From assembly GCA_964571295.1 (NCBI GenBank), contig CAZNAO010000001.1:3749-67748 (forward strand): DNA of 64,000 bases, in the 5' to 3' direction. Positions 1-64,000 of the stretch are shown here, piece by piece; position 1 is the stretch's first letter; each line of letters begins with the position of its first letter. Origin of the DNA: an uncultured Gammaproteobacteria bacterium (GTDB lineage Bacteria > Patescibacteriota > Patescibacteriia > Magasanikbacterales > UBA922). Position numbers and translations under genes: made by a program. Under the pieces are notes generated by a model. The model did not search any database. It was not told where the DNA came from and saw only the letters and a program-made list of their open reading frames with translations.

Positions 1-198
1 ACCAAATCAGTCACTCCACACACCCTTCGACACTCTTATGCCACTGATTTGCTCCAAAACGGGGCCGACATACGCAGCGTACAGTCCATGCTCGGACATG
101 CTTCAATTACGACGACCCAGATCTATACGCATATTACTGACCGGGAATTGCTTAATATACATAAAAAATTTCATGATAAAAAACGAAAGAATGATTGA
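1..198 (+). CDS. tyrosine recombinase (XerC/XerD/phage-integrase family), C-terminal fragment; 5' end lies outside the window
   Basis: Frame-1 translation from nt 1 reads ...[46 protein letters not shown]..., the conserved C-terminal catalytic region (HxxR...LGH...Y) of tyrosine recombinases. Stop TGA at 196-198. It is absent from the ORF track because it has no in-window start. Confidence 0.7.
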
Positions 199-283
199 CA
201 AAAAGAATCAAAAGTCGTACAGTGGAAAGCCGAAAGTCCGATTTTGACTTTATGTTACCACTTTCCCGACTTTTGACTCACAT

Positions 284-355
284 GAGCCCATAGTTCAATG
301 GATAGAACACTAGCCTTCTAAGCTGGATATGCAGGTTCGATTCCTGCTGGGCTCA
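284..355 (+). tRNA. tRNA-Arg (anticodon TCT)
   Basis: Cloverleaf folded by hand: acceptor GAGCCCA/TGGGCTC, D-stem GTTC/GAAC, anticodon stem CTAGC/GCTGG with loop CTTCTAA, T-arm GCAGG-TTCGATT-CCTGC, discriminator A. No CCA is encoded. Confidence 0.85.
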
Positions 356-362
356 CGCTAAA

Positions 363-391
363 CCCTGCACCGCTCTGGCGCAGGGTTTTTT
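363..391 (+). terminator. rho-independent terminator after tRNA-Arg
   Basis: CCCTGC...GCAGGG stem followed by TTTTTT. Confidence 0.55.
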
Positions 392-436
392 GACAAAAGA
401 AACTATATCCTGTAATTTCCCCAGTAAGGAGGTTTT

Positions 437-742
437 ATGAAAAAAAAGAAGAAGCCCACTCTCTACTGGTGTGCTCAGTGCGAACACCGGGAAACACCTA
501 CGGTCGGTGAGAAATGGTTTTTTCTCACCATAAAGAAAGAGTTGTGCTGCCCACGATGTCATGCAGATTCTTTCTACATCTTCGAAGACGAACCGTACGC
601 ATGCGTAATATGCGGCACCCCTTCTCCCTCGCGGGATGTCGCTCGATCCAGGAATGGTTCACCTTGCACGTATCGAAAATCCGGCAAGTGCCCCGGAGTA
701 TTTCGTCCCAAAAAACCTCGCACACCCTCATCTCTCCGATAA
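437..742 (+). CDS. hypothetical small Cys-rich (zinc-ribbon-like) protein
   Basis: ATG preceded by a strong SD (AAGGAGG, 426-432). The protein has CxxC...CCPRC...CVIC motifs and a Lys-rich N-terminus. No recognisable family. Confidence 0.5.
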   Translation: MKKKKKPTLYWCAQCEHRETPTVGEKWFFLTIKKELCCPRCHADSFYIFEDEPYACVICGTPSPSRDVARSRNGSPCTYRKSGKCPGVFRPKKPRTPSSLR

Positions 743-906
743 TCGCACGTCGTGGGAGCAATGAAGCAAGCCACCTCGACGTCATAAGTTTTGTATCCGA
801 CATACAAAGCTTATGACGGGTGACTTGCTTTTTGTTTACTCTTGCAATAATTCCCCTTTTACGCAATACTACTGATAACACACACTTATTCATTAATCAT
901 TATTAT

Positions 907-1635
907 ATGTGGGTGCTCGCGATCGTTATTGCTTTTATCCTACTGATCAGTATTCGCCAGGTGAATCAGTATGAGCGTGGAGTAAAGTTTCAACTTGGTA
1001 AGTTTACCAAATTGATTGAACCCGGCTGGAGATTGGTCGTACCAATTTTCCAAAGCATGCAAAAAGTAGATATCCGCACCAAGGCAGTAGATGTGCCATT
1101 TCAGGAAGCAATTACTAAAGATAATGTATCCGCAAAAATCAATGCCGTTATTTATTACCGGGTGATCGATGCTGGAAAAGCAGTGCTGGAAGTAGAAAAT
1201 TTCTGGTTTGCCGTATCGCAACTCGCCCAGACTACTATGCGTAATGTGATTGGACAGCTCGAGCTTGACGAGCTCCTTGCACGCCGGGAAGAGGCTGCAA
1301 AGAAAATCCGGGAAATCATCGATGTTGCGACTGATGTCTGGGGAATCAAGGTTGAAACCGTAGAATTGAAAGATATCACCCTCCCTGACGATATGCAGCG
1401 CGTTATTGCAAAACAAGCAGAAGCTGAGCGTGAGAAGCGGTCGGTTATCATCAAAGCGGAAGGCGAAATCGCGGCTGCAGAGAATATTGCACAGGCCGCA
1501 CGCATGCTTTCCGATGCTCCAGGAGCACTCCACCTCCGCACCCTGTCTACTATCAATGATGTAAGCTCTGACCAATCCAATACGATTATCTTCGCCGTAC
1601 CGCTTGAAGTACTCAGGTCATTTGAGAAAAAATAA
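907..1635 (+). CDS. SPFH/band-7 (stomatin/QmcA-like) membrane protein
   Basis: The track ORF 820..1635 starts with GTG; the in-frame ATG at 907 gives an N-terminal TM segment (MWVLAIVIAFILLI). The product then follows the stomatin pattern (...KAVDVPFQEAITKDNV...VIGQLELDELLARREE...WGIKVETVELKDITLP...AEAEREKRSVIIKAEGE...). Confidence 0.85.
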   Translation: MWVLAIVIAFILLISIRQVNQYERGVKFQLGKFTKLIEPGWRLVVPIFQSMQKVDIRTKAVDVPFQEAITKDNVSAKINAVIYYRVIDAGKAVLEVENFWFAVSQLAQTTMRNVIGQLELDELLARREEAAKKIREIIDVATDVWGIKVETVELKDITLPDDMQRVIAKQAEAEREKRSVIIKAEGEIAAAENIAQAARMLSDAPGALHLRTLSTINDVSSDQSNTIIFAVPLEVLRSFEKK

Positions 1636-1653
1636 TAGCCCGCAATCTCACAA

Positions 1654-1727
1654 CGACACACGACTCACGTAACACGACCAGTACCGCTATCCTTGTGTCG
1701 TGCCATGCGCTCTCGTGTGTCGTTTTT
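1654..1727 (+). terminator. long hairpin plus T-run downstream of the stomatin gene
   Basis: CGACACACGA (1654-1663) pairs with TCGTGTGTCG (1713-1722), followed by TTTTT. Confidence 0.4.
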
Positions 1728-1736
1728 GATTTATGA

Positions 1737-1765
1737 TTGACAAAAAGCCTAAAAATGTATATACT
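1737..1765 (+). promoter_or_regulatory. sigma70-like promoter for tRNA-His
   Basis: TTGACA (1737-1742), a 17-nt spacer, then TATACT (1760-1765), about 40 nt upstream of the tRNA. Confidence 0.5.
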
Positions 1766-1803
1766 CGACTTTACAAATTAAGGTTCTCAGAGGTAAATCG
1801 AGG

Positions 1804-1875
1804 GGTGGCTATGGTGTAGTGGTAGCACAGGAGATTGTGGCTCTCCTAGTACGGGTTCAATTCCCGTTAGTCACC
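1804..1875 (+). tRNA. tRNA-His (anticodon GTG) with the extra 5' G(-1)
   Basis: Acceptor GTGGCTA/TAGTCAC, D-stem GTGT/GCAC, anticodon stem GGAGA/TCTCC with loop TTGTGGC, T-arm ACGGG-TTCAATT-CCCGT, discriminator C. G1804 would pair with C73 as the His-specific G-1. Confidence 0.85.
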
Positions 1876-1895
1876 CCTTGGTGTATCTCTTCTAT

Positions 1896-1920
1896 AAAAA
1901 AGCCTGAATAGGGCTTTTTT
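1896..1920 (+). terminator. rho-independent terminator after tRNA-His
   Basis: AGCC-tgaatag-GGCT hairpin flanked by an A-run and TTTTTT. Confidence 0.55.
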
Positions 1921-1989
1921 GCTTATAACCGCTTTCATTTTCACCCTTCCCGTGCTACCATACTTGGTATACCCACTATCTGATATCTT

Positions 1990-2406
1990 ATGAAATTTTC
2001 TACCCGCATTTTTCTTTTAATGCTCATTCTACTTGTTAGCGGATTTGGCTGCACCTCTCGCACCCCTGACACCCCCACTGAACCTACTGCAATGTTCTAC
2101 CCTGATTCATTCGACCCTACAATCCTGATCGGACGTTGGCATACTGAACTTGGAGACGGAGGAGGAATTGGTGGATACCGTGATTATACCTTCTACTCTG
2201 ACGGGACTTTTGCAGTCGAAGGTTACCCTGCATGGAATGAATATGGTACCTATGAAGTAACTGGATATGACAACAATCTAGTCACCGTCAGCTTCATAGG
2301 AACAACAGGTGAACAAGCGAGTGCGTACCAGGCGGTTCTCCAATTCGAACCAAATGGTACAGAATTTAATTCACCCACTCTTGGGAACTACACTCGCGCC
2401 GAGTAA
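1990..2406 (+). CDS. hypothetical secreted lipoprotein
   Basis: Signal peptide MKFSTRIFLLMLILLVSGFGC with lipobox-like SGFGC; the same lipobox recurs in the SBP at 9211. No family recognised. Confidence 0.55.
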   Translation: MKFSTRIFLLMLILLVSGFGCTSRTPDTPTEPTAMFYPDSFDPTILIGRWHTELGDGGGIGGYRDYTFYSDGTFAVEGYPAWNEYGTYEVTGYDNNLVTVSFIGTTGEQASAYQAVLQFEPNGTEFNSPTLGNYTRAE

Positions 2407-2439
2407 TTAGACCTTCTTCGACCATTGTTCGAGCGTCCT

Positions 2440-3561
2440 ATGTCTCACCTCAATCGACTACTTATTCTTTCTCTTTCTACTGGAGGTGGGCATATACAAG
2501 CTGCACGCGCACTTGAAAAGACTGTAGCGCGCGATTTTCCCCACATTGTCTGTCGGCACATTGATGTAGCTGATTTTATTACCCCTCTATTCAAAACTAC
2601 TACGATCGGAGGATACAGCTTCCTCATTTCACATTTACCACGTGTCTGGAAATCTCTATTTAAGCTTACCGACAATACACGTATCATGTCGGCATATCGC
2701 ACGCTCACCAACTATCTCAAAAAATTAAATTCATTCGATTTTTTACACGAAGTCGAAGCTTTTCGTCCGGATCACATTATTTGCACCCATTTCCTACCTG
2801 CGGAAATACTTGCCCATGCTCAAAAAAAGCAAATGAATAAAATTCCCCTTACTGAAATCATCACTGACTATGGAGTACATCCTGCATGGGTGATCGATGG
2901 CATTGACACCTATATCGTTGCGACACCTTCCATGAAACAATACTTAACAGACTCCTTTGCCATTCCTTCTTCAGCCATTCAAACTTTTGGTATACCCATC
3001 GACCCTGCATTTCAAAATTCGGAAGATCCCGTACATCTCAAATCTTCATATGGATTTTCTCCTACCAACCCACTTATTCTAGTTTTGGCAGGCGGGAGCG
3101 GATTAATCGATATAGTAGCCGTACTTGAACGGCTTTTCTCACATATCGCTTCTCCTGTAACGATCATTGCGGTTGCGGGAAACAATGAAGTTCTCCATAG
3201 ACGTATCACCAAGCTTACTCCTCCTTCATATATTACTTATCGTACCTACGGTTGGACTGACCGTATTCCTGAATTTATGCGTATGGCCTCGGTAGTCGTA
3301 AGTAAACCTGGGGGACTTACCACCACGGAATGTATGTCCCTTGGAGTACCCTTGATCGCAATTAACCCGATCCCTGGACAGGAGGAATTTAATGTTGGCT
3401 TCCTTTCAGAGGCCGGAAGAGGTGCATATGCACCAACCATTGAGGATATCTGTCCACTTCTCGATCGATATCTCTCAACAGACTATGTACCAAAAGACCG
3501 TGTTTCTTCACGGTCTGCTCACCAGATTATAGAATTTCTCGCTTCTCAGCCATTATCATAG
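2440..3561 (+). CDS. GT28-family glycosyltransferase (MGDG-synthase/UgtP-like diacylglycerol glycosyltransferase)
   Basis: Track ORF 2425 starts with TTG; the in-frame ATG is at 2440. N-terminal LILSLSTGGGHIQAARAL and C-terminal KPGGLTTTECMSLGVPLI...PGQEEFN are hallmarks of MurG/MGDG-synthase GT28 enzymes. Confidence 0.8.
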   Translation: MSHLNRLLILSLSTGGGHIQAARALEKTVARDFPHIVCRHIDVADFITPLFKTTTIGGYSFLISHLPRVWKSLFKLTDNTRIMSAYRTLTNYLKKLNSFDFLHEVEAFRPDHIICTHFLPAEILAHAQKKQMNKIPLTEIITDYGVHPAWVIDGIDTYIVATPSMKQYLTDSFAIPSSAIQTFGIPIDPAFQNSEDPVHLKSSYGFSPTNPLILVLAGGSGLIDIVAVLERLFSHIASPVTIIAVAGNNEVLHRRITKLTPPSYITYRTYGWTDRIPEFMRMASVVVSKPGGLTTTECMSLGVPLIAINPIPGQEEFNVGFLSEAGRGAYAPTIEDICPLLDRYLSTDYVPKDRVSSRSAHQIIEFLASQPLS

Positions 3562-4013
3562 AGATTGGGATCGTTGGGCGGAATATATGTGTCCGGATCT
3601 TGCCCTGGGGTCATCGGATTTTGTAGGCTGCTGTAGAGCCCGCTGTACACCGCATACACGATACTATATGCTCCCAAAATGATGACCAGTCCGATCACGC
3701 TATAGAGTAATATCTTTTTACCCCCTCCCATCTTTTCTTCATTACCGTTTGAGGTCATAATCATGAATCCCCCTGCTATCGCAAAGACTACGGCGATCGT
3801 ACCAATCACGCCCAGGGAAATTTTTATCAAGCTTGCCGCAATAACTCGAGGATCTCTTGATTCTCCTAAATTCGCACCTTTTTGTCCGGCAAATCCCTGG
3901 AGTTGCTGATTGATGTCTGCTTGAAGTCCCTGCGCATACGCATAGGAACTAATACCCAGTCCTAAAGCAATCACCACTGCACCTATCCATATTTTTTTTG
4001 TACGCCACGTCAT
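3546..4013 (-). CDS. TrbC/VirB2-type (T4SS-pilin-like) small membrane protein, paralog 1 of 11
   Basis: Track ORF starts with TTG at 4043; the ATG at 4013 sits 13 nt after the upstream gene's stop. It has a signal peptide, then ISLGVIGTIAVVFAIAGGFMIMTSNGNEEKMGGGKKILLYSVIGLVIILGAYSIV (two TM helices around a short charged loop), and a Pro/Asp-rich tail. Confidence 0.7.
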   Translation of the reverse strand: MTWRTKKIWIGAVVIALGLGISSYAYAQGLQADINQQLQGFAGQKGANLGESRDPRVIAASLIKISLGVIGTIAVVFAIAGGFMIMTSNGNEEKMGGGKKILLYSVIGLVIILGAYSIVYAVYSGLYSSLQNPMTPGQDPDTYIPPNDPNLYDNG

Positions 4014-4026
4014 ATTCTTACTCTCA

Positions 4027-4431
4027 TTACTTAAATCCTCCAACCTCAGAAGCGATTCTGGTTAACACAAAATTCGTAATGCTATACGCGCATAAAATGA
4101 TGATAAGACCGATTATCGCGTACTGAATGATTTTCTTAGCACCCCCCACCTTCTCATCATTCCCTGCCGCAGTAAACATGATAAAACCTGCATAAAAGAC
4201 TAGTAGTAAAAATATCGTTCCAAGAAGGGAAAGCACTATCTTTACCCCTTCGGCCACGGCAATTCTAGGATCCTTGGCTTCAGCGCCATATCCTGCCGCA
4301 CCAGACCCTGCATTCAATTGTCCCAATACATCCGGGCCCGTACCGATTACTTCTCGTACCGGTAGTGCACTGCCCAGACACACCAACCCGATCATCATCC
4401 CCACCACTGCACTGTTCCATTTTTTTTTCAT
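4027..4431 (-). CDS. TrbC/VirB2-type pilin-like membrane protein, paralog 2
   Basis: Signal peptide, then KIVLSLLGTIFLLLVFYAGFIMFTAAGNDEKVGGAKKIIQYAIIGLIIILCAYSITNFV. ATG confirmed at 4431. Confidence 0.75.
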   Translation of the reverse strand: MKKKWNSAVVGMMIGLVCLGSALPVREVIGTGPDVLGQLNAGSGAAGYGAEAKDPRIAVAEGVKIVLSLLGTIFLLLVFYAGFIMFTAAGNDEKVGGAKKIIQYAIIGLIIILCAYSITNFVLTRIASEVGGFK

Positions 4432-4440
4432 ATGATCGGA

Positions 4441-4839
4441 TTATGGTGAGGTACTTGTAGCAGTAAGCGCACCCTCCATCACTCGTGTTACCACAAAATT
4501 GGTAATACTATATGCCATGAGCAATATGATAAGACCAATAATTGACGTACTGATAATACTTTTTGCCTTCGTTACCGCCTCATCGTTCCCCGCCGCAGTC
4601 ATCCAGAGATATCCTGCGTAAATAATAAGTACCGTAAAAATAACCCCCAGAAGTGACAACAGAATCCTTATTGCTCGCCCCACATTCTCAGCAAATGTCG
4701 TCTCGGTTGCCGCAGCATATCCTGCCCGTCCCGCTGCCTGATCTACTCTTTCAGTACCCAAATCAATTGCGTAGACTCCCGGAACAAATACGAACACAAG
4801 CATGAGGGAGAGAAGGAACGTTTTGAGACGGAAATACAT
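4441..4839 (-). CDS. TrbC/VirB2-type pilin-like membrane protein, paralog 3
   Basis: Signal peptide, then IRILLSLLGVIFTVLIIYAGYLWMTAAGNDEAVTKAKSIISTSIIGLIILLMAYSITNFV. Confidence 0.75.
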   Translation of the reverse strand: MYFRLKTFLLSLMLVFVFVPGVYAIDLGTERVDQAAGRAGYAAATETTFAENVGRAIRILLSLLGVIFTVLIIYAGYLWMTAAGNDEAVTKAKSIISTSIIGLIILLMAYSITNFVVTRVMEGALTATSTSP

Positions 4840-4850
4840 AGTATTGAATT

Positions 4851-5237
4851 TTAATTCCCAAACTGTCGAGTTACGAATATTGTAATTGCGTATGCAGAAA
4901 CCACAATAAACAATCCCATGATTGAGGATTTAAAAATTTCTTTCGCTTTTGAAACCATTTCATCATTTCCTCGAGCAGTCATCCAGAGATATCCTGCGTA
5001 GACGGTAAGAATAAGAAATACCAACCCAATCATGCTTAATGCTACTTTGATTATATTTCCCACAATCACGCTGATATCACTTTCGACATTTCCACCGATC
5101 CCTTGTTGCACATTTTTGAGATTATCGTCCGCACTCCCCAATCCTTGTCCCCAGACATGAAAAGGGATCATACCCCACGTAAGCATTACCACGAAGAGAA
5201 GATGGTAGACTTTTTTACCTGTTTTCGATACTTGCAT
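4851..5237 (-). CDS. TrbC/VirB2-type pilin-like membrane protein, paralog 4
   Basis: Upstream Met codons of the track ORF overlap the neighbouring gene, so the start is taken at the ATG at 5237 (MQVSKTGKK...). Core: VALSMIGLVFLILTVYAGYLWMTARGNDEMVSKAKEIFKSSIMGLFIVVSAYAITIFV. Confidence 0.7.
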   Translation of the reverse strand: MQVSKTGKKVYHLLFVVMLTWGMIPFHVWGQGLGSADDNLKNVQQGIGGNVESDISVIVGNIIKVALSMIGLVFLILTVYAGYLWMTARGNDEMVSKAKEIFKSSIMGLFIVVSAYAITIFVTRQFGN

Positions 5238-5259
5238 ACGATAATCTGAAATTATGTTT

Positions 5260-5652
5260 TTATAGTCCGACAGCTCCGGTAACAAATGTCGAAATTGCAA
5301 ATCCCGAAACCGCAATCAAGAGCCCGATAATTGCAGCAATAATGGTTTTTTTCGCCTCGGCAATCTTTTCTTCCTCACCACGTGCGAGAAACCATATCAC
5401 TCCGGCATAGAGCATGAGCAGGAAAAATATGAGACCGGTGATTCCAAAAAACCACTGTGCCACTTCTCCCACATACGTTGCTACTTCGTTTTTTGGAAGT
5501 CCAGTTGGTGCTATGGCCTGATTCAGCATTCCCGGAGCATCTCCGATTTTCTTTGCCGCATTCGCGATTGTACTATGCATGCACGCTACCAACAGTCCAG
5601 TACCTAGTCCTGTATAAATACCCCACTGTTTCTTTGTTCTTTTGGAGAACAT
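5260..5652 (-). CDS. TrbC/VirB2-type pilin-like membrane protein, paralog 5
   Basis: Start taken at ATG 5652 (MFSKRTKK...), one nt after the upstream TAG stop. Core: FFGITGLIFFLLMLYAGVIWFLARGEEEKIAEAKKTIIAAIIGLLIAVSGFAISTFV. Confidence 0.7.
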   Translation of the reverse strand: MFSKRTKKQWGIYTGLGTGLLVACMHSTIANAAKKIGDAPGMLNQAIAPTGLPKNEVATYVGEVAQWFFGITGLIFFLLMLYAGVIWFLARGEEEKIAEAKKTIIAAIIGLLIAVSGFAISTFVTGAVGL

Positions 5653-5653
5653 A

Positions 5654-6286
5654 CTAAGAAGGTTGCCATCTACACTTTGTATCTCCATTGCAACCATCTT
5701 CATCATTATTCCACATTTCACATTTATGTCCTGAACTTGTTACCGCAACACAGGTGATTCCGTTTGCACCACCTGCCATACAATAACCCACACGATCATC
5801 GTCATTGGTGGTACTACAAATCACTCCTCCCTGCCCCTGAATTTGGGTACAATATTCTTGATCGACTACACAACGACCTTGCGCAGTCGGAGTTGGCGTT
5901 GGTGTCGTATTTCCTCCACCACCACCTGCATTTCCCCCCAGCTGGAATACGAAATTGGTCAAGGCATACGCTCCCATGACGATAATAATACCGATCGTCG
6001 CCCCGATAATCGTATTGAGTGCCTTTCCCGTCTGCTCACTGTTGCCTCGCGCGGTCATCCAGAGGATTCCTCCGTATAGTACTAACACAAAAAATAATAC
6101 CGAAATCATAGAAAGCAATGTTCCTATGATGTTTCCTGCAATGGTTGGGACACTATTGCCATAACCAGTGAGACCCGCGGCACCCGCCGTCTCATCCAAC
6201 CCGAAATTCGCTGCCATGACGGTCGGTACCATCACCATTGACACTGCAATACATAAGCCGGTAATAAATGGTGCGTATTTGCGCAT
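5654..6286 (-). CDS. TrbC/VirB2-type pilin-like protein with a C-terminal Gly/Thr/Pro linker and Cys-rich domain, paralog 6
   Basis: Signal peptide, the conserved core (LLSMISVLFFVLVLYGGILWMTARGNSEQTGKALNTIIGATIGIIIVMGAYALTNFV), then GGNAGGGGGNTTPTPTPTAQG and an ~70-aa module with 9 Cys. Confidence 0.7.
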   Translation of the reverse strand: MRKYAPFITGLCIAVSMVMVPTVMAANFGLDETAGAAGLTGYGNSVPTIAGNIIGTLLSMISVLFFVLVLYGGILWMTARGNSEQTGKALNTIIGATIGIIIVMGAYALTNFVFQLGGNAGGGGGNTTPTPTPTAQGRCVVDQEYCTQIQGQGGVICSTTNDDDRVGYCMAGGANGITCVAVTSSGHKCEMWNNDEDGCNGDTKCRWQPS

Positions 6287-6316
6287 ACGATAGAAAAAAT
6301 TATTATTCTATTTACG

Positions 6317-6733
6317 TTATCCAAAACTGGGTCCACACGAACCAGTTGTAGCGCATAGTGCCCGTATGATGTAGCTTGTAATCGCGTATGATGTGAAAAT
6401 AATGATAAGCCCGATCACCGCTGAAATCAACATTTTTTTTGCACTCCCTACTTTCTCATCATTCCCCCCTGCGGTCATCCAGGTGAAACCTGCATAGAGC
6501 ACGATACATACCGCAATAAGCCCAAGAAACGTGAGGACAAAATTGATAATTCTAATAGCTAAAATTCGAGGATCCTCTTTTGTCAACCCCGTACCTTCCC
6601 CACAATCGACCCCCAATATGTCATTTGGATTACTGCATCCCTGCGCGTACACCTGACTTCCCCATAGCAGTGCGAGCCCAAAAAACGCTGCGACTACCAG
6701 TAATGCACGAGTTTTTTGTATGTTCATATGCAT
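6317..6733 (-). CDS. TrbC/VirB2-type pilin-like membrane protein, paralog 7
   Basis: The N-terminal mature region has Cys pairs (QGCSNPNDILGVDCGEG). Core: VLTFLGLIAVCIVLYAGFTWMTAGGNDEKVGSAKKMLISAVIGLIIIFTSYAITSYI. Confidence 0.75.
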   Translation of the reverse strand: MHMNIQKTRALLVVAAFFGLALLWGSQVYAQGCSNPNDILGVDCGEGTGLTKEDPRILAIRIINFVLTFLGLIAVCIVLYAGFTWMTAGGNDEKVGSAKKMLISAVIGLIIIFTSYAITSYIIRALCATTGSCGPSFG

Positions 6734-6840
6734 GGATTGAATTACTCACAGTTTTCCCGGCTTATTGTAACATACTAAGTCAGGAAAACTGTGATACCAT
6801 ATACTGTTTGGCATATGGTTCACAATATTTGTTCTGAAAC

Positions 6841-7275
6841 TTACGGTGTAGTACCTTCGATAGCTGCACCGATATTTGAGACAAAGAACTGAGCGATTGC
6901 ATATGCAGAGAGAATGATCGCAAGACCAATCACTGATGCAATAATAATCTTCTTTGCTTCGCCTACCGCTTCGTCATTGCCACCTGCGGTCATCCATTTG
7001 AAACCTCCCCAGAGGATCAAAATCACTGCGATCAAACCAAGGAACGTCAACGCGAGATTGATCAATCTAATGATGACGATTCGTGCATCGGTTTCACCAG
7101 TAGTTACATTGATATTTTGTGCAACCGGATCCAAACCATAGTCCACGCCAGGATCTATCTGTGCGCTCGTTGTTGCCGGTGAGAGAGAGAACACGCTTAC
7201 CAAAGCAGCGACGCCTAATAGGAGCGCATTTCGATGCTTCAGTAATTTTGCTACTGTGTTATTCACACTTCTCAC
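6841..7275 (-). CDS. TrbC/VirB2-type pilin-like membrane protein, paralog 8
   Basis: GTG start with an AAAGGGGG SD-like element just upstream. Core: LALTFLGLIAVILILWGGFKWMTAGGNDEAVGEAKKIIIASVIGLAIILSAYAIAQFF. Confidence 0.7.
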   Translation of the reverse strand: MRSVNNTVAKLLKHRNALLLGVAALVSVFSLSPATTSAQIDPGVDYGLDPVAQNINVTTGETDARIVIIRLINLALTFLGLIAVILILWGGFKWMTAGGNDEAVGEAKKIIIASVIGLAIILSAYAIAQFFVSNIGAAIEGTTP

Positions 7276-7339
7276 CCCCTTTCAATGTATGATATTTTTT
7301 CATACGCGTCACGTATTTTACGTGATGTGTTATTTACAC

Positions 7340-7987
7340 TTAAGGTGCAGCCTGTAAAGTCTGCAAAATCAACGTAAGTATAGCATAGCTGCTGAAAACC
7401 ACAATAATACCTATCCCAGCCCACAACATTGCCTGCATTCCTTTTGCAATTTTTTCTGAATTTCCCGCGCTCGTAAGCCACTGAAATCCTCCATAGACAA
7501 ATACCACAAACGCAATCGTACCAATTATTCCTACCACCACTTTTACCGTATTACCGAGAATTATTTTGATATCAGTCTCACCAAGCGGATTTACCAACGA
7601 CACACAGTCTTGTCCAGTCGCACAGCTGCTCGGCGTGTTGACGCTTTCATTGCTTTCCCGCTGTATCTGAATCTGTCTATACTCCTCGCACGACTGTGGC
7701 GAAGGAAATTTTTGTCCTGCAGGACATGAAGCAATGTCGGTCTCTGACTGCGAACAAAGCTTAGTAGTTGTGATATAGCAACTTCCTATAGCACCAGGGA
7801 GGACGAGATTTGGATCTTGGCACGCTCCTTCTCCAGAACCGTCATCTGCACAAACCAAACCCTCAAGACATTGTTCATCTATTTCACACGGTTCACCATT
7901 ACCGGCCTGTGCCTTAACAGGCAGCGACTGTCCTACCCCCATTATTACGATGAGTAATGCGATACTGTTTTTTAGTACACTTTTCAT
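7340..7987 (-). CDS. TrbC/VirB2-type pilin-like protein with an N-terminal Cys-rich ectodomain, paralog 9
   Basis: Signal peptide, then an ~120-aa segment with about 12 Cys (PCEIDEQCLEGLVCADD..GACQDP...), then the conserved core VVGIIGTIAFVVFVYGGFQWLTSAGNSEKIAKGMQAMLWAGIGIIVVFSSYAIL. Confidence 0.7.
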   Translation of the reverse strand: MKSVLKNSIALLIVIMGVGQSLPVKAQAGNGEPCEIDEQCLEGLVCADDGSGEGACQDPNLVLPGAIGSCYITTTKLCSQSETDIASCPAGQKFPSPQSCEEYRQIQIQRESNESVNTPSSCATGQDCVSLVNPLGETDIKIILGNTVKVVVGIIGTIAFVVFVYGGFQWLTSAGNSEKIAKGMQAMLWAGIGIIVVFSSYAILTLILQTLQAAP

Positions 7988-7993
7988 ATGATT

Positions 7994-9202
7994 TTAAAAT
8001 GGAAGTAGACTCGACTGAATTCCAATCGCTTTTACCACAAATCCAATAAGGATATACGCAGAAAAAGTAATAATAAGTCCCAAGGTTGCCGCTACCAAGA
8101 TTTGCTTCCCCTGTCCCACTTTTTCCGCATTTCCAAATGACATGATCATGGTGATCCCGCCATACACGAAGAAGACAAAAGCGAGTCCTGCAATCACGGA
8201 GAAAAGCCACTCTGCCACCTTTACCCCCAACTCAACCAGGTCTTCTACATTTCGACATGACCCATCCCATGCACAGTCCGGAAGTGGACCATTGTAATTT
8301 GCAGGTTTTTGATGTGTACTTGATATCCACGCATCTATTGCCTCGGAAGTATTCACCTGCACGATCCTGTCTACACATTTTTCATTATCCCCTATCTTAC
8401 AGTGCAGCACTTTAGTACATGTATTTGGATCCAACTCACTACATTTGGTTGTATTATCTGACTTAGAGATGCATTTTGCACCTGTCTGCCACCACAGACA
8501 CGCCGCATCCGCATTACACTGCTCTACATTTGCTCCGTATTTACTTTGACAAGCTGTATTGGTCGGCGGATAATCATTGTTACCCGCTATTTTCATGAAA
8601 TAGACAAACACTTCATCCGGATTCTGGTCCAATTCACAAAACCAGTATCTGGTACGAAATAACTCGTCATCTCCCTCAATTGCGCTTTCTTGTGCAAAAT
8701 GATATTTGGTTACCAAATCATCTGGCTCATTGTCAGGATATGCACCGCTATTACAGCCGCGATCTGCGCTATTATTCCCTTCAAAAATCCACTCACCATT
8801 TTCTTCACCCGGACTCATTCTGAATTGTCTGATCACATCCTCATCACCCCATTCTGGACTTATGATTTTATTTCCCGTGACATTGACCCCATTGATGAGA
8901 TCTGTCCACTCCGCCCATGTTTTATCTTTTGCCACGGTTACACAAAAAAATTCACCTCGGTTATCTTTGGGATGGTGTGTCTGATAATCAAAATCCTCAT
9001 TAGTCTGATGACTTCCATTAAATTTTTCTCCATTTGGGCGAGTTATCTTAAAAATGGCAATTTGTTGATTTTCATTCGGTGCTACCGGACATTTGAATCC
9101 TTTTAAATCCACAGGATATTCAGCTGCTACGGCACTTCCTGTCCATGCACCAAATGCGAGAAGTAGTGCGATAATATATATGTTGACTTTTCTATATCTC
9201 AT
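7994..9202 (-). CDS. large TrbC/VirB2-type pilin-like fusion: unknown ~300-aa N-terminal ectodomain plus C-terminal pilin core, paralog 10
   Basis: Signal peptide and a long Cys-containing extracellular region, with C-terminal core WLFSVIAGLAFVFFVYGGITMIMSFGNAEKVGQGKQILVAATLGLIITFSAYILIGFV. The N-terminal domain is paralogous to that of 10695..11738 (YPVDLKGFKCPVAPNENQQIAIFK vs YTVNLGDFKCPQAPENNRKIAIFK). Confidence 0.7.
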   Translation of the reverse strand: MRYRKVNIYIIALLLAFGAWTGSAVAAEYPVDLKGFKCPVAPNENQQIAIFKITRPNGEKFNGSHQTNEDFDYQTHHPKDNRGEFFCVTVAKDKTWAEWTDLINGVNVTGNKIISPEWGDEDVIRQFRMSPGEENGEWIFEGNNSADRGCNSGAYPDNEPDDLVTKYHFAQESAIEGDDELFRTRYWFCELDQNPDEVFVYFMKIAGNNDYPPTNTACQSKYGANVEQCNADAACLWWQTGAKCISKSDNTTKCSELDPNTCTKVLHCKIGDNEKCVDRIVQVNTSEAIDAWISSTHQKPANYNGPLPDCAWDGSCRNVEDLVELGVKVAEWLFSVIAGLAFVFFVYGGITMIMSFGNAEKVGQGKQILVAATLGLIITFSAYILIGFVVKAIGIQSSLLPF

Positions 9203-9210
9203 ATATCAAA

Positions 9211-10596
9211 TCAATAGGTTTGCTGAATTTTTGCCGCCGTATTTATGATTACCGACTTATCTTTTCTCAGTGTTTCTTCCGGAGTATTTCCCTGTCTCAG
9301 AAACTCGGTTATCATATCTTTCAATGCAGTGGTCGCCACATCCACTTCTCGTCCTCGATACCAATTTTCTGCAAAGAGTGCCTGTGTCGCAAATGGACCC
9401 AGTGTTTCATTCTCCTGTTGTGCCGTAATCTGTTCCCGATACGGACTTGGCCTGAATGTGGCAGTCACGTATTGCTGCACTTTTTCTTTCGAGGTAATAA
9501 AATTCACGAAGCCCCATGCCTCATTCTGATTCTGGGATTTTTTCACGACTGATTCCACCCAATAATTGGCAACGTTTACCGGTGTTTCCGGATTGAGTTG
9601 TGGAATAGTTGCAATCTTGATCGCGAGCTGTGGAGCGCGCGCTTGCAATCTCGGATAATCATACGCGAATCCAAGGAAAAATGCCGTGCGACCTCTCACG
9701 AATTCGTCAAACGCATTTTGCATACGATCATTCCAGCTATACCGATCTGCGGTCGCTCGTGCGAAACCGGTATAGAAATCGAGCGCTCGGATGGTCGAGT
9801 GTGTCCGACTCTGATCTCGATCAACTCCAGAGGCAAATGCTACCGTATCCCCGTCTGTCACTTTTGACCCACTTTGAAGCATGAGTAGTGCAACAATGTC
9901 TGCAAAATTATCGATATTATTCGATGTGCCCATCGCGACTCCCGATTGGATTATATCGAGCGTAGCACTGAATTTCGTCGTCTGTTGCACCGCACGTACA
10001 AACTCATCCCAGGTCTTTGGAGCTTCCGCAATACCCGAGCGATCAAGAATCGTCTGATTGTAGAACAATGCAAGCGAATCAAGGGCCATCGGAAGGCCGA
10101 AAATACCTTCATTGATAATGATATCTTTTGCGACCGTCTGGACATACTGATTTCGAATGTCACGTTCCCGGGGAAGTGATACCGTATCCACCACCACTTC
10201 CTGCTCTTTGGTATATTGATTCTTGGTTATCAGACGTGGTAATTGTACCGATGCAGGTGCCGCAGCAAGTCTGCTTTCATTCTTCCTAAGCCACCGAACA
10301 TGCATCGATACGATATCCGGACCCACATCATCCGCAAGCGCATTGGTGAACAATGAATCGAATTCTTCATACCGTACTTGTCGAATATTGATCGTTACAT
10401 GCGGATAACGCGCTGAATACTCCACTGCATACGCTCGCAATTGTTCGACATCTCCGTAGACCGTCCAATAATTCAAAGTGATCGGACGGAGTGATGCCCG
10501 CTCTTCCTGATTCAATCCTTTACAACCAAAACCACTGAATATCAAAAGAACACTCAACACTCCCAAGGATAGTAGCGATGTAACTTTTTTCCTCAT
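9211..10596 (-). CDS. ABC-transporter extracellular solute-binding lipoprotein (family-1 SBP, sugar-type)
   Basis: Signal peptide with lipobox LIFSGFGC and a 461-aa periplasmic-binding-protein-like product. It lies between the two large pilin-fusion paralogs. Confidence 0.65.
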   Translation of the reverse strand: MRKKVTSLLSLGVLSVLLIFSGFGCKGLNQEERASLRPITLNYWTVYGDVEQLRAYAVEYSARYPHVTINIRQVRYEEFDSLFTNALADDVGPDIVSMHVRWLRKNESRLAAAPASVQLPRLITKNQYTKEQEVVVDTVSLPRERDIRNQYVQTVAKDIIINEGIFGLPMALDSLALFYNQTILDRSGIAEAPKTWDEFVRAVQQTTKFSATLDIIQSGVAMGTSNNIDNFADIVALLMLQSGSKVTDGDTVAFASGVDRDQSRTHSTIRALDFYTGFARATADRYSWNDRMQNAFDEFVRGRTAFFLGFAYDYPRLQARAPQLAIKIATIPQLNPETPVNVANYWVESVVKKSQNQNEAWGFVNFITSKEKVQQYVTATFRPSPYREQITAQQENETLGPFATQALFAENWYRGREVDVATTALKDMITEFLRQGNTPEETLRKDKSVIINTAAKIQQTY

Positions 10597-10611
10597 AACA
10601 TTCCATCTTAA

Positions 10612-10685
10612 GTCGAAAGTCTGTAAAGTCGAAAGTCTGTAAAGTAATTGGTGTTTTGGTTTATGGACTTTAAGACTTTACGGAC
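10612..10685. repeat. intergenic repeat: perfect tandem 16-mer GTCGAAAGTCTGTAAA x2 (10612-10643) plus the inverted, related GGACTTTAAGACTTTACGGAC (10665-10685)
   Basis: Read directly from the sequence. Related motifs occur at 12634-12694 and 31099-31170. Confidence 0.8.
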
Positions 10686-10694
10686 GTTATAGGC

Positions 10695-11738
10695 TCATTT
10701 AAATATTTCAAATATAAATCCTACCAGTGCGTAACTTGCAAAAATAAGCGCTACCCCCAGGGTCGCCCACACTATCGTATTTTGCGCTTTCGTCTGAGTT
10801 TCCGAATTTCCCCGGGCGGTCATCCACAATACTCCACCATAAATGATCATTATGAGTGCAATGGTACCGATTATCCCAAGCACCCCTCGAATGAGCATTC
10901 CCACAAACTGAGAAAGATCTGTCGTCTGAAGCAGATTCAATCTCCGGGCATATTCGGATAGATTACTTGTTCCACCCGTACTTGAACTCGTATTTCCTCC
11001 TGAATTTGAAGAAGGTGTCGAAGACGCGGAGGGGTCATCTGGCGCAGGATAGTCTTCTTTCTCCGCAATTTTCATAAAATACACAAAAGCCTGTTCAACC
11101 CCATGACCTTCATCACTGGGAATGCCGTAAAAATAAAATCTTACTCGCGGAGCAAGATTTGCCTCCTGCTCCGAAAGAGGTCCACACCCATACAAAAACG
11201 TAGGCAAACATGTTTGGGCAAAATGATACATTACATCGTTATCGTCCGGTTCATCATTGGCATCTGAGGATCCCATCACCTCGTTCCAACCATAACCAGT
11301 TCCGTCTGCTTGTCGTTCATCCTTCCACTCGTCGTCTACATAAAATTGTCTAATCACATCTTCATTTCCCCATTCAGTAGGAACTAGTTTTTGCCCCACA
11401 ATATCAACCCCCTGGGTCAGATCATTCCATGTCGCTGAGTTTCGATTCTTATCTACCGTTATGCAGAAAAATCGCCCGGAGTCGAGTTTCGGCTGATGTT
11501 CTACTGTATTATAATGCTCTGTCTCTTCTCCATCATCATCAAACTCTGTCGCACCATTGGCCACATCCGGGATAACCAATTTGAAAATCGCTATTTTTCT
11601 GTTGTTCTCCGGAGCCTGCGGACATTTAAAATCACCAAGATTGACTGTATACGGCTCTGTTGCGGCCACACTTCCCGTCCACGCACACCACAACATCATG
11701 GTTGCCGCGATATATGAATAAACTGCCGTTTTGGTCAT
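10695..11738 (-). CDS. large TrbC/VirB2-type pilin-like fusion with the shared N-terminal ectodomain, paralog 11
   Basis: Paralog of 7994..9202 across the N-terminal domain (GRFFCITVDKNRNSATWNDLTQGVDIVGQKLVPTEWGNEDVIRQF vs GEFFCVTVAKDKTWAEWTDLINGVNVTGNKIISPEWGDEDVIRQF). Ser/Thr/Gly-rich linker, then core VLGIIGTIALIMIIYGGVLWMTARGNSETQTKAQNTIVWATLGVALIFASYALVGFI. Confidence 0.7.
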   Translation of the reverse strand: MTKTAVYSYIAATMMLWCAWTGSVAATEPYTVNLGDFKCPQAPENNRKIAIFKLVIPDVANGATEFDDDGEETEHYNTVEHQPKLDSGRFFCITVDKNRNSATWNDLTQGVDIVGQKLVPTEWGNEDVIRQFYVDDEWKDERQADGTGYGWNEVMGSSDANDEPDDNDVMYHFAQTCLPTFLYGCGPLSEQEANLAPRVRFYFYGIPSDEGHGVEQAFVYFMKIAEKEDYPAPDDPSASSTPSSNSGGNTSSSTGGTSNLSEYARRLNLLQTTDLSQFVGMLIRGVLGIIGTIALIMIIYGGVLWMTARGNSETQTKAQNTIVWATLGVALIFASYALVGFIFEIFK

Positions 11739-11753
11739 ATGCGGTATTACAAC

Positions 11754-12596
11754 TTATAGTAGGCCTTCCTTTTTTGCAAAATGAATTGCAGTCTTCAATA
11801 ATGCCAGTTTGTTTCCGGTATCAAAATATTCCCCTTCGTATTCGTATGCGAAAAATTTCTTTTTCTTGGCGAGCGTGTGTGCCGCATCTGCAAGCCATAT
11901 TTCCCCATCTTTGCCCGTACCTTGCTCCTGCAAGATATTCCATATGTCCGAGGTCAAAATATAGCGCATCCCTCCCACAATAAGACCATATGGTGACACA
12001 TGTTCTAGAGCAGGTTTTTCTTTGAACTCAGTGACGCGATAGAGCCCGCCACCCAGAGGTTTTCCATACACATTTCCATATTTACGCATTTCCTCTTTGT
12101 TTCCTATTTTTTGCACTCCAATAATTGAAGCTTTTTTCTTGTAAAAGATGTCGAGAAGCTGAGCTATTACCGGAGTTTTCGCATCAATGATGCTATCTCC
12201 ATCTGAAAACGCAAACGGCTCATCGCCTATAAATTCTCTCGCACAAAGAAGCGCATGTCCATTCCCTAGCGGTTCTGGCTGTCTGGTGTAGAAAAATCGC
12301 ACTTTTTTATTTAATTCGATCAATGATTGAACTCGGTCGAGTTTTCCCTGCCGTTCTAGATATGCCTCATAATCAGGATCGCGATCAAAATGATCTTCGA
12401 TAGCACGTTTCTGAGAACTGGTCACAAAAATGATTTCCGTTATGCCGCTCGCCGCCATTTCTTCGACAATATACTGGACGACCGGCTTATCGAGTACTGG
12501 TAACATCTCTTTCGGCATGGCTTTGGTTGCTGGAAGAAAACGAGTTCCAAGCCCCGCGACAGTAATAACACCTTTTTTGACACGAATATTCTTCAT
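11754..12596 (-). CDS. galU: UTP--glucose-1-phosphate uridylyltransferase
   Basis: N-terminal VITVAGLGTRFLPATKAMPKEMLPVLDKPVVQYIVEE is the GalU nucleotide-binding signature. Confidence 0.85.
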   Translation of the reverse strand: MKNIRVKKGVITVAGLGTRFLPATKAMPKEMLPVLDKPVVQYIVEEMAASGITEIIFVTSSQKRAIEDHFDRDPDYEAYLERQGKLDRVQSLIELNKKVRFFYTRQPEPLGNGHALLCAREFIGDEPFAFSDGDSIIDAKTPVIAQLLDIFYKKKASIIGVQKIGNKEEMRKYGNVYGKPLGGGLYRVTEFKEKPALEHVSPYGLIVGGMRYILTSDIWNILQEQGTGKDGEIWLADAAHTLAKKKKFFAYEYEGEYFDTGNKLALLKTAIHFAKKEGLL

Positions 12597-12633
12597 AGAA
12601 ATGAATGTAATGGCGATAGTATAACATACCTTA

Positions 12634-12694
12634 GTCGAAAGTCATAACGTCCACAACGTCTAAAGTTCTGTCTATTGACTTTCTACTTTCGGCA
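12634..12694. repeat. intergenic motif cluster related to the 10612 and 31099 repeats (TAGTCGAAAGTCATAACGTCC ... GACTTTCTACTTTCGGC)
   Basis: Read directly. Shares the GTCGAAAGTC, ATAACGTCC and GACTTTC elements. Confidence 0.6.
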
Positions 12695-14101
12695 CTACTG
12701 TACCTCTTCCCAACTGATTAACTCATAGGTCGACCCTGTCGGAAATCCGGGTGGTGGATAATATTTCAAATTTCCATCATATACGTGATTTGTATAGACA
12801 TATCCTGCCACCACAACTCCTTGCGCAGTTACATATTTCCACCCTCCTCCTCGATAGGAAATCTGAGAACCGAAAAACGTAAGGGAATTTTTGAGTGCAA
12901 GTGATTGCCCCGAATAATTGTAGTTCGGCATGTAAATTTGGCCGGTTTGTGAAAGTGCCGCAGCATTGATTTCAAGATTGTTAGGAGCTTTATAGGGAAT
13001 AATAATATCACGCTGCGTGATGATACCTATCACATCATCACTTGATTTTTGATACTGGAGCAGGTTATTAGGTATAAAGACCTGATAATTACCTGCGATC
13101 GGGAAACTACCCGTACCGATCGTTACTCGACCATTTACTGTCCCTTCAACCCACAAGTTTTCTTCGACGAAAATCACGCCATTTGCAGGTAAAGAAAATG
13201 TGCTATTTGACGCATTACCTGAATTGAGTAAACTTTTTGACTTGATATCATAACAACGTCTACGCCATCGTGAATCATCATAGTCATAGAGGTAAAAACA
13301 ATCGGTCGCCGTGACCCGATATACGGTATATTGCGTATTATTGAATATGATTTGATAGCCCTCATCATTACCGAGTGGAGGGAAATACTTTCCCCCAGTT
13401 TGTGCCGCGGTGCGCAGTTCAGAAAGATCTGCAGAGACTGAGCCAAAATCTGCCGCAGGTACCGGAAACTTCCAATAATATTGTGGTCCGCCGTTTCCCC
13501 ATACACCCGGCTTTACCTGTCCATTGTAGTTGTATGTCGTCTTAGCACTTTTTACCCACGAATCAGTAGTACCATCAAATTTAATTCCACCATTTGACAT
13601 CACTTCTCCAAACACTTGTGTCGTGGCACTAAATGACATATCAGCATTTTCAATAAACGCACTATCCGTAAAAGATGGGAAGCCCAATCGAACACGGAGT
13701 GTGCGGTCACTAATACCATTCAACATGGAACCTTGGGATGCTACGGCGATTACCGATGAATTGGGCAAGGGTGAAGAAATAGTGAGAGCGAATGCGCCGA
13801 TCGTGTTATCGTTCTTATCAGAAAAATCATGTATATACGGACCGGGGGAACCGGTACCATCGGTAAAATCAGAGGTATTGTGAGCCAAATGCCATCGATA
13901 ATAATTAATCCCCGCCTCAGCAATATGAAACGCAGCATCTCTTCGATACACAGTCATCGACGTACGATGCTCGAACAATGCATACGCAAGCAATCCTAAT
14001 ACCATCAATACAAATGCAATTGACCCGAATACCATGACGATAAGGAGGGTAGTTCCTCGACTTCGTCGAGAAAGTCTAAAATTTGAAAGTCGTAACATCA
14101 T
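12695..14101 (-). CDS. PilX-like type IV pilus minor pilin/assembly protein (large, single N-terminal TM)
   Basis: Track ORF begins with TTG at 14116; the ATG is at 14101. N-terminus RSRGTTLLIVMVFGSIAFVLMVLGLLAYAL resembles PilX N-domains, with a large C-terminal extracellular part. Lies in the same operon as the prepilin-like genes upstream. Confidence 0.45.
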   Translation of the reverse strand: MMLRLSNFRLSRRSRGTTLLIVMVFGSIAFVLMVLGLLAYALFEHRTSMTVYRRDAAFHIAEAGINYYRWHLAHNTSDFTDGTGSPGPYIHDFSDKNDNTIGAFALTISSPLPNSSVIAVASQGSMLNGISDRTLRVRLGFPSFTDSAFIENADMSFSATTQVFGEVMSNGGIKFDGTTDSWVKSAKTTYNYNGQVKPGVWGNGGPQYYWKFPVPAADFGSVSADLSELRTAAQTGGKYFPPLGNDEGYQIIFNNTQYTVYRVTATDCFYLYDYDDSRWRRRCYDIKSKSLLNSGNASNSTFSLPANGVIFVEENLWVEGTVNGRVTIGTGSFPIAGNYQVFIPNNLLQYQKSSDDVIGIITQRDIIIPYKAPNNLEINAAALSQTGQIYMPNYNYSGQSLALKNSLTFFGSQISYRGGGWKYVTAQGVVVAGYVYTNHVYDGNLKYYPPPGFPTGSTYELISWEEVQ

Positions 14102-14184
14102 AAAAGTAGCACACAAAATTCAGCCGGATTCATTTCAAAATTTTTGTATATTTTTCCATATATATTGTATCTTACACTTTCGGC

Positions 14185-14802
14185 TTAATTGGTTTTTAAG
14201 TTTCGTATCTGCGTAATTGATTCTACGCGAATTGGCACTGGACTCTTACTCTGATCTTTCTCAATCTGAACCATTACCTTTACCATGCGAATATTCGGAA
14301 TGGTAATCGGTGACACCATGGGCGAGCCGGTTCCTGTATATGATTCAGTAAAATACTGAAACGTATCGATTCCTTTTACTGCATTTTCCACATTGTGTAC
14401 GAGCACCGTTACTTGTTCGGTACCTGTATACGCAAGTGGGTTGCCACTTGGTTTCAAAATTCCGCGCCGAAGTTCAGAGCCTTGTATCCAATAGCGTACA
14501 CGCTCTCGGAGCGAATCCTCATCTATATTCGCATATACCGTGAGTGTCGAGGTGGTCGCAGTTGCAATCGGGTATGAACCCACACTTGAACTTTCTGCAG
14601 TACGAACGACATTCGTGATTTCAGTTACGATACGCCTTGCTTCACGTTGCCCATAAAGCTGATCATCAAGAATTTTCTGATCCTTGAAACTGAGCGCAAT
14701 AAACGTTCCTGCGCCCATCAAAATAATCAAGGTAATCCCGATTACAACCGACACTTCAAGCAGTGACATGCCACGGATGCTGTGTCCAACATAGTATTTC
14801 AT
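14185..14802 (-). CDS. type IV prepilin-like protein (minor pilin candidate)
   Basis: N-terminal RG|MSLLEVSVVIGITLIIL is a class III signal with Glu at +5 and Met in place of Phe at +1. Overlaps the upstream gene by 4 nt. Confidence 0.55.
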   Translation of the reverse strand: MKYYVGHSIRGMSLLEVSVVIGITLIILMGAGTFIALSFKDQKILDDQLYGQREARRIVTEITNVVRTAESSSVGSYPIATATTSTLTVYANIDEDSLRERVRYWIQGSELRRGILKPSGNPLAYTGTEQVTVLVHNVENAVKGIDTFQYFTESYTGTGSPMVSPITIPNIRMVKVMVQIEKDQSKSPVPIRVESITQIRNLKTN

Positions 14803-16565
14803 AGTGACATAAGATCAGCAGTGAGTACATGATCTCCCGTAATCTCCAATTCATCTTGAAAAGTTTCGAACCCTTCCGCCTCAATCGTTATCATATATGT
14901 CCCACCAACAAGCCCCCCCACATAGGTCTGCCCCGGCGGTGTACATTCATTCGTATAGATAAACGATATATCAGATACAAGCGGCGTTACTAATGGATTT
15001 GTCGTATCCAGATACACACGATACCTCATGAATTGTTCATCATCATGTATCGATGAAATTGTAATCATGTTATCCGTATAGAACGTCGCTCCTGTCCCGT
15101 CTGGTCCCACAAAATTCCATTCTGCATTACTTGAGGTAGCAGTAGCAATTTGCAATCTGACCGTGGTTGACGCGGGCTGAGTCATTGGATCCCATGACCA
15201 CTGGATATAGCGTGCACGTTCACCAACTTCAATCGTCGATGATTCGAGATATCCACTACTTACATATTGAGTTCCATTTTTCACCAAAGACAAATTACCT
15301 GGACTACTGTAGACATCAATACCTGATCCCGCGCCATATCCGTTTCCACCACCGAAAATTTCGTACCCTTCTCCAAGCGACCAGTCGGTCTGCACAACAC
15401 TTCCCACACCCGTCATTTTTTCAGAAAAAAAATTTTCAGGTCCGGTAATGATCACAGAGGCTCCAGCAATGGGTGCTCCTTGATGACGCGCAAGCACGAT
15501 CAAAGATCGAGGAGTATCCGGACCTACAATTAGGGTTGCATTTTGTGATGAACCAGGTAAAAGCGATATTGGTACATCAGGAATAGTTCCTATGAGATCA
15601 TACCCCGTGACACCCATGCCATATTTATCCCACGACAATGGTAGCGAAAGCACACCTCCAGCACCTGTGCTGTACGTTTCATTTACCAAATATATGTCAG
15701 GATTGGTTCCGATTACTCGAGTCCCTTTAATTGCGAGCTCCACATTCGGGACCTCCACACATTGAACATTTTCTGAAGTAATCTGGAGTGAAGATGTACG
15801 GTCAATTGTCAGGGTCAAATTACTTACCTCTTGCTTCAATACTGAGACAAACGGTGTCACCGGATTCGGATTTGCAGGTGTTGATGAACGTGTATGATCA
15901 AATGTATATCCTGACTTAGTCGCTTCGATCACATATTTTGCGGTACTTGTTGCCAAATCATAGATACGAAGATACCCCTCATTATCGGTCGTATCGAAAA
16001 AATCATATGCAGGGTTGGTAGTTGTATTCACTACATGTACCACCGCCTCTGGTACAGGATCGCCGTATGCATTTATCACACGTACGAACAATGCGCCATT
16101 ATTTGAATTCCCTTCTAGATATTTAGGAGCTACGTAGGTGTACATCGAAAGTTCTTCAACTTGTCCGCATGAAATGCAGCGTACGTCTACCTGCACAAAC
16201 TTATAATCCGCAGGGGCAGTATCTGATGGAGTTCCACCAACCACCCCATCATACGGGTCATCAATATTTCTAATAGTATGTGTTACCTCGAATATCATTC
16301 CGTTCCGATTGGTCGATGTCACTCGATCGAATACACCAACCGGACTCCCATTCTTAATACCCACATTTTCAAATGATGTATTGCGAATGATTTCTATACG
16401 CTCATTTAAAAGAGCGGTTCCAATAATCCGTATACGAGATTGATACACCAGAGAAAAACTGAGTTGCACACTTCCATAAATTCCAACGACAAAGATTACA
16501 AACACGCCGAGTGCCACCACTGCCTCGACCAAGGTAAATCCTCGTGTTCGAATAGGGTTTTTCAT
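14799..16565 (-). CDS. large type IV prepilin-like protein (588 aa)
   Basis: Canonical prepilin leader MKNPIRTRG|FTLVEAVVALGVFVIFVV, followed by a ~550-aa beta-rich extracellular region. Confidence 0.7.
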   Translation of the reverse strand: MKNPIRTRGFTLVEAVVALGVFVIFVVGIYGSVQLSFSLVYQSRIRIIGTALLNERIEIIRNTSFENVGIKNGSPVGVFDRVTSTNRNGMIFEVTHTIRNIDDPYDGVVGGTPSDTAPADYKFVQVDVRCISCGQVEELSMYTYVAPKYLEGNSNNGALFVRVINAYGDPVPEAVVHVVNTTTNPAYDFFDTTDNEGYLRIYDLATSTAKYVIEATKSGYTFDHTRSSTPANPNPVTPFVSVLKQEVSNLTLTIDRTSSLQITSENVQCVEVPNVELAIKGTRVIGTNPDIYLVNETYSTGAGGVLSLPLSWDKYGMGVTGYDLIGTIPDVPISLLPGSSQNATLIVGPDTPRSLIVLARHQGAPIAGASVIITGPENFFSEKMTGVGSVVQTDWSLGEGYEIFGGGNGYGAGSGIDVYSSPGNLSLVKNGTQYVSSGYLESSTIEVGERARYIQWSWDPMTQPASTTVRLQIATATSSNAEWNFVGPDGTGATFYTDNMITISSIHDDEQFMRYRVYLDTTNPLVTPLVSDISFIYTNECTPPGQTYVGGLVGGTYMITIEAEGFETFQDELEITGDHVLTADLMSL

Positions 16566-16574
16566 GTATCAACA

Positions 16575-17051
16575 TTATACGCGACCCGCTAATACGTTCT
16601 CTACTTCGGTAAGTAAATTTTCTACTTGTTTTTGTGTGGTTTTGCGATCACGCCTCTTTTCTTCTTCTCTTTTTAGCATTGAACGTATTTCATCGCTCAT
16701 CGTGGAAAGTTCGTGTTGGTATTCGGTGATTTTTTGAGTCAATCTCTCCACTCGTTTTCTATCCTCGACAATCGATGCCGGATCTACTACCACAGTCTTC
16801 AATTCCAAATCAGCACGCAATTGTGCCAAGGTCACCAGTACCTGTTGCATGTGTACCATAATATTCTGTATTTGCTGATTTCCCTGTTTCACTTCTTTCA
16901 CCAAATATTCCGCTCGCTCCCGTGCTGCAGCCATTTTTACTTCTTCAGTCATTTCTCCATCTTCTTTGGTTTCAACTGATCGTTCGTGTTCATGGTGTGT
17001 AATTTTTTTTCTTGTTCCATATATCGGGATGCATTTTTTGAAGTATAGCAT
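16575..17051 (-). CDS. hypothetical coiled-coil protein
   Basis: Charged, heptad-like sequence (EEVKMAAARERAEYLVKEVKQ...). Start ambiguous (17051 or ATG 16952). No family recognised. Confidence 0.4.
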   Translation of the reverse strand: MLYFKKCIPIYGTRKKITHHEHERSVETKEDGEMTEEVKMAAARERAEYLVKEVKQGNQQIQNIMVHMQQVLVTLAQLRADLELKTVVVDPASIVEDRKRVERLTQKITEYQHELSTMSDEIRSMLKREEEKRRDRKTTQKQVENLLTEVENVLAGRV

Positions 17052-17210
17052 GAATTACATCAAAAGTGGAACATTATAATGTTTAGAAAACAATACAAAA
17101 TACATGGATCAAGATACAAGAGATACACATGATGATCTTTTGTATTTTTCTTTATGGCTCCAATCAAAACAAAAACACCCGGTTTCCCGAGTGTTTTTGT
17201 TTTGATTTTT

Positions 17211-17444
17211 TTATTTCGGAACGAATGCGAGCAAACCTGCAATACGTGCCTGCTTGATTGCGCGCGCGATTTGTCTCTGGTGCTTTGCGCACAATCCGCT
17301 TCGTTTACGAGGTTGTATCTTCATATATGAAGAAGTAAACCGTCGCAATCCTTCGTTGTCTTTGTAATCAATCTGCTTTTCTTTATTGATGCAGAAATGA
17401 CACTGTTTACGCTTTTTATGAGTTTTTTCTTTCGTTGATTTCAT
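17211..17444 (-). CDS. rpsR: 30S ribosomal protein S18
   Basis: CHFC...IDYKD...LRRF...RKRSGLCAKHQRQIARAIKQAR is the bS18 signature. Confidence 0.9.
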   Translation of the reverse strand: MKSTKEKTHKKRKQCHFCINKEKQIDYKDNEGLRRFTSSYMKIQPRKRSGLCAKHQRQIARAIKQARIAGLLAFVPK

Positions 17445-17459
17445 ACACTAATTCGTGAA

Positions 17460-17900
17460 TTAAAACGGAATGTCTTCTACTTTGATCTCATCATCGCCCA
17501 CTGCCTGTGGAGGCTCTGACCGGCTATCTTCTTTATTTCCACCGAACACTTCTCCAGATGGAGCTCCGCCTCGCGGCGCATCCAACATGATCAAATTTTC
17601 CGCTATGATTTCAGTACGGTATCGTTTGACCCCATCTTGACCTGTCCAATCACGGGTTTCAAGACGTCCTTCGAGGTATACCCGCCGTCCTTTGCCGAGA
17701 TACTGACCGGCGATATCCGCAAGCTTTCCCCACAATACCACATTATGATATTCCGGACGTTCCTGACGCGTTCCTGATGCATCTTTCCATACCCTACTCG
17801 TCGCAACACCGATATTTGCGACACTTTGCCCAGAGGGCGTGCTTTTGACTTCTGGGTCACGGGTGAGGCGACCGAGAATAGTAGCTCGATTCAGATCCAT
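17460..17900 (-). CDS. ssb: single-stranded DNA-binding protein
   Basis: OB-fold N-terminus (MDLNRATILGRLTRDPEV...VVLWGKLA), a Gly-rich tail and an acidic C-terminal DIPF. Confidence 0.9.
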   Translation of the reverse strand: MDLNRATILGRLTRDPEVKSTPSGQSVANIGVATSRVWKDASGTRQERPEYHNVVLWGKLADIAGQYLGKGRRVYLEGRLETRDWTGQDGVKRYRTEIIAENLIMLDAPRGGAPSGEVFGGNKEDSRSEPPQAVGDDEIKVEDIPF

Positions 17901-17971
17901 ATAGAGATCTATTTAGTAAATAAGTGCCGAACCCTCCTTGGATTAGGGAACGACGTTTTTCTTATTTGCTA

Positions 17972-18481
17972 TTATACATTATCAATATCTTTCTGCAACA
18001 TTTCATCGAGTTTTGCGTCGATATTCTCAAGGTTGAGTCTTGACTCTGCTTTTTCTACAGCCTTCTCCTCTACAACTGCTTCTTTTACAATTGTCTCCCT
18101 CTTGGCTTCATTTCGAAAACTCCGAGGAGTCTCTTCCTTTGGAGGAGCGGAAAGTGCAGTTGGATCTGATGCGAGTGTAATCGTTGCCTTTTGCTTTGGA
18201 TTGTGCACCTGGATACTCACTCGGAGGATCCCGCCCAGCAGACGAACATTTCTCTCAAGCACCTGTACTTTTACAGACTCAAGATTGAAAGTAAACAGTT
18301 CAAAATACCCATATCTGATATGTTTGACTGGGTACGCAAGCCTGCTTTTCCCAAGATCGAGGATCGTTGTTTCTTCAGCACCCTGTGCTTTGAGTTGCTC
18401 CTGGATTTGTGCCACCATTGGAGCCACCTCATTTTCAGCAAGGGTTCCCGGGAGGACACAAAGCATCTCGTATTTTTTCAT
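17972..18481 (-). CDS. rpsF: 30S ribosomal protein S6 with an extended acidic/Lys-rich C-terminus
   Basis: MKKYEMLCVL... N-terminus typical of bS6. Sits in the conserved rpsF-ssb-rpsR order. Confidence 0.8.
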   Translation of the reverse strand: MKKYEMLCVLPGTLAENEVAPMVAQIQEQLKAQGAEETTILDLGKSRLAYPVKHIRYGYFELFTFNLESVKVQVLERNVRLLGGILRVSIQVHNPKQKATITLASDPTALSAPPKEETPRSFRNEAKRETIVKEAVVEEKAVEKAESRLNLENIDAKLDEMLQKDIDNV

Positions 18482-18735
18482 AGTTTTTCTCCTAGAAAAT
18501 CATGGTAAATAAAATGTGTAGATACAAAAAACACCTTTGTTTGATCACACCAACCGTAATCTCGGTTTTTAACGTCTGGAAAGCGTTATCTTGTGTGATC
18601 TGCGACCGGGCGTACTATAGCAAGGAACGAAGTTCTTGTCAATACAGCGATTTTGTCTACATTCAAAGTTTAAAACTCAAACCTCAAAACTGGAACTAAA
18701 CATTACTAACCTTTTGAAAGATCTAAGCTATAATT

Positions 18736-20532
18736 TTGAAATTTAAGTTGGATGAGATCATTTATCAAAAATATGATATACTATCTCCGTACATTGGATT
18801 TCATTCCATTTTTCTTATGTTACCCTTGGACGAACTCAAGCTTCTCTTGACCAAAAAATTCAAATTAAGCACGGGAGATATTACTACCTACCTTGAAGAA
18901 GCGAAGAGTCGAGGAAAGGATCTTGAAACATATCTTATTGAGAAAAATATACTCAAAGAGGACGTTCTTTACGATACGATTGCCGAGGTTTTTGGTTTTT
19001 CCCGAATCACCTTAAAAGGCAAAGATATCCCCCCTGAAGTCTTACACGAACTACCTGAAGCATTTGCTGAGGCACATACCATTATCGCATTCGAGAAAAC
19101 CGACCACATTCTTCGTGTTGCGCTTACCGATCCTACTGACATCCAAACTATCGAATTCATCAAGCGCAAGACACGAAAAGACGTGGAGGTGTTTGTTGCA
19201 ACCTCGCGAGATATCCGTGAAGCGCTTCGGAAATATCGGCTGGATCTGAAACAGGAGTTGAGTCAACCACTGTCCCATAATGATTCGACTGATCTCAAAA
19301 AAGCCGCTGAGGAGCTGCCTATTATCAATATCGTTAAAACTATTCTCGAGCATTCAGTATTTGAAAATTCAAGTGATATCCATATTGAACCGACCGAGGG
19401 TGACGTAGTCGTTCGATTTAGAATCGACGGCATTCTTCGGGAGATGATGCATTTACCAAAACCGGTACAAAATGGCATTGTCGCACGCATTAAAATTCTT
19501 TCAAACCTGAAGATTGACGAGCACATGATTCCACAAGATGGACGTTTCAAAATTTCAGTCCAGGGCGAAACATTATCGTTTCGCGTGTCGATCATTCCGG
19601 TCTATGACGGCGAAAAGATTGTCATGCGTCTTCTCCACGAAGGACAAAAACCTCTTACACTCGATGAACTCGGATTTTTACCCGGTATCAAAGAACTGGT
19701 GGAGGAGTCGATCGAGAAACCGCACGGCATGGTTCTCGTCACTGGTCCGACCGGATCTGGAAAAACAACCACACTCTATTCTCTTCTCGGCATGCTCAAT
19801 CAGCCAGATGTAAATATCTGCACTATCGAAGACCCGATCGAGTATCATGTGGGTGGTATTAATCAAAGCCAGATCAATCCTAAAGCCGGATTTACGTTTG
19901 CCTCAGGACTTCGCGCATTCCTCAGACAAGACCCAGATATTATTATGGTCGGAGAAATTCGTGACAAAGAAACTGCAGAAATTGCGATCCATGCCGCGAT
20001 GACTGGACACCTCGTACTTTCAACCCTCCACACCAACGACGCTCCGACCACGCTTCCACGCTTACTCGACATGGATATTCCACCGTTTTTAGTGGCATTC
20101 ACTTCAAATATCATTATTGCTCAGCGATTGGTCAGAAAAATTTGCCCGAATTGTAAAGAATCCTTCAAATTGAGTGGCAAAGAATTGAAGCAAATTCACA
20201 CACTTATTGACCGATCTACCATGACCTCGTTATTCAAACAATATAAAATTCCGTTTTCCGCAAAAGAAAAAACTTTGGAATCCATGACGTTTTACCGAGG
20301 TAAAGGGTGTAAGAAATGCAGTAATTCAGGATATAAAGGTCGTATTGGTATTTACGAAGTCATGGTAATTGACGAAGGACTCCAAAAAATTATCAATACG
20401 AATGCCACAGCGACCGATATCAAAACACACGCACTAAAACACGGTATGATTACCCTCTTTCAGGATGGATTTCTCAAGGCAAAACAAGGAATCACCACGA
20501 TTGAAGAAATCTTACGCGCAACCAAAGACTAG
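18736..20532 (+). CDS. pilB: type IV pilus assembly ATPase PilB (GspE family)
   Basis: GspE-N domains, Walker A VLVTGPTGSGKTTTLYS, Asp box, and a CxxC...CxxC zinc motif (CPNC...CKKC). The first codon is TTG; the alternative ATG is at 18817. Confidence 0.85.
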   Translation: MKFKLDEIIYQKYDILSPYIGFHSIFLMLPLDELKLLLTKKFKLSTGDITTYLEEAKSRGKDLETYLIEKNILKEDVLYDTIAEVFGFSRITLKGKDIPPEVLHELPEAFAEAHTIIAFEKTDHILRVALTDPTDIQTIEFIKRKTRKDVEVFVATSRDIREALRKYRLDLKQELSQPLSHNDSTDLKKAAEELPIINIVKTILEHSVFENSSDIHIEPTEGDVVVRFRIDGILREMMHLPKPVQNGIVARIKILSNLKIDEHMIPQDGRFKISVQGETLSFRVSIIPVYDGEKIVMRLLHEGQKPLTLDELGFLPGIKELVEESIEKPHGMVLVTGPTGSGKTTTLYSLLGMLNQPDVNICTIEDPIEYHVGGINQSQINPKAGFTFASGLRAFLRQDPDIIMVGEIRDKETAEIAIHAAMTGHLVLSTLHTNDAPTTLPRLLDMDIPPFLVAFTSNIIIAQRLVRKICPNCKESFKLSGKELKQIHTLIDRSTMTSLFKQYKIPFSAKEKTLESMTFYRGKGCKKCSNSGYKGRIGIYEVMVIDEGLQKIINTNATATDIKTHALKHGMITLFQDGFLKAKQGITTIEEILRATKD

Positions 20533-20538
20533 TATAGT

Positions 20539-21660
20539 ATGGCAGACGCTTATTCATTTGCACAACCTACTTCCCAACCACGAGGCCTCAATGCGTTTAT
20601 GCTGGAGCACGTTACTCGCGTTCCATTGGTCGATCGTATTTTTTTTCTTGACCATCTACGTACCATGATTCATGCCGGTCTTTCCCTGGTCGAAGGACTT
20701 CATGTCTTGAGCAAAGAAACACAAAACAAAAAATTATTACATATCGTCGGAGACATTACTGCATACGTAGAAAAAGGGAATCAGTTGAGCGATGCCTTGA
20801 AACGATATCCTAAAATTTTTCCCGATCTTCAGACTACGATGATCGCTTCAGGTGAGATTGCTGGACAACTTGAAGAATCTTTGGAGCAGGTGGTCACACA
20901 AATGAAAAAAAGTCATGCTCTGACTTCGAGTATTAAAGGTGCCATGATTTACCCTGCAGTCGTGGTTTCTGCGATTGTGGTTATTGGTATTCTCATGGTC
21001 ACACTGGTATTGCCCAAGATCATCTCTCTATTCGATGAATTTGACGCTGAACTCCCACTTGCTACGCGCATCCTTATTGCCGTTACCAATTTTCTCTCAA
21101 AACCACTCAATTTGATTCTTATTTTTGCAGGAATTCTTGGTTTAATTACCTTATTTGTCTCCCTGCTTAAATCAAACATCTCGTTCAGGCGATCCGTGCA
21201 CACGCTTATCCTCAAACTTCCCATTGTTGGTCCTATTTCAAAAAAAATTAATCTTGCTCGTTTCTCAATCACACTTGCCTCTCTCCTCAAAAGCACCATT
21301 CCAATCGTGGATGCACTCCATATTTCTGCACAAACTTGTAAAAACATGCTTTACCGAGAAGCACTCGAGGCGGCAACACAAACGTTATCAAAAGGAGAGC
21401 AACTTTCTGACATTCTTTCGCAAAAACCCGAGCTGTTTCCTCCCATGGTTACTGAGATGGTCATGGTCGGTGAAAAAACCGGAGAAATCGATCACCTGCT
21501 TCAAGAATTATCTTCGTTCTATTCTGATGAAGTTGATAAAATTATGAAGAATTTCGCGACTATTATTGAACCTGTCGTAATTATTCTTCTCGGTCTTGGA
21601 GTTGCCGGAATTGCAGTTGCAGTCGTCATGCCAATGATGTCGTTAACCCAAAGTTTCTAA
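20539..21660 (+). CDS. pilC: type IV pilus platform protein PilC (GspF family)
   Basis: Two GspF repeats and three TM segments (e.g. MIYPAVVVSAIVVIGILMVTLVLP). Confidence 0.8.
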   Translation: MADAYSFAQPTSQPRGLNAFMLEHVTRVPLVDRIFFLDHLRTMIHAGLSLVEGLHVLSKETQNKKLLHIVGDITAYVEKGNQLSDALKRYPKIFPDLQTTMIASGEIAGQLEESLEQVVTQMKKSHALTSSIKGAMIYPAVVVSAIVVIGILMVTLVLPKIISLFDEFDAELPLATRILIAVTNFLSKPLNLILIFAGILGLITLFVSLLKSNISFRRSVHTLILKLPIVGPISKKINLARFSITLASLLKSTIPIVDALHISAQTCKNMLYREALEAATQTLSKGEQLSDILSQKPELFPPMVTEMVMVGEKTGEIDHLLQELSSFYSDEVDKIMKNFATIIEPVVIILLGLGVAGIAVAVVMPMMSLTQSF

Positions 21661-21664
21661 TCAC

Positions 21665-22774
21665 ATGCTCATACACTTATTCCCGCACGCATTCGGAATT
21701 GATATCGGAGACCGATCTGTAAAACTGGTCCAGCTTAGAAATAGTCCCAAACTCAGAACCACAGCATTTGAACCGGTCGCGATGCGTATGTGCCCCCTAG
21801 CACCCGGATTGATAGTCAATGGTATTATCGAGCAACCTGAACTTGTACGACGAGAAATCGCCAAACTGCTCCACGGGATGCGAAAAGGCGAACGTCCAAT
21901 CAAAAGTCCCTGGGTAGTTGCCTCGGTTCCGGAAAATCATAGTTTTCTTAAACTCATCTCCATACCCGGAATGCAGCTTGAAAATGTGGACACATTTGAC
22001 CCTGCGCCATATGTTTCAACCTATTTACCGGTTGACGATCTCGACAGCTACACCCTTGATTGGCACGTAGTGCACCAAGAAGAACCCACGTCAGACGTGC
22101 AAGTTTTGGTGGGCGCTATTCCGAAACGTATCGCAGACAGCTACACGTATCTACTGGAAAGTCTGGGGCTGGGGGTTATGGCACTCGAGATCGAAGAAGT
22201 CGCAATTGCGCGATCCATGGTGACCGCACGAAAACAATACAATGAGGAAGCACGTGCCATTGTCGACATCGGATCCACACGCACGCAGGTTATCATTTAT
22301 GATCACGATATTATTCAATTCTCTACCGTACTCCCCTTTTCTGGGGAGATGCTTACTCGTATAGTCATGGACGCAACCAAGCTCGGAGCAGAACAAGCGG
22401 AGCAAGCAAAAAAAGAAGTCGGTCTTGATATTTCAAAAGACAAAAAAATTTCAGCTGCACTCCTCAAAGCAGTAAAAGAATTTAGAAAATCTCTGACACA
22501 CACCCTATCTTCATATTATGGTCATAATACCATATCCGCGAATCGAATCACTCGAATTGTGCTCTGTGGCGGCGCCGGCAATTTACCACATCTTGACGTA
22601 TTCCTCGCCGAAGAACTGGGAATTGAATGTGTCCATGGTAACGTATGGAAAAATTTGAGTATTGACCCGAAACACGCCCCGGTTGACAACGCAACAGCGC
22701 TCTCATACGCAACAGCAATCGGCCTGGCACTCAGAGCCGCAGACAATCCTTTTAACACGAGAGATACCATTTAG
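21665..22774 (+). CDS. pilM: type IV pilus assembly protein PilM (actin-like ATPase)
   Basis: FGIDIGDRSVKLVQL and ...VDIGSTRTQVIIY... actin-fold motifs. Confidence 0.75.
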   Translation: MLIHLFPHAFGIDIGDRSVKLVQLRNSPKLRTTAFEPVAMRMCPLAPGLIVNGIIEQPELVRREIAKLLHGMRKGERPIKSPWVVASVPENHSFLKLISIPGMQLENVDTFDPAPYVSTYLPVDDLDSYTLDWHVVHQEEPTSDVQVLVGAIPKRIADSYTYLLESLGLGVMALEIEEVAIARSMVTARKQYNEEARAIVDIGSTRTQVIIYDHDIIQFSTVLPFSGEMLTRIVMDATKLGAEQAEQAKKEVGLDISKDKKISAALLKAVKEFRKSLTHTLSSYYGHNTISANRITRIVLCGGAGNLPHLDVFLAEELGIECVHGNVWKNLSIDPKHAPVDNATALSYATAIGLALRAADNPFNTRDTI

Positions 22775-22777
22775 CAT

Positions 22778-23308
22778 ATGATGTTCCCGATTCGCATCAA
22801 CGTATTGTCCGCATCGAAAAAGAGACATCTTCGACATCTTACCTTGTTTACGTACATCAAAAGTGCATGTGCAGTCGTGTTTTCACTTCTTGGTATTCTC
22901 GCTGCTCTACTTCTGGTCGTACAAAATTTTTTTATTGATTACCAGAACGCACTTTCGTATACTGCATTCGGAGCACCCCCATCACACCATGAAGATACCA
23001 AAAAAGTCGATAATGCAAATAAAAATCTCAAGCGTATTGGTGCGGTACAACAAGGATTTATACTATGGTCACCTCGTATCGATACAATACTTCGTGCATT
23101 GCCTCGGGGTGTTACCGTACACTCGGTTTCATTTGACCATGAGCTCAATCAATTTTCATTGGCCGGCATTGCTGATACCCGCCAAACCCTAGAAGCAACG
23201 GAAGCAGCGCTCACATCACTTTCGATTCTCGAATCAGTGACTATTCCACCCGGTGATCTAACCCAGCGCGAACTGATTTCATTTACCGTCGAAGCGGCAC
23301 TCAAATAG
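22778..23308 (+). CDS. pilN: PilN-like bitopic pilus assembly protein
   Basis: Single TM segment (AVVFSLLGILAALLLVV) followed by a periplasmic domain; sits immediately after pilM. Confidence 0.6.
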   Translation: MMFPIRINVLSASKKRHLRHLTLFTYIKSACAVVFSLLGILAALLLVVQNFFIDYQNALSYTAFGAPPSHHEDTKKVDNANKNLKRIGAVQQGFILWSPRIDTILRALPRGVTVHSVSFDHELNQFSLAGIADTRQTLEATEAALTSLSILESVTIPPGDLTQRELISFTVEAALK

Positions 23309-23316
23309 TATACCCT

Positions 23317-23868
23317 ATGCGATTTACGATCACTCAAAAACTTACACTCACGATACTCCTCTTTGTCTCAGCAGGCACGGCTATTGTCCTTCTGCTTATT
23401 CTTCCTGCAATGTCTTCAATACAAAAAACCACTGAGTCAATGGTGGCTCAGATGGCTTCTGAGGATAAAGAACTGGAAAGACTCAGACTCCTTCGTCGGT
23501 CATTGACCGAGATCGACCAGATCGACCAGGATATTTCAAAGATTGATGCTATTTCGATCAGTCGAGCCGATGAACACGATATTATCGAGCGCCTTGAAAC
23601 TCTCGCCCAGGAACATGGGGTCGACCAGCAGTTGTCGGTTTCGTACACTGCCGAGGGAGGATCTCCTGAATTTTCAGGGTATTATCTTTTTCATTTCTCC
23701 ACACGAGGAACCTTTGCACAGGTACGCTCCTACCTTGCAGACCTTGAACAACTTCCATACTACTTCATTATTCCCAAAATCACGGTTGAAAAAAATAATG
23801 ATTCCGCCTCTACCGATTCGACGGTCCTCATTCAATTCAGCGCTATCCTTAATAGCACTTCATCATAA
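23317..23868 (+). CDS. pilO: PilO-like bitopic pilus assembly protein
   Basis: Single TM segment (LTLTILLFVSAGTAIVLLLILP), then a coiled-coil plus globular domain; sits after pilN. Confidence 0.55.
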   Translation: MRFTITQKLTLTILLFVSAGTAIVLLLILPAMSSIQKTTESMVAQMASEDKELERLRLLRRSLTEIDQIDQDISKIDAISISRADEHDIIERLETLAQEHGVDQQLSVSYTAEGGSPEFSGYYLFHFSTRGTFAQVRSYLADLEQLPYYFIIPKITVEKNNDSASTDSTVLIQFSAILNSTSS

Positions 23869-23872
23869 TCGT

Positions 23873-24253
23873 ATGCGCTTCACTTCCGCCCAATCCGCAC
23901 GAACCCCCACCTCTCCCGAGTACGCAAATGTGCACATACTTAAATGGATTAGTGTTCTTGTGGGATGTACCTGTCTCGCAATTGCAGCGTATGCCACATG
24001 GAAAATCTACACTCTCTCAAATCGTATTGGAATGAATGAAATTTCTCTTGAAGTCGCAAGTCTTTCGAGCCGGGTATCACCGATCAATTTCGGACTACTT
24101 GAGGAAGTGCTTACCATTGACAAAGAAAAAAAAACGTTTATGCTTCCCCCCATTGACTGGGATATGTTTTACTCGACTTCAACCCCTTCATCCATACTAA
24201 CCTCGACCCCTTCTTCATCCGTAACATCCAGCTCAACTTCAACTCCGCTATGA
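23873..24253 (+). CDS. hypothetical membrane protein with a Ser/Thr/Pro-rich tail (last gene of the pil operon)
   Basis: ATG at 23873, chosen because the upstream part of the track ORF overlaps pilO. TM segment ILKWISVLVGCTCLAIAAYATW; C-terminus TSTPSSILTSTPSSSVTSSSTSTPL. Confidence 0.45.
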   Translation: MRFTSAQSARTPTSPEYANVHILKWISVLVGCTCLAIAAYATWKIYTLSNRIGMNEISLEVASLSSRVSPINFGLLEEVLTIDKEKKTFMLPPIDWDMFYSTSTPSSILTSTPSSSVTSSSTSTPL

Positions 24254-25377
24254 ACACATACGCATTTGAACTCGGACACCAGCCACACATTTCTCAAGCT
24301 GAAATTATCTCGGTATTGAAACGACTCTCGATTTCTACCACACTCGTATCATCAAACGATACTTTTTGTATCATTGAGACCGAAAACCCGCTAAAGGTGA
24401 CACAGCTCATGTATATTCTCGGAGGAACTATTCGCATCGCGCGACGAATTGAATCACAAGGTTCTGAACAAAAGACATTACTTGCACATCTGGAACATAC
24501 TACTGAGGGAAAAATTCAATTTTCACTTTCCGGAGCCAATGCGAAATCACTGGCACTTACTCTTAAAAAAGAATTGCAATCACGCGGACGATCAGTCCGC
24601 TACATCGAAGCGAAGAATACTGCAACCGTTATTCATAACAATTTGATCGAAAAACAAGGAGATTTGATCAAAATCGGACATGAGTGGTTTGTCACTGAAG
24701 CTGTTCAAGATATCGCTGATTTTACTAAAAGAGATTATGAACGCCCTCGGACGGATAGCAAAAGTGGTATGCTCCCACCCAAACTCGCACGTATGATGGT
24801 CAATCTTGCGGAGGTGCCACTTGATGCGCATATTCTTGATCCATTTTGTGGTTCAGGGACGATACTAATTGAAGCTTTGTCGCTTGGCTACTCACAGGTC
24901 TCAGGGTCGGATACTTCTGAAAAAGCAGTAGAGGATTCGACAGCAAATATCAGCTGGTTTCGAAAAGAACATCCCAAACTAGTAGCACAAACTACGGTAC
25001 ACCTCGCATCTGCGACCGCATTGTCAAAGGTGTTCGCACCGTCTTCGGTCGATGCGATTGTTTCTGAGCCGTATATGGGCAAACCCCTCCGCGGACATGA
25101 GAGTAAGCCCGCACTTGAAGCCCAGGCACAAGAATTGAAGACACTGTTCATCGATAGTTTTCAATCAATGAGGAAGATCCTTTCAGATAACGGTATCGTT
25201 ATTTTTATCATCCCTATTTTCAAACACGACAATGAGTGGATTCGCACTCGTGCACATCTCGATATCGAAAAACTCGGGTTTACAATCGTCCCATTTTCTC
25301 CCGAACACGATTCGCTTCTCTATTCCCGCGGCGACCAGTTTGTCGGCCGGGAAATCTGGAAATTCAGGAAAGCTTGA
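24250..25377 (+). CDS. class I SAM-dependent RNA methyltransferase (UPF0020/Trm14-like, putative tRNA m2G methyltransferase)
   Basis: Motif I ILDPFCGSGTILIEA and motif IV-like IVSEPYMGKP. ATGA start/stop overlap with the previous gene. Confidence 0.65.
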   Translation: MNTYAFELGHQPHISQAEIISVLKRLSISTTLVSSNDTFCIIETENPLKVTQLMYILGGTIRIARRIESQGSEQKTLLAHLEHTTEGKIQFSLSGANAKSLALTLKKELQSRGRSVRYIEAKNTATVIHNNLIEKQGDLIKIGHEWFVTEAVQDIADFTKRDYERPRTDSKSGMLPPKLARMMVNLAEVPLDAHILDPFCGSGTILIEALSLGYSQVSGSDTSEKAVEDSTANISWFRKEHPKLVAQTTVHLASATALSKVFAPSSVDAIVSEPYMGKPLRGHESKPALEAQAQELKTLFIDSFQSMRKILSDNGIVIFIIPIFKHDNEWIRTRAHLDIEKLGFTIVPFSPEHDSLLYSRGDQFVGREIWKFRKA

Positions 25378-25443
25378 CACGCTGCCACGTTTTTGAGATT
25401 AATAGACACAGTGTTCGCTCTTTTTCTCAACCCGGAGGACCAC

Positions 25444-25839
25444 ATGGATCCCTTACTCTATGTTAAGGACGTCGAACGACGTCTCACGTGTGTGCACTCG
25501 AAATACACCCGACTCAAATGGTACTTCCTCATCCTGGTTTGCTTCGCCCTCGGCGTCGCAGTTGCAGGTGTGGTGCACGTAAGCTTGAACGCGCGACTCA
25601 AGGACGAAATCCAGACACGGCCGGTCAGCGGATTCGTGATCCGCAAAGACCGCAGTGCGGTGTACTTCATCACCGACGACCACAAGGCGATGTTCTTCAC
25701 CGGATGTCCCGGTATCCAGAACTATACCTTCCGATACGGTGAACGGATCGTCGTCTACGGCGACCATGACCACACCTGCCTCAAGTGGCTTGCGCCGGAG
25801 AATCCTACCCACCATGACCAGACCTTCTCGAAGCGATAA
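25444..25839 (+). CDS. hypothetical membrane-anchored protein (high-GC island)
   Basis: GGAGGA SD 4 nt before ATG 25444 and a TM segment WYFLILVCFALGVAVAGVV. G+C is visibly higher than in the flanks. Confidence 0.5.
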   Translation: MDPLLYVKDVERRLTCVHSKYTRLKWYFLILVCFALGVAVAGVVHVSLNARLKDEIQTRPVSGFVIRKDRSAVYFITDDHKAMFFTGCPGIQNYTFRYGERIVVYGDHDHTCLKWLAPENPTHHDQTFSKR

Positions 25840-25884
25840 CGGGCGCTCGAAGCCCTGGTGCATGCCGTCGGTTGACACCACACG

Positions 25885-25947
25885 AACACCTTTACACCGT
25901 CCGCATGCCTTTGCTATTCCGAATACGTTCGGAATAGCACAGGAGCC
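25885..25947. terminator. two-level bidirectional terminator hairpin
   Basis: CACCGTCCGC/GCGGACGGTG outer stem enclosing CTATTCCGAA-tacg-TTCGGAATAG, followed by TTTT. Confidence 0.6.
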
Positions 25948-25963
25948 GCGGACGGTGTTTTAG

Positions 25964-26182
25964 TTATTGTAATTCCACTATCTTTCTCTTACTGGTTTTA
26001 CCTTTTACGATCGTAATTCGCGATTTAGGAATATCAAAATATTCGCTCAAGATTTTGATCAGTTGTTCGTTTGCTTCCCCGTCGATTGGCGAAGCGGTCA
26101 GTTTCACCTGATAGTCGATTTCGGAAATCTTAACCACTTCTTTTTTTGCTGAGCGAGGTTTTACGGTAATATGTATTTTCAT
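25964..26182 (-). CDS. DUF167 (YggU) family protein
   Basis: 72 aa with the ...KVKLTASPIDGEANEQLIKILSEYFDIPKSRITIVKGKTSKRK... pattern of UPF0235/YggU. Confidence 0.75.
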   Translation of the reverse strand: MKIHITVKPRSAKKEVVKISEIDYQVKLTASPIDGEANEQLIKILSEYFDIPKSRITIVKGKTSKRKIVELQ

Positions 26183-26238
26183 AGTATCGGTAAGTATACA
26201 AAAAACAGATAGCTCTCGCCATCTGTTTTTTCTTTCAA

Positions 26239-27540
26239 TTAATGTTTATGCTCAGGGCGCCCGGTCAAGACTTTTTCTTTCAAAAATTCAATCACCTTAC
26301 GATTCACCATATAGGTTCTGACTGAATCCTGCACTTCTGCCTTCGTCAGATTCTCCAGATACTCCGGATGATCCTTATATTCTTTTCGCATTCGCTCAAT
26401 TTCGGCCTTCAATTCATCTTCTCCGACCGTAAGATTTTCGTTCTTTGCAATCTGGCGAGAGATGAGCGCTGCCTTTGCACGCTTGGTTGCTTGCTCAGTG
26501 AAGTCTTTCTGAATATCTTCTTCGCTTTTCTTCAAGTCCGCAAGATATTGTTCGATCGATACTCCATTGCGCTCAAGGTCACGCTGCAATTCATAGAACA
26601 TTTTCTTTCGTTCTGCATCGACCAAGACCTCAGGAATTTCTTCAAATTTCGATTTGTCGATAAGCGCGTCAAACATTTCGATTTCTGCCACTTCATCCGC
26701 TTTGTGGAATGCTTCATGTTCAAGATTGTGCTGGAGAAGTTCCCGGAGTTTTGCCACACTATCTTGCCCGACCGTTTTTGCAAACTCGTCAGTTATATCA
26801 GGAAATTGTCGTTCGTATACCTCCTTTACTTTTACCTTGAATGTTCCTTCTTTTCCTGCAAGGGTTTTGTTGTAATAGTCTTTGGGAAACGGAACCGTGA
26901 ATTCTTTTTCTTCCTCTTTTGACACTCCGACCAAATGATCATTGAATCCTGGAATATGCTGATTTTCAGAGAGATACACCTGATAATCTTTTGCTTGTCC
27001 GCCTTCGATCGGTACGTTATCGACGAATAGATTCATGTCGATCACCACTTTATCTTCTTTGGTAGATTTTCCAGCCTTTACCACTTCTTTCGCCTGCATT
27101 TTGGTGAGGTTGGTAATCACGTCATCAATATCAGTCTCAGTCACCGGTTTTGCCTTATGTTCAACTTTGATTTTGTCGAGTTTCGGAAGAGTTACGGCAG
27201 GAAGCAGTGAAACCACGGCTTTGTATACGAGGTCATTGCCCGGAGCCATTTTTTCCATGTTGATTTTCGGCATGCCGATCGTTTCAAGCCCTTCCTCGGT
27301 TACCGCCTTGTAGAAGGTTTCCTGGAGAATACCCTCAAGCGCTTCATTCATGATATGCATTTCGCCGATCTCACGTTTAACGATATCGTAAGGTGCGTGC
27401 CCTTTGCGGAAACCCTTGATCGCCGTGCGATTTGCAATCGCTTCAGCCGCTTTTTTCAGATGTTTTTCGTATTCAGCGGGAGTGACGGTAATTGTCAACT
27501 CCATCTCAGAACCTTTGAGTTTTTTACTAGTATGTTCCAT
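26239..27540 (-). CDS. tig: trigger factor
   Basis: Ribosome-binding motif IKGFRKGHAP near the N-terminus, an FKBP-like middle region, and a 433-aa length. Confidence 0.85.
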   Translation of the reverse strand: MEHTSKKLKGSEMELTITVTPAEYEKHLKKAAEAIANRTAIKGFRKGHAPYDIVKREIGEMHIMNEALEGILQETFYKAVTEEGLETIGMPKINMEKMAPGNDLVYKAVVSLLPAVTLPKLDKIKVEHKAKPVTETDIDDVITNLTKMQAKEVVKAGKSTKEDKVVIDMNLFVDNVPIEGGQAKDYQVYLSENQHIPGFNDHLVGVSKEEEKEFTVPFPKDYYNKTLAGKEGTFKVKVKEVYERQFPDITDEFAKTVGQDSVAKLRELLQHNLEHEAFHKADEVAEIEMFDALIDKSKFEEIPEVLVDAERKKMFYELQRDLERNGVSIEQYLADLKKSEEDIQKDFTEQATKRAKAALISRQIAKNENLTVGEDELKAEIERMRKEYKDHPEYLENLTKAEVQDSVRTYMVNRKVIEFLKEKVLTGRPEHKH

Positions 27541-27662
27541 AGAAAAAGTTTAGCCTATAAAAGTCTGCTGATTATAGCGAAAATGGGTGAAATTGTCAAA
27601 GGTAAAAAATCCCTATAAAAAAACAATTGACCCTGCTATACTACCCCCAACCTATTACTTCT

Positions 27663-30359
27663 ATGCCCAAAACCACCAAAACAGCCGTTATTATCGATGG
27701 GAACGCTATAATACATCGTGCCTATCACGCCCTTCCTCCACTTACGGCCCCAGACGGTACTCTCGTAAATGCCGTCTACGGATTTGCTTCCATGCTCTTG
27801 AAAGTCATTGCCGACCTTAAGCCAGAATATATCTTGGTTACCTTTGATGTCGCAGGTGGTAGTTTCCGTGATGAAATTTACACTGAATACAAGGCTACTC
27901 GGGTCAAGGCTGACCAGACGCTCTATGACCAGATCCCGCTGGTACATCAGCTAGTTGAAGCATTTAATATTCCGATATTTACCAAAACCGGTTTTGAGGC
28001 AGATGACCTGATAGGAACACTTGCAAAAAAAATTACAAAGACACATACAGACATTACCTGCATTGTCGTGACAGGAGACAAAGATTTACTCCAGCTCGTT
28101 GACGATAACAAAGTTGAAGTATATTTGCTGAAAAAAGGTATGTCTGATTTTGAATTATTCAATGAGACACATGTAACAGAAGTTTTTGCGTTTTCTCCCA
28201 AACAACTGATCGATTACAAAGCGCTTCGAGGGGATACTTCTGATAATATTCCCGGAGTCAAAGGAATTGGAGAAAAAACCGCAACTGACTTGATTGTGAA
28301 ATTCTCTTCACTTGAAGGAGTGTATGAAGCACTCAAAAAAGAAAACCCAGGAATTACCGCAAGTGTGGCAAAAAAATTAACTGAAGGACACGACAATGCA
28401 ATCATGAGTAAAAAACTCGCAACGATTGACACACAGGTTCCTGATATTTCTTATTCACTCGACCAAATTCACACAGAAACCTTCAGTCGAGAAAAAGTAA
28501 TTGAAATTTTTAAAAAGTTTGGTTTTTATTCTCTCGTAAAACGAGTTGCCGGAGCGGCAGAAGTTGCGGAAGAAAAAACAGATGGGAAAAAATCACAGAA
28601 AAGCAAAAAAGAAAAGAAAATTAAAATTCCTGAGGTTATTACCCTTGATACCAAAAATATTGCGGAATTTAATGAGCTTATTACAAAGCACAAAGTTATC
28701 GCATGTCGCCCGTGTTTTCAAAAAGAGAACGGAAATATTTTGACCTCGCTTTGTGACGGAATTATATGTGTAGTCCACAAAACCGCGTGGATGATTCCGA
28801 CTTCATTACTTCTAAAAACCGTAATTAATTCAAAGGATGTTATTGTTGTGGGGCATGATGTAAAACAGTTTGTAAAGTTTTACACACATAGTGGCGTTGA
28901 ATTTAAGGCACGTTTATTCGATGTCATGATTGCATCATATCTCCTCAATTCCAGCACTCGTGCACATGACATGGAATCCATTGCGATTCGGGAGCTGGGT
29001 GTTGAGCTACCCAATAATGATCAATCATCTCTCTTTGGAATTGATCCGAAACTCATTGCTAATGAGCTCATGGTCATGCTGCAAGTGCATGGAAAATATG
29101 AAGAACAGTTGACTACCAATGGTGAAAAAGGATTGTTTGATGACGTGGAAATGGCGCTTATTCCTGTACTCGCACACATGGAATTAACAGGGGTTGAAAT
29201 CGACATACCGTTACTCAATAGACTCTCAGAAAAAATTGCAAAAACGATCAAAGAACTTGAACAAAAAATCTGGGAAGAGGCGGGAAAAGAATTCAATGTA
29301 TCGTCTTCAAGCCAGCTTCGAGATATTTTGTTTGACACACTGCAATTACCAACTGAAATGATCAAGAAAGGGAAAACGGGATATTCAACCGCAGCGAGCG
29401 AGCTTGAAAAACTACGAGAAACTCATGCAATTATTCCCTATATTGAAGAATATCGAGAAGTGGAAAAACTCCGAAATACCTATATCGATGTATTACCCAC
29501 ACTTATTAATCCAAAGACTGGTAGAATTCATACTACATTTAATCAAGCAATTGCCGCAACCGGTCGGCTCTCAAGTATTGATCCTAATTTACAAAATATT
29601 CCTATTCGCACCGAGCTTGGTAAAGATGTGCGAAAAGCTTTTATTGCTAAAAAAGGAAACAAGCTTATCTCAGCTGATTATTCTCAAATTGAACTTCGTA
29701 TTGTCGCGTCTCTTGCTGAAGACAAACGTATGATTGAAATTTTCAACAATGGTGAGGACATTCATACGGCAACTGCCGCAGCAATCCACAATATTCCACT
29801 TGAAAAAGTTACCAAAGACATTCGTAGATCAGCAAAAGAAGTTAACTTTGGTGTGTTATATGGTATGGGAGCATTCGGACTATCTTCTCGAACCGGTATT
29901 AGTCAGTGGGAAGCAAAAGAGTTTATCAAAAAATATTTTGAAGCGTTCTCAGGAGTAAAAAACTATCTTGACAGAACACTTGAGAGAGCGAAAGAAACGG
30001 GATATGTAGAAACACTGTTCGGACGTAAGCGCTATATACCCGAACTCAACTCTCCCAATCGTCAGATTGTTGCGGCTGGAGAACGTATGGCAATTAACAT
30101 GCCGATCCAGGGAACAGCAGCTGATCTCATGAAGATGGCCATGATTGCAGTGTATCACGCCCTGAAACAAGAAAAACTTCTTGGTACTCATGTGTGGATG
30201 ACCCTGCAAATTCACGATGAACTGGTTCTTGAGGTAGAAGAAAAATACGCAAAACAAGTTGCACACATTGTCAAAGAACAAATGGAAGTCATTGCCACAC
30301 TCAAAGTACCTATTGAAGTTGGAGTAGAAATTGGAGACCGATGGGGAGACATGAAGTGA
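27663..30359 (+). CDS. polA: DNA polymerase I
   Basis: The track ORF begins at a TTG (27627); the ATG at 27663 gives MPKTTKTAVIIDGNAIIHRAYHA (5'-3' exonuclease). Pol A motifs RRSAKEVNFGVLYGMGAFGLS and LQIHDELVLEV near the C-terminus. Confidence 0.9.
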   Translation: MPKTTKTAVIIDGNAIIHRAYHALPPLTAPDGTLVNAVYGFASMLLKVIADLKPEYILVTFDVAGGSFRDEIYTEYKATRVKADQTLYDQIPLVHQLVEAFNIPIFTKTGFEADDLIGTLAKKITKTHTDITCIVVTGDKDLLQLVDDNKVEVYLLKKGMSDFELFNETHVTEVFAFSPKQLIDYKALRGDTSDNIPGVKGIGEKTATDLIVKFSSLEGVYEALKKENPGITASVAKKLTEGHDNAIMSKKLATIDTQVPDISYSLDQIHTETFSREKVIEIFKKFGFYSLVKRVAGAAEVAEEKTDGKKSQKSKKEKKIKIPEVITLDTKNIAEFNELITKHKVIACRPCFQKENGNILTSLCDGIICVVHKTAWMIPTSLLLKTVINSKDVIVVGHDVKQFVKFYTHSGVEFKARLFDVMIASYLLNSSTRAHDMESIAIRELGVELPNNDQSSLFGIDPKLIANELMVMLQVHGKYEEQLTTNGEKGLFDDVEMALIPVLAHMELTGVEIDIPLLNRLSEKIAKTIKELEQKIWEEAGKEFNVSSSSQLRDILFDTLQLPTEMIKKGKTGYSTAASELEKLRETHAIIPYIEEYREVEKLRNTYIDVLPTLINPKTGRIHTTFNQAIAATGRLSSIDPNLQNIPIRTELGKDVRKAFIAKKGNKLISADYSQIELRIVASLAEDKRMIEIFNNGEDIHTATAAAIHNIPLEKVTKDIRRSAKEVNFGVLYGMGAFGLSSRTGISQWEAKEFIKKYFEAFSGVKNYLDRTLERAKETGYVETLFGRKRYIPELNSPNRQIVAAGERMAINMPIQGTAADLMKMAMIAVYHALKQEKLLGTHVWMTLQIHDELVLEVEEKYAKQVAHIVKEQMEVIATLKVPIEVGVEIGDRWGDMK

Positions 30360-30494
30360 TCGCTCGTCAGTCTGGTGCAAATTTTGACCTCAAAAAAATA
30401 CGCGAGTTCGTTCGCGTATTTTTTGTATTTTTGATGAAGACCGGGAATACCTGCGGAAGCTCGTGCTTCTACAGGCATCCCGGCGGCAGATGAT

Positions 30495-30935
30495 CTATGC
30501 CACGGCCATGGCGTACTTCCGTACGATGTTCTGGAAGAACGTTTCCCCATACCGGTCGTCGACTTCGATCACCGCGACTGCGAGCCCTGCGAGCTCGCTT
30601 TGCTCCTTTTCCCGACCGTACCGGTCGAGTTGTCTGAAGTTGGTCACCACCTTGACCCCTCCACGTCCGCTTCGTCTGCCGACGATCCAGTCGAGAAGGA
30701 AACGCGAATCTGCTCTGGTGCACCATTCTCCCACTTCGGAAACGAGGACGTAGACCACGTCTGCGGCGACCAGATCATTCGGTTCGATACTCCGGTACAG
30801 TGGGGCAAGCACTTCGTCGCCCCACGGATCCCGAGTCTTACCTCCGAGTGAGTTGACCACCAGTTTGTGGTTGTGTCTGTTGTAGACCTTGCGCCCGACC
30901 GGAACTTCCGGCACAGGACCGAACGTAATGATCAT
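30495..30935 (-). CDS. hypothetical protein (high-GC island)
   Basis: Longest ORF in a G+C-rich block (about 30360-30950); ATG at 30935 (MIITFGPVPEV...). No family recognised; strand choice is tentative. Confidence 0.35.
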   Translation of the reverse strand: MIITFGPVPEVPVGRKVYNRHNHKLVVNSLGGKTRDPWGDEVLAPLYRSIEPNDLVAADVVYVLVSEVGEWCTRADSRFLLDWIVGRRSGRGGVKVVTNFRQLDRYGREKEQSELAGLAVAVIEVDDRYGETFFQNIVRKYAMAVA

Positions 30936-31098
30936 CTCAAACAAAGTTTTATCCCTTTGCCGACATCGATGCTGCGGAAGCTACCTGCGTGTCCGGGATG
31001 TGTTCCCCCGAACCAACCCGTATCCACAAACATGATACCAGCCTATGCCCGCTCCTCCTTTATCGCGGACTGTATTGTGACTATAACATATTTTAGTT

Positions 31099-31170
31099 GG
31101 AAGTCATAAAGTCCATAACATCGAAAGAAAATCCAAATTACAATAAAGTCCTCGGTTTCCCAAGGACTTT
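31099..31170. repeat. intergenic motif cluster (GGAAGTCATAAAGTCCATAACATCGAAAG) plus a perfect hairpin AAAGTCCT-10 nt-AGGACTTT
   Basis: Read directly; related to the motifs at 10612-10685 and 12634-12694. Confidence 0.6.
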
Positions 31171-31192
31171 GTGACTGTTACTCGTACAGATG

Positions 31193-32446
31193 CTACAGAT
31201 GTTTGATATTCGATTTTTGATTCTTTTCTATCAAAATAAAATGCCCAAATCCGAAGCTGTGCACCGTCCAATCAATCATGATTCGAAGCTTACGCAATAC
31301 CCCTGGCATATACATGAGATATACCGTGCGGCGTAACCACCACGCAAACCAACCATAGAAGGTAAAGGAATTGAATATTGCAACTCCATACCAATCCCCA
31401 ACCGGCATGAGTTGCCCTTTTGATTTGAACACGAATTTCTCATAACTTCTTCCGGCAAGTGTCGCCGCAAGATGACGCCCGACATAGTGTCCGGCTTTGT
31501 GCGCCGCCTCTGCCAACTGTACGTACGGTTTTCCGGTAACCCCGTCCAATGCACACGCAATGTCACCGATCGCATAACATGACTCCTGGCCAGTCACCCG
31601 CAAATATTCATCCACTTTGATCCTACCTCGATCACAGCGCTCTTTGCCGACTAACTCTTCCCCCAGATTTGCAAATCCCGCGGACCACACCGTGATATCG
31701 CTTTCTAGTCTCTCGCCATTTTTCAGAACCACCGCATCTTTTGTGACTTCGATAACCGAAGTATTAAATCTGAATTCCACACCAAGTTTTTCTAGACGTT
31801 CATGGACATGCTTCTGTACCCCAGGCTTGAGAGAACCTAAAATAGTTGAGTTCGGTTCGATCACCCGAACAATCAGTTTCTTATGCGGATAGAGTTTTTT
31901 CAAATCACCGTTTTTGAGCATGCCATATTGCCCTGCGATTTCGACCCCCACGAATCCACCTCCTACGATCGTGATTATGCATTCTTCTTTCTCGTCATGC
32001 TCCATCTCTTCGACTAGTGCATATTTGAGATCGAGCGCGTCTTCAAGTGTGCGTACCTGATGCGTGTATTCCCGAGCACCTGGCACTCCATAAAAATTCA
32101 CCTCACTCCCAAGTGCGATAATACAATACTTGAATTCAATAATTCCGCGCGATGTACGTACTTGCTTTTTCTCATGATCAACACGTTCAACCGAAGCATT
32201 GATGAAGGTGTGGGGTGTATTGTACACCAGTTCACGAAGTGGAATTGAGGCGTGCGTTGGTTCTACTGAACCCGTTGCAACTTCATGTAACAGTGGAATA
32301 AACGTGAAATAATTATTTTGATCCACAATCGTAATATGCGCGTCCACTGCCACCTGTTTGAGTTGTTTCTTCAGTGTTCGGTATGCTTCATACCCACCGA
32401 TTCCGGCACCCAGGATCACAATATCTGTTTTGAACGATTCATGCAT
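31193..32446 (-). CDS. ndh: type II NADH dehydrogenase (NDH-2) / FAD-dependent pyridine nucleotide-disulfide oxidoreductase
   Basis: ATG at 32446 gives MHESFKTDIVILGAGIGGYEA (FAD Rossmann motif). A second GxGxxG is at IVGGGFVGVEIAG. The track start at 32491 is GTG. Confidence 0.8.
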   Translation of the reverse strand: MHESFKTDIVILGAGIGGYEAYRTLKKQLKQVAVDAHITIVDQNNYFTFIPLLHEVATGSVEPTHASIPLRELVYNTPHTFINASVERVDHEKKQVRTSRGIIEFKYCIIALGSEVNFYGVPGAREYTHQVRTLEDALDLKYALVEEMEHDEKEECIITIVGGGFVGVEIAGQYGMLKNGDLKKLYPHKKLIVRVIEPNSTILGSLKPGVQKHVHERLEKLGVEFRFNTSVIEVTKDAVVLKNGERLESDITVWSAGFANLGEELVGKERCDRGRIKVDEYLRVTGQESCYAIGDIACALDGVTGKPYVQLAEAAHKAGHYVGRHLAATLAGRSYEKFVFKSKGQLMPVGDWYGVAIFNSFTFYGWFAWWLRRTVYLMYMPGVLRKLRIMIDWTVHSFGFGHFILIEKNQKSNIKHL

Positions 32447-32568
32447 AGATGAGTTCCTAAAAATAACGTTTTCAATTATAGCAACGTGCACGGCCTGTGA
32501 CCAGAGGGGTGCACATGTATACTACACCAAACCAAAGTCCGCTCTTTCAAGCGGACTTTTAGGTATGG

Positions 32569-33039
32569 TTATGTTTTTTTCTCTTCTTCATGATCACAAT
32601 CACATTCACATGTGTTACTTTCACTACACCCCCATCCGCACACATTTGCTTTCTTTCCCACGACCGAACATTTTCCTGGACCAGTCGTATGAAGGGCAAG
32701 TAGGGCACCGAGAAGCACGATAGGAAGCTCGGTTGCGCCGCCATACGGCATCTTGGTATGCACTGCGAGAAGTGCTACCACCATATCGATTGCGAGAAGT
32801 GCCGTTACGATCCGATTGAAGAGTCCTGCGATAATCGCGATACCGCCGACAAATTCAAGAAGTGCCACGAGCCAAGCCCAAAAAGCCGGTATCGGCAGAC
32901 CGATTCCTTGCATCATCCCCACGGTCATGTCCATACTCGTCAATTTCATCCAGCCATGATAGACAAAGACCACTCCAACCGCCACACGAAGTGCCAATAA
33001 TCCCCAATTAGCACACTTATTTGAAGCATTCCAATTCAT
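32569..33039 (-). CDS. DoxX-family membrane protein with a Cys-rich C-terminal tail
   Basis: DoxX-like TM pattern (LRVAVGVVFVYHGWMKL...) plus the tail CSVVGKKANVCGWGCSESNTCECDCDHEEEKK. Confidence 0.65.
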   Translation of the reverse strand: MNWNASNKCANWGLLALRVAVGVVFVYHGWMKLTSMDMTVGMMQGIGLPIPAFWAWLVALLEFVGGIAIIAGLFNRIVTALLAIDMVVALLAVHTKMPYGGATELPIVLLGALLALHTTGPGKCSVVGKKANVCGWGCSESNTCECDCDHEEEKKT

Positions 33040-33123
33040 ACTATCAGATACATATTAAAAATAATTCCTATGCATCATCAGTGTATATGATTACCTGTTT
33101 TATTTCAAGTTTGCGGCATAGTA

Positions 33124-33537
33124 CTATTTACGCACAAGAAGTTGATCGAGTTTTTTCTGAATTTCTTCAATTTCACCCTGAATTTCTTCAATTTCATGCT
33201 CAGCTTTTCGATTGATTGCTAGATCGTATTTTGCCTGTATACGATCTCGATTATTCTGACGATTCTGGCTCATCATAATAATCGGCGCCTGCATTGCAGC
33301 AAGACAGGATAATGCCAGATTGAGTAAAATAAACGGATACTCATCCCACCTGAGCCACAGTGCAAATACATTCAGAAGAATCCACAACAATAAAAAAAAG
33401 CTGAAGCTGATGATAAATTTCCAACTCCCCAAAAATTCAGTCATCACATCTGCGGCACGCTCGCCTATCGTCCTTCTCTTCCTTTTGATAAGTTCATAAT
33501 GGCGCTCAATATCTTTTTGCTCTTCAGGGGTATGCAT
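33124..33537 (-). CDS. DUF1003-family membrane protein
   Basis: LGSWKFIISFSFFLLLWILLN...EYPFILLNLALSCLAAMQAPIIMMSQNRQ matches the DUF1003 pattern. Contains an in-frame 21-nt tandem duplication (EIEEIQG x2, about 33160-33200). Confidence 0.7.
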   Translation of the reverse strand: MHTPEEQKDIERHYELIKRKRRTIGERAADVMTEFLGSWKFIISFSFFLLLWILLNVFALWLRWDEYPFILLNLALSCLAAMQAPIIMMSQNRQNNRDRIQAKYDLAINRKAEHEIEEIQGEIEEIQKKLDQLLVRK

Positions 33538-33629
33538 ATACCAAAAAATAAAAATATGCACGTAGTATATCATTTCAATTGAAAAATTGAATAACCGATA
33601 AAAACGCGGTACAATGCTACCCGCACGAT

Positions 33630-34622
33630 TTGTACCAATATCATACTATGCTTATCTTTCTTTACGGAAAAGACACCTTTCGCAGTCGCGAGTCACTGCA
33701 TAAAATGATTACCAAATTTAAAGCCGACCGTGATCCTGCGGGCTATAACGTAGTCCGACTTGACGCACTTACTGACAAACCCGGGGCTATTTTGACGGAA
33801 TTGCACGGCACACCATTTCTTGCCGAGAAACGCATGGTGATTATCGAGCATGCGGTAGAATCAAAACACTCGGAATTGCACGAAAAAATAACCGCGATGC
33901 TTGATAATGATAGCGCAATTCCCTCAACCACAATCTGTGTACTATTCGAACGCATTGATACACACAAGGCAAAAACTCAAAAAGAACTATTGAAAAAACT
34001 GAGCAAAACCAAATATGCGCAGCGCTTTGACATTCTCGAAGGCGCTGAGTTGAAAAATTGGATCACGGAATATGCAGACCAGCACTCACTCAATCTTGAT
34101 CGCACGAGTCTTGAGTATATTATGCTCCACTCGAGAGGTGATACCTGGTTCCTACACTCACTCATCGAACAGCTTGCGCAGTATTCTGCTGGAACACCCT
34201 GTACTCTTGCAACTGTAAGGCTCTTTCTTGATGAAACCGCTGACGATAACATCTTTAATCTTATCGATGCGATTGTAGCCAAAAAACCAGAGCGAGCATA
34301 CGCCATGATCCGCGAACAATACGAAAAAGGTGAGGACGCGCACTATATCTTTGCCATGCTCATCCGGCAATTCCGTATCATGCTTGAACTGAAGGATATA
34401 CTTGCGAGACAACCAGCAACACCTCCCGACAACCTCGCACAATCGCTCGGACTCCATCCGTTTGTGGTCAAAAAAACGATACCATTACTCCGCTCACACT
34501 CTCTTACATCCCTGAAGGATTTTTATGAGCAATTACTCACTATCGACTATGAAACAAAGACCGGCAAGGGATCCATGCCGGTCGCAATTGATGTGTTGGT
34601 TGGAAGAATTTGTATTACCTAG
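33630..34622 (+). CDS. holA: DNA polymerase III delta subunit
   Basis: N-terminus LIFLYGKDTFRSRESL..., a central region, and C-terminal helical domain typical of HolA. Start ambiguous (33630 or 33648). Confidence 0.65.
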   Translation: MYQYHTMLIFLYGKDTFRSRESLHKMITKFKADRDPAGYNVVRLDALTDKPGAILTELHGTPFLAEKRMVIIEHAVESKHSELHEKITAMLDNDSAIPSTTICVLFERIDTHKAKTQKELLKKLSKTKYAQRFDILEGAELKNWITEYADQHSLNLDRTSLEYIMLHSRGDTWFLHSLIEQLAQYSAGTPCTLATVRLFLDETADDNIFNLIDAIVAKKPERAYAMIREQYEKGEDAHYIFAMLIRQFRIMLELKDILARQPATPPDNLAQSLGLHPFVVKKTIPLLRSHSLTSLKDFYEQLLTIDYETKTGKGSMPVAIDVLVGRICIT

Positions 34623-34624
34623 CC

Positions 34625-35695
34625 CTATTCGATACCACGATCTTTCAAGATCTGTTGCATTTCACCTCTCTGTATCATTCTCGTTATCTCCGCCATTTGT
34701 GGGATTGATAGTTCTGCTTCAAATTCCCGCTTCAGTCCTCTGACCTTATTGGAAATTTGCCACTCTTCTTCCGGATATTCTGCTTTTACTTCTTCTATCT
34801 TCTCGTATGCAACAACACGCTTCGATGAATCAACTTTTGTACCTCTCATCTGCAGTAAGATATCAAGTGATTTCGATACTTCGGCCGCCTGATCAGCACG
34901 GTCTCGTGCGGTCGCAAAATCTACTGCTCCCACATCTTCCACTCTCACTTCTACAAATCCGGTACTGACCTCCTGCCTGCCCGCAATCGGGCGATCAGGA
35001 TCATCCTGAGCACGTGTCAGAATTCGTTCCACAATTTCATGAGCTTTCCCATTCTCCGCATGAACTTTTAACAAGATTCCAAATTCATCACCACTATAGT
35101 GCGCAATCGCATCTTCGGGACGAGGAGCTTTGAGAAGTGATATTCCGAATGACCGAAGCACCTTGTCGCCGGTTTCATGACCAAGCATGTCATTTATCTT
35201 CTTAAACCCATCAAGATCGAGGGATGCCAATATCAATTTTTCTTCCTTGCTCATTCTCTCCAACAAGCTTCCAAATGCATCGCCCATGTTTTTTCTCGTC
35301 TTTAGTTCAGGAATGAGCCGGTCCTCCTTATCCGGACTATTACTATTGGTAATTGCACTTTCAACCAAATTCTTCAGCATTTCCACTTTTGCTGAATAGA
35401 GCGACCCTTTTGCATCTGACACGTCATATCCTTGATCTCCGTGCTTCTCTTTGGCAATAGTACGAAGTCCACGCACAATCGCTCGCTCAAACTGTATTTT
35501 GATATTTGCAACCACTTCGGGCTTGAGTTTTGTTGCCGCTTCGGCAAAAATTCTTTCCACTGTTTCCTGCAATTTTTCCGAACCGACAATTTTTTCATCC
35601 ACAAAAATTTTAGTTTTCCCCTCAACCACCCGGTTTCCACTGCGCGGTTTTTTCTCTGCAGCATCTTCCGGAGGGCGCGGTCCACGTTCTCCCAT
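34625..35695 (-). CDS. GGDEF-domain protein (diguanylate cyclase-like, SGDEF variant)
   Basis: C-terminal LASLDLDGFKKINDMLGHETGD...IAHYSGDEFGILL. The N-terminal half has no recognisable domain. Confidence 0.7.
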   Translation of the reverse strand: MGERGPRPPEDAAEKKPRSGNRVVEGKTKIFVDEKIVGSEKLQETVERIFAEAATKLKPEVVANIKIQFERAIVRGLRTIAKEKHGDQGYDVSDAKGSLYSAKVEMLKNLVESAITNSNSPDKEDRLIPELKTRKNMGDAFGSLLERMSKEEKLILASLDLDGFKKINDMLGHETGDKVLRSFGISLLKAPRPEDAIAHYSGDEFGILLKVHAENGKAHEIVERILTRAQDDPDRPIAGRQEVSTGFVEVRVEDVGAVDFATARDRADQAAEVSKSLDILLQMRGTKVDSSKRVVAYEKIEEVKAEYPEEEWQISNKVRGLKREFEAELSIPQMAEITRMIQRGEMQQILKDRGIE

Positions 35696-35717
35696 ATATT
35701 TTAAGATAAAAAATAAA

Positions 35718-35740
35718 CCCCGTACCAGAACGGTACGGGG
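35718..35740. terminator. terminator hairpin after rpsT
   Basis: CCCCGTACC-agaac-GGTACGGGG, a perfect 9-bp stem. Confidence 0.55.
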
Positions 35741-35752
35741 AGTATATTTCTT

Positions 35753-36022
35753 TTACGCTTTCTTTACAAGTTTATGTGCTTTCGCAGTCATGCGTGAGAG
35801 GTATCGTGATGCGGTGTTCTGCTTCAAGACTCCCTTCTTTACTGCTTTATCAAGTTTTTTCTGTGCAATCTTAATTTTCTCGGTTACGTCAGTTGCCCCT
35901 TTTTCGACTGCGGTTCGCGCATTCTTCAAGGCTTCTTTGTACGCTTTCTTGAAAACTAGGTTTTCAGCTTCGCGTCGTTTTGACTGGCGAAGTGCTTTCT
36001 TCGCATTTCTCAAAATTGGCAT
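35753..36022 (-). CDS. rpsT: 30S ribosomal protein S20
   Basis: MPILRNAKKALRQSKRREAEN... basic helical protein matching bS20. Confidence 0.85.
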   Translation of the reverse strand: MPILRNAKKALRQSKRREAENLVFKKAYKEALKNARTAVEKGATDVTEKIKIAQKKLDKAVKKGVLKQNTASRYLSRMTAKAHKLVKKA

Positions 36023-36092
36023 AGTCTACAAGGTAATACTTCGGATTTTTTAAATAAACTGTGAGAGTGGGGAAAGTATAGCTTAACCCAGC

Positions 36093-37193
36093 CTAATTGT
36101 CAAGCTGCGGCTTATCGAGAACCTCCGGCGCGACGCTCTTTTCGGTCGTACCGGTAATCCGGACCACATCTTTATCGATTTTTCCGAGTTCTTTATAGGC
36201 CGTATTGAAATGATTCACGGTCGTCGACATGCTTGCGCCGAGCTTCTTCATATATTCCTCATATGCCTGGATATGCTTGCCGAGCATCTCCACATTCTTC
36301 TTGATCACCTTGGCGCCTTCTTCGATCTTCAGAGCCCGGAGACCCTGCAACACGGTCTGCAGATATGCGGCGAACGTAGTTGGTGACACGATGATCACTT
36401 TCCGTTCGTTGAATGCATAGTCGATCAGATTGCGCGTATTTACTTTCACAGCACCCACTTCATTAATCAGAAGATCGTAATAAATTGCTTCAGAAGGAAT
36501 AAACATGAACGCGAATTCGAGCGTACCCGCATTCGGTTTGATATATTTGCTCGTCTCATCAATTCGTTTCTTCAAATCGTTCTTGAACTCTTTCTCAAGC
36601 ACATCACGGTTCGGTCCTTCTGGTTCATGGATCAGTCGCTCATAGTTATCAAGAGAAAATTTGGCGTCGACCGGAATCAGTCCGTCCTTGGTAAATATGG
36701 CGGCGTCAACCGTATCCCCGTCTTCGAATTGATATTGCAATTTGAACGCGGTCGGCGGAAGCATATTCTCAAGAACCAGATTCAATCCTGCTTCACCCAG
36801 ATTCCCACGCTGCTTCTGATGCTTCAATACTTTTTCGAGATTACTCAATTGTGCTGAGAACCCGATCACTTGCTGATTGGTCTTGTCGAGGGTTGTCAGC
36901 TTTTCGGTAATATCTGTAATGATCTTTGAACTCTGTGCAAATTGCGTCTGAATCGTCTGGTGCAGATGCTGCTGCCCGTCGCCGACGATTTTATAGGTTT
37001 CGGAAATTTTTACATCGATCGTTTTTTGGAGATCCTGCAGCTGTTGCTGGAACATGAGAAAAATTGCTTTTTCTTCTTCGGGATTTTCCTTCTTTGCTTG
37101 CGCAGCATCATTCATTTTTTTATACAGCATAAGTAGGGCACCAAACATTGCGATAAGTAGCACGGCAAATAACATCAACAATCCTGTTTGCAT
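36093..37193 (-). CDS. rmuC: DNA recombination protein RmuC
   Basis: N-terminal TM segment and coiled coil, then the conserved KQRGNLGEAGLNLVLE motif of RmuC. Confidence 0.8.
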   Translation of the reverse strand: MQTGLLMLFAVLLIAMFGALLMLYKKMNDAAQAKKENPEEEKAIFLMFQQQLQDLQKTIDVKISETYKIVGDGQQHLHQTIQTQFAQSSKIITDITEKLTTLDKTNQQVIGFSAQLSNLEKVLKHQKQRGNLGEAGLNLVLENMLPPTAFKLQYQFEDGDTVDAAIFTKDGLIPVDAKFSLDNYERLIHEPEGPNRDVLEKEFKNDLKKRIDETSKYIKPNAGTLEFAFMFIPSEAIYYDLLINEVGAVKVNTRNLIDYAFNERKVIIVSPTTFAAYLQTVLQGLRALKIEEGAKVIKKNVEMLGKHIQAYEEYMKKLGASMSTTVNHFNTAYKELGKIDKDVVRITGTTEKSVAPEVLDKPQLDN

Positions 37194-37204
37194 AGGTACA
37201 TGTA

Positions 37205-37333
37205 TTAATCTTCGTTGGTGAATTCAGTATTCTTTTTTTCTTTGCCTTTTCCGAACCGGCCAAACAAAAAAGCTACCGCAGCCCCGCCCGCAACCCCCAC
37301 AATGGCAATAAGTATTGATAACATGATATCCAT
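37205..37333 (-). CDS. unannotated small membrane protein (42 aa; alternative start at 37345)
   Basis: Hand translation of the minus strand gives MDIMLSILIAIVGVAGGAAVAFLFGRFGKGKEKKNTEFTNED: one TM helix plus a charged tail. It is below the ORF-track size cut-off. Confidence 0.35.
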   Translation of the reverse strand: MDIMLSILIAIVGVAGGAAVAFLFGRFGKGKEKKNTEFTNED

Positions 37334-37520
37334 AGTATTTTCCATAGTATCACAAATTCTTCATTATGTCATTCCCGCGCATGCGGGAATCCAGATAGAA
37401 TTTAAAACAAAAAGACACCACAGCTGTGATGTACTCTTGATTTGGGCGGAGTTGTTAGGCGACAACTCCGCGATGATGTTCTGTTTTACTTCCCTGCCAA
37501 GGAGAAGGAGCATAAATTGC

Positions 37521-38000
37521 TCAGATGTAGATGATCTTCCGCTTGCTACCGTTCACCCAGTACAGTAGCGGTCGTTCCTTATCACTGGGAATCTCCCAGC
37601 GCCCGACGAATTCGGGCGGAAGCGGTACCGTCGCCGCATAGTCCGACAAGAAACGAACTTTCGCATCTTCGTGCCCGACGCGGAATGCAACGAGCTCACC
37701 GCCTCGAAACGTCTTTCCGAGGAGTGCGAGGCGCTGTCCGGTATAGACATCGAAGGCGATACGCACCTCACCCTGGTAGATCTCCGGGATCTGCATGCAG
37801 ACCCAGGTCTTCCATGATCCACGCCGATGCTTTCCGGCACGGACGTTTTTGTTTCCCTCGTACCACAGCGCGTTTGAGACACCACGGAACCGAGGGTCCG
37901 GTCGACGGATGAAGCACCACCCGCTCGTAAAGAGACGCATGAGCGCCTGCACGAACAGAGTCGAGAGCACCCACTGAAAGAATCGATTCTTCGTCATCAT
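37521..38000 (-). CDS. hypothetical protein (high-GC island)
   Basis: ATG-ATG start preceded by AAAGGAGA. The protein is Trp/Arg-rich; no family recognised. Together with the next gene it forms a G+C-rich block at 37500-38720. Confidence 0.5.
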   Translation of the reverse strand: MMTKNRFFQWVLSTLFVQALMRLFTSGWCFIRRPDPRFRGVSNALWYEGNKNVRAGKHRRGSWKTWVCMQIPEIYQGEVRIAFDVYTGQRLALLGKTFRGGELVAFRVGHEDAKVRFLSDYAATVPLPPEFVGRWEIPSDKERPLLYWVNGSKRKIIYI

Positions 38001-38042
38001 TTCTCCTTTTATCTAGAGCACCTCATGAAGGTTGCTGCGGTT

Positions 38043-38642
38043 TCAGTCTCGATGTGAGATTCTCGCCAGAGCACGATCGTCTCTCCTGTCCATTGAAGTG
38101 CGCCACCGCCGATACTTCGACGAGAGCGCAATCGCGAGGAGTAGAAAGACAATCCAGAGTGCGAGCATGATCAGATGTCCTTTCAATGCTCCGGCCCACC
38201 AAGCAAGAGCGATTGAGAGTACCCAGCCGATGGTGTAATCGAGCGGCACGCGACCGATCCACTTGACCGTCTGGTGCCACCAGATGTTCTCCTTCCGGAA
38301 CCTACCCACTCCGTACGCCGGATTGAGCACGAACCAGAGGAAGTCCCACACTGGACACCACGCGAAGTACATCGCGAGCGTCCTGAGTTCGGCTTCGAGC
38401 GACCACTCGACCATGCCCGCGAACGGGAGATGAAAAAGTGTGGGCACGAAGACAAACATGAGCGCGTGGTAGCCAGTCAGCGGTCGGCCACCCATGAGCA
38501 TACCGTAAAACTTTGCCGAGAAGCCACGGGTACGATACCACGTGGGCAATTTCTCCGCCCAGCCGTACCGACCCTCGACCTCGATTTCGATCATAGCGAT
38601 CAAAACCGCCAGAATGAAATAAAACACTGCGGTCCCGAACAT
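38043..38642 (-). CDS. hypothetical polytopic membrane protein (high-GC island)
   Basis: Start taken at ATG 38642 (MFGTAVFYFILAVLIAMIEIEV...) with SD AAGGAGGG 5 nt upstream. Five to six hydrophobic segments. Confidence 0.55.
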   Translation of the reverse strand: MFGTAVFYFILAVLIAMIEIEVEGRYGWAEKLPTWYRTRGFSAKFYGMLMGGRPLTGYHALMFVFVPTLFHLPFAGMVEWSLEAELRTLAMYFAWCPVWDFLWFVLNPAYGVGRFRKENIWWHQTVKWIGRVPLDYTIGWVLSIALAWWAGALKGHLIMLALWIVFLLLAIALSSKYRRWRTSMDRRDDRALARISHRD

Positions 38643-38736
38643 ACACCCTCCTTGATTGGGACCACATACTATACCACAATATACAGAAAAAGTCAATCCA
38701 CCCTTCGGCATCTGTCTATCCTGACTTAATCATGTT

Positions 38737-38808
38737 GTAAATTTAAATTTACTATGTTATACTCTATTTATGCTTAAAAAATATCTATTGTAAATATAAA
38801 TTTACAAT
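38737..38808. promoter_or_regulatory. two palindromic operator-like sites upstream of the TrmB-like regulator gene
   Basis: GTAAATTTAAATTTAC (38737-38752, a perfect 16-bp palindrome) and ATTGTAAAT-ATAA-ATTTACAAT (38787-38808), ending 2 nt before the ATG. Confidence 0.5.
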
Positions 38809-38809
38809 T

Positions 38810-39556
38810 ATGGTTGAAGTGAGTGAACTCAAAGCGCTCGGGCTCAGTGAAACTGAAGCGAAGACCTATCTCGCACTTCTTGAACTCGGTTCTGGATCTG
38901 TTGCTTCGATTACCCACCGCGCCGAGATCACTCGCACCCTTGGGTATCACTCACTTGATCGGCTGATCGAACTAGGGCTCGTTGGGCAAAAAAGTAATAC
39001 ACATCCTGCAGAGTTTCACGTGAAACATCCGAAAAAAATATTTGATTACCTTGAAAAAGAGAAAACAACCTGGATAACGCGTATTGAGTACGCTAGAAAT
39101 CTCTTGCCAAAACTTGAGTCCTCATATACAATGCTCCAGCACCCTTTTCTTTCACAACACATTGGAAAAGACCGGGTTTTGGAATTGTATAGAACATTGT
39201 ATACAAATAATACTTCACTGATTTCTCTCTTTAACCCGACCTTCAGTGACCCCGAGCTCCTTGGTGAGCTTTCTGAAATCAAAACAATCGGGTACAAAGA
39301 TACACACTTCTGCTGCGTCTTTGACACGCCAGAAGCCCGACAAGCAGTTTCTACTATTCAAAATCAGATGCTTTTCCATTGGATAAACACTTCAAATGTA
39401 CACATAGATGTATACAAAAGTATTGAAACGATAGTTGCAAACGACACGCTCTACACACTTAGTACCAAAAACGGTGAGTTATACATGGATTGCATTACTC
39501 ATGAAGCTACGGTAAGCGGAATGTACAGACTATTGTATACATTAATACATATATAA
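38810..39556 (+). CDS. TrmB-family transcriptional regulator
   Basis: N-terminal LGLSETEAKTYLALLELGSGSVASI is the TrmB winged-helix signature. Followed by a terminator hairpin, CCTGTTTC-atgt-GAAACAGG, at 39559-39578. Confidence 0.75.
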   Translation: MVEVSELKALGLSETEAKTYLALLELGSGSVASITHRAEITRTLGYHSLDRLIELGLVGQKSNTHPAEFHVKHPKKIFDYLEKEKTTWITRIEYARNLLPKLESSYTMLQHPFLSQHIGKDRVLELYRTLYTNNTSLISLFNPTFSDPELLGELSEIKTIGYKDTHFCCVFDTPEARQAVSTIQNQMLFHWINTSNVHIDVYKSIETIVANDTLYTLSTKNGELYMDCITHEATVSGMYRLLYTLIHI

Positions 39557-39597
39557 AACCTGTTTCATGTGAAACAGGGTGAAAAAACTTTTATTGA

Positions 39598-39669
39598 GTC
39601 CCCGTAGTTCAATGGATAGAATAGGACACTCCTAACGTCCTGATACAGGTTCGATTCCTGTCGGGGATA
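39598..39669 (+). tRNA. tRNA-Arg (anticodon CCT)
   Basis: Acceptor GTCCCCG/CGGGGAT (G1-U72 wobble), D-arm as in the first tRNA-Arg, anticodon stem GGACA/CGTCC (A31-C39 mismatch) with loop CTCCTAA, T-arm ACAGG-TTCGATT-CCTGT, discriminator A. Followed by a terminator hairpin at 39708-39731. Confidence 0.75.
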
Positions 39670-40170
39670 CATAGTAGGGCACTGGTTGGATAATTAACAG
39701 ACTTAAAAATCCCTTACTAAGGGATTTTATTTGTACTTAATGCACTTGGTTTATTAGTGATTCCTACCTTTAACCAAGGCATGCACACGTAAATAAATAT
39801 TGTACGACGCTTATTTTTATTTTAAACTAGCAAATTTTATAACATAGGGGGAGTTTGATCTCCCCCGTTGCCCTAGTCTACCCTTCCTTGCACCCGTTCC
39901 TGGGCTTCCTTCTCCTCACAGGGTTTGCACACCTCCACTTCGCGATCTTCGAGTGGTCGCTTCTCATGAAGCGTACTCGCCCTGCATTCAGGACACCACT
40001 TCCATGTTCCTTTGCCGTGCACCATGTCACACTCTCCTTGTCACCCGACCCCTTTCGGGCATTGTTTCGGGTATAGAGTATCATTTTTACTGGGCCCAAA
40101 CAATCTTTCCACCCAGACATTGATTTTATCTGGTTTTTCTGATACACTCTGCTACACATTATTGCGTACT

Positions 40171-41244
40171 ATGCTCTCAATCGGAATTGTCGGACTCCCT
40201 AATGTCGGGAAATCGACCCTTTTCAATGCGCTGACCAAAAGCAAGCAAGCAGAGGCTGCGAATTATCCCTTCTGCACCATCGAACCCAATGTCGGTGTCG
40301 TTGAGGTACCTGATCCGCGTCTCGCTCCGCTATCTACCACCTCAAAGTCACAAAAGATCATCCCGGCTGCAATCCAATTTGTGGATATTGCCGGTATTGT
40401 CAAAGGAGCGTCAGAAGGAGAAGGATTGGGAAATAAATTTCTCACTCATATCCGTGAAGCTGATGCGATCGTACAAGTTGTCCGCGCATTTGAAGACGGC
40501 AATATTATTCATGTGGCAGGGCGTGTGGATCCCAAAGACGATAGTGATGTAATCAATCTCGAACTTGCACTGGCCGATCTTGCGACTGTCTCAAAACGAT
40601 TGGAAAAAACCAAACGGGATGCAAAAGGAGCTGCTGCCAAAGGAAAAGAAATTGAGATTTCAGTACTTGAACGATTGAACAGTCAGCTAAGTTCCGGAAA
40701 AGCAACTCGCGAGCTCGAATTCAATGACGAGGAAAAACTGATTGTACGCGATTTGCACCTACTCACCATGAAACCGATGATGTACGTAGTAAACGTAGCA
40801 GAATCATTGATAGGAAAAACTGATTTCACTCCTATCTTTGGATCAATTCCTTATGTAGAAATCAGTGCAAAAATCGAAGCGGAAATTGCGGAACTTTCTC
40901 CTGAAGACGCCAAGATGTTTATGGAAGATTTGGGAATAACAGAAACTGGACTCGATCGATTGATTGTTGCTGGTTACAAATTGCTCAACCTTATCACCTA
41001 CTTTACTTCAGGTGAACAAGAAACCCGAGCATGGACCGTAACCAAAGGCACCCTCGGTCCAGAAGCCGCAGGAGTCATTCACACTGATTTTATCAAAGGA
41101 TATATCAAGGCTGATGTGGCGAGCGTCGCCGACTTCGTCGAACTTGGCGGCTGGCCTGGAGTCAAGGAAAAAGGAAAGATGCAATTGGTCGGAAAAGACT
41201 ATGAAGTGAAGGATGGCGACGTATGTTATTTTCATATTGCATAA
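40171..41244 (+). CDS. ychF: ribosome-binding ATPase YchF (Obg-family GTPase)
   Basis: ATG at 40171 gives [23 protein letters not shown]...[14 protein letters not shown]...[20 protein letters not shown]..., the YchF/Ola1 signature. The track ORF is extended upstream through non-coding sequence. Confidence 0.9.
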
Positions 41245-41525
41245 CTTCCTCCGTGATTCCCGCACCTGCTTACGCGAGTGCAGACTCCAACGGGAATCTG
41301 AAGTTGTAGATAAAAAAATCCCCGCCCCCCGATCATGTCGAGAACAAATTTCACGGGGATGACGAAATAAAAATCCGCCTTATGGCGGTTTTATGTTACC
41401 TTTCGCTCTCTTTACACTACACTTTCAGAGCTCATCAGTACCGATTATATCGGCAGAGGTACGCCGTTGTTGAGAGGTACGGCTAACCTCTCTCCATTTT
41501 ACGAAACGGAGACAAAACTTCACTT

Positions 41526-41876
41526 TCAGCCCACCTGCTCCTGCGCCTCCTTGATGACCTTGTCCAGGTTCAGCTGATCTTGATACTGCCGCGCAACCTC
41601 TCTGAGGAGGTCAGGCAGCTGGTCGAGCATGAGGACGAGATCCCGGATATCTTCCTCCGAGAGCGGCTTCACCGAGCGATGAATACCGCGCCCCTCGGAA
41701 TACTTCACGTATCCCGCTTCTTCGCTCCCGACCTGGACCTCCCAGGCTAGACCAGGGCACTTGTCCCTGATCGTCTCAGAGAGATGCGCGATCTTCTCGA
41801 CCAAGTATGCTTTTTTGTCTTTCTTTCCTTCCACGCCCATTCTCCTTCGCGGTTCATAATCCGCGTTGTCATGCAC
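41526..41876 (-). CDS. hypothetical protein (high-GC island)
   Basis: Acidic, helical 116-aa product. G+C is higher than in the flanks. No family recognised. Confidence 0.4.
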   Translation of the reverse strand: MHDNADYEPRRRMGVEGKKDKKAYLVEKIAHLSETIRDKCPGLAWEVQVGSEEAGYVKYSEGRGIHRSVKPLSEEDIRDLVLMLDQLPDLLREVARQYQDQLNLDKVIKEAQEQVG

Positions 41877-41976
41877 ACCAGTGTATATACTATGGATACT
41901 AATAGCCGCACTGGCATGTATGACAAAATAACTTGTTCAAAAGAACAAGTTATTTAATACTATTTTCCTCTTCCTG

Positions 41977-42237
41977 TCAAGGCATGTCTATTCCGCCTTT
42001 TGACCACGGATTACACCGCATTATCCGCCATATCATCTTCGGAACACCGCGGATCACCCCGTATTTTTCAACTACCTGATACCCATATTCACTACATGTG
42101 GGATGAAATCTGCAATATCCGTATGGAAATTTCGCTTTCAGGGGACCATGATCCGGCGACACGGTTTTTTGATATACCCGGATAATAAAGAGTATTGTTT
42201 TCTTGGGAATAGAAACAAGAAGGCGAATAAATTGCAT
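41977..42237 (-). CDS. yidD: membrane protein insertion efficiency factor YidD
   Basis: ...IRVYQKTVSP...CRFHPTCSEYG...HG...RIMRCNPWSKGGID matches the YidD pattern. Confidence 0.85.
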   Translation of the reverse strand: MQFIRLLVSIPKKTILFIIRVYQKTVSPDHGPLKAKFPYGYCRFHPTCSEYGYQVVEKYGVIRGVPKMIWRIMRCNPWSKGGIDMP

Positions 42238-42267
42238 ATTATCGCTTGGTTGAAAGAAAAAATAACA

Positions 42268-42645
42268 TTATACCAATAAGCGTGCTTTTTTGAGTATTGA
42301 TTCAATATCTGCACTAATTGTAGCAAAATCTGCACTGAATAGTTTTGGAGTGGAGAGGAATGCAATAACATGTCCCTCACGAATCCGCCCATCTTTAAGA
42401 AGCAGTCGTACCACTTCACGCATCTGCCGCTTCACCCGATTGCGCCCTACGGCCTTCTTTTCATGTTTTACGCTCGCGACAAACCCGATCTTCAGATCAG
42501 TGTCCGTGTACCCTCGTTTGGGATACTTATCAGGATCGATCTTCCAGATTTTTGCATTTACTACTTTGCCTACAATAAAACGCCCTTCGGCAAAGAGGAT
42601 TTCAAAATCTTTCATTCGGGTCAATCTGAATTCATGTGGAAGCAT
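42268..42645 (-). CDS. rnpA: ribonuclease P protein component
   Basis: ATG at 42645 (MLPHEFRLTRMKDFE...). Basic protein with VGRNRVKRQMRE, the RnpA motif. Position downstream of rpmH. Confidence 0.8.
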   Translation of the reverse strand: MLPHEFRLTRMKDFEILFAEGRFIVGKVVNAKIWKIDPDKYPKRGYTDTDLKIGFVASVKHEKKAVGRNRVKRQMREVVRLLLKDGRIREGHVIAFLSTPKLFSADFATISADIESILKKARLLV

Positions 42646-42742
42646 ACATTGCTTGAGGGGACTGATCACGACGGATCAGCCCCCTTTCGTATTGCGTATG
42701 CTCCTCCTTTGCAGCACACGCATTTCATAGTATAAACAACAA

Positions 42743-42766
42743 CCCCGCTCTTAGGGAAGAGCGGGG
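42743..42766. terminator. hairpin (attenuator/terminator) between rpmH and rnpA
   Basis: CCCCGCTCTT-aggg-AAGAGCGGGG, a perfect 10-bp stem. Confidence 0.55.
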
Positions 42767-42773
42767 TTTATTT

Positions 42774-42950
42774 TTATCGGGTTTTTCTGGTTCGCTTTCC
42801 GCGTTTCTCATCGCTTACGGTCAGGCGTTTGCGACCCTTGTTTCGTCGACGCTTCAATACGTCGCGGCCATTTTTGGTTTTCATTTTTTTTCTAAAACCA
42901 TGAGTTTTTGCTCGTTTTCGTTTTTTTGGCTGATATTTGCGCTTAGGCAT
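42774..42950 (-). CDS. rpmH: 50S ribosomal protein L34 with a 14-aa basic C-terminal extension
   Basis: Hand translation: [58 protein letters not shown] (58 aa, below the track cut-off). The first 44 aa match bL34. Confidence 0.8.
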
Positions 42951-43119
42951 ATAACAAATGCTCCTTTAGAGGTTACTAATATAGATACTATACACTATTT
43001 TATGCGTTTTGTCAAGAAAAAACAGTAATTTTAGTGAATTTGGAAGACCTCGCACCACCAACTTCCTTTCTTTACAAAGGAAGAGTTGATGCGAGATCTT
43101 CAGTGCAGATGTAGCAGGT

Positions 43120-43407
43120 TCAGCCGATGTGGCTGTACCCGTAGCGGTCCTGCGGGTTGCCGTCCTTCAGGTGGAAGTGCAGCACGCCGTGGGAACGCGG
43201 ATCGATCCTGATCGCGTGGTGCGGGATGATCATCTCACCCTCGACCTTACCGAAGACCATCTGCTTGGTCCTCGACTTGTTGAAGACAGTGCACTTGCCG
43301 CTCGCGTCGACACGGCACTCGATCTGCCCACTCACGTGAACGACCTGCTTGGTACGCTTGCTGCCCCCCCGACGAGGTGGGAACTTGATCTTCTGCGGTT
43401 GCGTCAT
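43120..43407 (-). CDS. hypothetical protein (high-GC island; strand uncertain)
   Basis: G+C-rich block at 43100-43500 with overlapping ORFs on both strands (43120..43407 minus, 43129..43497 plus). No family recognised. Confidence 0.25.
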   Translation of the reverse strand: MTQPQKIKFPPRRGGSKRTKQVVHVSGQIECRVDASGKCTVFNKSRTKQMVFGKVEGEMIIPHHAIRIDPRSHGVLHFHLKDGNPQDRYGYSHIG

Positions 43408-43539
43408 GACGGTTTTCCTCGCTATTCTGCAGTGCGCATCTATGGAACCACCCGGCTCACACAGAGGTGCACACTAGTAAACATGAAAATCGCCTAGTTG
43501 TCAATAATACTTGTTTGCAAAGATTCTGTTTTTCCTTTA

Positions 43540-43570
43540 TTATCCACACCATCCACAGGTAATCCACACT
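43540..43570. promoter_or_regulatory. DnaA-box cluster upstream of dnaA
   Basis: TTATCCACA (43540-43548), then ATCCACAG and AATCCACAC in tandem, in an AT-rich context. Confidence 0.6.
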
Positions 43571-43647
43571 CTGTACACTTCTTACCTGCCCTCATGAATA
43601 TTTACCATATTCAAACTGTGTTACAATGTACCCCATAACCGAACTCT

Positions 43648-45036
43648 ATGACCAACTACGAGATTTGGCAGGCAGTGCTTGCCGAATTTGAACTCACTCT
43701 CTCGAAAGCGAATTTCACCACCTGGTTCAAAAATACCGGTATTGCTAACTATGAGAATGGGAATGTTGTAGTCTGTGTCCCCAATGCATTCACCAAAAGC
43801 TGGCTGGAAAAGAAATATCACGCCACCATTGTCAAAATACTTGAACGCGTCACTGGTAAACCGGTCAAAAAAATCGATTATACGGTCGACAATGTACGCA
43901 ATATCAAAGAGCAGGAGTGTACTCCTCTTTCGGTCGAAGCTCCTAAAGCTCCGATTATTCATGCCCCAATCACCCCGTTACCCAAGAAAGCCTTGTTGGT
44001 GCAACAATTCGGACTCAACCCCAAATACGTATTTGAAACCTTTGTCGTCGGAAAAGGAAACGAGCTTGCTCACGCCGCGGCACAAGCTGTCGCCTCACGT
44101 CCGGGAGATGCGTATAATCCTTTGTTTATCTACGGAGGAGTCGGACTGGGCAAAACCCACCTGATCCAGGCTATCGGGCACACCATGCTTGTCGCAAATC
44201 CCAATGTAAAGATTCTCTACGTAAGTTCTGAGAAATTCACCAATGAATTTGTCGCTTCGGTCAAAGAAGGACGTGCAAAAGAATTCAAAGACCGCTACCG
44301 CAATGTCGATCTTCTTCTGATTGACGATATCCAGTTTATCGGCGGGAAAGAACAAACCCAGGAAGAATTTTTCCACACGTTTAATGAGCTCCACCAGCAA
44401 GGTAAGCAAGTGGTCATGACGAGCGACCGGCCACCCAAAGCTATTCCAGCTCTTGAGGACCGTCTTCGCAGCCGCTTTGAATGGGGGATGATTGCGGATA
44501 TCTCGGCCCCTGACCTTGAAACCCGAATGGCGATCATCCAGAAGAAAGCTCAGGAACGCCAATTTCCAATCCCTCCTGATATCCAAACGCTCATCGCAAC
44601 GAATGTACAGAGTAATATCCGTGAACTTGAGGGCGCTCTTAATAAGATTATCGCATTCCATGAACTCAAAAATACGGTTCCGACTGATGAATCCATCCGT
44701 CACATTCTCTCTAGCTTCCAGGAACAGAACATGCGTCGCTCGCTTACCCCGAAGAACCTGATTGAGGAAGTAATTAAGTTTTACGATCTCAAATTGGAAG
44801 ATATTGTGGGGAAAAGCCGGGAAAAACGCTTTGCTTTCCCGCGACAAGTCATCATGTATCTCATGAGAGAGGAATTGAAACTGTCTTACCCGAGCATTGG
44901 TGAGGAACTTGGCGGACGGGACCATACCACTGCCATGCATGCACACACCAAAATCACTCTGGAAGTTGATAATGATCTCAAACTTAAGCAGGATCTTGAG
45001 CTTATCAAACAGCGTTTATACACAAATAAAATTTAA
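43648..45036 (+). CDS. dnaA: chromosomal replication initiator protein DnaA
   Basis: N-terminal MTNYEIWQAVLAEFE..., AAA+ Walker A GGVGLGKTHL, and C-terminal DNA-binding helix ...LGGRDHTTAMHAHTKI. Confidence 0.95.
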   Translation: MTNYEIWQAVLAEFELTLSKANFTTWFKNTGIANYENGNVVVCVPNAFTKSWLEKKYHATIVKILERVTGKPVKKIDYTVDNVRNIKEQECTPLSVEAPKAPIIHAPITPLPKKALLVQQFGLNPKYVFETFVVGKGNELAHAAAQAVASRPGDAYNPLFIYGGVGLGKTHLIQAIGHTMLVANPNVKILYVSSEKFTNEFVASVKEGRAKEFKDRYRNVDLLLIDDIQFIGGKEQTQEEFFHTFNELHQQGKQVVMTSDRPPKAIPALEDRLRSRFEWGMIADISAPDLETRMAIIQKKAQERQFPIPPDIQTLIATNVQSNIRELEGALNKIIAFHELKNTVPTDESIRHILSSFQEQNMRRSLTPKNLIEEVIKFYDLKLEDIVGKSREKRFAFPRQVIMYLMREELKLSYPSIGEELGGRDHTTAMHAHTKITLEVDNDLKLKQDLELIKQRLYTNKI

Positions 45037-45282
45037 ATTCTGTGCATAACTGAGGGAAAAATATGCATTTTAACTGGGGACGATGATGTGGGTAAGTAAA
45101 AGTTTTCCACACCCATGGTGGATAGTCCAAAATATACACACGCTTTGTTCAACCTTTGTTCTCCATTTATCCCCACACAAAAATGAAATATTTTGCTAAA
45201 ATAAGCCACTAAATTGAATTATCTACCGTATCCACAGCCTCTATTATTATCTTCTAGATTATATAAATAAAAAGAAAGAAAT
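45037..45282. other. candidate oriC (dnaA-dnaN intergenic region)
   Basis: At least four DnaA-box-like 9-mers (TTTTCCACA 45103, TGGATAGTC-rc 45118, TTATCCCCA 45167, TATCCACAG 45229) plus an AT-rich stretch TATTATTATCTTCTAGATTATATAAATAAAAAG just before dnaN. Confidence 0.6.
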
Positions 45283-46410
45283 ATGAAATTAACATCCACA
45301 CGAGAAAATTTATTGTATAGTCTTGAGATAGCGAATTCATTTGCAGGTAAGCATGCTAACTTACCGATATTACAGAATGTATTACTTCGGGCACATGAGT
45401 CAGGAGTTGAAATCAGTGCAACCAATCTCGAAGTTTCTATTAAAACGCATATACGTGCAAAAGTAGAAGAACCAGGAACTTTTACTGTTCCCGCCCGTAC
45501 GCTTACCGAATATGTGCGTCTCCTTACAAACGACCAGGTAGAACTTTCTCTTGAAGGGTCAGAACTTATCGTACGTTCGGCTGGCTCGGAAACCAAAATA
45601 AAAGGATTTCCTGCCGATGAATATCCGGTTATTCCGGGTATTGAAGAAGGGCATACGTATCTGATCAAGGCGGAATCATTTCGTGAGGCGATTGGGCGTG
45701 TCGTGGTGTCATGTGCAAAGAACGAAATACGGCCTGAATTTTCCGGCGTATTTTGCCGTTTCAATAGCGAGCGTTACTCAGGTCTTCTTATGGCAGCAAC
45801 CGACTCGTATCGCTTGTCTGAAACCCGTATTCCTTTGGCACAGGGTGAGGATCCTGAGGTTACGTGTATCATTCCTGGGCGTGTCATGTACGAGATCGCG
45901 CGCCTGATACAATTGGGCCGGGGACATGAAGGGGAAGAAAACGTCAGGTTGACCGTGAGTACTAATCAGGTGGCGGTCAGATATGATACATTTGAGATGG
46001 TTAGCCGATTGATCGACGGGCGTTATCCGGATTATACACAGATTATCCCTACTTCGTTTAAGACACATGGAACATTTTCCGTGAGTGAGATGATAAACAA
46101 GATCAAGGCAGCGAGTTTGTTTTCAACTGCCGGAGTGAATGCGATTTCGTTCAGCTTTGATGCTGAAAAAAAACAGATAGCCGTTGCGTCAAACAGCACT
46201 CAGACGGGTGAGCATGTTTCATATATCGATACTGCCGTAGAAGGGGATACACAGTCAGTACTTCTCAATCATCGGTACGTACTTGATGGATTGCAACAGA
46301 TCGAAGCGGATGAGGCAGAGATCGAATTAACAACGCCAGACGCACCCTGCCTCATTCGGGTCAAGGGAAATGAGACATTCCAGTATATCGTGATGCCGAT
46401 CAGACAATAA
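45283..46410 (+). CDS. dnaN: DNA polymerase III beta sliding clamp
   Basis: MKLTSTRENLLYSLEIANSF...LPILQNVLL... typical DnaN N-terminus, three-domain length, and position after dnaA. Confidence 0.9.
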   Translation: MKLTSTRENLLYSLEIANSFAGKHANLPILQNVLLRAHESGVEISATNLEVSIKTHIRAKVEEPGTFTVPARTLTEYVRLLTNDQVELSLEGSELIVRSAGSETKIKGFPADEYPVIPGIEEGHTYLIKAESFREAIGRVVVSCAKNEIRPEFSGVFCRFNSERYSGLLMAATDSYRLSETRIPLAQGEDPEVTCIIPGRVMYEIARLIQLGRGHEGEENVRLTVSTNQVAVRYDTFEMVSRLIDGRYPDYTQIIPTSFKTHGTFSVSEMINKIKAASLFSTAGVNAISFSFDAEKKQIAVASNSTQTGEHVSYIDTAVEGDTQSVLLNHRYVLDGLQQIEADEAEIELTTPDAPCLIRVKGNETFQYIVMPIRQ

Positions 46411-46472
46411 TAATCAGAGGAAATAAAAAAAGATGCCAGGTACGGCGTCTTTTTTTATACTACGTTTATATA

Positions 46473-49088
46473 TCACTGGTTAGTTGAAGTTGCTCCTGGT
46501 AAAAGTGGTTCAACATTTAAGGTAAATGGAATATTTTCTTCAATTCGATTTCCAATATCATCTTCCACAATGACCGTAAGGGTGTGTTCTCCCTGGTCAA
46601 AAGGTTCAGCGTAGTACGACAGGTTGAACGGGTGTTGGGTAATAACTCCAACATATACTTCATCGATTTTGTATCTGACTCGTGACACACCTCGGGGTGC
46701 TGATACATTGATCGCAGCTTCTACGAGCCTTGAGTTGAGTACTGTTCCTGGTTTTGGGAATATTACCTCAAGTGTTGGTATCAATTCGAGCGAATATGCA
46801 TCATCATATTCCGTGGGGGGTTCTCCGAAGTTTGGATTCCAGTCCGGGTCTTCAGTGCGCTTCCTCTCAATCCACTCTTGGATACCTTTTTCCCATGATT
46901 CATATTGTGGATCTTGTTCAGGGTGTTCAGGGGCTGGTCCGCGTGGATTGTTTTTGTCGAGATAGTGGAGTATCTCGTGTGGTTGTAGATAGGTTCTTTC
47001 TTCAATGAGGTTTGGTGGGGTTGAACTTGAAACCAATTTTCCGGTGATTTTGTTTACTTGCACTTTTACGGATCCGCCTGAAGATCCTTTCAGTACCGGC
47101 TTGTCCGCGGTGTTTGGTGGAAGAGGTGGAAATGATTCGATAGGCATGCTTTTCACTGCTTCACGCATGAAACGTCCCCAAAGTTGTGCTGCCAGCATAC
47201 TTCCGCTTGAACCTGATTTCATAGAGGTGTTGTCTGTATTTCCAGTCCAAATGCCGACTGCGAGGCTAGGGGTGTACCCGACGGTCCACGCGTCAATATA
47301 ATTGTTCGTAGTACCTGTTTTTGCGGCTACGGAGCGTCCTGGAAGTGTAAGTATTCCTCCGGCACCGAAAATAAATGAACGTGCGCTATCGTCACTTAAA
47401 ACACTAGTAATGGTTGCAGCGACTTCTGGTGCGAGTGCGGTCGTTCCTTTTTCTTTTTTCCATTCTTCAAGTACTTTGCCGGTGTTGTCCTCCACTTTCA
47501 AGATACTTACCGGATCATAATGTACCCCATTATTTGCAAGGGTGGCGTAGGCGTTGGTGTGTTCGAGCACGGTCACTCCTCCGCATCCAAGTACGAGTGC
47601 AAGTCCACAGTCTTCGGTAGTGTCGAGTGTGGTATATCCGAGACGTTTTGCAAAATCAATGCCGTTTTTGGCTCCACCGATCAGATATAGTGTTTTAACT
47701 GCAGGGATGTTAAGCGAGCCGGCAAGGGCCTGGCGCATGGTTAAAGGACCGTATTCTTTAAGGGTGTAGTTGGTTGGTATGTACGGCTTCGTCCCACCTG
47801 GGTTGAAATTGGTTAGCACATCATACAGAATCGTGTCCGGGGTGTACCCCTTTTCGAAAGCTGCGGTATAAATAATAGGCTTGAATGACGAGCCAGGCTG
47901 TCGTTTTCCGAGTGTTGCCACATTGAATTGCCCGTCAATTTCTTCATCATAAAAATCCCGTGACCCGACCATGGCAAGAACTTGTCCTGTTTTTGGATCA
48001 ATAGCAACAAGTGAGGCATTGTTGGCATCTGCGTCTGCTAATGTTTTTGCACCATCTTCACCGCTGATGACATTCTCAGCAATTTGTTGCTTGTCCCAGT
48101 CAAGTGTTGTGATTACCTTTAACCCCCCACGTTCCGTCAGTGCTTCACCATATTTGTCTACCAGTAATTGTTTTACGTAAAGCACGAAATGCGGAGCTTG
48201 GATATTGTACGCTGTGGGTTTGATGGCTAATTCTTCTGCTTGCGCCTGGTTTTTTTCTTCCTCAGTGATGTGTCCGTCGCGATACATTTCTTCCAAGACT
48301 AAATTCCGTCGGTTTTTGAATGCCTCAAGATTATTGAGGTATCGGGTAGGTAGTTGCGGCAGACCGGCGAGTGCTGCTGATTCTGCGAGTGTCAGATCTT
48401 TTACGTTTTTGCCAAAATAGCTTTGTGCTGCTGACTGTACACCGTAGTTCGTTGATCCATACGGAATCTCATTGAAATAAATCTGAAGAATTTGGTCCTT
48501 GGTATATTTCTGTTCCAATCGGATTGAGAGTATCCATTCTTTGACTTTTCGCATGATCGACCGGTCATTAGTAAGGATAGCATTTTTTACCAGCTGCTGG
48601 GTGAGTGTTGATGCTCCTCTGGTTCTCTCCGTGCTTAGAACACCTTGAATTACCACTTTGATGATACTGAGCGGTCGGATACCCTTATGCTGGTAAAAGG
48701 TCTTATCTTCGATCGAGATTACCCCGTTAATTAAATCTTCAGGGATATCTTCGAGTTTTATTAGTGTGCGTTTTTCGTCGGCAAAGATTTCATAGAGCAG
48801 GTGTTCCCCGGTCCGATCATAAATTTTGGTACTTTGCGCCACTTCCCGATCTGTAAGTCGGTTTGGATCAGGGAGATCTTTGCTTGCCCAAGCAACAAGG
48901 ATGGTCGTGCTTACAAAACCGACTACGGCACATGTAAAAAATGCCAGTAACACGTTTCGTTTGCTCAAGAATCGTCTTTTTTTCTTGTTTCGACGATCAT
49001 CCCTCCTATTGTTATTCGGAGGCAGTCTCGAAAAGTCTCGTCCGGTAAGATAGCCGTAACTTCTAGTTTTTAGGCTTGGAATAGGCAT
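46473..49088 (-). CDS. class A penicillin-binding protein (PBP1A-type transglycosylase/transpeptidase)
   Basis: N-terminal TM, GT51 motifs (ISIEDKTFYQHKGI..., RGASTLTQQLVKN), SxxK/SxN/KTG transpeptidase region, and a long C-terminal extension. Confidence 0.85.
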   Translation of the reverse strand: MPIPSLKTRSYGYLTGRDFSRLPPNNNRRDDRRNKKKRRFLSKRNVLLAFFTCAVVGFVSTTILVAWASKDLPDPNRLTDREVAQSTKIYDRTGEHLLYEIFADEKRTLIKLEDIPEDLINGVISIEDKTFYQHKGIRPLSIIKVVIQGVLSTERTRGASTLTQQLVKNAILTNDRSIMRKVKEWILSIRLEQKYTKDQILQIYFNEIPYGSTNYGVQSAAQSYFGKNVKDLTLAESAALAGLPQLPTRYLNNLEAFKNRRNLVLEEMYRDGHITEEEKNQAQAEELAIKPTAYNIQAPHFVLYVKQLLVDKYGEALTERGGLKVITTLDWDKQQIAENVISGEDGAKTLADADANNASLVAIDPKTGQVLAMVGSRDFYDEEIDGQFNVATLGKRQPGSSFKPIIYTAAFEKGYTPDTILYDVLTNFNPGGTKPYIPTNYTLKEYGPLTMRQALAGSLNIPAVKTLYLIGGAKNGIDFAKRLGYTTLDTTEDCGLALVLGCGGVTVLEHTNAYATLANNGVHYDPVSILKVEDNTGKVLEEWKKEKGTTALAPEVAATITSVLSDDSARSFIFGAGGILTLPGRSVAAKTGTTNNYIDAWTVGYTPSLAVGIWTGNTDNTSMKSGSSGSMLAAQLWGRFMREAVKSMPIESFPPLPPNTADKPVLKGSSGGSVKVQVNKITGKLVSSSTPPNLIEERTYLQPHEILHYLDKNNPRGPAPEHPEQDPQYESWEKGIQEWIERKRTEDPDWNPNFGEPPTEYDDAYSLELIPTLEVIFPKPGTVLNSRLVEAAINVSAPRGVSRVRYKIDEVYVGVITQHPFNLSYYAEPFDQGEHTLTVIVEDDIGNRIEENIPFTLNVEPLLPGATSTNQ

Positions 49089-49129
49089 AACTTTTTTCGC
49101 TTAAATAAGCCTTTATTTAGGTTAAACCC

Positions 49130-49158
49130 TTGACAAAAGAGTGAATTTATGGTACTAT
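49130..49158 (+). promoter_or_regulatory. sigma70-like promoter followed by a hairpin plus T-run leader, upstream of the 3D-domain gene
   Basis: TTGACA-17-TACTAT, then AGATACTG-tactc-CAGTATCT-TTTTT at about 49170-49200. Confidence 0.45.
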
Positions 49159-49258
49159 AGCCCGTTCCCAAACGCAAGATACTGTACTCCAGTATCTTTT
49201 TGATTACACGATTTTGGGATCCTTCAGAGGAGAATCTGAGGGTAAGTATACGACATTT

Positions 49259-49798
49259 ATGGGTAAAATAACATATACTGTACGAAAGACGATGCTTGTG
49301 GCTGTACTCAGTGCCGTGCTTATGGCGCCAGTGCTTGCGCCGGCTCCCGTACATGCACAGACTGGACTAGTGAGCTCTGCTCTTAAGGGAATTGTAAGCC
49401 TTTTCTCTTCAGACGAGGTCAAAGCTGATGAGATTGTTCCGAATGTATTCCCTGAGATGAACGACCGCAAGCCCACTCGGGTCATTACTGCGGTTATGAC
49501 TGCCTATTCGAGTGAGGTCGCACAGACCGATGACAGTCCTTGTATTCCTGCTGACTGGAAGTATAATCTCTGTGAGCATTATGAGAAGTATGGTGAGCAG
49601 GATACGATTGCGGCAAACTTTTTACCACTTGGTACTAAAGTACGCTTCCCTGATCTCTATGGAGATAAAGTTTTCACGGTACGTGACCGCATGAATGCGC
49701 GTTATGGTCAGGGGCGAGGTGATATCTGGATGCCAACCCGGGACGAGGCGAAACAATTTGGTGTCAAGAAAGTTACCATGGAAATCTTCACTAGATAA
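49259..49798 (+). CDS. 3D-domain (MltA/RlpA-like) cell-wall-binding protein
   Basis: ATG 49259 gives a signal peptide; the C-terminal part has the 3D-domain pattern (...TAYSSEVAQTDDSPC...LPLGTKVRFPDLYGDKVFTVRDRM...GDIWMPT). Confidence 0.6.
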   Translation: MGKITYTVRKTMLVAVLSAVLMAPVLAPAPVHAQTGLVSSALKGIVSLFSSDEVKADEIVPNVFPEMNDRKPTRVITAVMTAYSSEVAQTDDSPCIPADWKYNLCEHYEKYGEQDTIAANFLPLGTKVRFPDLYGDKVFTVRDRMNARYGQGRGDIWMPTRDEAKQFGVKKVTMEIFTR

Positions 49799-49807
49799 TA
49801 CGTAACT

Positions 49808-49838
49808 AAAAAACTCTTCTGGCAACAGAAGAGTTTTT
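49808..49838. terminator. bidirectional terminator
   Basis: A-run, CTCTTCTG-gcaa-CAGAAGAG, then T-run. Confidence 0.6.
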
Positions 49839-49850
49839 GTATATATTTTG

Positions 49851-49922
<72 letters not shown>

Positions 49923-50032
49923 ACTTTTCTCCAGAGAACATCACCAGAGTACCATAATAACCACTACTTTTCAAGGGTTTTCTTGATGGTTGAAAAAAGA
50001 GGGTTTTTGAGGTAGTATAGGGAGTACTGTAT

Positions 50033-51427
50033 ATGCGTATCAATTGGTACAATTTTTTGTTAGTACTCATGCGGGCGGTCATGTATGTGAAGCGTTTTAT
50101 TTTTTGGGTACTCGGTTTTGTGTGGGCGATGATACTCTCCATCAATCGTGCATATTTGCGCACCCTTGGTTTTCATATTTATCGTGTCATTGACCGAATT
50201 TCGAAGAAATTTCAGAAGTTTTCGTGGAAAAAACAACAAGGTATACTCAATGTATTTGGACGCCGGGGTTTTTTACAGCTCTTATTGTTTATTGTGGCGC
50301 TGTGTATCATGTATCCACATAGTAGACTATATACAAAAAGTTACGATGAAATAGCAGGGCGAAATACGATTTTATATACATTAGTAGGTCCGGGAGATCA
50401 GGCATATACGCTCGATGAAATTATAAGTGGTACTGATTCACTTATGATTACGTCTAATGAATCTTGGAAACAGGTTGCAATATATGGGGGTGACAACTCG
50501 GGATTGACTTCACGTCGCCCGACTGAGTTTACCAGTGTAGCTGCAGGAGGAAGCGCTTTGACTAAGCCGATACTTATGCCTGGGGTTGATTATGGATTAA
50601 CTGATCCAGAAGATGCCACAGTATCTCCTGGATCCCAGCATGAAGTGTTGTATTATGAAGTACAAGAGGGAGATGTGCTTGGGACTATTGCTGCGCGATT
50701 TGGTATCAAAGCTGAAACTATTCTTTCAGCTAATAATTTGACCACACGATCGTACATACGACCGGGGCAGAAGCTGTTGATTTTGCCGGTGGATGGAGTG
50801 GTGCATACGGTCGTGCGAGGTGACACCTTGTCAAAAATTGCGCGTACGTATAGTGGAGCTATCGACACCATTGTACAGTACAACGAGCTTGAAGAGAGCG
50901 GGTCTACACTGAAAGTGGGGAGTCAGATTATTGTTCCTGACGGTATCAAACCCCAGGTGGTAGCCAAGCCCGTAGTGCCGAAGACAACGGTGTTATTGGG
51001 TTCTCCTGAAGCGATCGATAAGGTGACTTCGCCACCACCTTCGGCTGAAGCTCCAGCAGGCAGTGGGTATATTTGGCCGACCGAAGCGACTATTATCACT
51101 CAATACTTCGGTTTGCGTCATACGGGAGTTGATATAGCTGGGAAACAAGGTCTTGCGATTTATGCTACCAAGGCAGGAACCGTTATTACTTCGCAATGCG
51201 GGTGGAATGGTGGATATGGATGTTATATCAAAATTGATCATGGTGGGGGTGTTGTATCATGGTATGGGCACGCATCAAAAATGTTTGTCGAGGTGGGGGA
51301 TGTGGTCGCGCAGGGACAAACCATCGCATTGGTTGGAAATACAGGACGCTCGACTGGACCTCATTTACACTTTGAAATTCGTGTGAACAATAAATATCAG
51401 AATCCCTTGTCATATGTACGAAAATAA
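50033..51427 (+). CDS. M23-family peptidase with two LysM domains
   Basis: N-terminal TM, LysM repeats (YEVQEGDVLGTIAARFGI; HTVVRGDTLSKIARTY), and an M23 core (HTGVDIAG...IKIDHGGG...GHAS...VGNTGRSTGPHLHFEIR). Confidence 0.85.
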   Translation: MRINWYNFLLVLMRAVMYVKRFIFWVLGFVWAMILSINRAYLRTLGFHIYRVIDRISKKFQKFSWKKQQGILNVFGRRGFLQLLLFIVALCIMYPHSRLYTKSYDEIAGRNTILYTLVGPGDQAYTLDEIISGTDSLMITSNESWKQVAIYGGDNSGLTSRRPTEFTSVAAGGSALTKPILMPGVDYGLTDPEDATVSPGSQHEVLYYEVQEGDVLGTIAARFGIKAETILSANNLTTRSYIRPGQKLLILPVDGVVHTVVRGDTLSKIARTYSGAIDTIVQYNELEESGSTLKVGSQIIVPDGIKPQVVAKPVVPKTTVLLGSPEAIDKVTSPPPSAEAPAGSGYIWPTEATIITQYFGLRHTGVDIAGKQGLAIYATKAGTVITSQCGWNGGYGCYIKIDHGGGVVSWYGHASKMFVEVGDVVAQGQTIALVGNTGRSTGPHLHFEIRVNNKYQNPLSYVRK

Positions 51428-51440
51428 GGTTTTTTGTACA

Positions 51441-52958
51441 TCACATTTTGGTACGGAATTGTAGTGCTTCTGCAATGTGCTCTGTCCCAATCATGTCTAC
51501 GTCTGCCAGATCCGCAATCGTACGGGCAACTTTGAGTAATCGGTGGAAACTGCGGGCAGAAAGATTCATGTGCGATACGGCCTGCCGCATGAGCTCAAGC
51601 GATGTATTATTTAATTTGCAAAATTCTTTCAACTCTCTGTTTTTCATCTCAGCGTTAGTTTCAATAGGGAGATTGATAAAACGCCATGTTTGTCGTTGTC
51701 GCGCTTTTTCTATTCGATTCCTGATTGATTCTGATGATTCACTGGTTTCATCTCCTGATAGTTTTTCAAACTCCACGCGCGGAACCTCTACATGCAAGTC
51801 AATCCGGTCAAGCAGGGGGCCACTTATTTTTTTCTTATATCTTTCAATTTGTATCGGTGTACACGTGCATATATGCGCCGAATCGGTTGCGTACCCACAG
51901 GGACATGGATTCTGACTTGCGACCAGCGAGAAACGGGCAGGGAACGAAAGCGTTCCTTGTGCGCGTGAGATGGTGATTATCCCGTCTTCGAGCGGTTGTC
52001 GCAGGTTTTCAAGTACGATTCGCGGAAATTCTGGAAACTCGTCGAGAAATAAAACACCCCGATGTGCTAGTGAAATTTCTCCTGGCTTTGGAAATTTTCC
52101 TCCACCAACTAAGGCAACACCGGAAGCACTGTGGTGGGGTGATCTAAACGGACGTGTTGAAATAATCGGGCGATCGGTCGGCAGTAATCCTGCAACTGAA
52201 TAAATTTTGGTAACCTCAATTATCTCGGCGACGGTCATTCTCGGGAGTATTGAAGGAAGTGTTCGTGCAAGTAGCGTCTTTCCTGAACCAGGAGGTCCAT
52301 TTAGAATAATATTGTGCGCTCCAGCTGCTGCAATTTCGAGTCCACGCTTTGTGAACTCTTGTCCTTTGATTAAAGACATGTCGAGATCGTGCGCATAAGT
52401 ATGTGCCCATTGAGTGACATCTGCAGGTGGTTGTGGTGCGATTCGTTTGGTACCAGTGACATGTGCGATTAATTCAGCAAATGAGGTAACCGGATAGATC
52501 GTAATATTCGGAACGATTGATGCTTCTTCAGCGTTTACTTTTGGTACAAATATCGAGGGTATGTGATGTGTTTGCGCAAAGATGGCAAGTGGAAGAATTC
52601 CGGTCGTGTGGCGCAGAGTTCCGTCGAGTGCGAGTTCGCCAACAAACAGCGACTGAGATATATCACATGCAATTTTTTCTGCAGACAAAAACATCCCAAG
52701 TGCAATTGGGAGGTCATACGCAGATCCTTCTTTTCGCACGTCCGCAGGTGCGAGATTCACGATGATTCTGCTGTTTGCCGGAAACGGAAGATTGGTATTT
52801 TTCCACGCAGTTCTGATGCGCTCACGCGCTTCTTGTATTGCCGTATCAGGCAAACCGACAATGGTGAATCCGGGCCAGGTGCCGGATATGTCAACTTCAA
52901 TCGTGATGGGCGCGCACTCAAGACCGAGCACAGCGGCCGATGGAACGGTAGTAAACAT
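51441..52958 (-). CDS. comM: YifB/ComM-family Mg-chelatase-like AAA+ ATPase
   Basis: SD AAGGAGGG before the ATG. Lon-like N-domain, Walker A NGPPGSGKT, and a C-terminal ChlI/ComM helical domain. Confidence 0.8.
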   Translation of the reverse strand: MFTTVPSAAVLGLECAPITIEVDISGTWPGFTIVGLPDTAIQEARERIRTAWKNTNLPFPANSRIIVNLAPADVRKEGSAYDLPIALGMFLSAEKIACDISQSLFVGELALDGTLRHTTGILPLAIFAQTHHIPSIFVPKVNAEEASIVPNITIYPVTSFAELIAHVTGTKRIAPQPPADVTQWAHTYAHDLDMSLIKGQEFTKRGLEIAAAGAHNIILNGPPGSGKTLLARTLPSILPRMTVAEIIEVTKIYSVAGLLPTDRPIISTRPFRSPHHSASGVALVGGGKFPKPGEISLAHRGVLFLDEFPEFPRIVLENLRQPLEDGIITISRAQGTLSFPARFSLVASQNPCPCGYATDSAHICTCTPIQIERYKKKISGPLLDRIDLHVEVPRVEFEKLSGDETSESSESIRNRIEKARQRQTWRFINLPIETNAEMKNRELKEFCKLNNTSLELMRQAVSHMNLSARSFHRLLKVARTIADLADVDMIGTEHIAEALQFRTKM

Positions 52959-53035
52959 AATCCCTCCTTAAAAATTATGTGATAGAGGGAGTATAGCACA
53001 ATTCAGAGTTAGGAGGAAAATAATTTTAATTGGAA

Positions 53036-53494
53036 TTATTTTTTTTGTTTTTTCAGTAACAATAAAACTCCTACTATAACCATCACGTCTGCAAGATTGA
53101 TGATCGATGTTATGATGCGGATATAGTCGATGGTAAAACCGAATGTGATCCGGTCGATCAGGTTTGAGAGTGCTCCTGCAATAATAAGCGACGCCGCAAA
53201 CAAACGCACGGAGTCTGTTTTTGATTTTTTGACGTAATATATTCCTGCACTAATAATTACGACTGTGAGTGGAATTACGATTATATGTGGAATCGGAATA
53301 CCAAAGGCAATGCCGGTATTTTCGAAATATTCCCACCCGAGCATTCGCTCAATTACATAGTGTCTACTTTCCGGATTGGTTCTCGCGCCATATTTCAGTA
53401 GTTGATCGAGGACTATACCAAAAACGCCACTGAGTATGAGTACCCTTTGGCGTTTGAGCGACGGCTGTAGGCTTGTAAAAAAGTTATACTTCAT
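53036..53494 (-). CDS. lspA: lipoprotein signal peptidase II
   Basis: ATG at 53494 (MKYNFFTSLQ...) overlaps the upstream gene's end by 10 nt. Motifs NTGIAFGI and ...LIIAGALSNLIDR...FNLADVMVIVGVLLLL. Confidence 0.75.
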   Translation of the reverse strand: MKYNFFTSLQPSLKRQRVLILSGVFGIVLDQLLKYGARTNPESRHYVIERMLGWEYFENTGIAFGIPIPHIIVIPLTVVIISAGIYYVKKSKTDSVRLFAASLIIAGALSNLIDRITFGFTIDYIRIITSIINLADVMVIVGVLLLLKKQKK

Positions 53495-53903
53495 CAGTAA
53501 GGAATTTTTTTGCCTCAACCGTACTATTCGAAGTCGGGCGGGCACGAAGACGTTTTTCCCCGATTGGTTTATTGGTAAATTTGCAAATACCGTAGGTTCC
53601 CGCATCGATTCGTTTGAGTGCTGATTCCACATCGCGTAGTTGTTTTTCAAGCACTCCTTCAAGAGATTTATTAGTGATAAAATCTTCCACCTCATGCGCA
53701 TTGTCTTCGGGCTCGGTGCCGTATTTGGGAAATATCGCATTAGTATCTCCTGCGATGCGAGGATTTTTTACGGTAAACGTCCCCAATTCTTCTTCGAGCT
53801 TTCGTTTCTGTTCTAGCAGGGCTTGCTGCATTTCTCGTACAAACTCAGGCGTAAGCCCGGAATCAGGATGTACTTTGATACCAGGGGTGTTTTTCTTTGG
53901 CAT
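53484..53903 (-). CDS. DksA/TraR-family protein with a degenerate zinc finger
   Basis: Coiled-coil N-part; C-terminal GTYGICKFTNKPIGEKRLRARPTSNSTVEAKK retains one Cys of the usual C4 finger. Confidence 0.55.
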   Translation of the reverse strand: MPKKNTPGIKVHPDSGLTPEFVREMQQALLEQKRKLEEELGTFTVKNPRIAGDTNAIFPKYGTEPEDNAHEVEDFITNKSLEGVLEKQLRDVESALKRIDAGTYGICKFTNKPIGEKRLRARPTSNSTVEAKKFLTDEV

Positions 53904-54428
53904 ACGTCATGGGTTAATTGATCTTGGTGGGTAGTATAGCAGAAGGGCTTTAAAAGACGCAAGATTTTTGGAAATAAAAAAACGGCCATCCGTAGGCCCG
54001 TAGTGATGATACTATGTGGCTGGAGGCCGTTAGTTTTCAAGGGTTGGGTCTTTCTCAAGCACTCTCAATCGTTAGGGCATAACGACTCAGATAGCTTGAG
54101 AAAAGCCAGCGATTCCCTGAAAATGTATAACCTGATTGACCACTCAAAGGGTGTTGAATCGGCATTACTGCCATACTCAGACCGTATTTGTTTTTGTTGT
54201 TGGTGTTTATTCCGACGAATCGGAACGGTGAGTAGTCTAATCGGTATATGGTGTGTTCGAGGCGCGAGGCCGAACATCACGTTATCAAAGATCAACAAAT
54301 ACAGTATAGCATATTTTGAATATATGGTCAAGGATTTTAGATAAACCCGTTTTATTTCGCTTTATTGAGCAAAAAAATGTGTATTTTTGTAAAAATCATT
54401 TGTCTATACCAGTGTATACAAATACACA

Positions 54429-54520
54429 CTTATCCCCATATATGTGTACTTTTCCACACACTTATCCCCAATGTCTAGAGTATTGTATACAATTTTATAA
54501 TTTTTTGGGTGGATATCCTG
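54429..54520. promoter_or_regulatory. second cluster of DnaA-box-like motifs in a ~700-nt ORF-poor region
   Basis: TTATCCCCA (54430), TTTTCCACA (54450), TTATCCCCA (54462), and GGTGGATATCC (54509; rc TATCCACC). The same TTATCCCCA variant occurs in the dnaA-dnaN intergenic region. Confidence 0.35.
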
Positions 54521-54751
54521 TGTGTATGATGAAAATGCTTAGTAGAATATTGAAGACGTCTGTCTATTAGGAAGAGAGATCTGTGATTGTTATAAAAAAT
54601 TGCTACATTGAGCTAAAATATCGCCTAAAAGGATTGACAAAATCTTTGGTGTGTACTATACTTGCTCGTTACCAATGTTGGTGACAGTGTTCCTTACAAA
54701 AACGTAGGCACCTATGCCTGAGCTCTGTGCTCGAAAATAGGAGGAGTTCTC

Positions 54752-55540
54752 ATGTTCAGCAAAAACTTCGTTTTCATGATCATCATCCTTCTCGGTGCGT
54801 GTGATGCGGACTACTACGTCGAAGACAGTGATCCGCAACATGGGATCGTCGAGGTCTCCCGGTGCATCGACAGCTTCACCTGTCCCGCGGGGTACGAGTG
54901 TGGTTTTGATCATCGGTGTGTTTTGGTCGAGAGTCAGGAAGAACAAAAAGTGCTTCTCGATCCTGAGTGCAGCGACGAGATCGATTACGTCGTCCGATCT
55001 GTATATCCTCGCACGCCTGATTCTGTCGGGTATGGGGTGGTGGTGAAACTCTCTGACATGGAGAGTGTCCAGGATGTCGAGCTTCTTGAGTTCGAGATCA
55101 GCGCCTGTCGGTACATCACCTTCGACCATCCTTCTGTGTGGATCGAATCGTATGGAGTTTCCGTAGACGAGGAAAATCAGAACGCTGCTGACCCTGAAGG
55201 TGTTATCCTTCCGGACTGGTCGACGAGGTTTTACGACTTTACCATCACTGAAGATGGCGAGGTTGTGTACTACGAAGAGGTTCCTCATGAGATGACTGTT
55301 GCAGATACTAACTGTAGCGCCCAGTTCCATCAGGGTTCTCCTCGAGCGATGGTACCTGGTGAGACGGTAGTATTCACGTTCAGTGCCTCGATCCGTTCGG
55401 AGTTTCCTACCTCGTCCTCGTTCACTGTGGGTGAGCCTCGCTTAGGTTTCAGCATGCCACCGAGTCCGAACCCGTTCGATCGACGTGTTCCGTGGGGTAC
55501 GCACATCACGTATCCACAGATGGTCTTGATCGTTCCTTAG
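54752..55540 (+). CDS. hypothetical acidic lipoprotein (higher G+C)
   Basis: AGGAGG SD 6 nt upstream. Signal plus lipobox MIIILLGAC. Cys-containing acidic product; no family recognised. Terminator hairpin at 55571-55600. Confidence 0.65.
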   Translation: MFSKNFVFMIIILLGACDADYYVEDSDPQHGIVEVSRCIDSFTCPAGYECGFDHRCVLVESQEEQKVLLDPECSDEIDYVVRSVYPRTPDSVGYGVVVKLSDMESVQDVELLEFEISACRYITFDHPSVWIESYGVSVDEENQNAADPEGVILPDWSTRFYDFTITEDGEVVYYEEVPHEMTVADTNCSAQFHQGSPRAMVPGETVVFTFSASIRSEFPTSSSFTVGEPRLGFSMPPSPNPFDRRVPWGTHITYPQMVLIVP

Positions 55541-55598
55541 TTGTCCAGCAATTCGGCCGGACAGCACTAGCCCTGTACTTCGGTGCAGGGTCTTGTTT

Positions 55599-55627
55599 TT
55601 GTGAATACTTTTCGTGTGTGCTATACT
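55599..55627 (+). promoter_or_regulatory. sigma70-like promoter of the lamin-tail-domain protein gene
   Basis: TTGTGA-17-TATACT, then SD GGAGGGG and ATG at 55666. Confidence 0.5.
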
Positions 55628-55665
55628 AATTTTATTAACAATTTATTTCTAACATACGGAGGGGT

Positions 55666-58600
55666 ATGAAAGAACAATGGAGGGAAGTGGTACTTATTGT
55701 TTTTCTTGTTGCGATAAGTATTTTTTTGTTTTCAAAACAGGCTGTGACTGTCTCTGAGTCAATTATCATTACTGAAATTTGTCCGAGCGGATGCGCTCTT
55801 ACTGATCACCAATGGATAGAGATATATAACAAAAGTTCGGAGCCGATTGACTTAGCTGGCTGGAAATTCTGGGAAGGTGGGGTAAACCATGGGCTTACCC
55901 TGAGTCCGAGTAGTACCGTAACTTCCACTATTCTCTCATCGGGCGCATATGCAGTTATTACTCAGAATGATCGCATATTTTTTGGAGACCATCCTAGTGT
56001 TACCTCAACGGTGTTTGATAGCGCATGGACTACACTTACTAAAACCGGTGAGGAGATCGGGATTAAAAAGGGAAATGGAATTGATGATTTTGTAGAACAA
56101 TTTGTCTACGCCAGTGTAGACAAATATTCACTTGAGCGCATACATCCGAATGGAGATCCTGCAAGTATGCTTGAATGGAAAGAACATCCTGACGCTTCTA
56201 CCCCTGGATCGGAAAATTATTGGTGGGTGCAGAGTGGGGAAGGATCTGTAAACCGTATTCCGTATGCACAGTTTACTCTACCCACCTCAACCCTTGTTGG
56301 TGAGACTGTTATATTCGATGCATTCGCTTCGAGTGATTTTGAGGGGTTTATTGAACGATATGTGTGGATGATTGAGGGGCTGGAATATGAAGGGGTGAGT
56401 GTGGAGTATGTGTTCACTGCAACCGGGACGAAACATATTTCACTTACCGTATATGATACAGCATCTGCTTCAAGCACGATTTCGCGAGATATTGAAGTGG
56501 TATCTCTCACTGATGATGAAGAAATTATCCAACGTCCGCCTCCAAGAATTTTTATTAATGAATTTCTTAGTGATCCACATAGTGGAGAAAAAGAATGGAT
56601 TGAATTATACAATTCGGAAGATGGAGATGTGGTGCTTGGTGGATATACTCTCTATGATGGTGTCGGGAAAATTGCGAACGTGACCGGAACTATTGAAGCA
56701 TTCGGATTCCGAACCGCGTATCTCACTTCGAGTAAATTGAATCAGACCGGAGACCGAATCGTGCTTATGGATCCTACGGGAGATGTGGTTGATAGTGTGT
56801 CTTATGGAAATTGGGAGGATGGAGACATCACCGATAACGCGGGCGCGCCTAAGAAAGGCTATTCGACCGCACGAAACAGTGATGGGGAGGATACGGATAT
56901 CGATCAATCCGATTTTTCGTATACGATCACTCCAACACCAAATTTTCCGAATAATATTACCGCAGATCCAGTACCCGTGCCGCCTCAAGTCGTGAATTCT
57001 CCGATCGTCTATTCTCAAGAGGCCACACAGACAAAACTGACATTTCCTGATGGTAGTGTTGTAGTCAGTGAGTTCGTATCAGCTCCGTCTACCGGAGTAG
57101 TTGAATTTGTAGAATTGTATAACACGACTTCTGATTCAATTTCACTTGAAGGATGGATACTTCGTGATGGAAGCGGAGCGAATACCACACTCGTGGGTAC
57201 GATATCAGCATGGGGATTTTTCGTGATCGACAAACCGAAAGGAAGTCTGAATAACGCAGGAGACCTAATTATGCTTCTTGATCCAAGCGGAAAAGAGATT
57301 GACCGCGTGGTGTATGGAAATTGGAATGGTGAAGATAGTGCTGTTGCGGCACCAAGCAAAGGGCAGTCCGCGGCACGGACAGACAGCGTTTTTGATTTTC
57401 GAATTACCGATCTCATTACGAAAGGTTCGATAAACCAGATTGTCCAAAATTCTGTGTCGGGTGGTGATAGGGTGAATACTTCAACATCTTCGACACTTTC
57501 GTCTTCCGACAGTGATTTGTCTATTGATTTGTTTTCTCCTGAGTTTCTTCCGATCATTACTGAAGTGCTTCCTAATCCGCTTGGTGCCGACACACAGAAT
57601 GAATATGTCGAATTGTACAATCCGTTTGATCGCGATATTTCGCTTGCTGGATTATTTCTTGATGATATTGAAGGTGGGTCAAAACCGTATGCGTTTAGTG
57701 CGGATTCTATGCTTCGGTCACATGAATACCGGGTTTGGTATTCCAAAGATACTAAACTTTCTTTTGCTAATACGTCTGACAGTGTGCGAATTTTGGATTC
57801 TGAACACACGGTTTTACAAGAAGTGGAATATTTCGGGGCAAAAGAGAATAAGTCCTATACCTCTGGGGCCGATATGTGGTTCTGGACCTCTGAATTGAGT
57901 CCAAACACGGAAAATCCGTTGGCCCCTCTTCCTGATGTTGTCTCAGATACCAGAGCTAAAACAACTGCTGCAAAAACAGCCGTCAAAACGACGCTTGCGC
58001 AAGTGCGTAATTTTGATGTTGGTACACCGGTGACAATGGACGGCGTTGTGTTGGTGCCGCCTGGAGTACTCAGTACGCAATATGTGTATGTGGGTAGTGA
58101 ATCCGGTATTGGGATTCAAGTGTATTCGTATAAAAAAGAATTTCCTGAAATCGCTTCGGGAGATAAGGTGGTCATATCAGGTGAACTTTCTGAAGTGTCC
58201 GGTGAGATGAGGGTAAAGCTTGCCAGTCTTGGTGATGTAGAGCTTGTTCACTCTGCCACGACCACGCTTATTGCCCCATATCCAGTCGCAGTGGTGGATG
58301 TTGGGGAATCGTATGAGGGTGGTTTGGTAGAGGTTACGGGAGAAATTACCGGTGTTAAGGGATCATATATTTATCTTGATGATGGGACTGACGAGGTCAA
58401 GCTATATATCCGTGGAGGATCAGGAATTGACAAGAACATGTTTGTCGAAGGTGCTCGTGCGCGGGTTGCTGGCATCGTGCAAGAAACTAAGAGCGGCTAT
58501 CATATTTCACCGCGAGATCAGTCTGATGTGGTTGTTGAAAATAATGAAGTCCGAGGAGAAAAGATTGAAGCAGAAAATTCTCTGGAACCCTCGTATTCCT

Positions 58601-58725
58601 CAACACAGCTGGTTCGTGTCGCTATTATACTTTTTGCGGGATTCGCACTTGTGCTTGGGAGCAGGTTGTATGGGGTGAAGATGATCGAGTTCATACGATC
58701 GAGAATACACAAGCGTGAGCACTGA
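55666..58725 (+). CDS. giant surface protein with about four lamin-tail domains, a PKD-like domain, an OB-fold-like region and a C-terminal TM anchor
   Basis: Repeated LTD signature (ITEICPSGC..WIEIYN..DLAGWKF; INEFLSDPHSGEKEWIELYN; VSEFVSAPSTGVVEFVELYN...LEGWILRDGSG; ITEVLPNPLGADTQNEYVELYNP). PKD-like LTVYDTASASST. C-terminal TM VRVAIILFAGFALVLG. Confidence 0.7.
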   Translation: MKEQWREVVLIVFLVAISIFLFSKQAVTVSESIIITEICPSGCALTDHQWIEIYNKSSEPIDLAGWKFWEGGVNHGLTLSPSSTVTSTILSSGAYAVITQNDRIFFGDHPSVTSTVFDSAWTTLTKTGEEIGIKKGNGIDDFVEQFVYASVDKYSLERIHPNGDPASMLEWKEHPDASTPGSENYWWVQSGEGSVNRIPYAQFTLPTSTLVGETVIFDAFASSDFEGFIERYVWMIEGLEYEGVSVEYVFTATGTKHISLTVYDTASASSTISRDIEVVSLTDDEEIIQRPPPRIFINEFLSDPHSGEKEWIELYNSEDGDVVLGGYTLYDGVGKIANVTGTIEAFGFRTAYLTSSKLNQTGDRIVLMDPTGDVVDSVSYGNWEDGDITDNAGAPKKGYSTARNSDGEDTDIDQSDFSYTITPTPNFPNNITADPVPVPPQVVNSPIVYSQEATQTKLTFPDGSVVVSEFVSAPSTGVVEFVELYNTTSDSISLEGWILRDGSGANTTLVGTISAWGFFVIDKPKGSLNNAGDLIMLLDPSGKEIDRVVYGNWNGEDSAVAAPSKGQSAARTDSVFDFRITDLITKGSINQIVQNSVSGGDRVNTSTSSTLSSSDSDLSIDLFSPEFLPIITEVLPNPLGADTQNEYVELYNPFDRDISLAGLFLDDIEGGSKPYAFSADSMLRSHEYRVWYSKDTKLSFANTSDSVRILDSEHTVLQEVEYFGAKENKSYTSGADMWFWTSELSPNTENPLAPLPDVVSDTRAKTTAAKTAVKTTLAQVRNFDVGTPVTMDGVVLVPPGVLSTQYVYVGSESGIGIQVYSYKKEFPEIASGDKVVISGELSEVSGEMRVKLASLGDVELVHSATTTLIAPYPVAVVDVGESYEGGLVEVTGEITGVKGSYIYLDDGTDEVKLYIRGGSGIDKNMFVEGARARVAGIVQETKSGYHISPRDQSDVVVENNEVRGEKIEAENSLEPSYSSTQLVRVAIILFAGFALVLGSRLYGVKMIEFIRSRIHKREH

Positions 58726-58727
58726 GA

Positions 58728-59507
58728 TTATACTTCAGTACCAGAAGTAATAGAGAGTTTTTTCGCAGCAGATCCTCCTTGCACTACAATTTCTATGAAT
58801 CGTTTATCTCCGAATCCTGAGCTTCCTCTCACTGCTGCAAGTTCATGGTCTGGTACATCGGTCAGTCGGGTGAAGAGCTGCAACACTCCCCACGGAGTAT
58901 CAATGGTTTTTTGGGTGGCACCTGCAATGATCGTGGTTTTACAATTACCAAAGCAATCTACCCACCATACTTGATTTTTTTTCCGAGAAAAATGTTCTTC
59001 GAGTGAGAGGGTGTTCGTCTGAAATAAATGTCCCTCGGTGAGCCATGCTGCAATGCGCGGCAAAAATTCAAAACTCCTGAATTGCGTGTTCGTGATGTGT
59101 GTTGCTTTGTCATGAGTCAGTAGTTGTTTTTGTTCAGCTTCTGCTGCGACTGTCGGTATGTCGAGCACTTCAACTGATTTGGTAATACCAAGCTCGTATA
59201 CCAGGCGCAACGTCTCTCCTGCGATTGATGCACATACGATTGTTTCTCCAACCTGGAAATATCCGAATGGTGTACCATTTTCCCATTTGTTTTTGGTTTT
59301 TTCGCGCGGGGCAACATTGACGAGAATAACACTTTTTTGTCCCAGTGATGCGTCAAGAATATCGACGAGCATGCCGCCTGCCTCAATATCGTTTGCAACT
59401 CCCACTGTTGTTACCGGGCATGAGAGTAGCGAACCTACTCGAGCCGCCTGTCTGCCGAATGCATTTGCGTCCCGGCAATCGTTGATTATCGTCGCGAACA
59501 TATACAT
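58728..59507 (-). CDS. SAM hydroxide adenosyltransferase family protein (DUF62)
   Basis: C-terminal ...VWWVDCFGNCKTTI...DHELAAVRGSSGFGDKRFIEIVVQGGSAAKKLSITSGTEV parallels the DUF62 C-domain. Confidence 0.5.
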   Translation of the reverse strand: MYMFATIINDCRDANAFGRQAARVGSLLSCPVTTVGVANDIEAGGMLVDILDASLGQKSVILVNVAPREKTKNKWENGTPFGYFQVGETIVCASIAGETLRLVYELGITKSVEVLDIPTVAAEAEQKQLLTHDKATHITNTQFRSFEFLPRIAAWLTEGHLFQTNTLSLEEHFSRKKNQVWWVDCFGNCKTTIIAGATQKTIDTPWGVLQLFTRLTDVPDHELAAVRGSSGFGDKRFIEIVVQGGSAAKKLSITSGTEV

Positions 59508-59711
59508 TTGTGTATGTTATAAAATAAAATGACCCTCGGATGGCGAAGGTCAGGTGTATTACTTTTTGATAAAACTACAATACCGGCCTTCGGGGGAGCG
59601 AGGTCATCATAGCCATCATCATGTGCTGTGATTTGGTAGTGTAGTTCATACAGGTACTAACGGTACTCTTTCCCTGTAGATATGTCAACTCCTGCTCTGG
59701 TGGTTGGGTTC

Positions 59712-59740
59712 TTGACTTTTACCTGCCATGTTGATATACT
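59712..59740 (+). promoter_or_regulatory. sigma70-like promoter of the tRNA-Ala/Phe/Pro operon
   Basis: TTGACT (59712-59717), a 17-nt spacer, then TATACT (59735-59740), about 25 nt before tRNA-Ala. Confidence 0.6.
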
Positions 59741-59765
59741 TGTTTTCGATTTTACAAACATGTAA

Positions 59766-59838
59766 TGGGCCAGTAGCTCATCTGGTAGAGCGCCTCGTTT
59801 GCACCGAGGAGGTGGGGGGTTCGAGTCCTCTCTGGTCC
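59766..59838 (+). tRNA. tRNA-Ala (anticodon TGC)
   Basis: Acceptor GGGCCAG/CTGGTCC with the Ala-identity G3-U70 wobble, D-arm GCTC/GAGC, anticodon stem CCTCG/CGAGG with loop TTTGCAC, T-loop TTCGAGT, discriminator A. Confidence 0.85.
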
Positions 59839-59924
59839 ACAAGAGACAGTTAGCAGATAACGATTAACAATTGACCGAAGTGCAACGTTAATTGTTGAAG
59901 GTTACTTGTTAACTGTTTTTTTAC

Positions 59925-59996
59925 GCCGAGGTAGCTCAGTGGTAGAGCAGAGGCCTGAAGAGCCTTGTGTCGCCAGTTCGATCCTGGCTCTCGGCA
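59925..59996 (+). tRNA. tRNA-Phe (anticodon GAA)
   Basis: Acceptor GCCGAGG/TCTCGGC, D-arm GCTC-AGTGGTA-GAGC, anticodon stem GAGGC/GCCTT with loop CTGAAGA, T-arm GCCAG-TTCGATC-CTGGC, discriminator A. Coordinates may be off by 1 nt. Confidence 0.8.
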
Positions 59997-60005
59997 CTGT
60001 GTAAA

Positions 60006-60079
60006 CGGAGTGTAGCTCAGTTGGCTAGAGCATCTGGTTTGGGACCAGAGGGTCGTAGGTTCAAGTCCTATCACTCCGA
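60006..60079 (+). tRNA. tRNA-Pro (anticodon TGG)
   Basis: Acceptor CGGAGTG/CACTCCG, anticodon stem TCTGG/CCAGA with loop TTTGGGA, T-arm GTAGG-TTCAAGT-CCTAT, discriminator A. A terminator hairpin plus T-run follows at 60084-60116. Confidence 0.85.
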
Positions 60080-60313
60080 CGACAAAACAGTCTCAACAGA
60101 GTCTGTTTTTTGTTTACTTGATTTAGCAAATTTATTGAACTATACTGTTTTTAACTTTTTTTACTATGCTTCGCAATCACTACATACAAACATGGTCTGG
60201 TTTCATGTATAACACTCTTCTGTATCGGTAGGGTTCGATTGTTTTTTGTTTATACAATCCGCCCTATCGGCGGTTTTTTGTTTATATGTTTTTCTATTTT
60301 AAAAATTACCATT

Positions 60314-60958
60314 ATGATTAAACTCACTGAACACTCGTTCAAAAAATTATTCATCACTCTCGCAGTGTATCTCACGTCTCTCTTTGCAGCAAATACTCTT
60401 GGGCTTAAAATAATGCCATTCATTTTTGGTTCACATTTGTCGGTTGGAGTGTTTTCTTTTCCGATTGTGTTTCTCATGACCGATATTGTTGGAGAGATAT
60501 ATGGCAAACGTATTGCGAAGCTTTTCGTTCTGACTGGGTTTGTTTCCACTGCATTATTTATTGCGTATTCGTTTTTATCGCTTGCTATGCCATGGTCTCC
60601 TGATGGTGAATGGGCACGTACGGGGTACAATCAAATCTTTGGCATTTCAGTGCGAATGGCGTTCGCATCTCTTGTTGCTTTCCTTGTTGCACAATATCAG
60701 GACGTGCTCTCGTTTTTCTTTTTTAGAGAAAAATTAGGGATAAAAGTTTTTTGGCTTCGATCGATTCTCTCGAATCTTTGGTCGCAGTTGCTTGATACCA
60801 CAATCTTCATGACCATTGCTTTTGCAGGTATTTATTCAACTCATACGCTTGTGAGTATTATTATCACGTGGTGGCTTTACAAGGTGGCAATGGGTACATT
60901 GTACACACCACTATCTTATTTCGGTATGCATCTTTTGCGAGACAAAGATGTAAAATAA
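60314..60958 (+). CDS. yhhQ: YhhQ/QueT-family (VUT) queuosine-precursor transporter
   Basis: ATG at 60314 (MIKLTEHSFKK...). Multi-TM protein with GVFSFPIVFLMTDIVGEIYG, the DUF165/YhhQ signature. Terminator at 60973-61008 (15-bp stem). Confidence 0.7.
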   Translation: MIKLTEHSFKKLFITLAVYLTSLFAANTLGLKIMPFIFGSHLSVGVFSFPIVFLMTDIVGEIYGKRIAKLFVLTGFVSTALFIAYSFLSLAMPWSPDGEWARTGYNQIFGISVRMAFASLVAFLVAQYQDVLSFFFFREKLGIKVFWLRSILSNLWSQLLDTTIFMTIAFAGIYSTHTLVSIIITWWLYKVAMGTLYTPLSYFGMHLLRDKDVK

Positions 60959-61093
60959 TATCTCATAACTAAAACACAACATCCACCCTTTCAGGTGGAT
61001 GTTGTGTTGACCATACAGTAAGGGACAATTTCTAATCCCATGTGTATGTCTGATATGTTACCATACCAAACGTGAATTGTAAACAATTCACTG

Positions 61094-61167
61094 AGCGGTA
61101 AACCAGATTCGAACTGGCGACCTTCTCCTTGGCAAGGAGACGCTCTAACCAACTGAGCTACTACCGC
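61094..61167 (-). tRNA. tRNA-Gly (anticodon GCC)
   Basis: Reverse complement folds as acceptor GCGGTAG/TTACCGC, D-arm GCTC-AGTTGGTTA-GAGC, anticodon stem TCTCC/GGAGA with loop TTGCCAA, T-arm GCCAG-TTCGAAT-CTGGT, discriminator U. Confidence 0.85.
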
Positions 61168-61190
61168 ATTCTAAATTGTGGAATCCTTTG

Positions 61191-61264
61191 TTGCGGGGGA
61201 GGGATTTGAACCCCCGACCTTCGGGTTATGGGCCCGACGAGCTGCCTGGCTGCTCTACCCCGCG
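61191..61264 (-). tRNA. initiator tRNA-fMet (anticodon CAT) with C at position 33
   Basis: Reverse complement folds with a C1·A72 mismatch (5' CGCGGGG / 3' CCCCGCA), D-arm GAGC-AGCCAGGCA-GCTC, anticodon stem TCGGG/CCCGA with three consecutive G-C pairs, loop CCCATAA, T-arm GGGGG-TTCAAAT-CCCTC. Confidence 0.8.
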
Positions 61265-61480
61265 ATATGTGCTTGTGTATTTTACTTTCTTTGTGTGATT
61301 TTTACCAGACCCTGAGCAGGGCGGGAGTCTCACTCATCGATATGCTCTTTTTTGAAAACCCTCGGGTTTTCAAAACTTTCCTTAGTATGTGAAACCTTAC
61401 GGTTTCACCCTTCCCTTGTTCGACGTATCAGGATAGGTACTGAAGAATTAAAATTTTTGTGATCTTGTGTCAAGATCCTG

Positions 61481-61552
61481 AGCGGGTAGCGGGAGTCGAA
61501 CCCGCGTCATCAGTTTGGAAAACTGAGATAATAGCCGTTATACGATACCCGC
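61481..61552 (-). tRNA. tRNA-Gly (anticodon TCC)
   Basis: Reverse complement folds as acceptor GCGGGTA/TACCCGC, anticodon stem TCAGT/ACTGA with loop TTTCCAA, T-arm GCGGG-TTCGACT-CCCGC, discriminator U. Confidence 0.8.
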
Positions 61553-61680
61553 TTGTTTTGTGTAGGCCTTATACTACGCGATTTTCAATCTGTTGTCAAC
61601 ATTTTATCACCTGAAACGTGCTATACTTGATAGGTTTTATGATTGACAAACGGTATATTTTACTCTATCCTCACGCCACT

Positions 61681-62718
61681 ATGACACGTCATGCCGGTTC
61701 CCATATTCATCATATCACCACACATAAGACTATTCTTGATGCACGCTATGAAGTTCTTCGTGCAATTCGCGAATATTTTTGGTCGGAAGGGCTGGTCGAG
61801 ATCGAAGTTCCGACGATCGTAGCAACTCCCGGACAGGAGCCGAATATTGACATTGTGGAAATTGCATTGCATGACGATCGAAAACAGAAGTTTTGTGGCG
61901 TGTTGCATACCTCGCCCGAATACACGATGAAGAAAATGCTTGCTTCCGGGTTTAGGCAGATTTTTTATCTCGGAAAAGTGTTCCGTGATTATGAGAGTAT
62001 GCAGGATACGCACCATCCCGAGTTCACTATGGCGGAATGGTATCGTGCCGGCGCAACCCTCGACACTATCATGGATGACACCGAATGTGTATGCCGTGCT
62101 GCGGCTGAGCGAGTTATACGATTGTATCCTGACTTTCGAAGATTTGCAGAACGATTTGTAACTGAATCATGGAAACGCATCAGTATGCGCGAATTGTGGC
62201 TTGATACGGTCGGTATCGACCTTGATACTACTGCAACCAGGGAAGATTTTATATTACGGGCTCGGGAGAAAGGTTTTGTGGTTTCCGATACGGACCAGTA
62301 TGAAGAAATGTTTTATCGTATATTTTTGACTGAAATAGAGCCCAAGCTTGCCGGCATGGGGCTTGTCATGATTTATGACTACCCTTCAGTCATGGCATCA
62401 TTGTCCCGTCTCAGTCCTGACGGGAAGTATGGACGGCGGGTGGAAGCGTATGTCGATGGGGTCGAATTGACCAATGGGTTTGAGGAACTGACCGATGCCG
62501 AGGAACAGCAAGCGCGTTTTGTGTCTGAACAAAATGAACGTCGAGCGTATGGAAAATCAGTTTATCCTATCGACCATGAGTTTATTGAGGCGCTTCGTCA
62601 TATGCCCGAATCGTCAGGTATTTCCTTGGGTGTCGACCGGTTGGTCATGGCCCTTACGGGTTGCAAAAATATTGAGGACGTGTTAGTATTGCCCATGCGA
62701 AAAATGTTTATTGATTAG
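61681..62718 (+). CDS. epmA: EF-P--(R)-beta-lysine ligase (EpmA/PoxA, truncated class II lysyl-tRNA-synthetase paralog)
   Basis: Class II aaRS core without an anticodon-binding domain: LVEIEVPTIV...LHTSPEYTMKKMLASGFRQIFYLGKVFRDYE...HHPEFTMAEWYRA...GVELTNGFEELTDAEEQ...GISLGVDRLVMAL. Start ambiguous (GTG 61618, ATG 61639 or ATG 61681). Adjacent to efp. Confidence 0.75.
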   Translation: MTRHAGSHIHHITTHKTILDARYEVLRAIREYFWSEGLVEIEVPTIVATPGQEPNIDIVEIALHDDRKQKFCGVLHTSPEYTMKKMLASGFRQIFYLGKVFRDYESMQDTHHPEFTMAEWYRAGATLDTIMDDTECVCRAAAERVIRLYPDFRRFAERFVTESWKRISMRELWLDTVGIDLDTTATREDFILRAREKGFVVSDTDQYEEMFYRIFLTEIEPKLAGMGLVMIYDYPSVMASLSRLSPDGKYGRRVEAYVDGVELTNGFEELTDAEEQQARFVSEQNERRAYGKSVYPIDHEFIEALRHMPESSGISLGVDRLVMALTGCKNIEDVLVLPMRKMFID

Positions 62719-62744
62719 CCAGCTTACTTATATTTATTATTATT

Positions 62745-63311
62745 ATGGCAGACACTTCAGAAATTAAAAAAGGAGCAGTCATACGCCACAACGGCACTCT
62801 CTATGTGGTGACCACGTTCCAGTTTGTAAACCCTGGAAAAGGTCAGGCATTTACCAAGACGAAGCTCAAGTCCATTGATGGTGCTAAGGGAACTGAAATG
62901 ACGTTTAAGAGTGGGGAAAATGTCGACATTGTCGATGTGTTTCATGAAAATTTGCAATATTTGTATCAGAACGGCGATTTTTATTCTTTCATGAATAAAG
63001 AGTCATACGAAACGGTTGATGTATCCGCATCAGTTGTCGGAGACGATGCGCCGTATCTGAAAGAAGGGCTCGAAGTTGTGGCTTCACTCCACGACGGGGC
63101 AGTCGTTGCAATTCAGCTTCCTAAGAAAGTCAGCTATATCGTCAAGACCTCACCTCCTGCAGTAAAAGGGGACAGTACGAGTGGGAACGTAACCAAGGAG
63201 ATCGAGCTCGATAACGGACTCAAGATCCAGGCTCCGATTTTTATCAAAGAGGGTGAAGAGATTACGGTAAACACTGAAACTGGAGAATACGGCGGACGAG
63301 TAGTTGAGTAA
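62745..63311 (+). CDS. efp: translation elongation factor P
   Basis: FQFVNPGKGQAFTKTKLKS carries the conserved modified-Lys loop. Three-domain length of 188 aa. Confidence 0.9.
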   Translation: MADTSEIKKGAVIRHNGTLYVVTTFQFVNPGKGQAFTKTKLKSIDGAKGTEMTFKSGENVDIVDVFHENLQYLYQNGDFYSFMNKESYETVDVSASVVGDDAPYLKEGLEVVASLHDGAVVAIQLPKKVSYIVKTSPPAVKGDSTSGNVTKEIELDNGLKIQAPIFIKEGEEITVNTETGEYGGRVVE

Positions 63312-63351
63312 GATATTTTGTTAAAAACACCCGTGTCCGGGTGTTTTTTGT

Positions 63352-63654
63352 TTACCTGAATAGAGTATTTGTTGCTGTCGCGTAGTGGTATACCACCCAC
63401 ACTATGAGCAGGGCTTGCAGTAATATAATGACGAAGAATGGCAATTGGAACGATATTTTTTTTGTCTTATGCCGAAACATATTCATGCCGACTAATGCAC
63501 CTATCGTGCCTCCAACAAGGGTGAGAAGTAGTAAGGTTTTTTCAGAGATTCTCCTTCGTCCACCCAGTGACTGTGATTTATCAAATGCAAATGTGAGCCA
63601 GGTAAGGAGGTTTAATACTGCAAGGTATGCGATGAGAAATGTTGTGGTATACAC
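63352..63654 (-). CDS. DUF1294-family membrane protein
   Basis: FDKSQSLGGRRRISEKTLLLLTLVGGTIGALVGMNMFRHKTKKISF matches the DUF1294 pattern. Confidence 0.65.
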   Translation of the reverse strand: MYTTTFLIAYLAVLNLLTWLTFAFDKSQSLGGRRRISEKTLLLLTLVGGTIGALVGMNMFRHKTKKISFQLPFFVIILLQALLIVWVVYHYATATNTLFR

Positions 63655-63659
63655 ACTAT

Positions 63660-64000
63660 TTAGGGATTCTTGTTGACTGGGGTATTGTGGTATTTTCTAT
63701 CTTCATCTGCAAGATGGATCAATTCTTCACGAATTTTTTCCGGATTAGGAATTTGTCGGAATACGATATTGGTGGTAACCGATGCAGTCTTAATCGTTAC
63801 GTCTCCGTATTTGAAAAATGTTCCCAATATTCCAGTTGTCTGCGATGTTACATCTTGGATGTTGTGGAGTTCAAGCTCGGTAGTCGTATGGTGGAACAGA
63901 CCGTGCTGTTCATTGTCGATAATGCGATCATTGGTCACGATCCAGAGGTCGAGGTAAAAATCGATGAAGTGCGCATAGAAAAAAAGATAGATTGAAAGAT
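63660..64000 (-). CDS. hypothetical protein, possibly bacterial PH-domain-like; 5' end outside the window
   Basis: The reading frame stays open to the window edge; the track start at 63938 is a GTG. C-terminal ...FFKYGDVTIKTASVTTNIVFRQIPNPEKIREEL... Confidence 0.35.
   Translation of the reverse strand, partial: LSIYLFFYAHFIDFYLDLWIVTNDRIIDNEQHGLFHHTTTELELHNIQDVTSQTTGILGTFFKYGDVTIKTASVTTNIVFRQIPNPEKIREELIHLADEDRKYHNTPVNKNP

Follow-up and report, generated by a model that had tools for sequence, protein, structure and literature searches.

We consider it likely that the locus described here is a VirB2-like pilin array of a Patescibacterium, whose products are assembled by a remotely encoded VirB4-type T4SS into a surface filament or conduit. 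As originally predicted, the minus strand of the 64,000-nucleotide stretch of DNA that we analysed (the window) carries between positions 3546 and 11738 exactly eleven co-directional genes, all ending in a C-terminal two-helix membrane hairpin of identical type. The genes, labelled A–K in transcription order, are listed below with their neighbours; bit scores given for the pilins refer to PF18895 (T4SS_pilin).

12695-14116, 14185-14802, 14799-16565 and 16575-17051, minus strand: four type-IV-pilus minor-pilin-like genes, upstream context
11754-12596, minus strand: galU, upstream of the array (TIGR01099, 279 bits)
10695-11738, minus strand: pilin A, 347 aa (32.7 bits)
9211-10596, minus strand: SBP_bac_1 gene, the single interruption of the array, between A and B
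7994-9202, minus strand: pilin B, 402 aa (30.6 bits)
7340-7987, minus strand: pilin C, 215 aa (41.2 bits)
6841-7275, minus strand: pilin D, 144 aa, minimal pilin (36.9 bits)
6317-6733, minus strand: pilin E, 138 aa, minimal pilin (31.3 bits)
5654-6286, minus strand: pilin F, 210 aa (28.8 bits)
5260-5652, minus strand: pilin G, 130 aa from the ATG at 5652, longest ORF extending to 5721 (40.9 bits)
4851-5237, minus strand: pilin H, 128 aa from the ATG at 5237, longest ORF extending to 5315 (34.2 bits)
4441-4839, minus strand: pilin I, 132 aa, archetypal minimal member (37.5 bits)
4027-4431, minus strand: pilin J, 134 aa, minimal pilin (33.6 bits)
3546-4013, minus strand: pilin K, 155 aa from the ATG at 4013, longest ORF extending to 4043 (28.8 bits)
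2425-3561, plus strand: glycosyltransferase resembling glycolipid (diglucosyl-diacylglycerol/MGDG-type) synthases, convergent downstream neighbour (PF06925, 94.8 bits)

Counted from galU onward, the intergenic gaps measure 15, 98, 8, 6, 64, 107, 30, 1, 22, 11, 9 and 13 nt. The starts of G, H and K are ATGs that agree with ortholog lengths; for G, the orthologs comprise 126–129 aa in the related genomes L001, L004 and L006, and 217 aa in L005. With these starts no genes overlap, and two stop/start overlaps reported previously are an artefact of choosing the longest ORF. Tandem PF18895 genes with one non-pilin (SBP) gene among them and gaps of 1–107 nt constitute an array as defined in published work, where arrays are tandem or split by one non-pilin gene and show paralog identities of 25% on average and 54% at most (PMC12102498). 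The strong paralog divergence of Patescibacteria VirB2-like arrays is likewise found among the eleven, which share a mean of 27% (maximum 44%) identity over their full lengths and 36% (range 23–56%) over the hairpin module.

Assignment of the products to the T4SS-pilin family was borne out for all eleven, with PF18895 scores of 28.8–41.2 bits against a gathering score of 26.6. Moreover, an HMM built from the module and run against the window's six-frame ORFs of at least 50 aa matched precisely these eleven (E 1e-34 to 3e-27) and nothing further at E≤1, a recovery far beyond chance. The suggested kinship with TrbC/VirB2 (PF04956) held in part: six of the eleven gave sub-threshold matches (17–22 bits, E 1.6e-4 to 7e-3; A 20.5, C 17.0, D 19.0, E 21.5 and, as the best, K 22.3), all at profile positions ~35–98, equivalent to the PF18895 region, but none reached the gathering score of 27.9 bits. 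When a 40-sequence family profile was aligned with five annotated VirB2/TrbC proteins by hhalign, helix 1, the W-M motif, the loop and helix 2 fell in register over 59 columns (probability 33%, P 4.6e-4, with a possible bias from transmembrane composition). In addition, the NCBIfam model for a pilin-like conjugal transfer protein (NF045849) was covered over all its 80 positions at 29.6–31.9 bits, under its cutoff of 40 (31.9 bits for pilin A).

Hydropathy analysis revealed the C-terminal hydrophobic helix pair in all eleven products and a signal-peptide-like N-terminal segment in nine, so that the originally proposed combination of signal peptide and two helices stands in full for the helices, while G and A stay under the threshold for the N-terminal segment. 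An alignment of 40 family members displayed AxA-type cleavage sites and a conserved loop motif, [YW][AG]G..WMTA.GN.E...AK; homologs of I number 447, nearly all of them PF18895 proteins. AF2 models of B (pLDDT 77.6; helices 319–354 and 359–393) and I (pLDDT 82.5; helices 45–81 and 86–129) both consist of two long antiparallel helices in this region. The top PDB match of B in Foldseek was the Aeropyrum pernix conjugation pilus (8dfu; TM-score 0.65 on the target, E 1.5); fold searches gave no significant match to solved pilins, being dominated by generic helical hairpins, and solved pilins were not found in a sequence search of the PDB.

Seven members (D, E and G–K) are minimal pilins of ~100 mature residues each, with 13–48 mature residues preceding the hairpin. 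In I, a signal peptide ending in VYA is followed by a mature N terminus of ~20 aa and then the hairpin; E carries one Cys pair in its short N-terminal part and Cys also near the C terminus, and K has a C-terminal tail rich in Pro/Asp. The remaining members, A, B, C and F, are decorated with extra ectodomains of 90–290 aa that are Cys-rich or β-rich. A is composed of a signal peptide, a β-rich ectodomain of ~240 aa, a Ser/Thr/Gly-rich linker and the C-terminal hairpin; B contains a signal peptide, a β-rich domain (~aa 30–215), a membrane-proximal region with 14 Cys (~aa 215–317) and the hairpin (318–395). The ectodomains had been described as essentially unrelated between most copies, which requires amendment for A and B, as these share a β-rich domain of ~200 aa (36% identity over 203 aa, E 3e-35). 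For the B ectodomain, exhaustive searching retrieved just 19 representative proteins, and a fold search found no informative match. C bears an N-terminal ectodomain of ~107 aa with 10 Cys (12 had been counted), and in F the hairpin precedes a Gly/Thr/Pro linker and a 91-aa C-terminal domain with 8 Cys (not 9). Between deeper relatives the ectodomains of A, B, C and F are swapped, and some are lineage-restricted: the A ectodomain is unrelated to those of the A orthologs of L001 and L004–L006, and the C-terminal tails of F orthologs span 63–272 aa with 6–32 Cys.

Such ectodomains on four members would also suit a different reading, in which the hairpin is a mere membrane anchor and the products are non-polymerising surface proteins (adhesins, receptors or channel accessories), the small ones maybe being parts of a T4SS channel. 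It is in keeping with the non-significant structural matches to solved pilins, with the conserved solute-binding lipoprotein within the array and with the fact that no Patescibacterium has been seen to form a filament from these proteins, Gram-positive-type (monoderm) T4SSs normally lacking a pilus. Nevertheless, seven of the eleven products are almost only hairpin, which is hard to square with an anchor for displayed domains; the loop motif is kept across hundreds of homologs, as expected for subunit-subunit or lipid contacts; and the sequences align with VirB2/TrbC in register. We regard the anchor reading as unlikely.

The window is chromosomal, as it contains dnaA, dnaN and a GC-skew switch. 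The array lies 32–40 kb from dnaA and is co-oriented with replication as judged by GC skew; an origin-proximal location of T4SS genes has been published (PMC12102498). The upstream order (11754–17051) is unchanged in L001 and L004–L006, and the downstream glycosyltransferase (NF010135, 174 bits, under cutoff) is kept at its position in L001, L004 and L006. The type IV pilus genes noted nearby were recovered by Pfam as far as PilB, PilC, PilM and N_methyl (PF07963) prepilin-like genes (14185-14802 and 14799-16565) are concerned, while PilN and PilO found no Pfam confirmation.

As PilB, PilC and PilM are encoded in the window 7 kb from the array, which itself lies directly downstream of the four minor-pilin-like genes on the same strand with only galU between, in a synteny conserved in five genomes, the eleven products might be imagined as accessory subunits of the type IV pilus that are handled by these proteins. 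Against this, none of the eleven matches PF07963, the class III signal (prepilin-peptidase motif), even at E≤1; instead, the signal peptides of most are of the ordinary Sec kind, with AxA-type sites. Furthermore, the same family occurs beside virB4 in other Patescibacteria classes, arrays lying within or near a virB4 cluster in 1,135 of 1,948 assemblies (PMC12102498). A role as type IV pilus accessories is thus very improbable.

The gene that interrupts the array encodes a family-1 solute-binding protein whose N terminus resembles that of a lipoprotein (SBP_bac_1, 77.6 bits). It occupies the identical position in L001, L004, L005 and L006, and the product is 91.8% identical to its ortholog in the nearest relative, L007 (dN/dS 0.054). 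Its conservation inside the array, together with the names "amino acid transporter" or "cytochrome oxidase subunit" that some sources give to homologs of the hairpin proteins, could point to a nutrient-uptake device unrelated to secretion systems. However, such names are generic labels wrongly given to hydrophobic proteins, the SBP gene adjoins no gene for an ABC permease or ATPase, and the curated families matched are pilin families, so that we give this idea hardly any credence.

All B homologs with a meaningful organism name come from Candidatus Magasanikbacteria, and those of I mostly from Magasanikbacteria and other candidate-phyla-radiation lineages; the host is a Patescibacterium related to Candidatus Magasanikbacteria, class ABY1. 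In agreement with the original prediction, a Pfam scan of the window, which took in all ORFs from 400 aa upward and most from 120 aa upward, detected no VirB4, VirB6, VirB11 or VirD4 among the scanned ORFs; the array is not close to a virB4 cluster, there being no T4SS core gene in the 64 kb. Similarly, all 86 loci fetched from related genomes hold arrays of 2–13 such genes, the largest with 12–13 members, and none has a VirB4-like gene within 10 kb. In class ABY1, virB4 loci lie near comF, recG and radA, i.e. away from the array (PMC12102498), a location that we take from the literature and not from this genome. Of 22 Magasanikbacteria assemblies considered from Table S1 of the same work, 19 have a recorded VirB4; of four assemblies whose arrays we fetched, VirB4 is recorded in three (L050, L052 and L084). 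Entries of that source flag Magasanikbacteria VirB2-like genes as not near virB4. Because the ABY1 virB4 lies elsewhere, the missing ATPase in view is no argument for independence from a T4SS; an array unlinked to virB4 is a common state, not a reason for exclusion, and fits ABY1.

Across four other genomes, all 44 best matches of the eleven proteins are the gene at the same array position, and each outscores the best paralog; this positional orthology of the eleven-gene set includes the SBP gene. In L007, all eleven genes are intact and identical in number and lengths, with dN/dS values of 0.04–0.24 that indicate purifying selection; values for the ectodomains (0.08–0.14) give no diversifying signal. 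The eleven-member set is fixed and anciently diversified.

These observations bear on the original suggestion of an antigenically variable surface repertoire, for which turnover of copy number and ectodomains was to be sought at orthologous loci. In such an antigenic- or phase-variation system, only one paralog or a few would be active at any time, with exchange by recombination serving evasion of host defence or a switch of host. Tandem, divergent paralogs are what it would predict, the ectodomains of A, B, C and F do differ among deeper relatives, and an analogy with Bartonella TrwL and Anaplasma VirB2 has been suggested (PMC12102498). Yet orthology is strictly positional in five genomes, and number, lengths and selection are conserved in L007. 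DNA repeats among the eleven genes reach at most 101 nt at 60–85% identity, i.e. no long repeats able to drive recombination exist among the paralogs, and there is therefore no recombination substrate; nor does an invertible promoter or recombinase adjoin the array. Thus, neither recent amplification, nor turnover in close relatives, nor recombination substrates were found, and we consider a variation repertoire highly doubtful. Bartonella Trw (TrwL) and Anaplasma phagocytophilum VirB2 resemble the present case in that tandem, divergent T4SS pilin paralogs occur in host-dependent bacteria, where they are thought to broaden host-surface interactions. However, those arrays, located within or beside a T4SS operon, have been read as products of recent amplification and variation, whereas the paralogs here are of ancient origin, keep their positions and evolve under purifying selection.

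Contrary to the initial impression that such an array had not been described, VirB2-like arrays of 2–11 genes are known from 383 Patescibacteria assemblies (Quinonero-Coronel et al. 2025, PMC12102498), the "Sec secreted array" of TM7x is published, and the six-pilin array of Southlakia epibionticum ML1 is essential by Tn-seq (Wang et al. 2023, PMC10633639; reviewed in PMC12857230), the sole experimental evidence for this kind of array. Our array shares with those of PMC12102498 membership in PF18895, a gene number within 2–11, low paralog identity, a chromosomal, origin-proximal location and the lack of a relaxase. It differs in being unlinked to virB4, whereas the array figure of that paper covers arrays near virB4, and in belonging to ABY1, the richest classes there being Microgenomatia and Saccharimonadia; loci related to ours also exceed the published 2–11 genes, with up to 12–13. 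To this already published kind of array we add the gene-for-gene positional orthology, purifying selection, the 86-locus survey and the swapping of large ectodomains; that paper does not discuss such orthology, the conserved SBP or these ectodomains. In S. epibionticum the six pilins sit inside the T4SS cluster; here, eleven are remote from T4SS core genes and beside type IV pilus genes. Mbov_0395/MMCAP2_0565 of Mycoplasma ICEs (the NF045849 family) is likewise a VirB2-like hairpin protein of a monoderm MPF-FATA-type system, but it is a single-copy gene on a mobile conjugative element, and our products score below the family's cutoff.

Like VirB2/TrbC/TraA (PF04956; T-pilus, F-pilus) and CedA1/8dfu, the array products combine a signal peptide with a hairpin whose two termini are expected to lie outside; in sequence the resemblance to VirB2/TrbC is weak but in register, and in fold the top match, a non-significant one, is 8dfu. 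Unlike those systems, there are eleven paralogs below the PF04956 gathering score in place of one major pilin, some with ectodomains of 90–290 aa, and neither an outer membrane nor VirB5. The original view that this is not a conjugation pilus accords with published opinion, most Patescibacteria clusters lacking a relaxase (PMC12102498).

By analogy with VirB2, TraA, CedA1 and S. epibionticum, we infer that the products polymerise, depend on a T4SS and serve in adhesion. In the preferred reading, a VirB2-like pilin array served by a remote T4SS, each gene would yield a Sec-exported protein whose signal peptide is cleaved, leaving a helical hairpin in the membrane with both termini outside and the short conserved loop inside. 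A monoderm-like (MPF-FATA-derived) T4SS of the VirB4 type, with its genes at another place on the chromosome, would pull the hairpins out of the membrane and build from them a surface filament or conduit where the cell meets its host. The shaft may consist of the minimal members, and host-binding modules may be displayed by the decorated ones (A, B, C and F), whose extra domains would project from the ends expected to lie outside.

The original prediction of eleven pilin-type ORFs on the minus strand between 3546 and 11738 was borne out by the ORF list, which places one extra ORF, encoding a solute-binding protein (SBP), in the same interval. All eleven products (lettered A–K in transcription order) passed the Pfam threshold for PF18895 (T4SS_pilin), scoring 28.8–41.2 bits vs. 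a gathering score of 26.6. When every ORF from the six reading frames of the window was searched with an HMM of their ~78-aa common module, exactly A–K matched (E 1e-34 to 3e-27) and nothing else did at E ≤ 1. By hydropathy, 11/11 products have a C-terminal pair of hydrophobic helices, and nine begin with a segment resembling a signal peptide. Seven members are minimal (D, E, G–K) and four are decorated with extra ectodomains (A, B, C and F).

Genes of the array in transcription order
10695-11738, minus strand: pilin A, PF18895
9211-10596, minus strand: SBP, family-1 solute-binding protein of 461 aa (Pfam), interrupting the array
7994-9202, minus strand: pilin B, PF18895
7340-7987, minus strand: pilin C, PF18895, N-terminal part with 10 Cys
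6841-7275, minus strand: pilin D, PF18895
6317-6733, minus strand: pilin E, PF18895
5654-6286, minus strand: pilin F, PF18895, tail with 8 Cys
ATG start at 5652, minus strand: pilin G, PF18895, start fits ortholog lengths
ATG start at 5237, minus strand: pilin H, PF18895, start fits ortholog lengths
4441-4839, minus strand: pilin I, PF18895
4027-4431, minus strand: pilin J, PF18895
ATG start at 4013, minus strand: pilin K, PF18895, start fits ortholog lengths

Several details of the earlier description had to be revised. With the ortholog-fitting starts of G, H and K, the reported stop/start overlaps disappear and gaps measure 1–107 nt; the Cys counts of 12 for the N-terminal module of C and 9 for the tail domain of F become 10 and 8, respectively. 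Nor is every ectodomain unrelated to the others: A and B share a beta-rich one of ~200 aa (36% identity, E 3e-35). No clear Shine-Dalgarno-like motif precedes any of the 13 gene starts from galU to K (3546-12596). A promoter/terminator scan of 3000-18700 returned fewer promoter-like sites than shuffled sequences and no intergenic terminators, and was uninformative on operon structure.

Kinship of the products to conjugative pilins is supported, beyond PF18895 itself weakly. Six of the eleven gave sub-threshold TrbC/VirB2 matches in Pfam, at the equivalent profile region, and the NCBIfam model for a Mycoplasma-ICE "pilin-like conjugal transfer protein" matched under its cutoff; a literature search on the Mycoplasma Mbov_0395 family yielded nothing helpful. 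Five annotated VirB2/TrbC proteins could be aligned to a 40-member family profile with the W-M motif and the two helices in register (probability 33%, P 4.6e-4); among PDB sequences, the family profile retrieved no solved pilin and one chance match at E 1.1. AF2 predictions contained the expected long helical hairpin, and the best PDB fold match of B was the Aeropyrum pernix conjugation pilus (E 1.5), fold searches being not discriminating. On the best-supported explanation, the array encodes hairpin proteins that are exported by Sec and belong to the VirB2-like family of T4SS pilins. The type IV pilin family was ruled out, as the N_methyl motif is absent, and of ABC-transporter or lipoprotein subunits the SBP is the sole example. 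Homologs with a meaningful organism name come mostly from Candidatus Magasanikbacteria, the remainder including other candidate-phyla-radiation lineages. Many array-bearing species-representative MAGs (L007–L012 and others; binchicken or SRP co-assemblies) are titled "uncultured Gammaproteobacteria bacterium"; their gene content is plainly that of Patescibacteria/Magasanikbacteria relatives, and the titles mislead.

Gene order is identical in four related loci (L001, L004, L005 and L006), running from type IV pilus minor pilins through galU, a large pilin, the SBP and a second large pilin to nine further pilins. In 44/44 cases, BLAST with the eleven window proteins ranked the positional counterpart in these loci first, and it always scored above the best within-window paralog; the eleven paralogs are therefore older than these lineages. 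Nearest of the genomes is L007; it is collinear at 86% nucleotide identity over window positions 1-11376 and carries all eleven genes intact, with lengths within 3 aa and protein identities of 80–96%. Relative to L007, dN/dS was 0.04–0.24 for the eleven genes, 0.08–0.14 for ectodomain segments, 0–0.09 for hairpins and 0.013–0.106 for flanking genes. Selection on the eleven pilins is thus purifying. DNA repeats within the array are no longer than 101 nt, at 60–85% identity.

An antigenic-variation repertoire, as implied when the array was first called possibly "antigenically variable", would treat the paralogs as alternatives; strict positional orthology, purifying dN/dS vs. L007 and the presence of only short, diverged repeats all speak against it, and we regard it as very unlikely. 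A fixed eleven-gene set under purifying selection argues instead that each paralog contributes its own, non-redundant part to a single structure. All five genomes compared keep the SBP (9211-10596) between A and B. This orphan protein of solute-binding family 1 has a lipoprotein-like N terminus, lacks nearby genes for an ABC permease or ATPase, and shows a dN/dS of 0.054 vs. L007. That the pilins form an uptake device linked to this protein strikes us as highly improbable.

At greater distances than L007, ectodomains are replaced. Window A and L001_A share 87% identity in the hairpin, but the ectodomain of window A is of the beta-rich B type and is absent from all A orthologs in L001 and L004–L006, which carry unrelated, Cys-rich ectodomains; those of L001_A and L004_A are akin to each other.

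Intervals, besides window A and B, listed for ectodomain replacement on a kept hairpin
L001, 7284-8522
L004, 7389-8555
L005, 7248-8606
L006, 7858-8526

In the B orthologs of L004 and L005, only the membrane-adjacent Cys-rich segment is left, and across F orthologs the C-terminal tail varies in length (63–272 aa) and in Cys content (6–32). Only 19 relatives of the B ectodomain turned up when 1.84 billion representative proteins were searched exhaustively, nearly all of them pilin fusions of 330–450 aa, with the beta-rich part confined to about six clusters; this ectodomain is lineage-restricted. One protein, P0150 (1088 aa), contains seven tandem copies of the membrane-adjacent Cys-rich module of pilin B (query aa 184–270), so this module also occurs outside pilin fusions.

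The window is chromosomal and origin-near, with dnaA and dnaN at 43.6–46.4 kb and a sign switch of the GC skew there; the array lies 32–40 kb from dnaA, its strand co-oriented with replication. Upstream of the array, its strand carries galU and four type IV pilus minor-pilin-like genes, PilB, PilC and PilM are encoded at 18.7–22.8 kb on the opposite strand, and the convergent downstream neighbor is a glycolipid-synthase-like glycosyltransferase gene. Despite these neighbors, an accessory set of the type IV pilus appears a very doubtful reading of the array. Several genes of the type IV pilus neighborhood, at 12695-14116 (minus), 16575-17051 (minus) and 22778-23868 (plus), matched no Pfam or NCBIfam family and have roles assigned from position only; among them are the presumed pilN and pilO and a gene whose 473-aa product starts with a hydrophobic segment. 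The bracketing galU (11754-12596, minus) and diglucosyl-diacylglycerol/MGDG-synthase-like glycosyltransferase (2425-3561, plus) keep their positions in L001, L004 and L006. Lipid is a stoichiometric part of solved conjugative pili, and it is conceivable, if purely speculative, that this pair is tied to glycolipid supply. Unconnected to the array, the 1019-aa product of 55666-58725 (plus) combines four lamin-tail domains and one PKD domain with an OB-fold match and is probably a large surface or nuclease-associated protein.

All 86 related loci fetched carry co-directional arrays of 2–13 module genes (eleven in fifteen loci, 12 in five, 13 in four); such arrays are the rule in class ABY1. Those with 13 (L012, L021, L030, L036) or 12 genes (L013, L019, L034, L037, L082) exceed the published range of 2–11, as counted by our own criterion (same strand, gaps <2 kb). 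VirB2-like PF18895 arrays in Patescibacteria have already been described and compared with Bartonella and Anaplasma paralogs (Quinonero-Coronel et al. 2025, PMC12102498), and in Southlakia epibionticum a T4SS-cluster series of predicted pilins is essential (Wang et al. 2023, PMC10633639), comprising six VirB2-like proteins of conserved structure and divergent sequence from which a monoderm pilus may be built (2025 review, PMC12857230). The assertion that no such array had been described was therefore wrong.

As first noted, the window encodes no VirB4, VirB6, VirB11 or VirD4 (Pfam scan of all ORFs ≥400 aa and most ORFs ≥120 aa). Nor was a VirB4-like gene found among Walker A ORFs of at least 450 aa in the 86 related loci (nine clusters, eight representatives run against Pfam): FtsH, PilB, SMC, a DEAD helicase, ComM, DnaA and an AbiV-like protein account for seven representatives, while no family was hit by the remaining one, an ORF of 616 aa in L019. 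The literature explains the missing ATPase by a remote virB4 in ABY1, where virB4 loci lie near comF, recG and radA (PMC12102498). In that study VirB4 was present in 2,417/3,035 assemblies overall and, in the portion of Table S1 drawn on here, in 19 of 22 listed Magasanikbacteria assemblies; Table S3 marks the VirB2-like genes of Magasanikbacteria as not near virB4. Four assemblies in that portion of Table S1 have arrays fetched here, and VirB4 is recorded for three (L050, L052, L084) and not for L025; the same-genome linkage of array and VirB4 rests on these tables.

The present data document family membership, architecture, conservation and selection, and the literature supplies the remote VirB4; polymerization, T4SS dependence and adhesion are our inference. 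On the best-supported explanation, which we hold to be more likely than not, a monoderm-like T4SS of the VirB4 type, with its genes elsewhere, would build the products into a surface filament or conduit at host contact; the minimal members would form its shaft, and binding modules would be exposed by A, B, C and F on termini predicted to face outward. The same hairpin proteins might instead remain a membrane-anchored, non-polymerizing set, which we consider unlikely. Similarly tentative is modular display in ABY1, whereby a fixed minimal VirB2-like scaffold of about seven subunits, plus three or four scaffold-fused, lineage-restricted orphan ectodomains swapped cassette-like between genomes, could provide the "missing" adhesins or host-specificity determinants of Patescibacteria T4SS (no PrgB-type adhesin has been found), and might act with the embedded SBP and adjacent type IV pilus genes; in a stronger version, assembly would be independent of VirB4.

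The locus is real and well delimited, a further case of a described kind of array and not a new category. Its fixed, gene-for-gene eleven-member set is an unusually regular example and a clean comparative handle, of use chiefly in planning experimental work on cultivable relatives. In Southlakia epibionticum, the one species tested, the Patescibacteria T4SS and its pilin array are essential, and the swapped, in part orphan, ectodomains of A, B, C and F are obvious candidates for host recognition.

Follow-up and report, generated by a model that had tools for sequence, protein, structure and literature searches.

Cysteine-rich modules at either end of VirB2-like pilin paralogs in a tandem patescibacterial array

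Patescibacteria (CPR) possibly account for much of the diversity of bacteria and live mostly attached to other microbes. Arrays of VirB2-like pilins have been found widely amongst them: tandem arrays of 2–11 divergent paralogs lie near the replication origin (Quinonero-Coronel et al., 2025, PMC12102498), and the single tested case, the pilin array of Southlakia epibionticum inside its type IV secretion system (T4SS) cluster, is essential (Wang et al., 2023, PMC10633639). The pilins described in these two papers are small and structurally conserved, appended cysteine-rich modules being mentioned in neither, and reviews of Patescibacteria go only as far as the "potential to elaborate conjugative pili". 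A first-pass annotation of the 64,000-nucleotide stretch of DNA analyzed here (the window) had described pilin-like cores with cysteine-rich modules grafted onto either end, and had read the modules as probably extracellular, disulfide-rich ligand-binding knots shuffled onto a constant membrane anchor. The locus thereby raises the question of which pilin class these cores belong to, whether the modules are indeed exchanged, and what pilins decorated in this manner might do.

The array and its pilin core

The names of homologs place the window in a chromosome of Candidatus Magasanikbacteria (Patescibacteria), with dnaA located about 32–40 kb from the array; tblastn against the plasmid and phage collections gave no match, and an origin from either was rejected. 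Bases 5654–7987, read on the minus strand, hold four (6, 7, 8 and 9) of 11 tandem paralogs, and all the peptide strings quoted in the first-pass annotation occur in minus-strand open reading frames where it had placed them. The 11 genes lie on one strand in a run that is broken once, by the gene of a solute-binding protein, and share with the published patescibacterial arrays the layout of tandem, divergent copies (PMC12102498), the mutual identity of the paralog cores averaging 36% (range 20–55%). This gene order is common to the related loci L001, L003 and L005–L010, with L009 and L010 truncated at the ends of their contigs. Promoter-like sites in the array are at chance level and terminator-like sites fall within genes.

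The description of the cores as pilin-like holds for the whole array, with scores of 28.8–41.2 bits against the Pfam family PF18895 (T4SS_pilin; gathering cut-off 26.6 bits) for 11 out of 11 paralogs. Several paralogs additionally match PF04956 (TrbC) below threshold, and there are sub-threshold matches to NCBIfam NF045849 (a pilin-like protein for conjugal transfer in Mycoplasma ICEs). Hydropathy, AlphaFold2 models and loop charges reveal the signal peptide, two hydrophobic helices and short basic loop that characterize VirB2/TrbC pilins, and the core helices are modeled as confident hairpins in paralog 6 (helices 46–78 and 83–118, pLDDT around 90) and paralog 9 (mean pLDDT of the model 79). 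A sequence-profile search of the PDB returned no solved homolog, and generic helical hairpins were the sole return of fold searches. None of the 11 paralogs matches the N_methyl motif (PF07963, class III signal peptide), Sec-type signal peptides being present instead. Judged by these sequence features, the class can be sharpened to that of VirB2/TrbC-type type IV secretion pilins, as opposed to type IV pilus pilins.

Classical VirB2, TrbC and TraA pilins (PF04956, PF18895) likewise combine a Sec signal peptide, two helices, a basic loop, a small core and outward termini, but they comprise 60–120 aa (precursors about 60–130 aa) without an extra domain and some of them are cyclised. Whereas paralogs 7 and 8 (138 and 144 aa) are near this size, paralogs 6, 9, 10 and 11 (210, 215, 402 and 347 aa) exceed it and carry cysteine-rich modules of 70–300 aa at the N- or C-terminus. 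The setting differs as well, in that the host is a monoderm-like Patescibacterium with a chromosomal 11-gene array and no virB4 nearby. In contrast to the arrays of Saccharimonadia, which lie within a T4SS cluster, that of the window stands beside type IV pilus genes, and neither VirB4, VirB6 nor another T4SS gene was found among the roughly 50 open reading frames scanned in its 64 kb. A crude filter for Walker A motif and length, applied within 10 kb of the arrays at 86 related loci, detected no VirB4 either and retrieved PilB, FtsH, ABC, ComM and SMC proteins only. Association with virB4/virB6 and other T4SS genes was thus seen neither among the scanned open reading frames of the window nor, with the crude filter, in the 10-kb flanks of the 86 loci.

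Cysteine-rich modules of the paralogs

The features of the array are listed in Table 1. For paralog 6, a C-terminal module with nine cysteines behind a Gly/Thr/Pro linker had been claimed; the linker (GGNAGGGGGNTTPTPTPT) and the module are there, but the 72-aa tail contains eight cysteines (C139, C146, C157, C169, C179, C189, C199 and C205), the ninth, C12, belonging to the signal peptide. Similarly, the N-terminal module of paralog 9 stands, with 10 cysteines in about 110 aa (C34, C40, C46, C56, C70, C78, C88, C100, C122 and C128) rather than the 12 or so in 120 aa proposed initially. Paralog 7 does possess the short Cys-pair loops ascribed to it: the four cysteines of its two ectodomain pairs are invariant across eight sequences, while C76, within the first helix, is not conserved. 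Cysteine makes up 10.8% of the paralog 6 tail (binomial P = 3e-8) and 9.1% of the paralog 9 module (P = 3e-9) as compared to a background of 0.64% in the 32 other window genes (12,994 aa), that is, a 14–17-fold enrichment, and the cysteine positions of the modules are kept in orthologs.

Table 1. Features of the pilin array, in window positions
Feature	Position	Strand	Basis or remark
Array of 11 T4SS_pilin (VirB2-like) paralogs	3546..11738	-	PF18895 above gathering cut-off, 11/11
Paralog 6 gene, 210 aa: signal peptide, pilin core, linker, C-terminal Cys-rich module	5654..6286	-	
Paralog 6 signal peptide, aa 1-25 (...VMA/AN), contains C12	6212..6286	-	sequence; hydrophobic segment 7-25
Paralog 6 two-helix pilin core, aa 46-116, loop WMTARGNSEQTGK	5939..6151	-	PF18895 aa 47-113
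Paralog 6 Gly/Thr/Pro linker, aa 117-138, GGNAGGGGGNTTPTPTPTAQGR	5873..5938	-	sequence; pLDDT <50
Paralog 6 C-terminal 8-Cys module, aa 139-210	5657..5872	-	
Paralog 7 gene, 138 aa, two short Cys-pair loops	6317..6733	-	
Paralog 7 N-terminal pair C33-x10-C44, ahead of first membrane helix	6602..6637	-	
Paralog 7 C-terminal pair C127-x5-C133, directly behind second membrane helix	6335..6355	-	
Paralog 8 gene, 144 aa, undecorated pilin, 0 Cys; internal comparator	6841..7275	-	
Paralog 9 gene, 215 aa: signal peptide, N-terminal 10-Cys module, pilin core	7340..7987	-	
Paralog 9 N-terminal module, aa 27-137	7577..7909	-	
Paralog 9 unit A (C34, C40, C46, C56), distal 4-Cys unit, fast-evolving	7820..7888	-	
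Paralog 9 unit B (C70, C78, C88, C100)	7688..7780	-	
Paralog 9 membrane-proximal loop C122-x5-C128 (C..GQDCVSL.NPL)	7604..7624	-	
Paralog 9 two-helix pilin core, aa 140-213	7349..7570	-	PF18895 aa 140-207; helices 140-172, 177-213
Paralog 10, 402 aa: ~300-aa N-terminal ectodomain with 14 Cys + pilin core	7994..9202	-	
SBP_bac_1 solute-binding protein gene inside array	9211..10596	-	same place in all syntenic loci
Paralog 11, 347 aa: large N-terminal ectodomain + pilin core	10695..11738	-	

Domain prediction with Pfam assigned no known domain to the window modules, and fold searches gave no match for them either, so that neither approach points to a ligand. At E-values up to 10, the paralog 6 tail and the domains of paralogs 10 and 11, each searched alone, matched no family, and the paralog 9 module matched EB at E = 0.053 and nothing else; a profile of the latter module retrieved only three proteins among 1.84 billion representatives. 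In the AlphaFold2 model of paralog 6 the core is confident and the tail is of low confidence (pLDDT <55), so that neither a fold nor a disulfide map can be drawn for the tail. The tail terminates in C-x9-C-x5-C-x-W-QPS, and the cap motif C-x9-C-x5-C-x-W occurs at a frequency far over the shuffled expectation. The resemblance of this cap to a similar motif in paralog 10 (BLASTP E = 0.04) is only suggestive of homology. Paralog 10 lies outside bases 5654–7987, yet displays the same phenomenon; the distal domains of paralogs 10 and 11 share 36% identity.

Exchange of modules between cores and genomes

Comparison with orthologs in the syntenic arrays reveals that modules are swapped. The cores of the pilins at position 6 are 82–97% identical across genomes, while the tail of paralog 6 is not significantly similar to any of six ortholog tails (best E = 0.026). 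Tails of position-6 orthologs match DUF4215, DUF7107, EB, Dickkopf_N and SH3_3, with DUF4215 (PF13948) being matched by four ortholog tails, whereas the window modules gave no HMM match to DUF4215 and match none of EB, DUF7107 and Dickkopf_N. In L009 the tail of paralog 6 is kept (dN 0.027, dS 0.175); dN/dS amounts to about 0.15 for the tail versus about 0.007 for the core. A module can also reside on a different core. The paralog 9 module is 33–34% identical over 102 aa (E ~1e-10) to the N-terminal module of the position-11 pilins of L007 and L008, and the protein P0091 matches its profile at E = 2e-13, so that the core of paralog 11 bears a paralog-9-type module in other genomes. In L007, the position-11 core is only 39% identical to that of paralog 9, and the pilin at position 9 is without the module. 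With near-identical cores carrying unrelated tails, and the paralog 9 module found on another core, the modular shuffling onto a constant anchor that had been proposed is directly visible at this locus.

The modules are also heterogeneous in rate along their length. Closest to the membrane of paralog 9, the loop C122-x5-C128 is invariant in 13 out of 13 aligned orthologs and represents the sole remaining Cys pair in short orthologs of 131–135 aa. Unit B is kept in P0001–P0007 and replaced or missing in other orthologs. Residues 28–75 have diverged from L009 with a dN of 0.43 versus 0.016 in the remainder, a difference of about 27-fold. Diversity-generating retroelements (DGR) are a common diversification system of CPR bacteria, and such localized divergence, together with an Avd-like gene (PF22296) that neighbors the array in a single related locus, L006, would be in keeping with the variable modules being DGR targets. 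We rejected this explanation as highly improbable: the 64-kb window contains no second, template-like copy of the module DNA, the scanned open reading frames include no reverse transcriptase, and indels as well as elevated dS suit recombination or replacement better than adenine-directed mutagenesis.

To gauge how common such decoration is, we surveyed 759 pilin open reading frames in the 86 loci. C-terminal tails with at least four cysteines were present in 148 of the 759 and N-terminal ectodomains with at least four cysteines in 128, and 70 of the 86 loci encode at least one pilin of either kind. Ectodomains reach 300–470 aa; the surveyed C-terminal tails have a median length of 80 aa and often 6–8 cysteines. 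Tails of these dimensions behind a flexible linker, with a recurring C-terminal C-x-W cap motif, would fit secreted disulfide-rich peptides, and the modules might thus be released effectors or toxins, defensin- or knottin-like, which act on a host cell once the linker is cleaved. We consider this improbable, as the modules have no likeness to any toxin or bacteriocin family, the array is without an associated protease gene, the N-terminal modules sit between signal peptide and core with no obvious linker, and many tails are repeat arrays typical of adhesins (DUF4215, WCL repeats).

Topology and candidate roles of the modules

At the N-terminus, the paralogs have a hydrophobic stretch with an AxA-like cleavage site. 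Lysines and arginines adjoining the membrane are confined to the loop between the helices, and the modules have an acidic composition. TraA of the F pilus has its alpha2–alpha3 loop in the cytoplasm or the lumen, with both termini outside (PMC5018250). From the signal peptides, the basic loop and this published VirB2/TraA topology we infer that both termini of the paralogs are located outside the cell; nothing indicated a cytoplasmic placement of the modules, and no intracellular metal-binding domain was matched. The number of cysteines is even in 168 of 187 C-terminal tails and in 80 of 94 ectodomain proteins, the odd cases amongst the latter being mostly boundary artefacts. Signal peptides, basic loop, TraA topology, even cysteine counts and the families matched by ortholog tails together argue strongly for modules that are extracellular and disulfide-bonded, and this part of the earlier interpretation therefore stands as a strong inference, next to the shuffling seen directly. 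Enrichment of an MdbA-like oxidoreductase with VKOR has been described for CPR bacteria (PMC6744442); no disulfide oxidoreductase gene was found within the window. High cysteine density could instead serve the binding of Zn, Fe-S or Cu. This was rejected as a very remote prospect on cysteine spacing (5–11 residues, without CxxC or CxxH pairs), the near absence of histidine, the predicted extracytoplasmic location and the even counts; moreover, no metal-binding Pfam family was matched, and ortholog tails match extracellular disulfide-rich families.

Our preferred reading, to which we assign a probability of roughly 0.55, is that of a VirB2-like array with exchangeable, disulfide-stabilized heads for putative host recognition or adhesion. 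Each paralog would be exported by its Sec-type signal peptide, after which the two-helix hairpin would sit in the membrane with the basic loop (W-M/L-T-A/S-x-G-N-x-E...K) facing the cytoplasm or, once a filament is assembled, its lumen, and both termini pointing outward. The small cysteine-rich modules, probably stabilized by disulfides, would be fused to the outward N-terminus in paralogs 9, 10 and 11 or, via a spacer, to the C-terminus in paralog 6, with paralog 7 having minimal Cys-pair loops only. The core would act as the constant carrier responsible for membrane insertion and, given a filament, polymerisation, while the modules would be surface heads that are gained, lost, swapped among paralog cores and replaced among genomes, their distal parts evolving fast. 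Displayed on a VirB2-like filament or straight on the cell membrane, they would most likely serve this presumably episymbiotic bacterium to recognize, or adhere to, the surface of its host or partner cell. Incorporation into a pilus and the binding of ligands by the modules, the latter already suggested by the first-pass annotation, are hypothesized here.

Packing in the F pilus buries about 72% of the surface of TraA (PMC5018250). Modules of 70–300 aa, if carried by every subunit, may not fit an F-pilus-like lattice, and the decorated paralogs are therefore perhaps sparse, located at the tip or never polymerised. The bolder proposal that patescibacterial VirB2-like filaments are combinatorially decorated, with disulfide-rich heads on either end of subunits that are constant otherwise, swapped among paralog cores and genomes like phage tail-fibre tips, as determinants of host range, is put forward tentatively, as somewhat unlikely. 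Alternatively, the VirB2-like hairpin could have been co-opted as a mere two-helix anchor, displaying small disulfide-rich heads and, in paralogs 10 and 11, larger ectodomains on the cell surface under the S-layer with no pilus at all. Ectodomains of up to 300–470 aa indeed look too bulky for a tight VirB2 lattice, the array harbors the gene of a solute-binding protein, and VirB4 and VirB6 were detected neither among the scanned open reading frames of the window nor, with the crude filter, close to the 86 related arrays. We nevertheless regard this alternative as rather unlikely: the core and its loop motif are under very strong purifying selection (core dN/dS about 0.01–0.02), and this constraint, like the 82–97% core identity across genomes, exceeds the needs of a passive anchor. 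Undecorated paralogs in the same array are expected of major and minor subunits, and the essential Southlakia array is situated inside a T4SS cluster.

The VirB2-like array with its putative surface heads can be set beside variable filament subunits of other bacteria. T4SS loci of Bartonella and Anaplasma likewise contain tandem, sequence-variable VirB2 copies, which, as cited in PMC12102498, are thought to widen host-surface interaction or to evade immunity; the variation in these loci consists of substitutions in small pilins and not of grafted domains. Flagellins (PMC7018530) also pair a conserved polymerisation core with a very diverse surface-exposed region, but the latter is a central insertion, and filament and assembly system are different. 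Module-bearing VirB2-like pilins did not appear in the searched literature. What the present analysis adds is one large clade in which many pilins have swappable, fast-evolving and probably disulfide-bonded surface modules, and in which one module can move among paralog cores, making these modules concrete candidates for host-recognition determinants. If the bolder proposal of combinatorial decoration is true, the pilins would make up a "modular VirB2 pilin" system, an architecture as yet undescribed for the pilins of type IV secretion systems.

A parallel in design is provided by PilB of Streptococcus sanguinis, a modular type IV pilin in which a short linker joins a functional effector module to a small pilin carrier (Raynaud et al., 2021, PMC8179133). 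Modular type IV pilins occur in many architectures and are predicted to function in adhesion, probably at the tip (PMC8179133). They nonetheless constitute an unrelated class, with an N_methyl class III signal peptide, a single N-terminal helix, PilD processing and grafting at the C-terminus only, so that their likeness to the window paralogs, which are without the N_methyl motif, is one of analogy. With the modules described here, the principle of a carrier with a grafted effector module would be widened beyond type IV pilus pilins to VirB2, an unrelated class whose members have hitherto been seen as minimal single-domain subunits. Amongst the type IV pilus genes adjoining the array, a true modular type IV pilin is itself encoded at 14799–16565.

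Cysteine-rich modules on VirB2-like pilins

The stretch from 5654 to 7987 holds four complete open reading frames, all on the minus strand, which encode paralogs 6 to 9 of an array of eleven pilin paralogs lying on one strand (see table); the peptide strings quoted in the first-pass annotation were all found in minus-strand ORFs of the window. Paralog 6 carries the C-terminal cysteine module described there, with eight cysteines in the tail (C139-C205) rather than nine, as the ninth (C12) lies in the signal peptide, and paralog 9 carries the N-terminal module, with ten cysteines (C34-C128) within about 110 residues rather than about twelve. The short cysteine-pair loops of paralog 7 are also present, C33/C44 ahead of the first membrane helix and C127/C133 right behind the second, while paralog 8 contains no cysteine at all. 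Cysteine accounts for 10.8% of the paralog 6 tail and 9.1% of the paralog 9 module as compared to 0.64% over the 12,994 residues of 32 other window genes, with binomial P values of 3e-8 and 3e-9, respectively. The cysteine-rich modules are a real feature and not a composition effect. The mechanically called ORFs of paralogs 5 and 4 extend too far 5', because their orthologs measure 114-150 aa; the true start of paralog 5 is likely M24 (~5652), and there is therefore no genuine overlap with the 3' end of paralog 6.

All eleven paralogs match the Pfam family PF18895 (T4SS_pilin) above its curated cut-off, and sub-threshold matches were obtained to PF04956 (TrbC/VirB2) in several paralogs and to the NCBIfam entry NF045849 (pilin-like conjugal transfer protein of Mycoplasma ICEs). 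The AlphaFold2 models of paralog 6 (helices 46-78 and 83-118, pLDDT ~90) and paralog 9 (helices 140-172 and 177-213) both show a confidently predicted hairpin of two helices; identity between the cores of the window paralogs averages 36% (range 20-55%). The designation "pilin-like" thus stands on the PF18895 match, but the class needs sharpening to a VirB2-type type IV secretion pilin, not a type IV pilus pilin.

Arrays of 2-11 VirB2-like pilins have been published for Patescibacteria (PMC12102498), and that of Southlakia is essential (PMC10633639; reviewed in PMC12857230). Appended cysteine-rich modules are not mentioned in these accounts, whereas several pilins of the window have them, and full-text literature searches for cysteine-rich or disulfide-bonded pilins of Patescibacteria/CPR bacteria turned up no account of such modules. 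The closest concept, the 'modular type IV pilin' (PMC8179133), concerns an unrelated pilin class, whose defining N_methyl motif is absent from the array paralogs.

Coordinates of features in the window
Feature	Position	Strand	Description
Pilin array	3546-11738	minus	paralogs 1-11
Paralog 4	4851-5315		mechanical ORF
Paralog 5	5260-5721		mechanical ORF
Paralog 6	5654-6286	minus	ORF, 210 aa
Paralog 6 tail	5657-5872		segment used for rate comparison
C-x6-10-C-x4-8-C-x-W, paralog 6	5666-5722		aa 189-207
C-x6-10-C-x4-8-C-x-W, paralog 10			aa 218-237
Paralog 7	6317-6733	minus	ORF, 138 aa
Paralog 8	6841-7275	minus	ORF, 144 aa
Paralog 9	7340-7987	minus	ORF, 215 aa
SBP_bac_1 solute-binding protein gene	9211-10596	minus	flanked by pilins 11 and 10 at all syntenic loci
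Modular type IV pilin	14799-16565	minus	588 aa; N_methyl prepilin motif and CarboxypepD_reg
PilB, PilC, PilM	18736-22774		type IV pilus genes near the array
DoxX/MauE-family membrane protein and pyridine-nucleotide-disulfide oxidoreductase	31193-33039	minus	adjoining genes
dnaA and dnaN	43648-46410		at the GC-skew minimum (~44-46 kb)
1019-aa protein	55666-58725	plus	four Lamin Tail Domains, PKD domain, OB-fold

Location and bonding of the modules

Every paralog has a hydrophobic stretch and an AxA-like cleavage site at its N-terminus, the site being read from the sequence as falling between VMA and AN in paralog 6, VYA and QG in paralog 7 and VKA and QA in paralog 9. Basic residues flanking the membrane helices occur only in the inter-helix loop (e.g. 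WMTARGNSEQTGK), and the modules are acidic (4 K/R versus 18 D/E in paralog 9). The homologous F-pilin has both termini outside and exposes its alpha2-alpha3 loop to the cytoplasm while in the membrane and to the lumen once in the pilus (PMC5018250), so that modules on either terminus would be extracytoplasmic. From the signal peptides, the basic loop and this topology we infer such a location. Of 94 homologs collected, 80 have an even number of ectodomain cysteines, most odd cases being boundary artefacts, 168/187 tails in a wider set likewise have an even number, and CPR bacteria are reportedly enriched in an MdbA-like thiol-disulfide oxidoreductase with VKOR (PMC6744442); we infer that the cysteines form disulfides. 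Metal binding by the cysteines is disfavoured; the modules are neither placed in the cytoplasm nor matched to a known intracellular metal-binding domain. Apart from the DoxX/MauE and oxidoreductase pair, no thiol-redox-related gene was seen in the window.

Exchange of modules between pilin cores

Related loci from other genomes (L001, L003, L005-L010) are arranged like the window, in the order NTP-transferase, pilin 11, solute-binding protein, pilins 10 to 1, MGDG synthase and Band_7, with the arrays of L009 and L010 ending at contig ends. Orthologs of paralog 6 (position 6; 184-266 aa) always have a C-terminal tail. Their cores in six genomes are 82-97% identical to that of paralog 6 (E ~1e-37 to 1e-40), and the tails of these six orthologs show no significant similarity to the paralog 6 tail (best E = 0.026); ortholog tails feature DUF4215 repeats, 'WCLTxENxC' repeats or other cysteine patterns. 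The paralog 9 module is found at position 9 of the window, L001, L003 (with a variant middle unit), L008, L009 and L010, while in L005, L006 and L007 only the invariant proximal loop C-x5-C is left (131-135 aa). Searched against 1.84 billion representative proteins, the module profile gave only three matches, all of them pilins. One of the three, P0091, bears the module on a position-11 core, as do L007 and L008 (BLASTP of the window module against the latter two, 33-34% identity over 102 aa, E ~1e-10), and the L007 position-11 core shares no more than 39% identity with that of paralog 9. Window paralogs 10 and 11 have a ~200-aa distal domain in common (36% identity, E = 3e-35), and position 11 elsewhere carries quite different N-domains. 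Unrelated tails on near-identical cores together with the same module on different cores show modular shuffling onto a constant anchor, as the first-pass annotation had proposed. The L003 position-11 pilin (4594-5760) has a ~300-aa N-domain unrelated to window paralog 11, with an AHSAG stretch like a serine-hydrolase nucleophile elbow and no Pfam match, and may represent an enzyme domain grafted onto a pilin core.

Substitution rates were compared with the close relative L009, for which dS is ~0.55-0.8 in most genes. Residues 27-125 of paralog 6 show a dN of 0.005 at a dS of 0.72; very strong purifying selection acts on the pilin cores. The distal unit of paralog 9 (aa 28-75) has a dN of 0.43, indels and saturated dS, with 4/4 cysteines kept, and the remainder of the protein a dN of 0.016. 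For the paralog 6 tail (dN 0.027) dS is unusually low at 0.175, as it is for the whole of paralog 8 (0.107), compared with 0.55-0.8 for the remainder of the array; this suggests mosaic recombination within the array, with recent exchange of the two segments between lineages. That the modules are targets of a DGR is disfavoured, no evidence of one having been found in the window. L006 encodes an Avd-like protein (PF22296 / 23S_rRNA_IVP; 16722-17126) a few kb from its array.

Scanning one genome for each GTDB species yielded >590 relatives. The best 80 loci come mainly from Magasanikbacteria, and some from Falkowbacteria, Uhrbacteria, Nomurabacteria, Paceibacteria and Veblenbacteria. In 86 loci kept after duplicate removal, a core HMM detected 759 pilin ORFs (2-14 per locus). 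C-tails of at least 25 aa occur in 203 of these, 148 with at least four cysteines, and N-ectodomains of at least 60 aa in 123, 114 with at least four cysteines (128 for N-ectodomains of any length); 70 of the 86 loci have at least one pilin with at least four cysteines in a module. Two short motifs recur far above shuffled expectation. The first, C-x6-10-C-x4-8-C-x-W, is present in 14 of 150 cysteine-rich tails (shuffle mean 1.2), usually 1-6 residues short of the C-terminus, paralog 6 included, and in every position-10 N-domain examined; the second, C-x2-[DNSTE]-x2-C-x3-8-C-x3-12-C, is common to N-modules (e.g. the distal unit A of paralog 9) and C-tails. Homologs are named Candidatus Magasanikbacteria or Patescibacteria. 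Many MAG records titled 'uncultured Gammaproteobacteria bacterium' (L012-L015, L022-L024 and others) hold this Patescibacteria-specific array and are evidently mislabelled.

Proposed role and genomic setting

The best-supported reading of these sequences is that a constant VirB2-like carrier would insert in the membrane and, probably, polymerise, bearing interchangeable surface heads, stabilised by disulfides, at whichever end is free, and that these heads would recognise or adhere to a partner cell. Its main rival takes the hairpin as a mere membrane anchor without a pilus; a minor rival, in which the modules are released as toxin-like peptides, is disfavoured, as they resemble no toxin or bacteriocin family. 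No PF18895 filament has been reported to date for any Patescibacterium, none of the window ORFs that were scanned was identified as VirB4, VirB6 or another T4SS gene, and a crude filter detected no such gene within 10 kb of the arrays at the 86 loci. A published survey places pilin genes near virB4 in 1135 of 1948 assemblies (PMC12102498), so that a distant location is not unusual. The conserved array neighbours are type IV pilus genes, and the 588-aa modular type IV pilin gene, of the kind surveyed in PMC8179133, adjoins the VirB2-like array in all syntenic loci. On the reading with partner-cell recognition, the modules would offer testable candidates for what determines host specificity in CPR bacteria.

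The window is chromosomal and carries, besides dnaA and dnaN, polA, trigger factor, ribosomal and tRNA-synthetase genes. The replication origin lies inside it, with the pilin array on the leading strand ~32-40 kb further left, a distance that echoes the published observation that T4SS components of Patescibacteria are often near dnaA (PMC12102498). Uptake, represented by the solute-binding protein gene within the array, may be functionally tied to the pilins. The large 1019-aa Lamin Tail Domain protein is probably secreted or located at the cell surface.

Follow-up and report, generated by a model that had tools for sequence, protein, structure and literature searches.

We describe an 11-gene array of VirB2-like pilins (PF18895; 3546-11738, minus strand) in a 64-kb stretch of DNA, hereafter the window, whose first three genes encode a pilin fusion (A), a solute-binding protein and a second pilin fusion (B). 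[quoted passage not shown] The domain that the two fusions have in common most plausibly represents a single exchangeable cassette that was copied from one pilin scaffold to another, and the binding protein recurs in arrays of several CPR lineages. We consider it slightly more probable than even odds that the locus is host-facing, with ectodomain-bearing pilins that carry exchangeable cassettes and the recurrent binding protein as their array partner. In the literature that could be searched, large exchangeable ectodomains on pilins are not described, and a solute-binding protein in pilin arrays is not mentioned.

The features of the locus are collected in Table 1. All 11 array pilin genes exceed the PF18895 gathering cut-off (26.6 bits) in Pfam, and all 11 products carry a G-[NE]-x-E loop motif between two hydrophobic stretches. 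Two of them have Cys-rich extensions, at the N-terminus in pilin 7340-7987 and at the C-terminus in pilin 5654-6286. The genes are closely packed, with gaps of 15, 98, 8 and 6 bp from the GalU-like gene through A, the binding-protein gene and B to gene 7340-7987; no terminator-like sites were found between them, and the packing appears operon-like. In the near-identical relative L005 both copies of the tandem 16-mer in the 98-bp gap are conserved, each bearing two substitutions that are identical between the copies. In Pfam scans of the 64-kb window, which beyond the array genes covered most ORFs of 150 aa or more, no VirB4, VirB6, TrbL or other type IV secretion system (T4SS) machinery was found, and the link to a T4SS filament thus rests on other genomes (L085 and those in the literature).

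Table 1. Features of the array and its surroundings, in window positions
Feature	Position	Strand	Basis or remark
GalU-like UTP-glucose-1-phosphate uridylyltransferase, 15 bp upstream of the array	11754..12596	-	NTP_transferase 91.9 bits
Position A pilin fusion, 347 aa	10695..11738	-	ORF; PF18895 32.7 bits (cut-off 26.6)
Orphan beta-rich ectodomain, A-scaffold copy, residues 27-235	11034..11660	-	37% identity to B copy
Tandem 16-mer CTTTACAGACTTTCGA, two copies, possibly regulatory	10613..10644	-	In the 98-bp gap from pilin A to the binding-protein gene
Family-1 (sugar-type, CUT1-like) solute-binding protein, probable lipoprotein, 461 aa	9211..10596	-	SBP_bac_1, SBP_bac_8
Position B pilin fusion, 402 aa	7994..9202	-	ORF; PF18895 30.6 bits (cut-off 26.6)
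Orphan beta-rich ectodomain, native B scaffold, residues 27-215, invariant Cys38 and Cys87	8558..9124	-	
Cys-rich segment, 10 Cys, ending in conserved pre-anchor motif ...GPLPDCAWDGSCRNVEDL	8249..8557	-	Alignments; lacking in the 347-aa protein
Nine more PF18895 pilin-like genes	3546..7987	-	Each above the PF18895 cut-off
Pilin-like genes	7340-7987, 6841-7275, 6317-6733, 5654-6286, 5260-5721	-	PF18895
Pilin-like genes, continued	4851-5315, 4441-4839, 4027-4431, 3546-4043	-	PF18895

Both fusion ORFs lie at the coordinates given in the original prediction, on the minus strand, and the motifs that it quoted occur verbatim. The proposed N-terminal paralogy of the two products survives a proper alignment: BLASTP aligns this part with 37% identity (86 of 232 residues, E=3e-41) and, as a separate match, the two C-terminal cores with 28% identity (71 aa, E=1e-10); the cores are VirB2-like as had been claimed (30.6 and 32.7 bits; Table 1). 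The ectodomain needs correcting in size, however, as the domain actually shared covers ~190-210 aa (residues ~27-215 and ~27-235) instead of the ~280 aa proposed. Each fusion starts with a signal peptide (1-26), the hydrophobic leaders ending AVA|AE and VAA|TE. In the 347-aa protein the domain is followed by a Ser/Thr/Gly-rich linker (236-271) and the core (272-347), whereas the 402-aa protein has a Cys-rich stretch of ~100 aa (216-318) in place of the linker and a core (319-402) that ends ...LLPF. AF2 predicts a helical hairpin in the latter (helices 319-354 and 359-392). The mature fusions would be ~321 and 376 aa long, with extracellular parts of 245-295 aa.

That the domain on these VirB2-like anchors belongs to no known family was also anticipated, and homology and structure searches gave no Pfam, PDB or fold match and no known enzyme or transporter family. 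The structure model is moderate (pLDDT 69, 42 residues below 50), so the missing fold match is weak evidence. A word-index search of 5.8 billion proteins and a profile search of 1.84 billion, combined, yielded five credible relatives of the domain outside the window. The domain is under purifying selection (dN/dS 0.079, versus 0.054 for the binding protein). The closest relatives of the A copy are the B-scaffold copies (39-42% identity), and all other full-length carriers of the domain are B-type; L005 has a partial A-type copy at its contig end. Alignment shows that the B-type orthologues P0002, P0003 and P0005-P0007 have the whole B architecture in common. Moreover, the pre-anchor motif is kept in B-type proteins with unrelated N-domains (L006, L008, L009, L010 and L011), and the Falkowbacteria-labelled L086 has a similar Cys-x-Cys-VEDLVQ motif.

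Comparison of related genomes suggests that ectodomains can be exchanged between anchors. In these genomes, orthologous anchors with 75-89% identity can bear ectodomains that are unrelated. Between the window and L001, 67 of 75 residues of the A-cores are identical, and between the window and L006 this holds for 63 of 84 residues of the B-cores; in both pairs the N-terminal domains are unrelated, and in the second pair only 42/89 residues align in the Cys-rich and pre-anchor part. Conversely, one ectodomain, marked by an AHSAG motif, is attached to scaffold A in L001 but to scaffold C in L006; the two copies are 40% identical over 409 aa (E=7e-99), and the L006 scaffold C is 75% identical to the core of window gene 7340-7987. 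Extensions are also found at the C-terminus (window 5654-6286; L090 5704-6969), and thus either terminus accepts them.

The gene between the fusions encodes, on the same strand, the family-1 binding protein that had been proposed (SBP_bac_1 77.6 bits, cut-off 26; SBP_bac_8 66.7 bits, cut-off 27). Its closest solved relatives in the PDB are sugar-binding proteins, and it scores 24 and 18 bits against the GanS and MalE equivalogs, far under their cut-offs. Its single cysteine, C25, closes the hydrophobic stretch of the signal peptide, and it is probably a lipoprotein. More than 476 homologues were found; the best 120 are 47-92% identical to it, and those among them that are named belong to Magasanikbacteria or Patescibacteria. 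The protein is under strong purifying selection.

Such a protein in a pilin array had been called unusual. Instead, the arrangement recurs: the binding-protein gene lies directly 5' of a pilin gene in 14/17 CPR loci, which are not phylogenetically independent of each other. This order is present in 10/10 Magasanikbacteria-type sequences and in four of the seven more distant CPR loci, namely L012 (Saccharibacteria-labelled), L085, L086 (Falkowbacteria-labelled) and L089. The L085 binding protein is 51% identical to that of L012, and L085 has TrbL_3 ~4 kb past its array. In L090, the gene after the binding protein falls just under the PF18895 cut-off and is followed by eight clear pilins. Across the CPR arrays, 8-97 bp separate the binding-protein gene from the downstream pilin gene. 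No pilin follows the binding protein in the other three of the seven distant loci, clearly so in L087 and L088, the L013 contig ending just past the gene, and the annotation table of S. epibionticum lists no family-1 binding protein; the association thus has exceptions.

The original prediction noted no adjacent permease or ATPase. In agreement with it, Pfam scans that took in most of the window's large ORFs (150 aa or longer) beyond the array detected neither a BPD_transp_1 permease nor an ABC ATPase, and a purpose-built permease HMM was negative on all stop-to-stop ORFs of at least 100 aa in the window. Thus, the binding protein is locally orphan within the 64-kb window. It could nevertheless serve ordinary nutrient uptake by handing a sugar or oligosaccharide to CUT1 ABC partners (permease and ATPase) whose genes lie elsewhere in the genome; its location within the array would then reflect no more than co-expression with envelope genes (GalU, glycolipid synthase and pilins). 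A full-length SBP_bac_1/SBP_bac_8 protein whose nearest solved relatives bind sugar or maltose, its low dN/dS (0.054), the sugar-nucleotide and glycolipid genes that flank the array, the CPR homologues that occur without pilins (L087 and L088) and the room for transporter genes beyond the 64-kb window are all consistent with this explanation. Against it, a permease lies near the binding protein in 0/19 CPR sequences (within 64 kb for the window and within 6-10 kb for the 18 related CPR loci) versus 64/71 non-CPR loci, and the pilin-adjacent placement persists among binding proteins that are only ~27-31% identical. We consider conventional uptake rather unlikely, while granting it a substantial minority chance.

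A comparable minority chance goes to the possibility that the PF18895 hairpin is a membrane anchor only. There would then be no filament but static surface proteins with diverse binding or enzymatic ectodomains, and the term pilin would be a misnomer. This would agree with a window in whose scanned ORFs no T4SS machinery appeared and with reviews that credit CPR bacteria with a 'potential' T4SS pilus only. A uniform helical filament would also be difficult to build from proteins that have large ectodomains at either terminus or, as in L085 and L089, two cores in tandem. However, the cores match TrbC/VirB2 and the Mycoplasma ICE pilin-like family, albeit below cut-off; arrays adjoin virB4 or virB6 in many CPR genomes, TrbL_3 in L085 being an example; and the pilin genes within the T4SS cluster of S. 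epibionticum are essential.

In the original prediction, the fusions would serve a T4SS pilus as tip adhesins or as subunits that bind a receptor, and the solute-binding protein would sense a ligand or act as a scaffold. Orphan domains predicted to be surface-exposed on pilin cores, their turnover among relatives, as expected of host-range determinants, and a locally orphan binding protein are compatible with this proposal. We nonetheless find it doubtful, clearly more so than the two preceding explanations, as no sign of a tip position emerged and the Pfam scans of the window revealed neither a VirB5-like tip protein nor T4SS machinery, and no signalling partner such as a histidine kinase or chemoreceptor beside the binding protein. 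Were a domain of 200-300 aa present on all subunits, they would be too bulky for the tightly packed VirB2-type filament known from F- and T-pilus structures; should there be a filament, the fusions could therefore be only minor or terminal subunits.

The envelope genes around the array invite a further explanation. The GalU-like gene scores 279.5 bits against TIGR01099 galU, below the cut-off of 326.8, and an NTP_transferase gene of this kind also adjoins the binding-protein/pilin module in L001, L012, L089 and L090. At the end of the array stands a diglucosyl-diacylglycerol-synthase-like gene in the window and L001 and a gene for the membrane protein DUF2079 in L086 and L090; an STT3/PglB-like protein adjoins a pilin in S. 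epibionticum. These neighbours could point to envelope or pilin glycosylation, with GalU supplying UDP-glucose to nearby glycosyltransferases and the binding protein handling a glycan intermediate or product, but the basis is gene neighbourhood alone, binding proteins are not known to take part in glycosylation pathways, and we regard this as the least probable of the explanations.

We therefore return to exchangeable ectodomains with a binding-protein partner, for which the following working model can be proposed. A Sec signal peptide would export each fusion, and the conserved two-helix hairpin would hold it in the membrane, the short G-N-x-E...K loop lying in the cytoplasm. The two termini would face outward, a topology that we infer from an architecture read in the sequence, and the domain attached to the hairpin would be displayed on the cell surface. 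The anchors would be conserved, position-specific scaffolds, and the ectodomains cassettes swapped between them. The ~190-210-aa domain may have belonged originally to the B scaffold, the pilin that comes first after the binding protein, and would have been copied onto A in this lineage, which would account for the paralogous ectodomains on either side of the binding-protein gene. The ectodomains may act as modules for host-surface recognition or adhesion, in fusions that would either be built into a T4SS-type filament as minor subunits or just be anchored in the membrane, and the binding protein, as array partner, may bind a sugar or glycan where epibiont and host meet. It is tempting to go further and speculate that the binding protein is a dedicated ligand-capturing part of the CPR VirB2-like/T4SS apparatus, with the pilin assembly taking the place of an ABC permease in uptake or sensing, and that the ectodomain pilins are interchangeable host-recognition modules setting host range. 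We hold this extension to be improbable; if true, the essential CPR T4SS would have a concrete task, the acquisition of nutrients from the host.

VirB2-like pilin arrays of Patescibacteria have already been published in a survey of 441 arrays (Microb Genom 2025, PMC12102498), and SEML1_0014-0019 of S. epibionticum is a known example. Like the surveyed arrays, ours consists of tandem, sequence-divergent PF18895 genes and is interrupted by a non-pilin gene, which in published arrays is unnamed in the literature that could be searched; its 11 genes are at the top of the reported range of 2-11. It lies ~32 kb from dnaA, in agreement with the reported nearness of CPR T4SS genes to the origin, but adjoins neither virB4 nor virB6. 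VirB2, TrbC and TraA likewise have a signal peptide and, after it, two hydrophobic helices with a short charged loop between them, and the window cores match TrbC (PF04956) weakly, below cut-off, fusion A included. However, VirB2/TrbC pilins are ~70-120 aa when mature, whereas the fusions are ~320-375 aa and thus outside that size range; in addition, the window organism is a monoderm, for which a filament is hypothetical. The Mycoplasma ICE proteins Mbov_0395/MMCAP2_0565 (NF045849, 'pilin-like conjugal transfer protein') also have a two-helix core in a wall-reduced monoderm, and the window cores score 25.7-31.9 bits against this family (31.9 for fusion A; cut-off 40), but the Mycoplasma proteins are ~80 aa long, encoded by single genes and without ectodomain. 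The CUT1 binding proteins MalE, GanS and GacH are of the same SBP_bac_1/SBP_bac_8 family and have an N-terminal lipoprotein-type signal; in contrast, the window protein resembles every named equivalog weakly, has no adjoining MalF/MalG-type permeases and heads a pilin array in a fixed position. Two further parallels are conceptual only. In Streptococcus sanguinis PilB/PilC, a functional module is grafted onto a type IV pilin, of a superfamily different from VirB2. Similarly, in the plasmid-encoded, pheromone-binding PrgZ/TraC or in ChvE-VirA, a solute-binding protein serves a T4SS-related system, these binding proteins being of family 5 or family 2, unlike the family-1 protein that accompanies the pilins here.

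The two pilin fusions at the head of the array, A and B, are paralogs across their N-terminal parts (86 of 232 positions identical, 37%; E=3e-41), and their C-terminal cores form a separate alignment (28% over 71 aa, E=1e-10). Both cores match the VirB2-like T4SS_pilin family PF18895, at 30.6 and 32.7 bits against a gathering cut-off of 26.6. This confirms the original observation, although the shared domain, first put at ~280 aa, is corrected here to ~190-210 aa (residues 27-215 in the 402-aa B protein and 27-235 in the 347-aa A protein). In addition, B alone has an extra 10-Cys segment with a conserved pre-anchor motif, GPLPDCAF.G.CR.VEDL, at its end. A, the solute-binding protein gene and B stand at the head of an 11-gene PF18895 array, and in all 11 members a G-[NE]-x-E loop joins the two hydrophobic helices. 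[quoted passage not shown] Two further members carry Cys-rich extensions (table); no Pfam match above threshold was obtained for either, the sole match being a weak, sub-threshold DX-module in the 7340-7987 product. In two related CPR loci, L085 and L089, some proteins carry a tandem pair of PF18895-like hairpin cores.

The domain shared by A and B is an orphan. Remote homology was sought by sequence, profile and structure, and no known family was matched. A word-index search of 5.8 billion proteins returned four matches, two of them the window's own, and a profile run against 1.84 billion representatives returned six, one of which is an artefact. The latter, P0008 (1614 aa, outside the window; E=1e-13), is the sole match from outside the family and was rejected as a relative: it is a Sel1-repeat protein that scores only through a short motif, 'AFVYYLKAAEQ.D', matched six times by its repeats, a false positive to keep in mind if profiles of the N-domain are used again. 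Pfam gave zero matches with single sequences and with all seven family members, the PDB gave zero by single sequence and by profile (best profile E=0.89), and Foldseek against the PDB and viral structures found none at E<=0.001. A domain-only AlphaFold model is beta-rich (pLDDT 69, pTM 0.72, 46 residues at >=90), while the AF2 model of the full-length protein is poor (pLDDT 55.6) and its Foldseek matches are generic helical hairpins only. Because the model is only moderate, the absence of a known fold is a provisional verdict. Two cysteines, C38 and C87, occur in all seven aligned members and may form a disulfide. With L005, the nearest relative, as reference, dN/dS is 0.079 for the domain, a value comparable to 0.054 for the binding protein and 0.025 for the pilin core; by this measure the domain is under purifying selection and therefore constrained and functional.

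Comparison of related loci separates conserved anchors from exchanged ectodomains. The order A, binding protein, B is kept wherever the contig reaches in L001-L003, L005-L007 and L009-L011 (binding protein 48-92% identical), as well as in the Magasanikiibacteriota-labelled L008 (57%); L004 is too short and lies outside this comparison. L001, the sole locus spanning both ends, reads GalU-like gene, A, binding protein, B, about nine pilins and glycolipid-synthase-like gene. The A core of the window is identical to that of L001 at 67/75 positions, and the B core to that of L006 at 63/84; aligned in this way, the anchors are orthologous by position across loci. The domains on top of them differ. 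On A of L001, the window's domain is replaced by one of ~250 aa bearing an A-H-S-A-G motif; in L006 the latter domain is found on scaffold C instead (40% over 409 aa, E=7e-99), and the core of 7340-7987 in the window shares 75% identity with that L006 scaffold. Different domains again, none with a Pfam match, are fused to B in L006, L008, L009 and L011, and B of L010 lacks an ectodomain altogether. Pfam scans of ten ectodomain-bearing pilins from related loci found PF18895 only, plus one sub-threshold match over membrane helices.

The conserved A-A-H-S-A-G of the ~250-aa ectodomain resembles the nucleophile elbow of alpha/beta hydrolases. Neither a PDB sequence match nor a Pfam match was found for this domain, so that an enzymatic role, perhaps as an esterase, is no more than a guess drawn from the motif.

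All other full-length carriers of the window's domain (proteins P0002, P0003 and P0005-P0007) are B-type, the near-identical relative L005 has part of an A-type copy where its contig ends, and the A copy most resembles the B copies found in the window and in L001 (39-42%). These relationships are most simply explained if scaffold B is the original home of the domain and this lineage acquired a copy of it on scaffold A, which would account for the two paralogous ectodomains on either side of the binding protein. Recent gene conversion between the copies is rejected because they are just 37% identical. C-terminal extensions also exist, in the window and in L090 (table), and fit a topology with both termini outside.

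As originally noted, the gene between the fusions encodes a solute-binding protein of family 1 (SBP_bac_1, 77.6 bits). Among solved structures, sugar-binding proteins come closest to it, and its sole cysteine, C25, ends the signal sequence in a lipoprotein-like manner; a signal peptidase II gene is found within the window. More than 476 family members are found at E<=1e-20; the top 120 show 47-92% identity and lengths of ~455-461 aa, those named by source being Magasanikbacteria or Patescibacteria. Binding-protein genes also precede pilins in several other loci (table), the gap to the next gene being 8-97 bp in the loci checked; the association is not universal, as seen in L087 and L088. Judged by gene order, the binding protein belongs recurrently to such arrays and is tightly linked to their first pilin in several lineages. 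The earlier interpretation is partly supported: it stands for the orphan domain on a pilin anchor, whereas the binding protein, then called unusual, recurs beside CPR arrays. The annotation tables of S. epibionticum do not list a family-1 binding protein, and the 463-aa pilin neighbour in that organism was rejected as a candidate, as it is an STT3-like glycosyltransferase.

The binding protein is locally permease-less. Among the large ORFs of the window, Pfam scans found neither an ABC permease or ATPase, in line with the original remark that none is adjacent, nor VirB4 or VirB6, and a permease HMM run against all window ORFs >=100 aa found none. MalF/MalG-type permeases were detected in 0/13 CPR sequences scanned and none was called in six further CPR loci; as a control, such ORFs lie within 6 kb in 64/71 non-CPR loci with binding-protein homologues.

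The window is housekeeping chromosome, with dnaA, dnaN, polA, trigger factor, tRNAs and PBP1. The GC skew changes sign at dnaA and dnaN (43.6-46.4 kb) and has its minimum near 44-46 kb, and the array lies ~32 kb from dnaA/dnaN and the skew switch, a distance consistent with a published observation that T4SS genes of CPR bacteria are often near the replication origin. Directly upstream of the array is a type IV pilus cluster (PilB, PilC, PilM) with pseudopilin-like genes. A GalU-like gene is found at the module edge in the window, L001, L012, L089 and L090, a diglucosyl-diacylglycerol-synthase-like gene in the window and L001, and a DUF2079 membrane protein in L086 and L090; in S. epibionticum, an STT3/PglB-like protein adjoins a pilin. 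Successive gene gaps are 15, 98, 8 and 6 bp, with zero terminator-like sites between genes. A promoter and terminator scan of the locus gave counts equal to shuffle expectation, and because this is chance level, co-transcription of the array genes is only plausible. A tandem 16-mer precedes the binding-protein gene; L005 has the same two substitutions in both copies (CTTTATAGACTTGCGA x2), and the repeat is absent from L001 and L006. Such concerted change suggests either that the two copies are bound as a pair or that slippage has recurred. Elsewhere in the window, a 1019-aa protein is probably a large CPR cell surface protein. L005, L006, L007 and L009, with Magasanikbacteria-type gene order (binding protein 48-92%), were deposited as 'uncultured Gammaproteobacteria' MAGs, labels that look wrong.

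Features of the window and of related CPR loci
Locus	Feature	Position	Strand	Remarks
Window	diglucosyl-diacylglycerol-synthase-like gene	2425-3561	+	converges on array end
Window	pilin array	3546-11738	-	minus strand throughout
Window	pilin with C-terminal Cys-rich extension	5654-6286	-	~100 aa, 8 Cys
Window	pilin with N-terminal Cys-rich extension	7340-7987	-	~100 aa, 10 Cys
Window	pilin fusion B	7994-9202	-	402 aa
Window	solute-binding protein	9211-10596	-	461 aa
Window	tandem 16-mer CTTTACAGACTTTCGA x2	10613-10644	-	gap between A and binding-protein gene, just upstream of latter
Window	pilin fusion A	10695-11738	-	347 aa
Window	GalU-like gene	11754-12596	-	15 bp before pilin A
Window	dnaA and dnaN	43648-46410
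Window	1019-aa protein	55666-58725	+	four lamin-tail domains, PKD domain, OB-fold-like C-terminus
L001	AHSAG-motif domain on scaffold A	7284-8522
L006	AHSAG-motif domain on scaffold C	8778-10022
L012	binding protein, then 3 pilins			Saccharibacteria-labelled; 27% identical to window's binding protein; GalU-like just upstream, opposite strand
L085	binding protein, then 4 pilins, two unannotated genes			51% identical to L012's binding protein; TrbL_3 ~4 kb past array
L085	tandem hairpin cores	10503-11162
L086	binding protein, then 9 pilins, 122-aa gene, DUF2079			protein named Falkowbacteria
L086	DUF2079 membrane protein	13932-15908
L087	binding protein without pilins			Microgenomates-labelled
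L088	binding protein without pilins			Spechtbacterales-labelled
L089	binding protein, then 7 pilins, 80-aa gene, NTP_transferase			1.2-Mb contig
L089	tandem hairpin cores	9411-10061; 10206-10826
L090	NTP_transferase and 421-aa pilin fusion, then binding protein			upstream side
L090	binding protein, then 174-aa sub-threshold pilin, 8 pilins, DUF2079			downstream side
L090	C-terminal extension	5704-6969
L090	DUF2079 membrane protein	13586-15514

The array pilins combine Sec-type leaders, a conserved two-helix hairpin and position-specific scaffolds with cassette-like turnover of their ectodomains. The favoured reading is that these ectodomains would be exposed on the outside of the cell, where they would mediate host recognition or adhesion, and that the binding protein would partner the first pilin and capture a sugar or glycan where the cell meets its host. 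Because each ectodomain measures 200-300 aa, the pilins bearing them could make up no more than a minor or terminal part of a VirB2-type filament, if there is one. Alternatively, the binding protein could be an ordinary uptake component working with an ABC importer encoded elsewhere. The hairpins could also be mere anchors that form no filament. Another alternative is the original idea of tip adhesins or receptor-binding subunits, with the binding protein as a ligand sensor or scaffold. A glycosylation-related module is suggested by the GalU and glycosyltransferase neighbours, and these sugar-nucleotide and glycosyltransferase genes may reflect a link with envelope or pilin glycosylation. Finally, a mobile element or phage is rejected as the nature of the array, as its surroundings are housekeeping chromosome near dnaA.

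CPR bacteria, or Patescibacteria, account for a large part of bacterial diversity, and they lead a host-attached life. In S. epibionticum, the one CPR organism tested, both the T4SS-like system and its pilin array, with the pilins of the T4SS cluster, are essential. A 2024 perspective called the role of the CPR T4SS-like system 'completely unknown', and reviews speculate that it serves effector delivery or uptake. In the openly accessible literature searched, neither a solute-binding protein tied to CPR pilin arrays nor ectodomain-bearing or shuffled pilins are described. The exchangeable orphan ectodomains and the recurrent binding protein without a nearby permease are thus both absent from that literature. 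Together with the neighbouring type IV pili, the exchangeable ectodomains are obvious candidates for host recognition, and a sugar-type binding protein with no permease nearby bears directly on the proposal that this system takes up host molecules.
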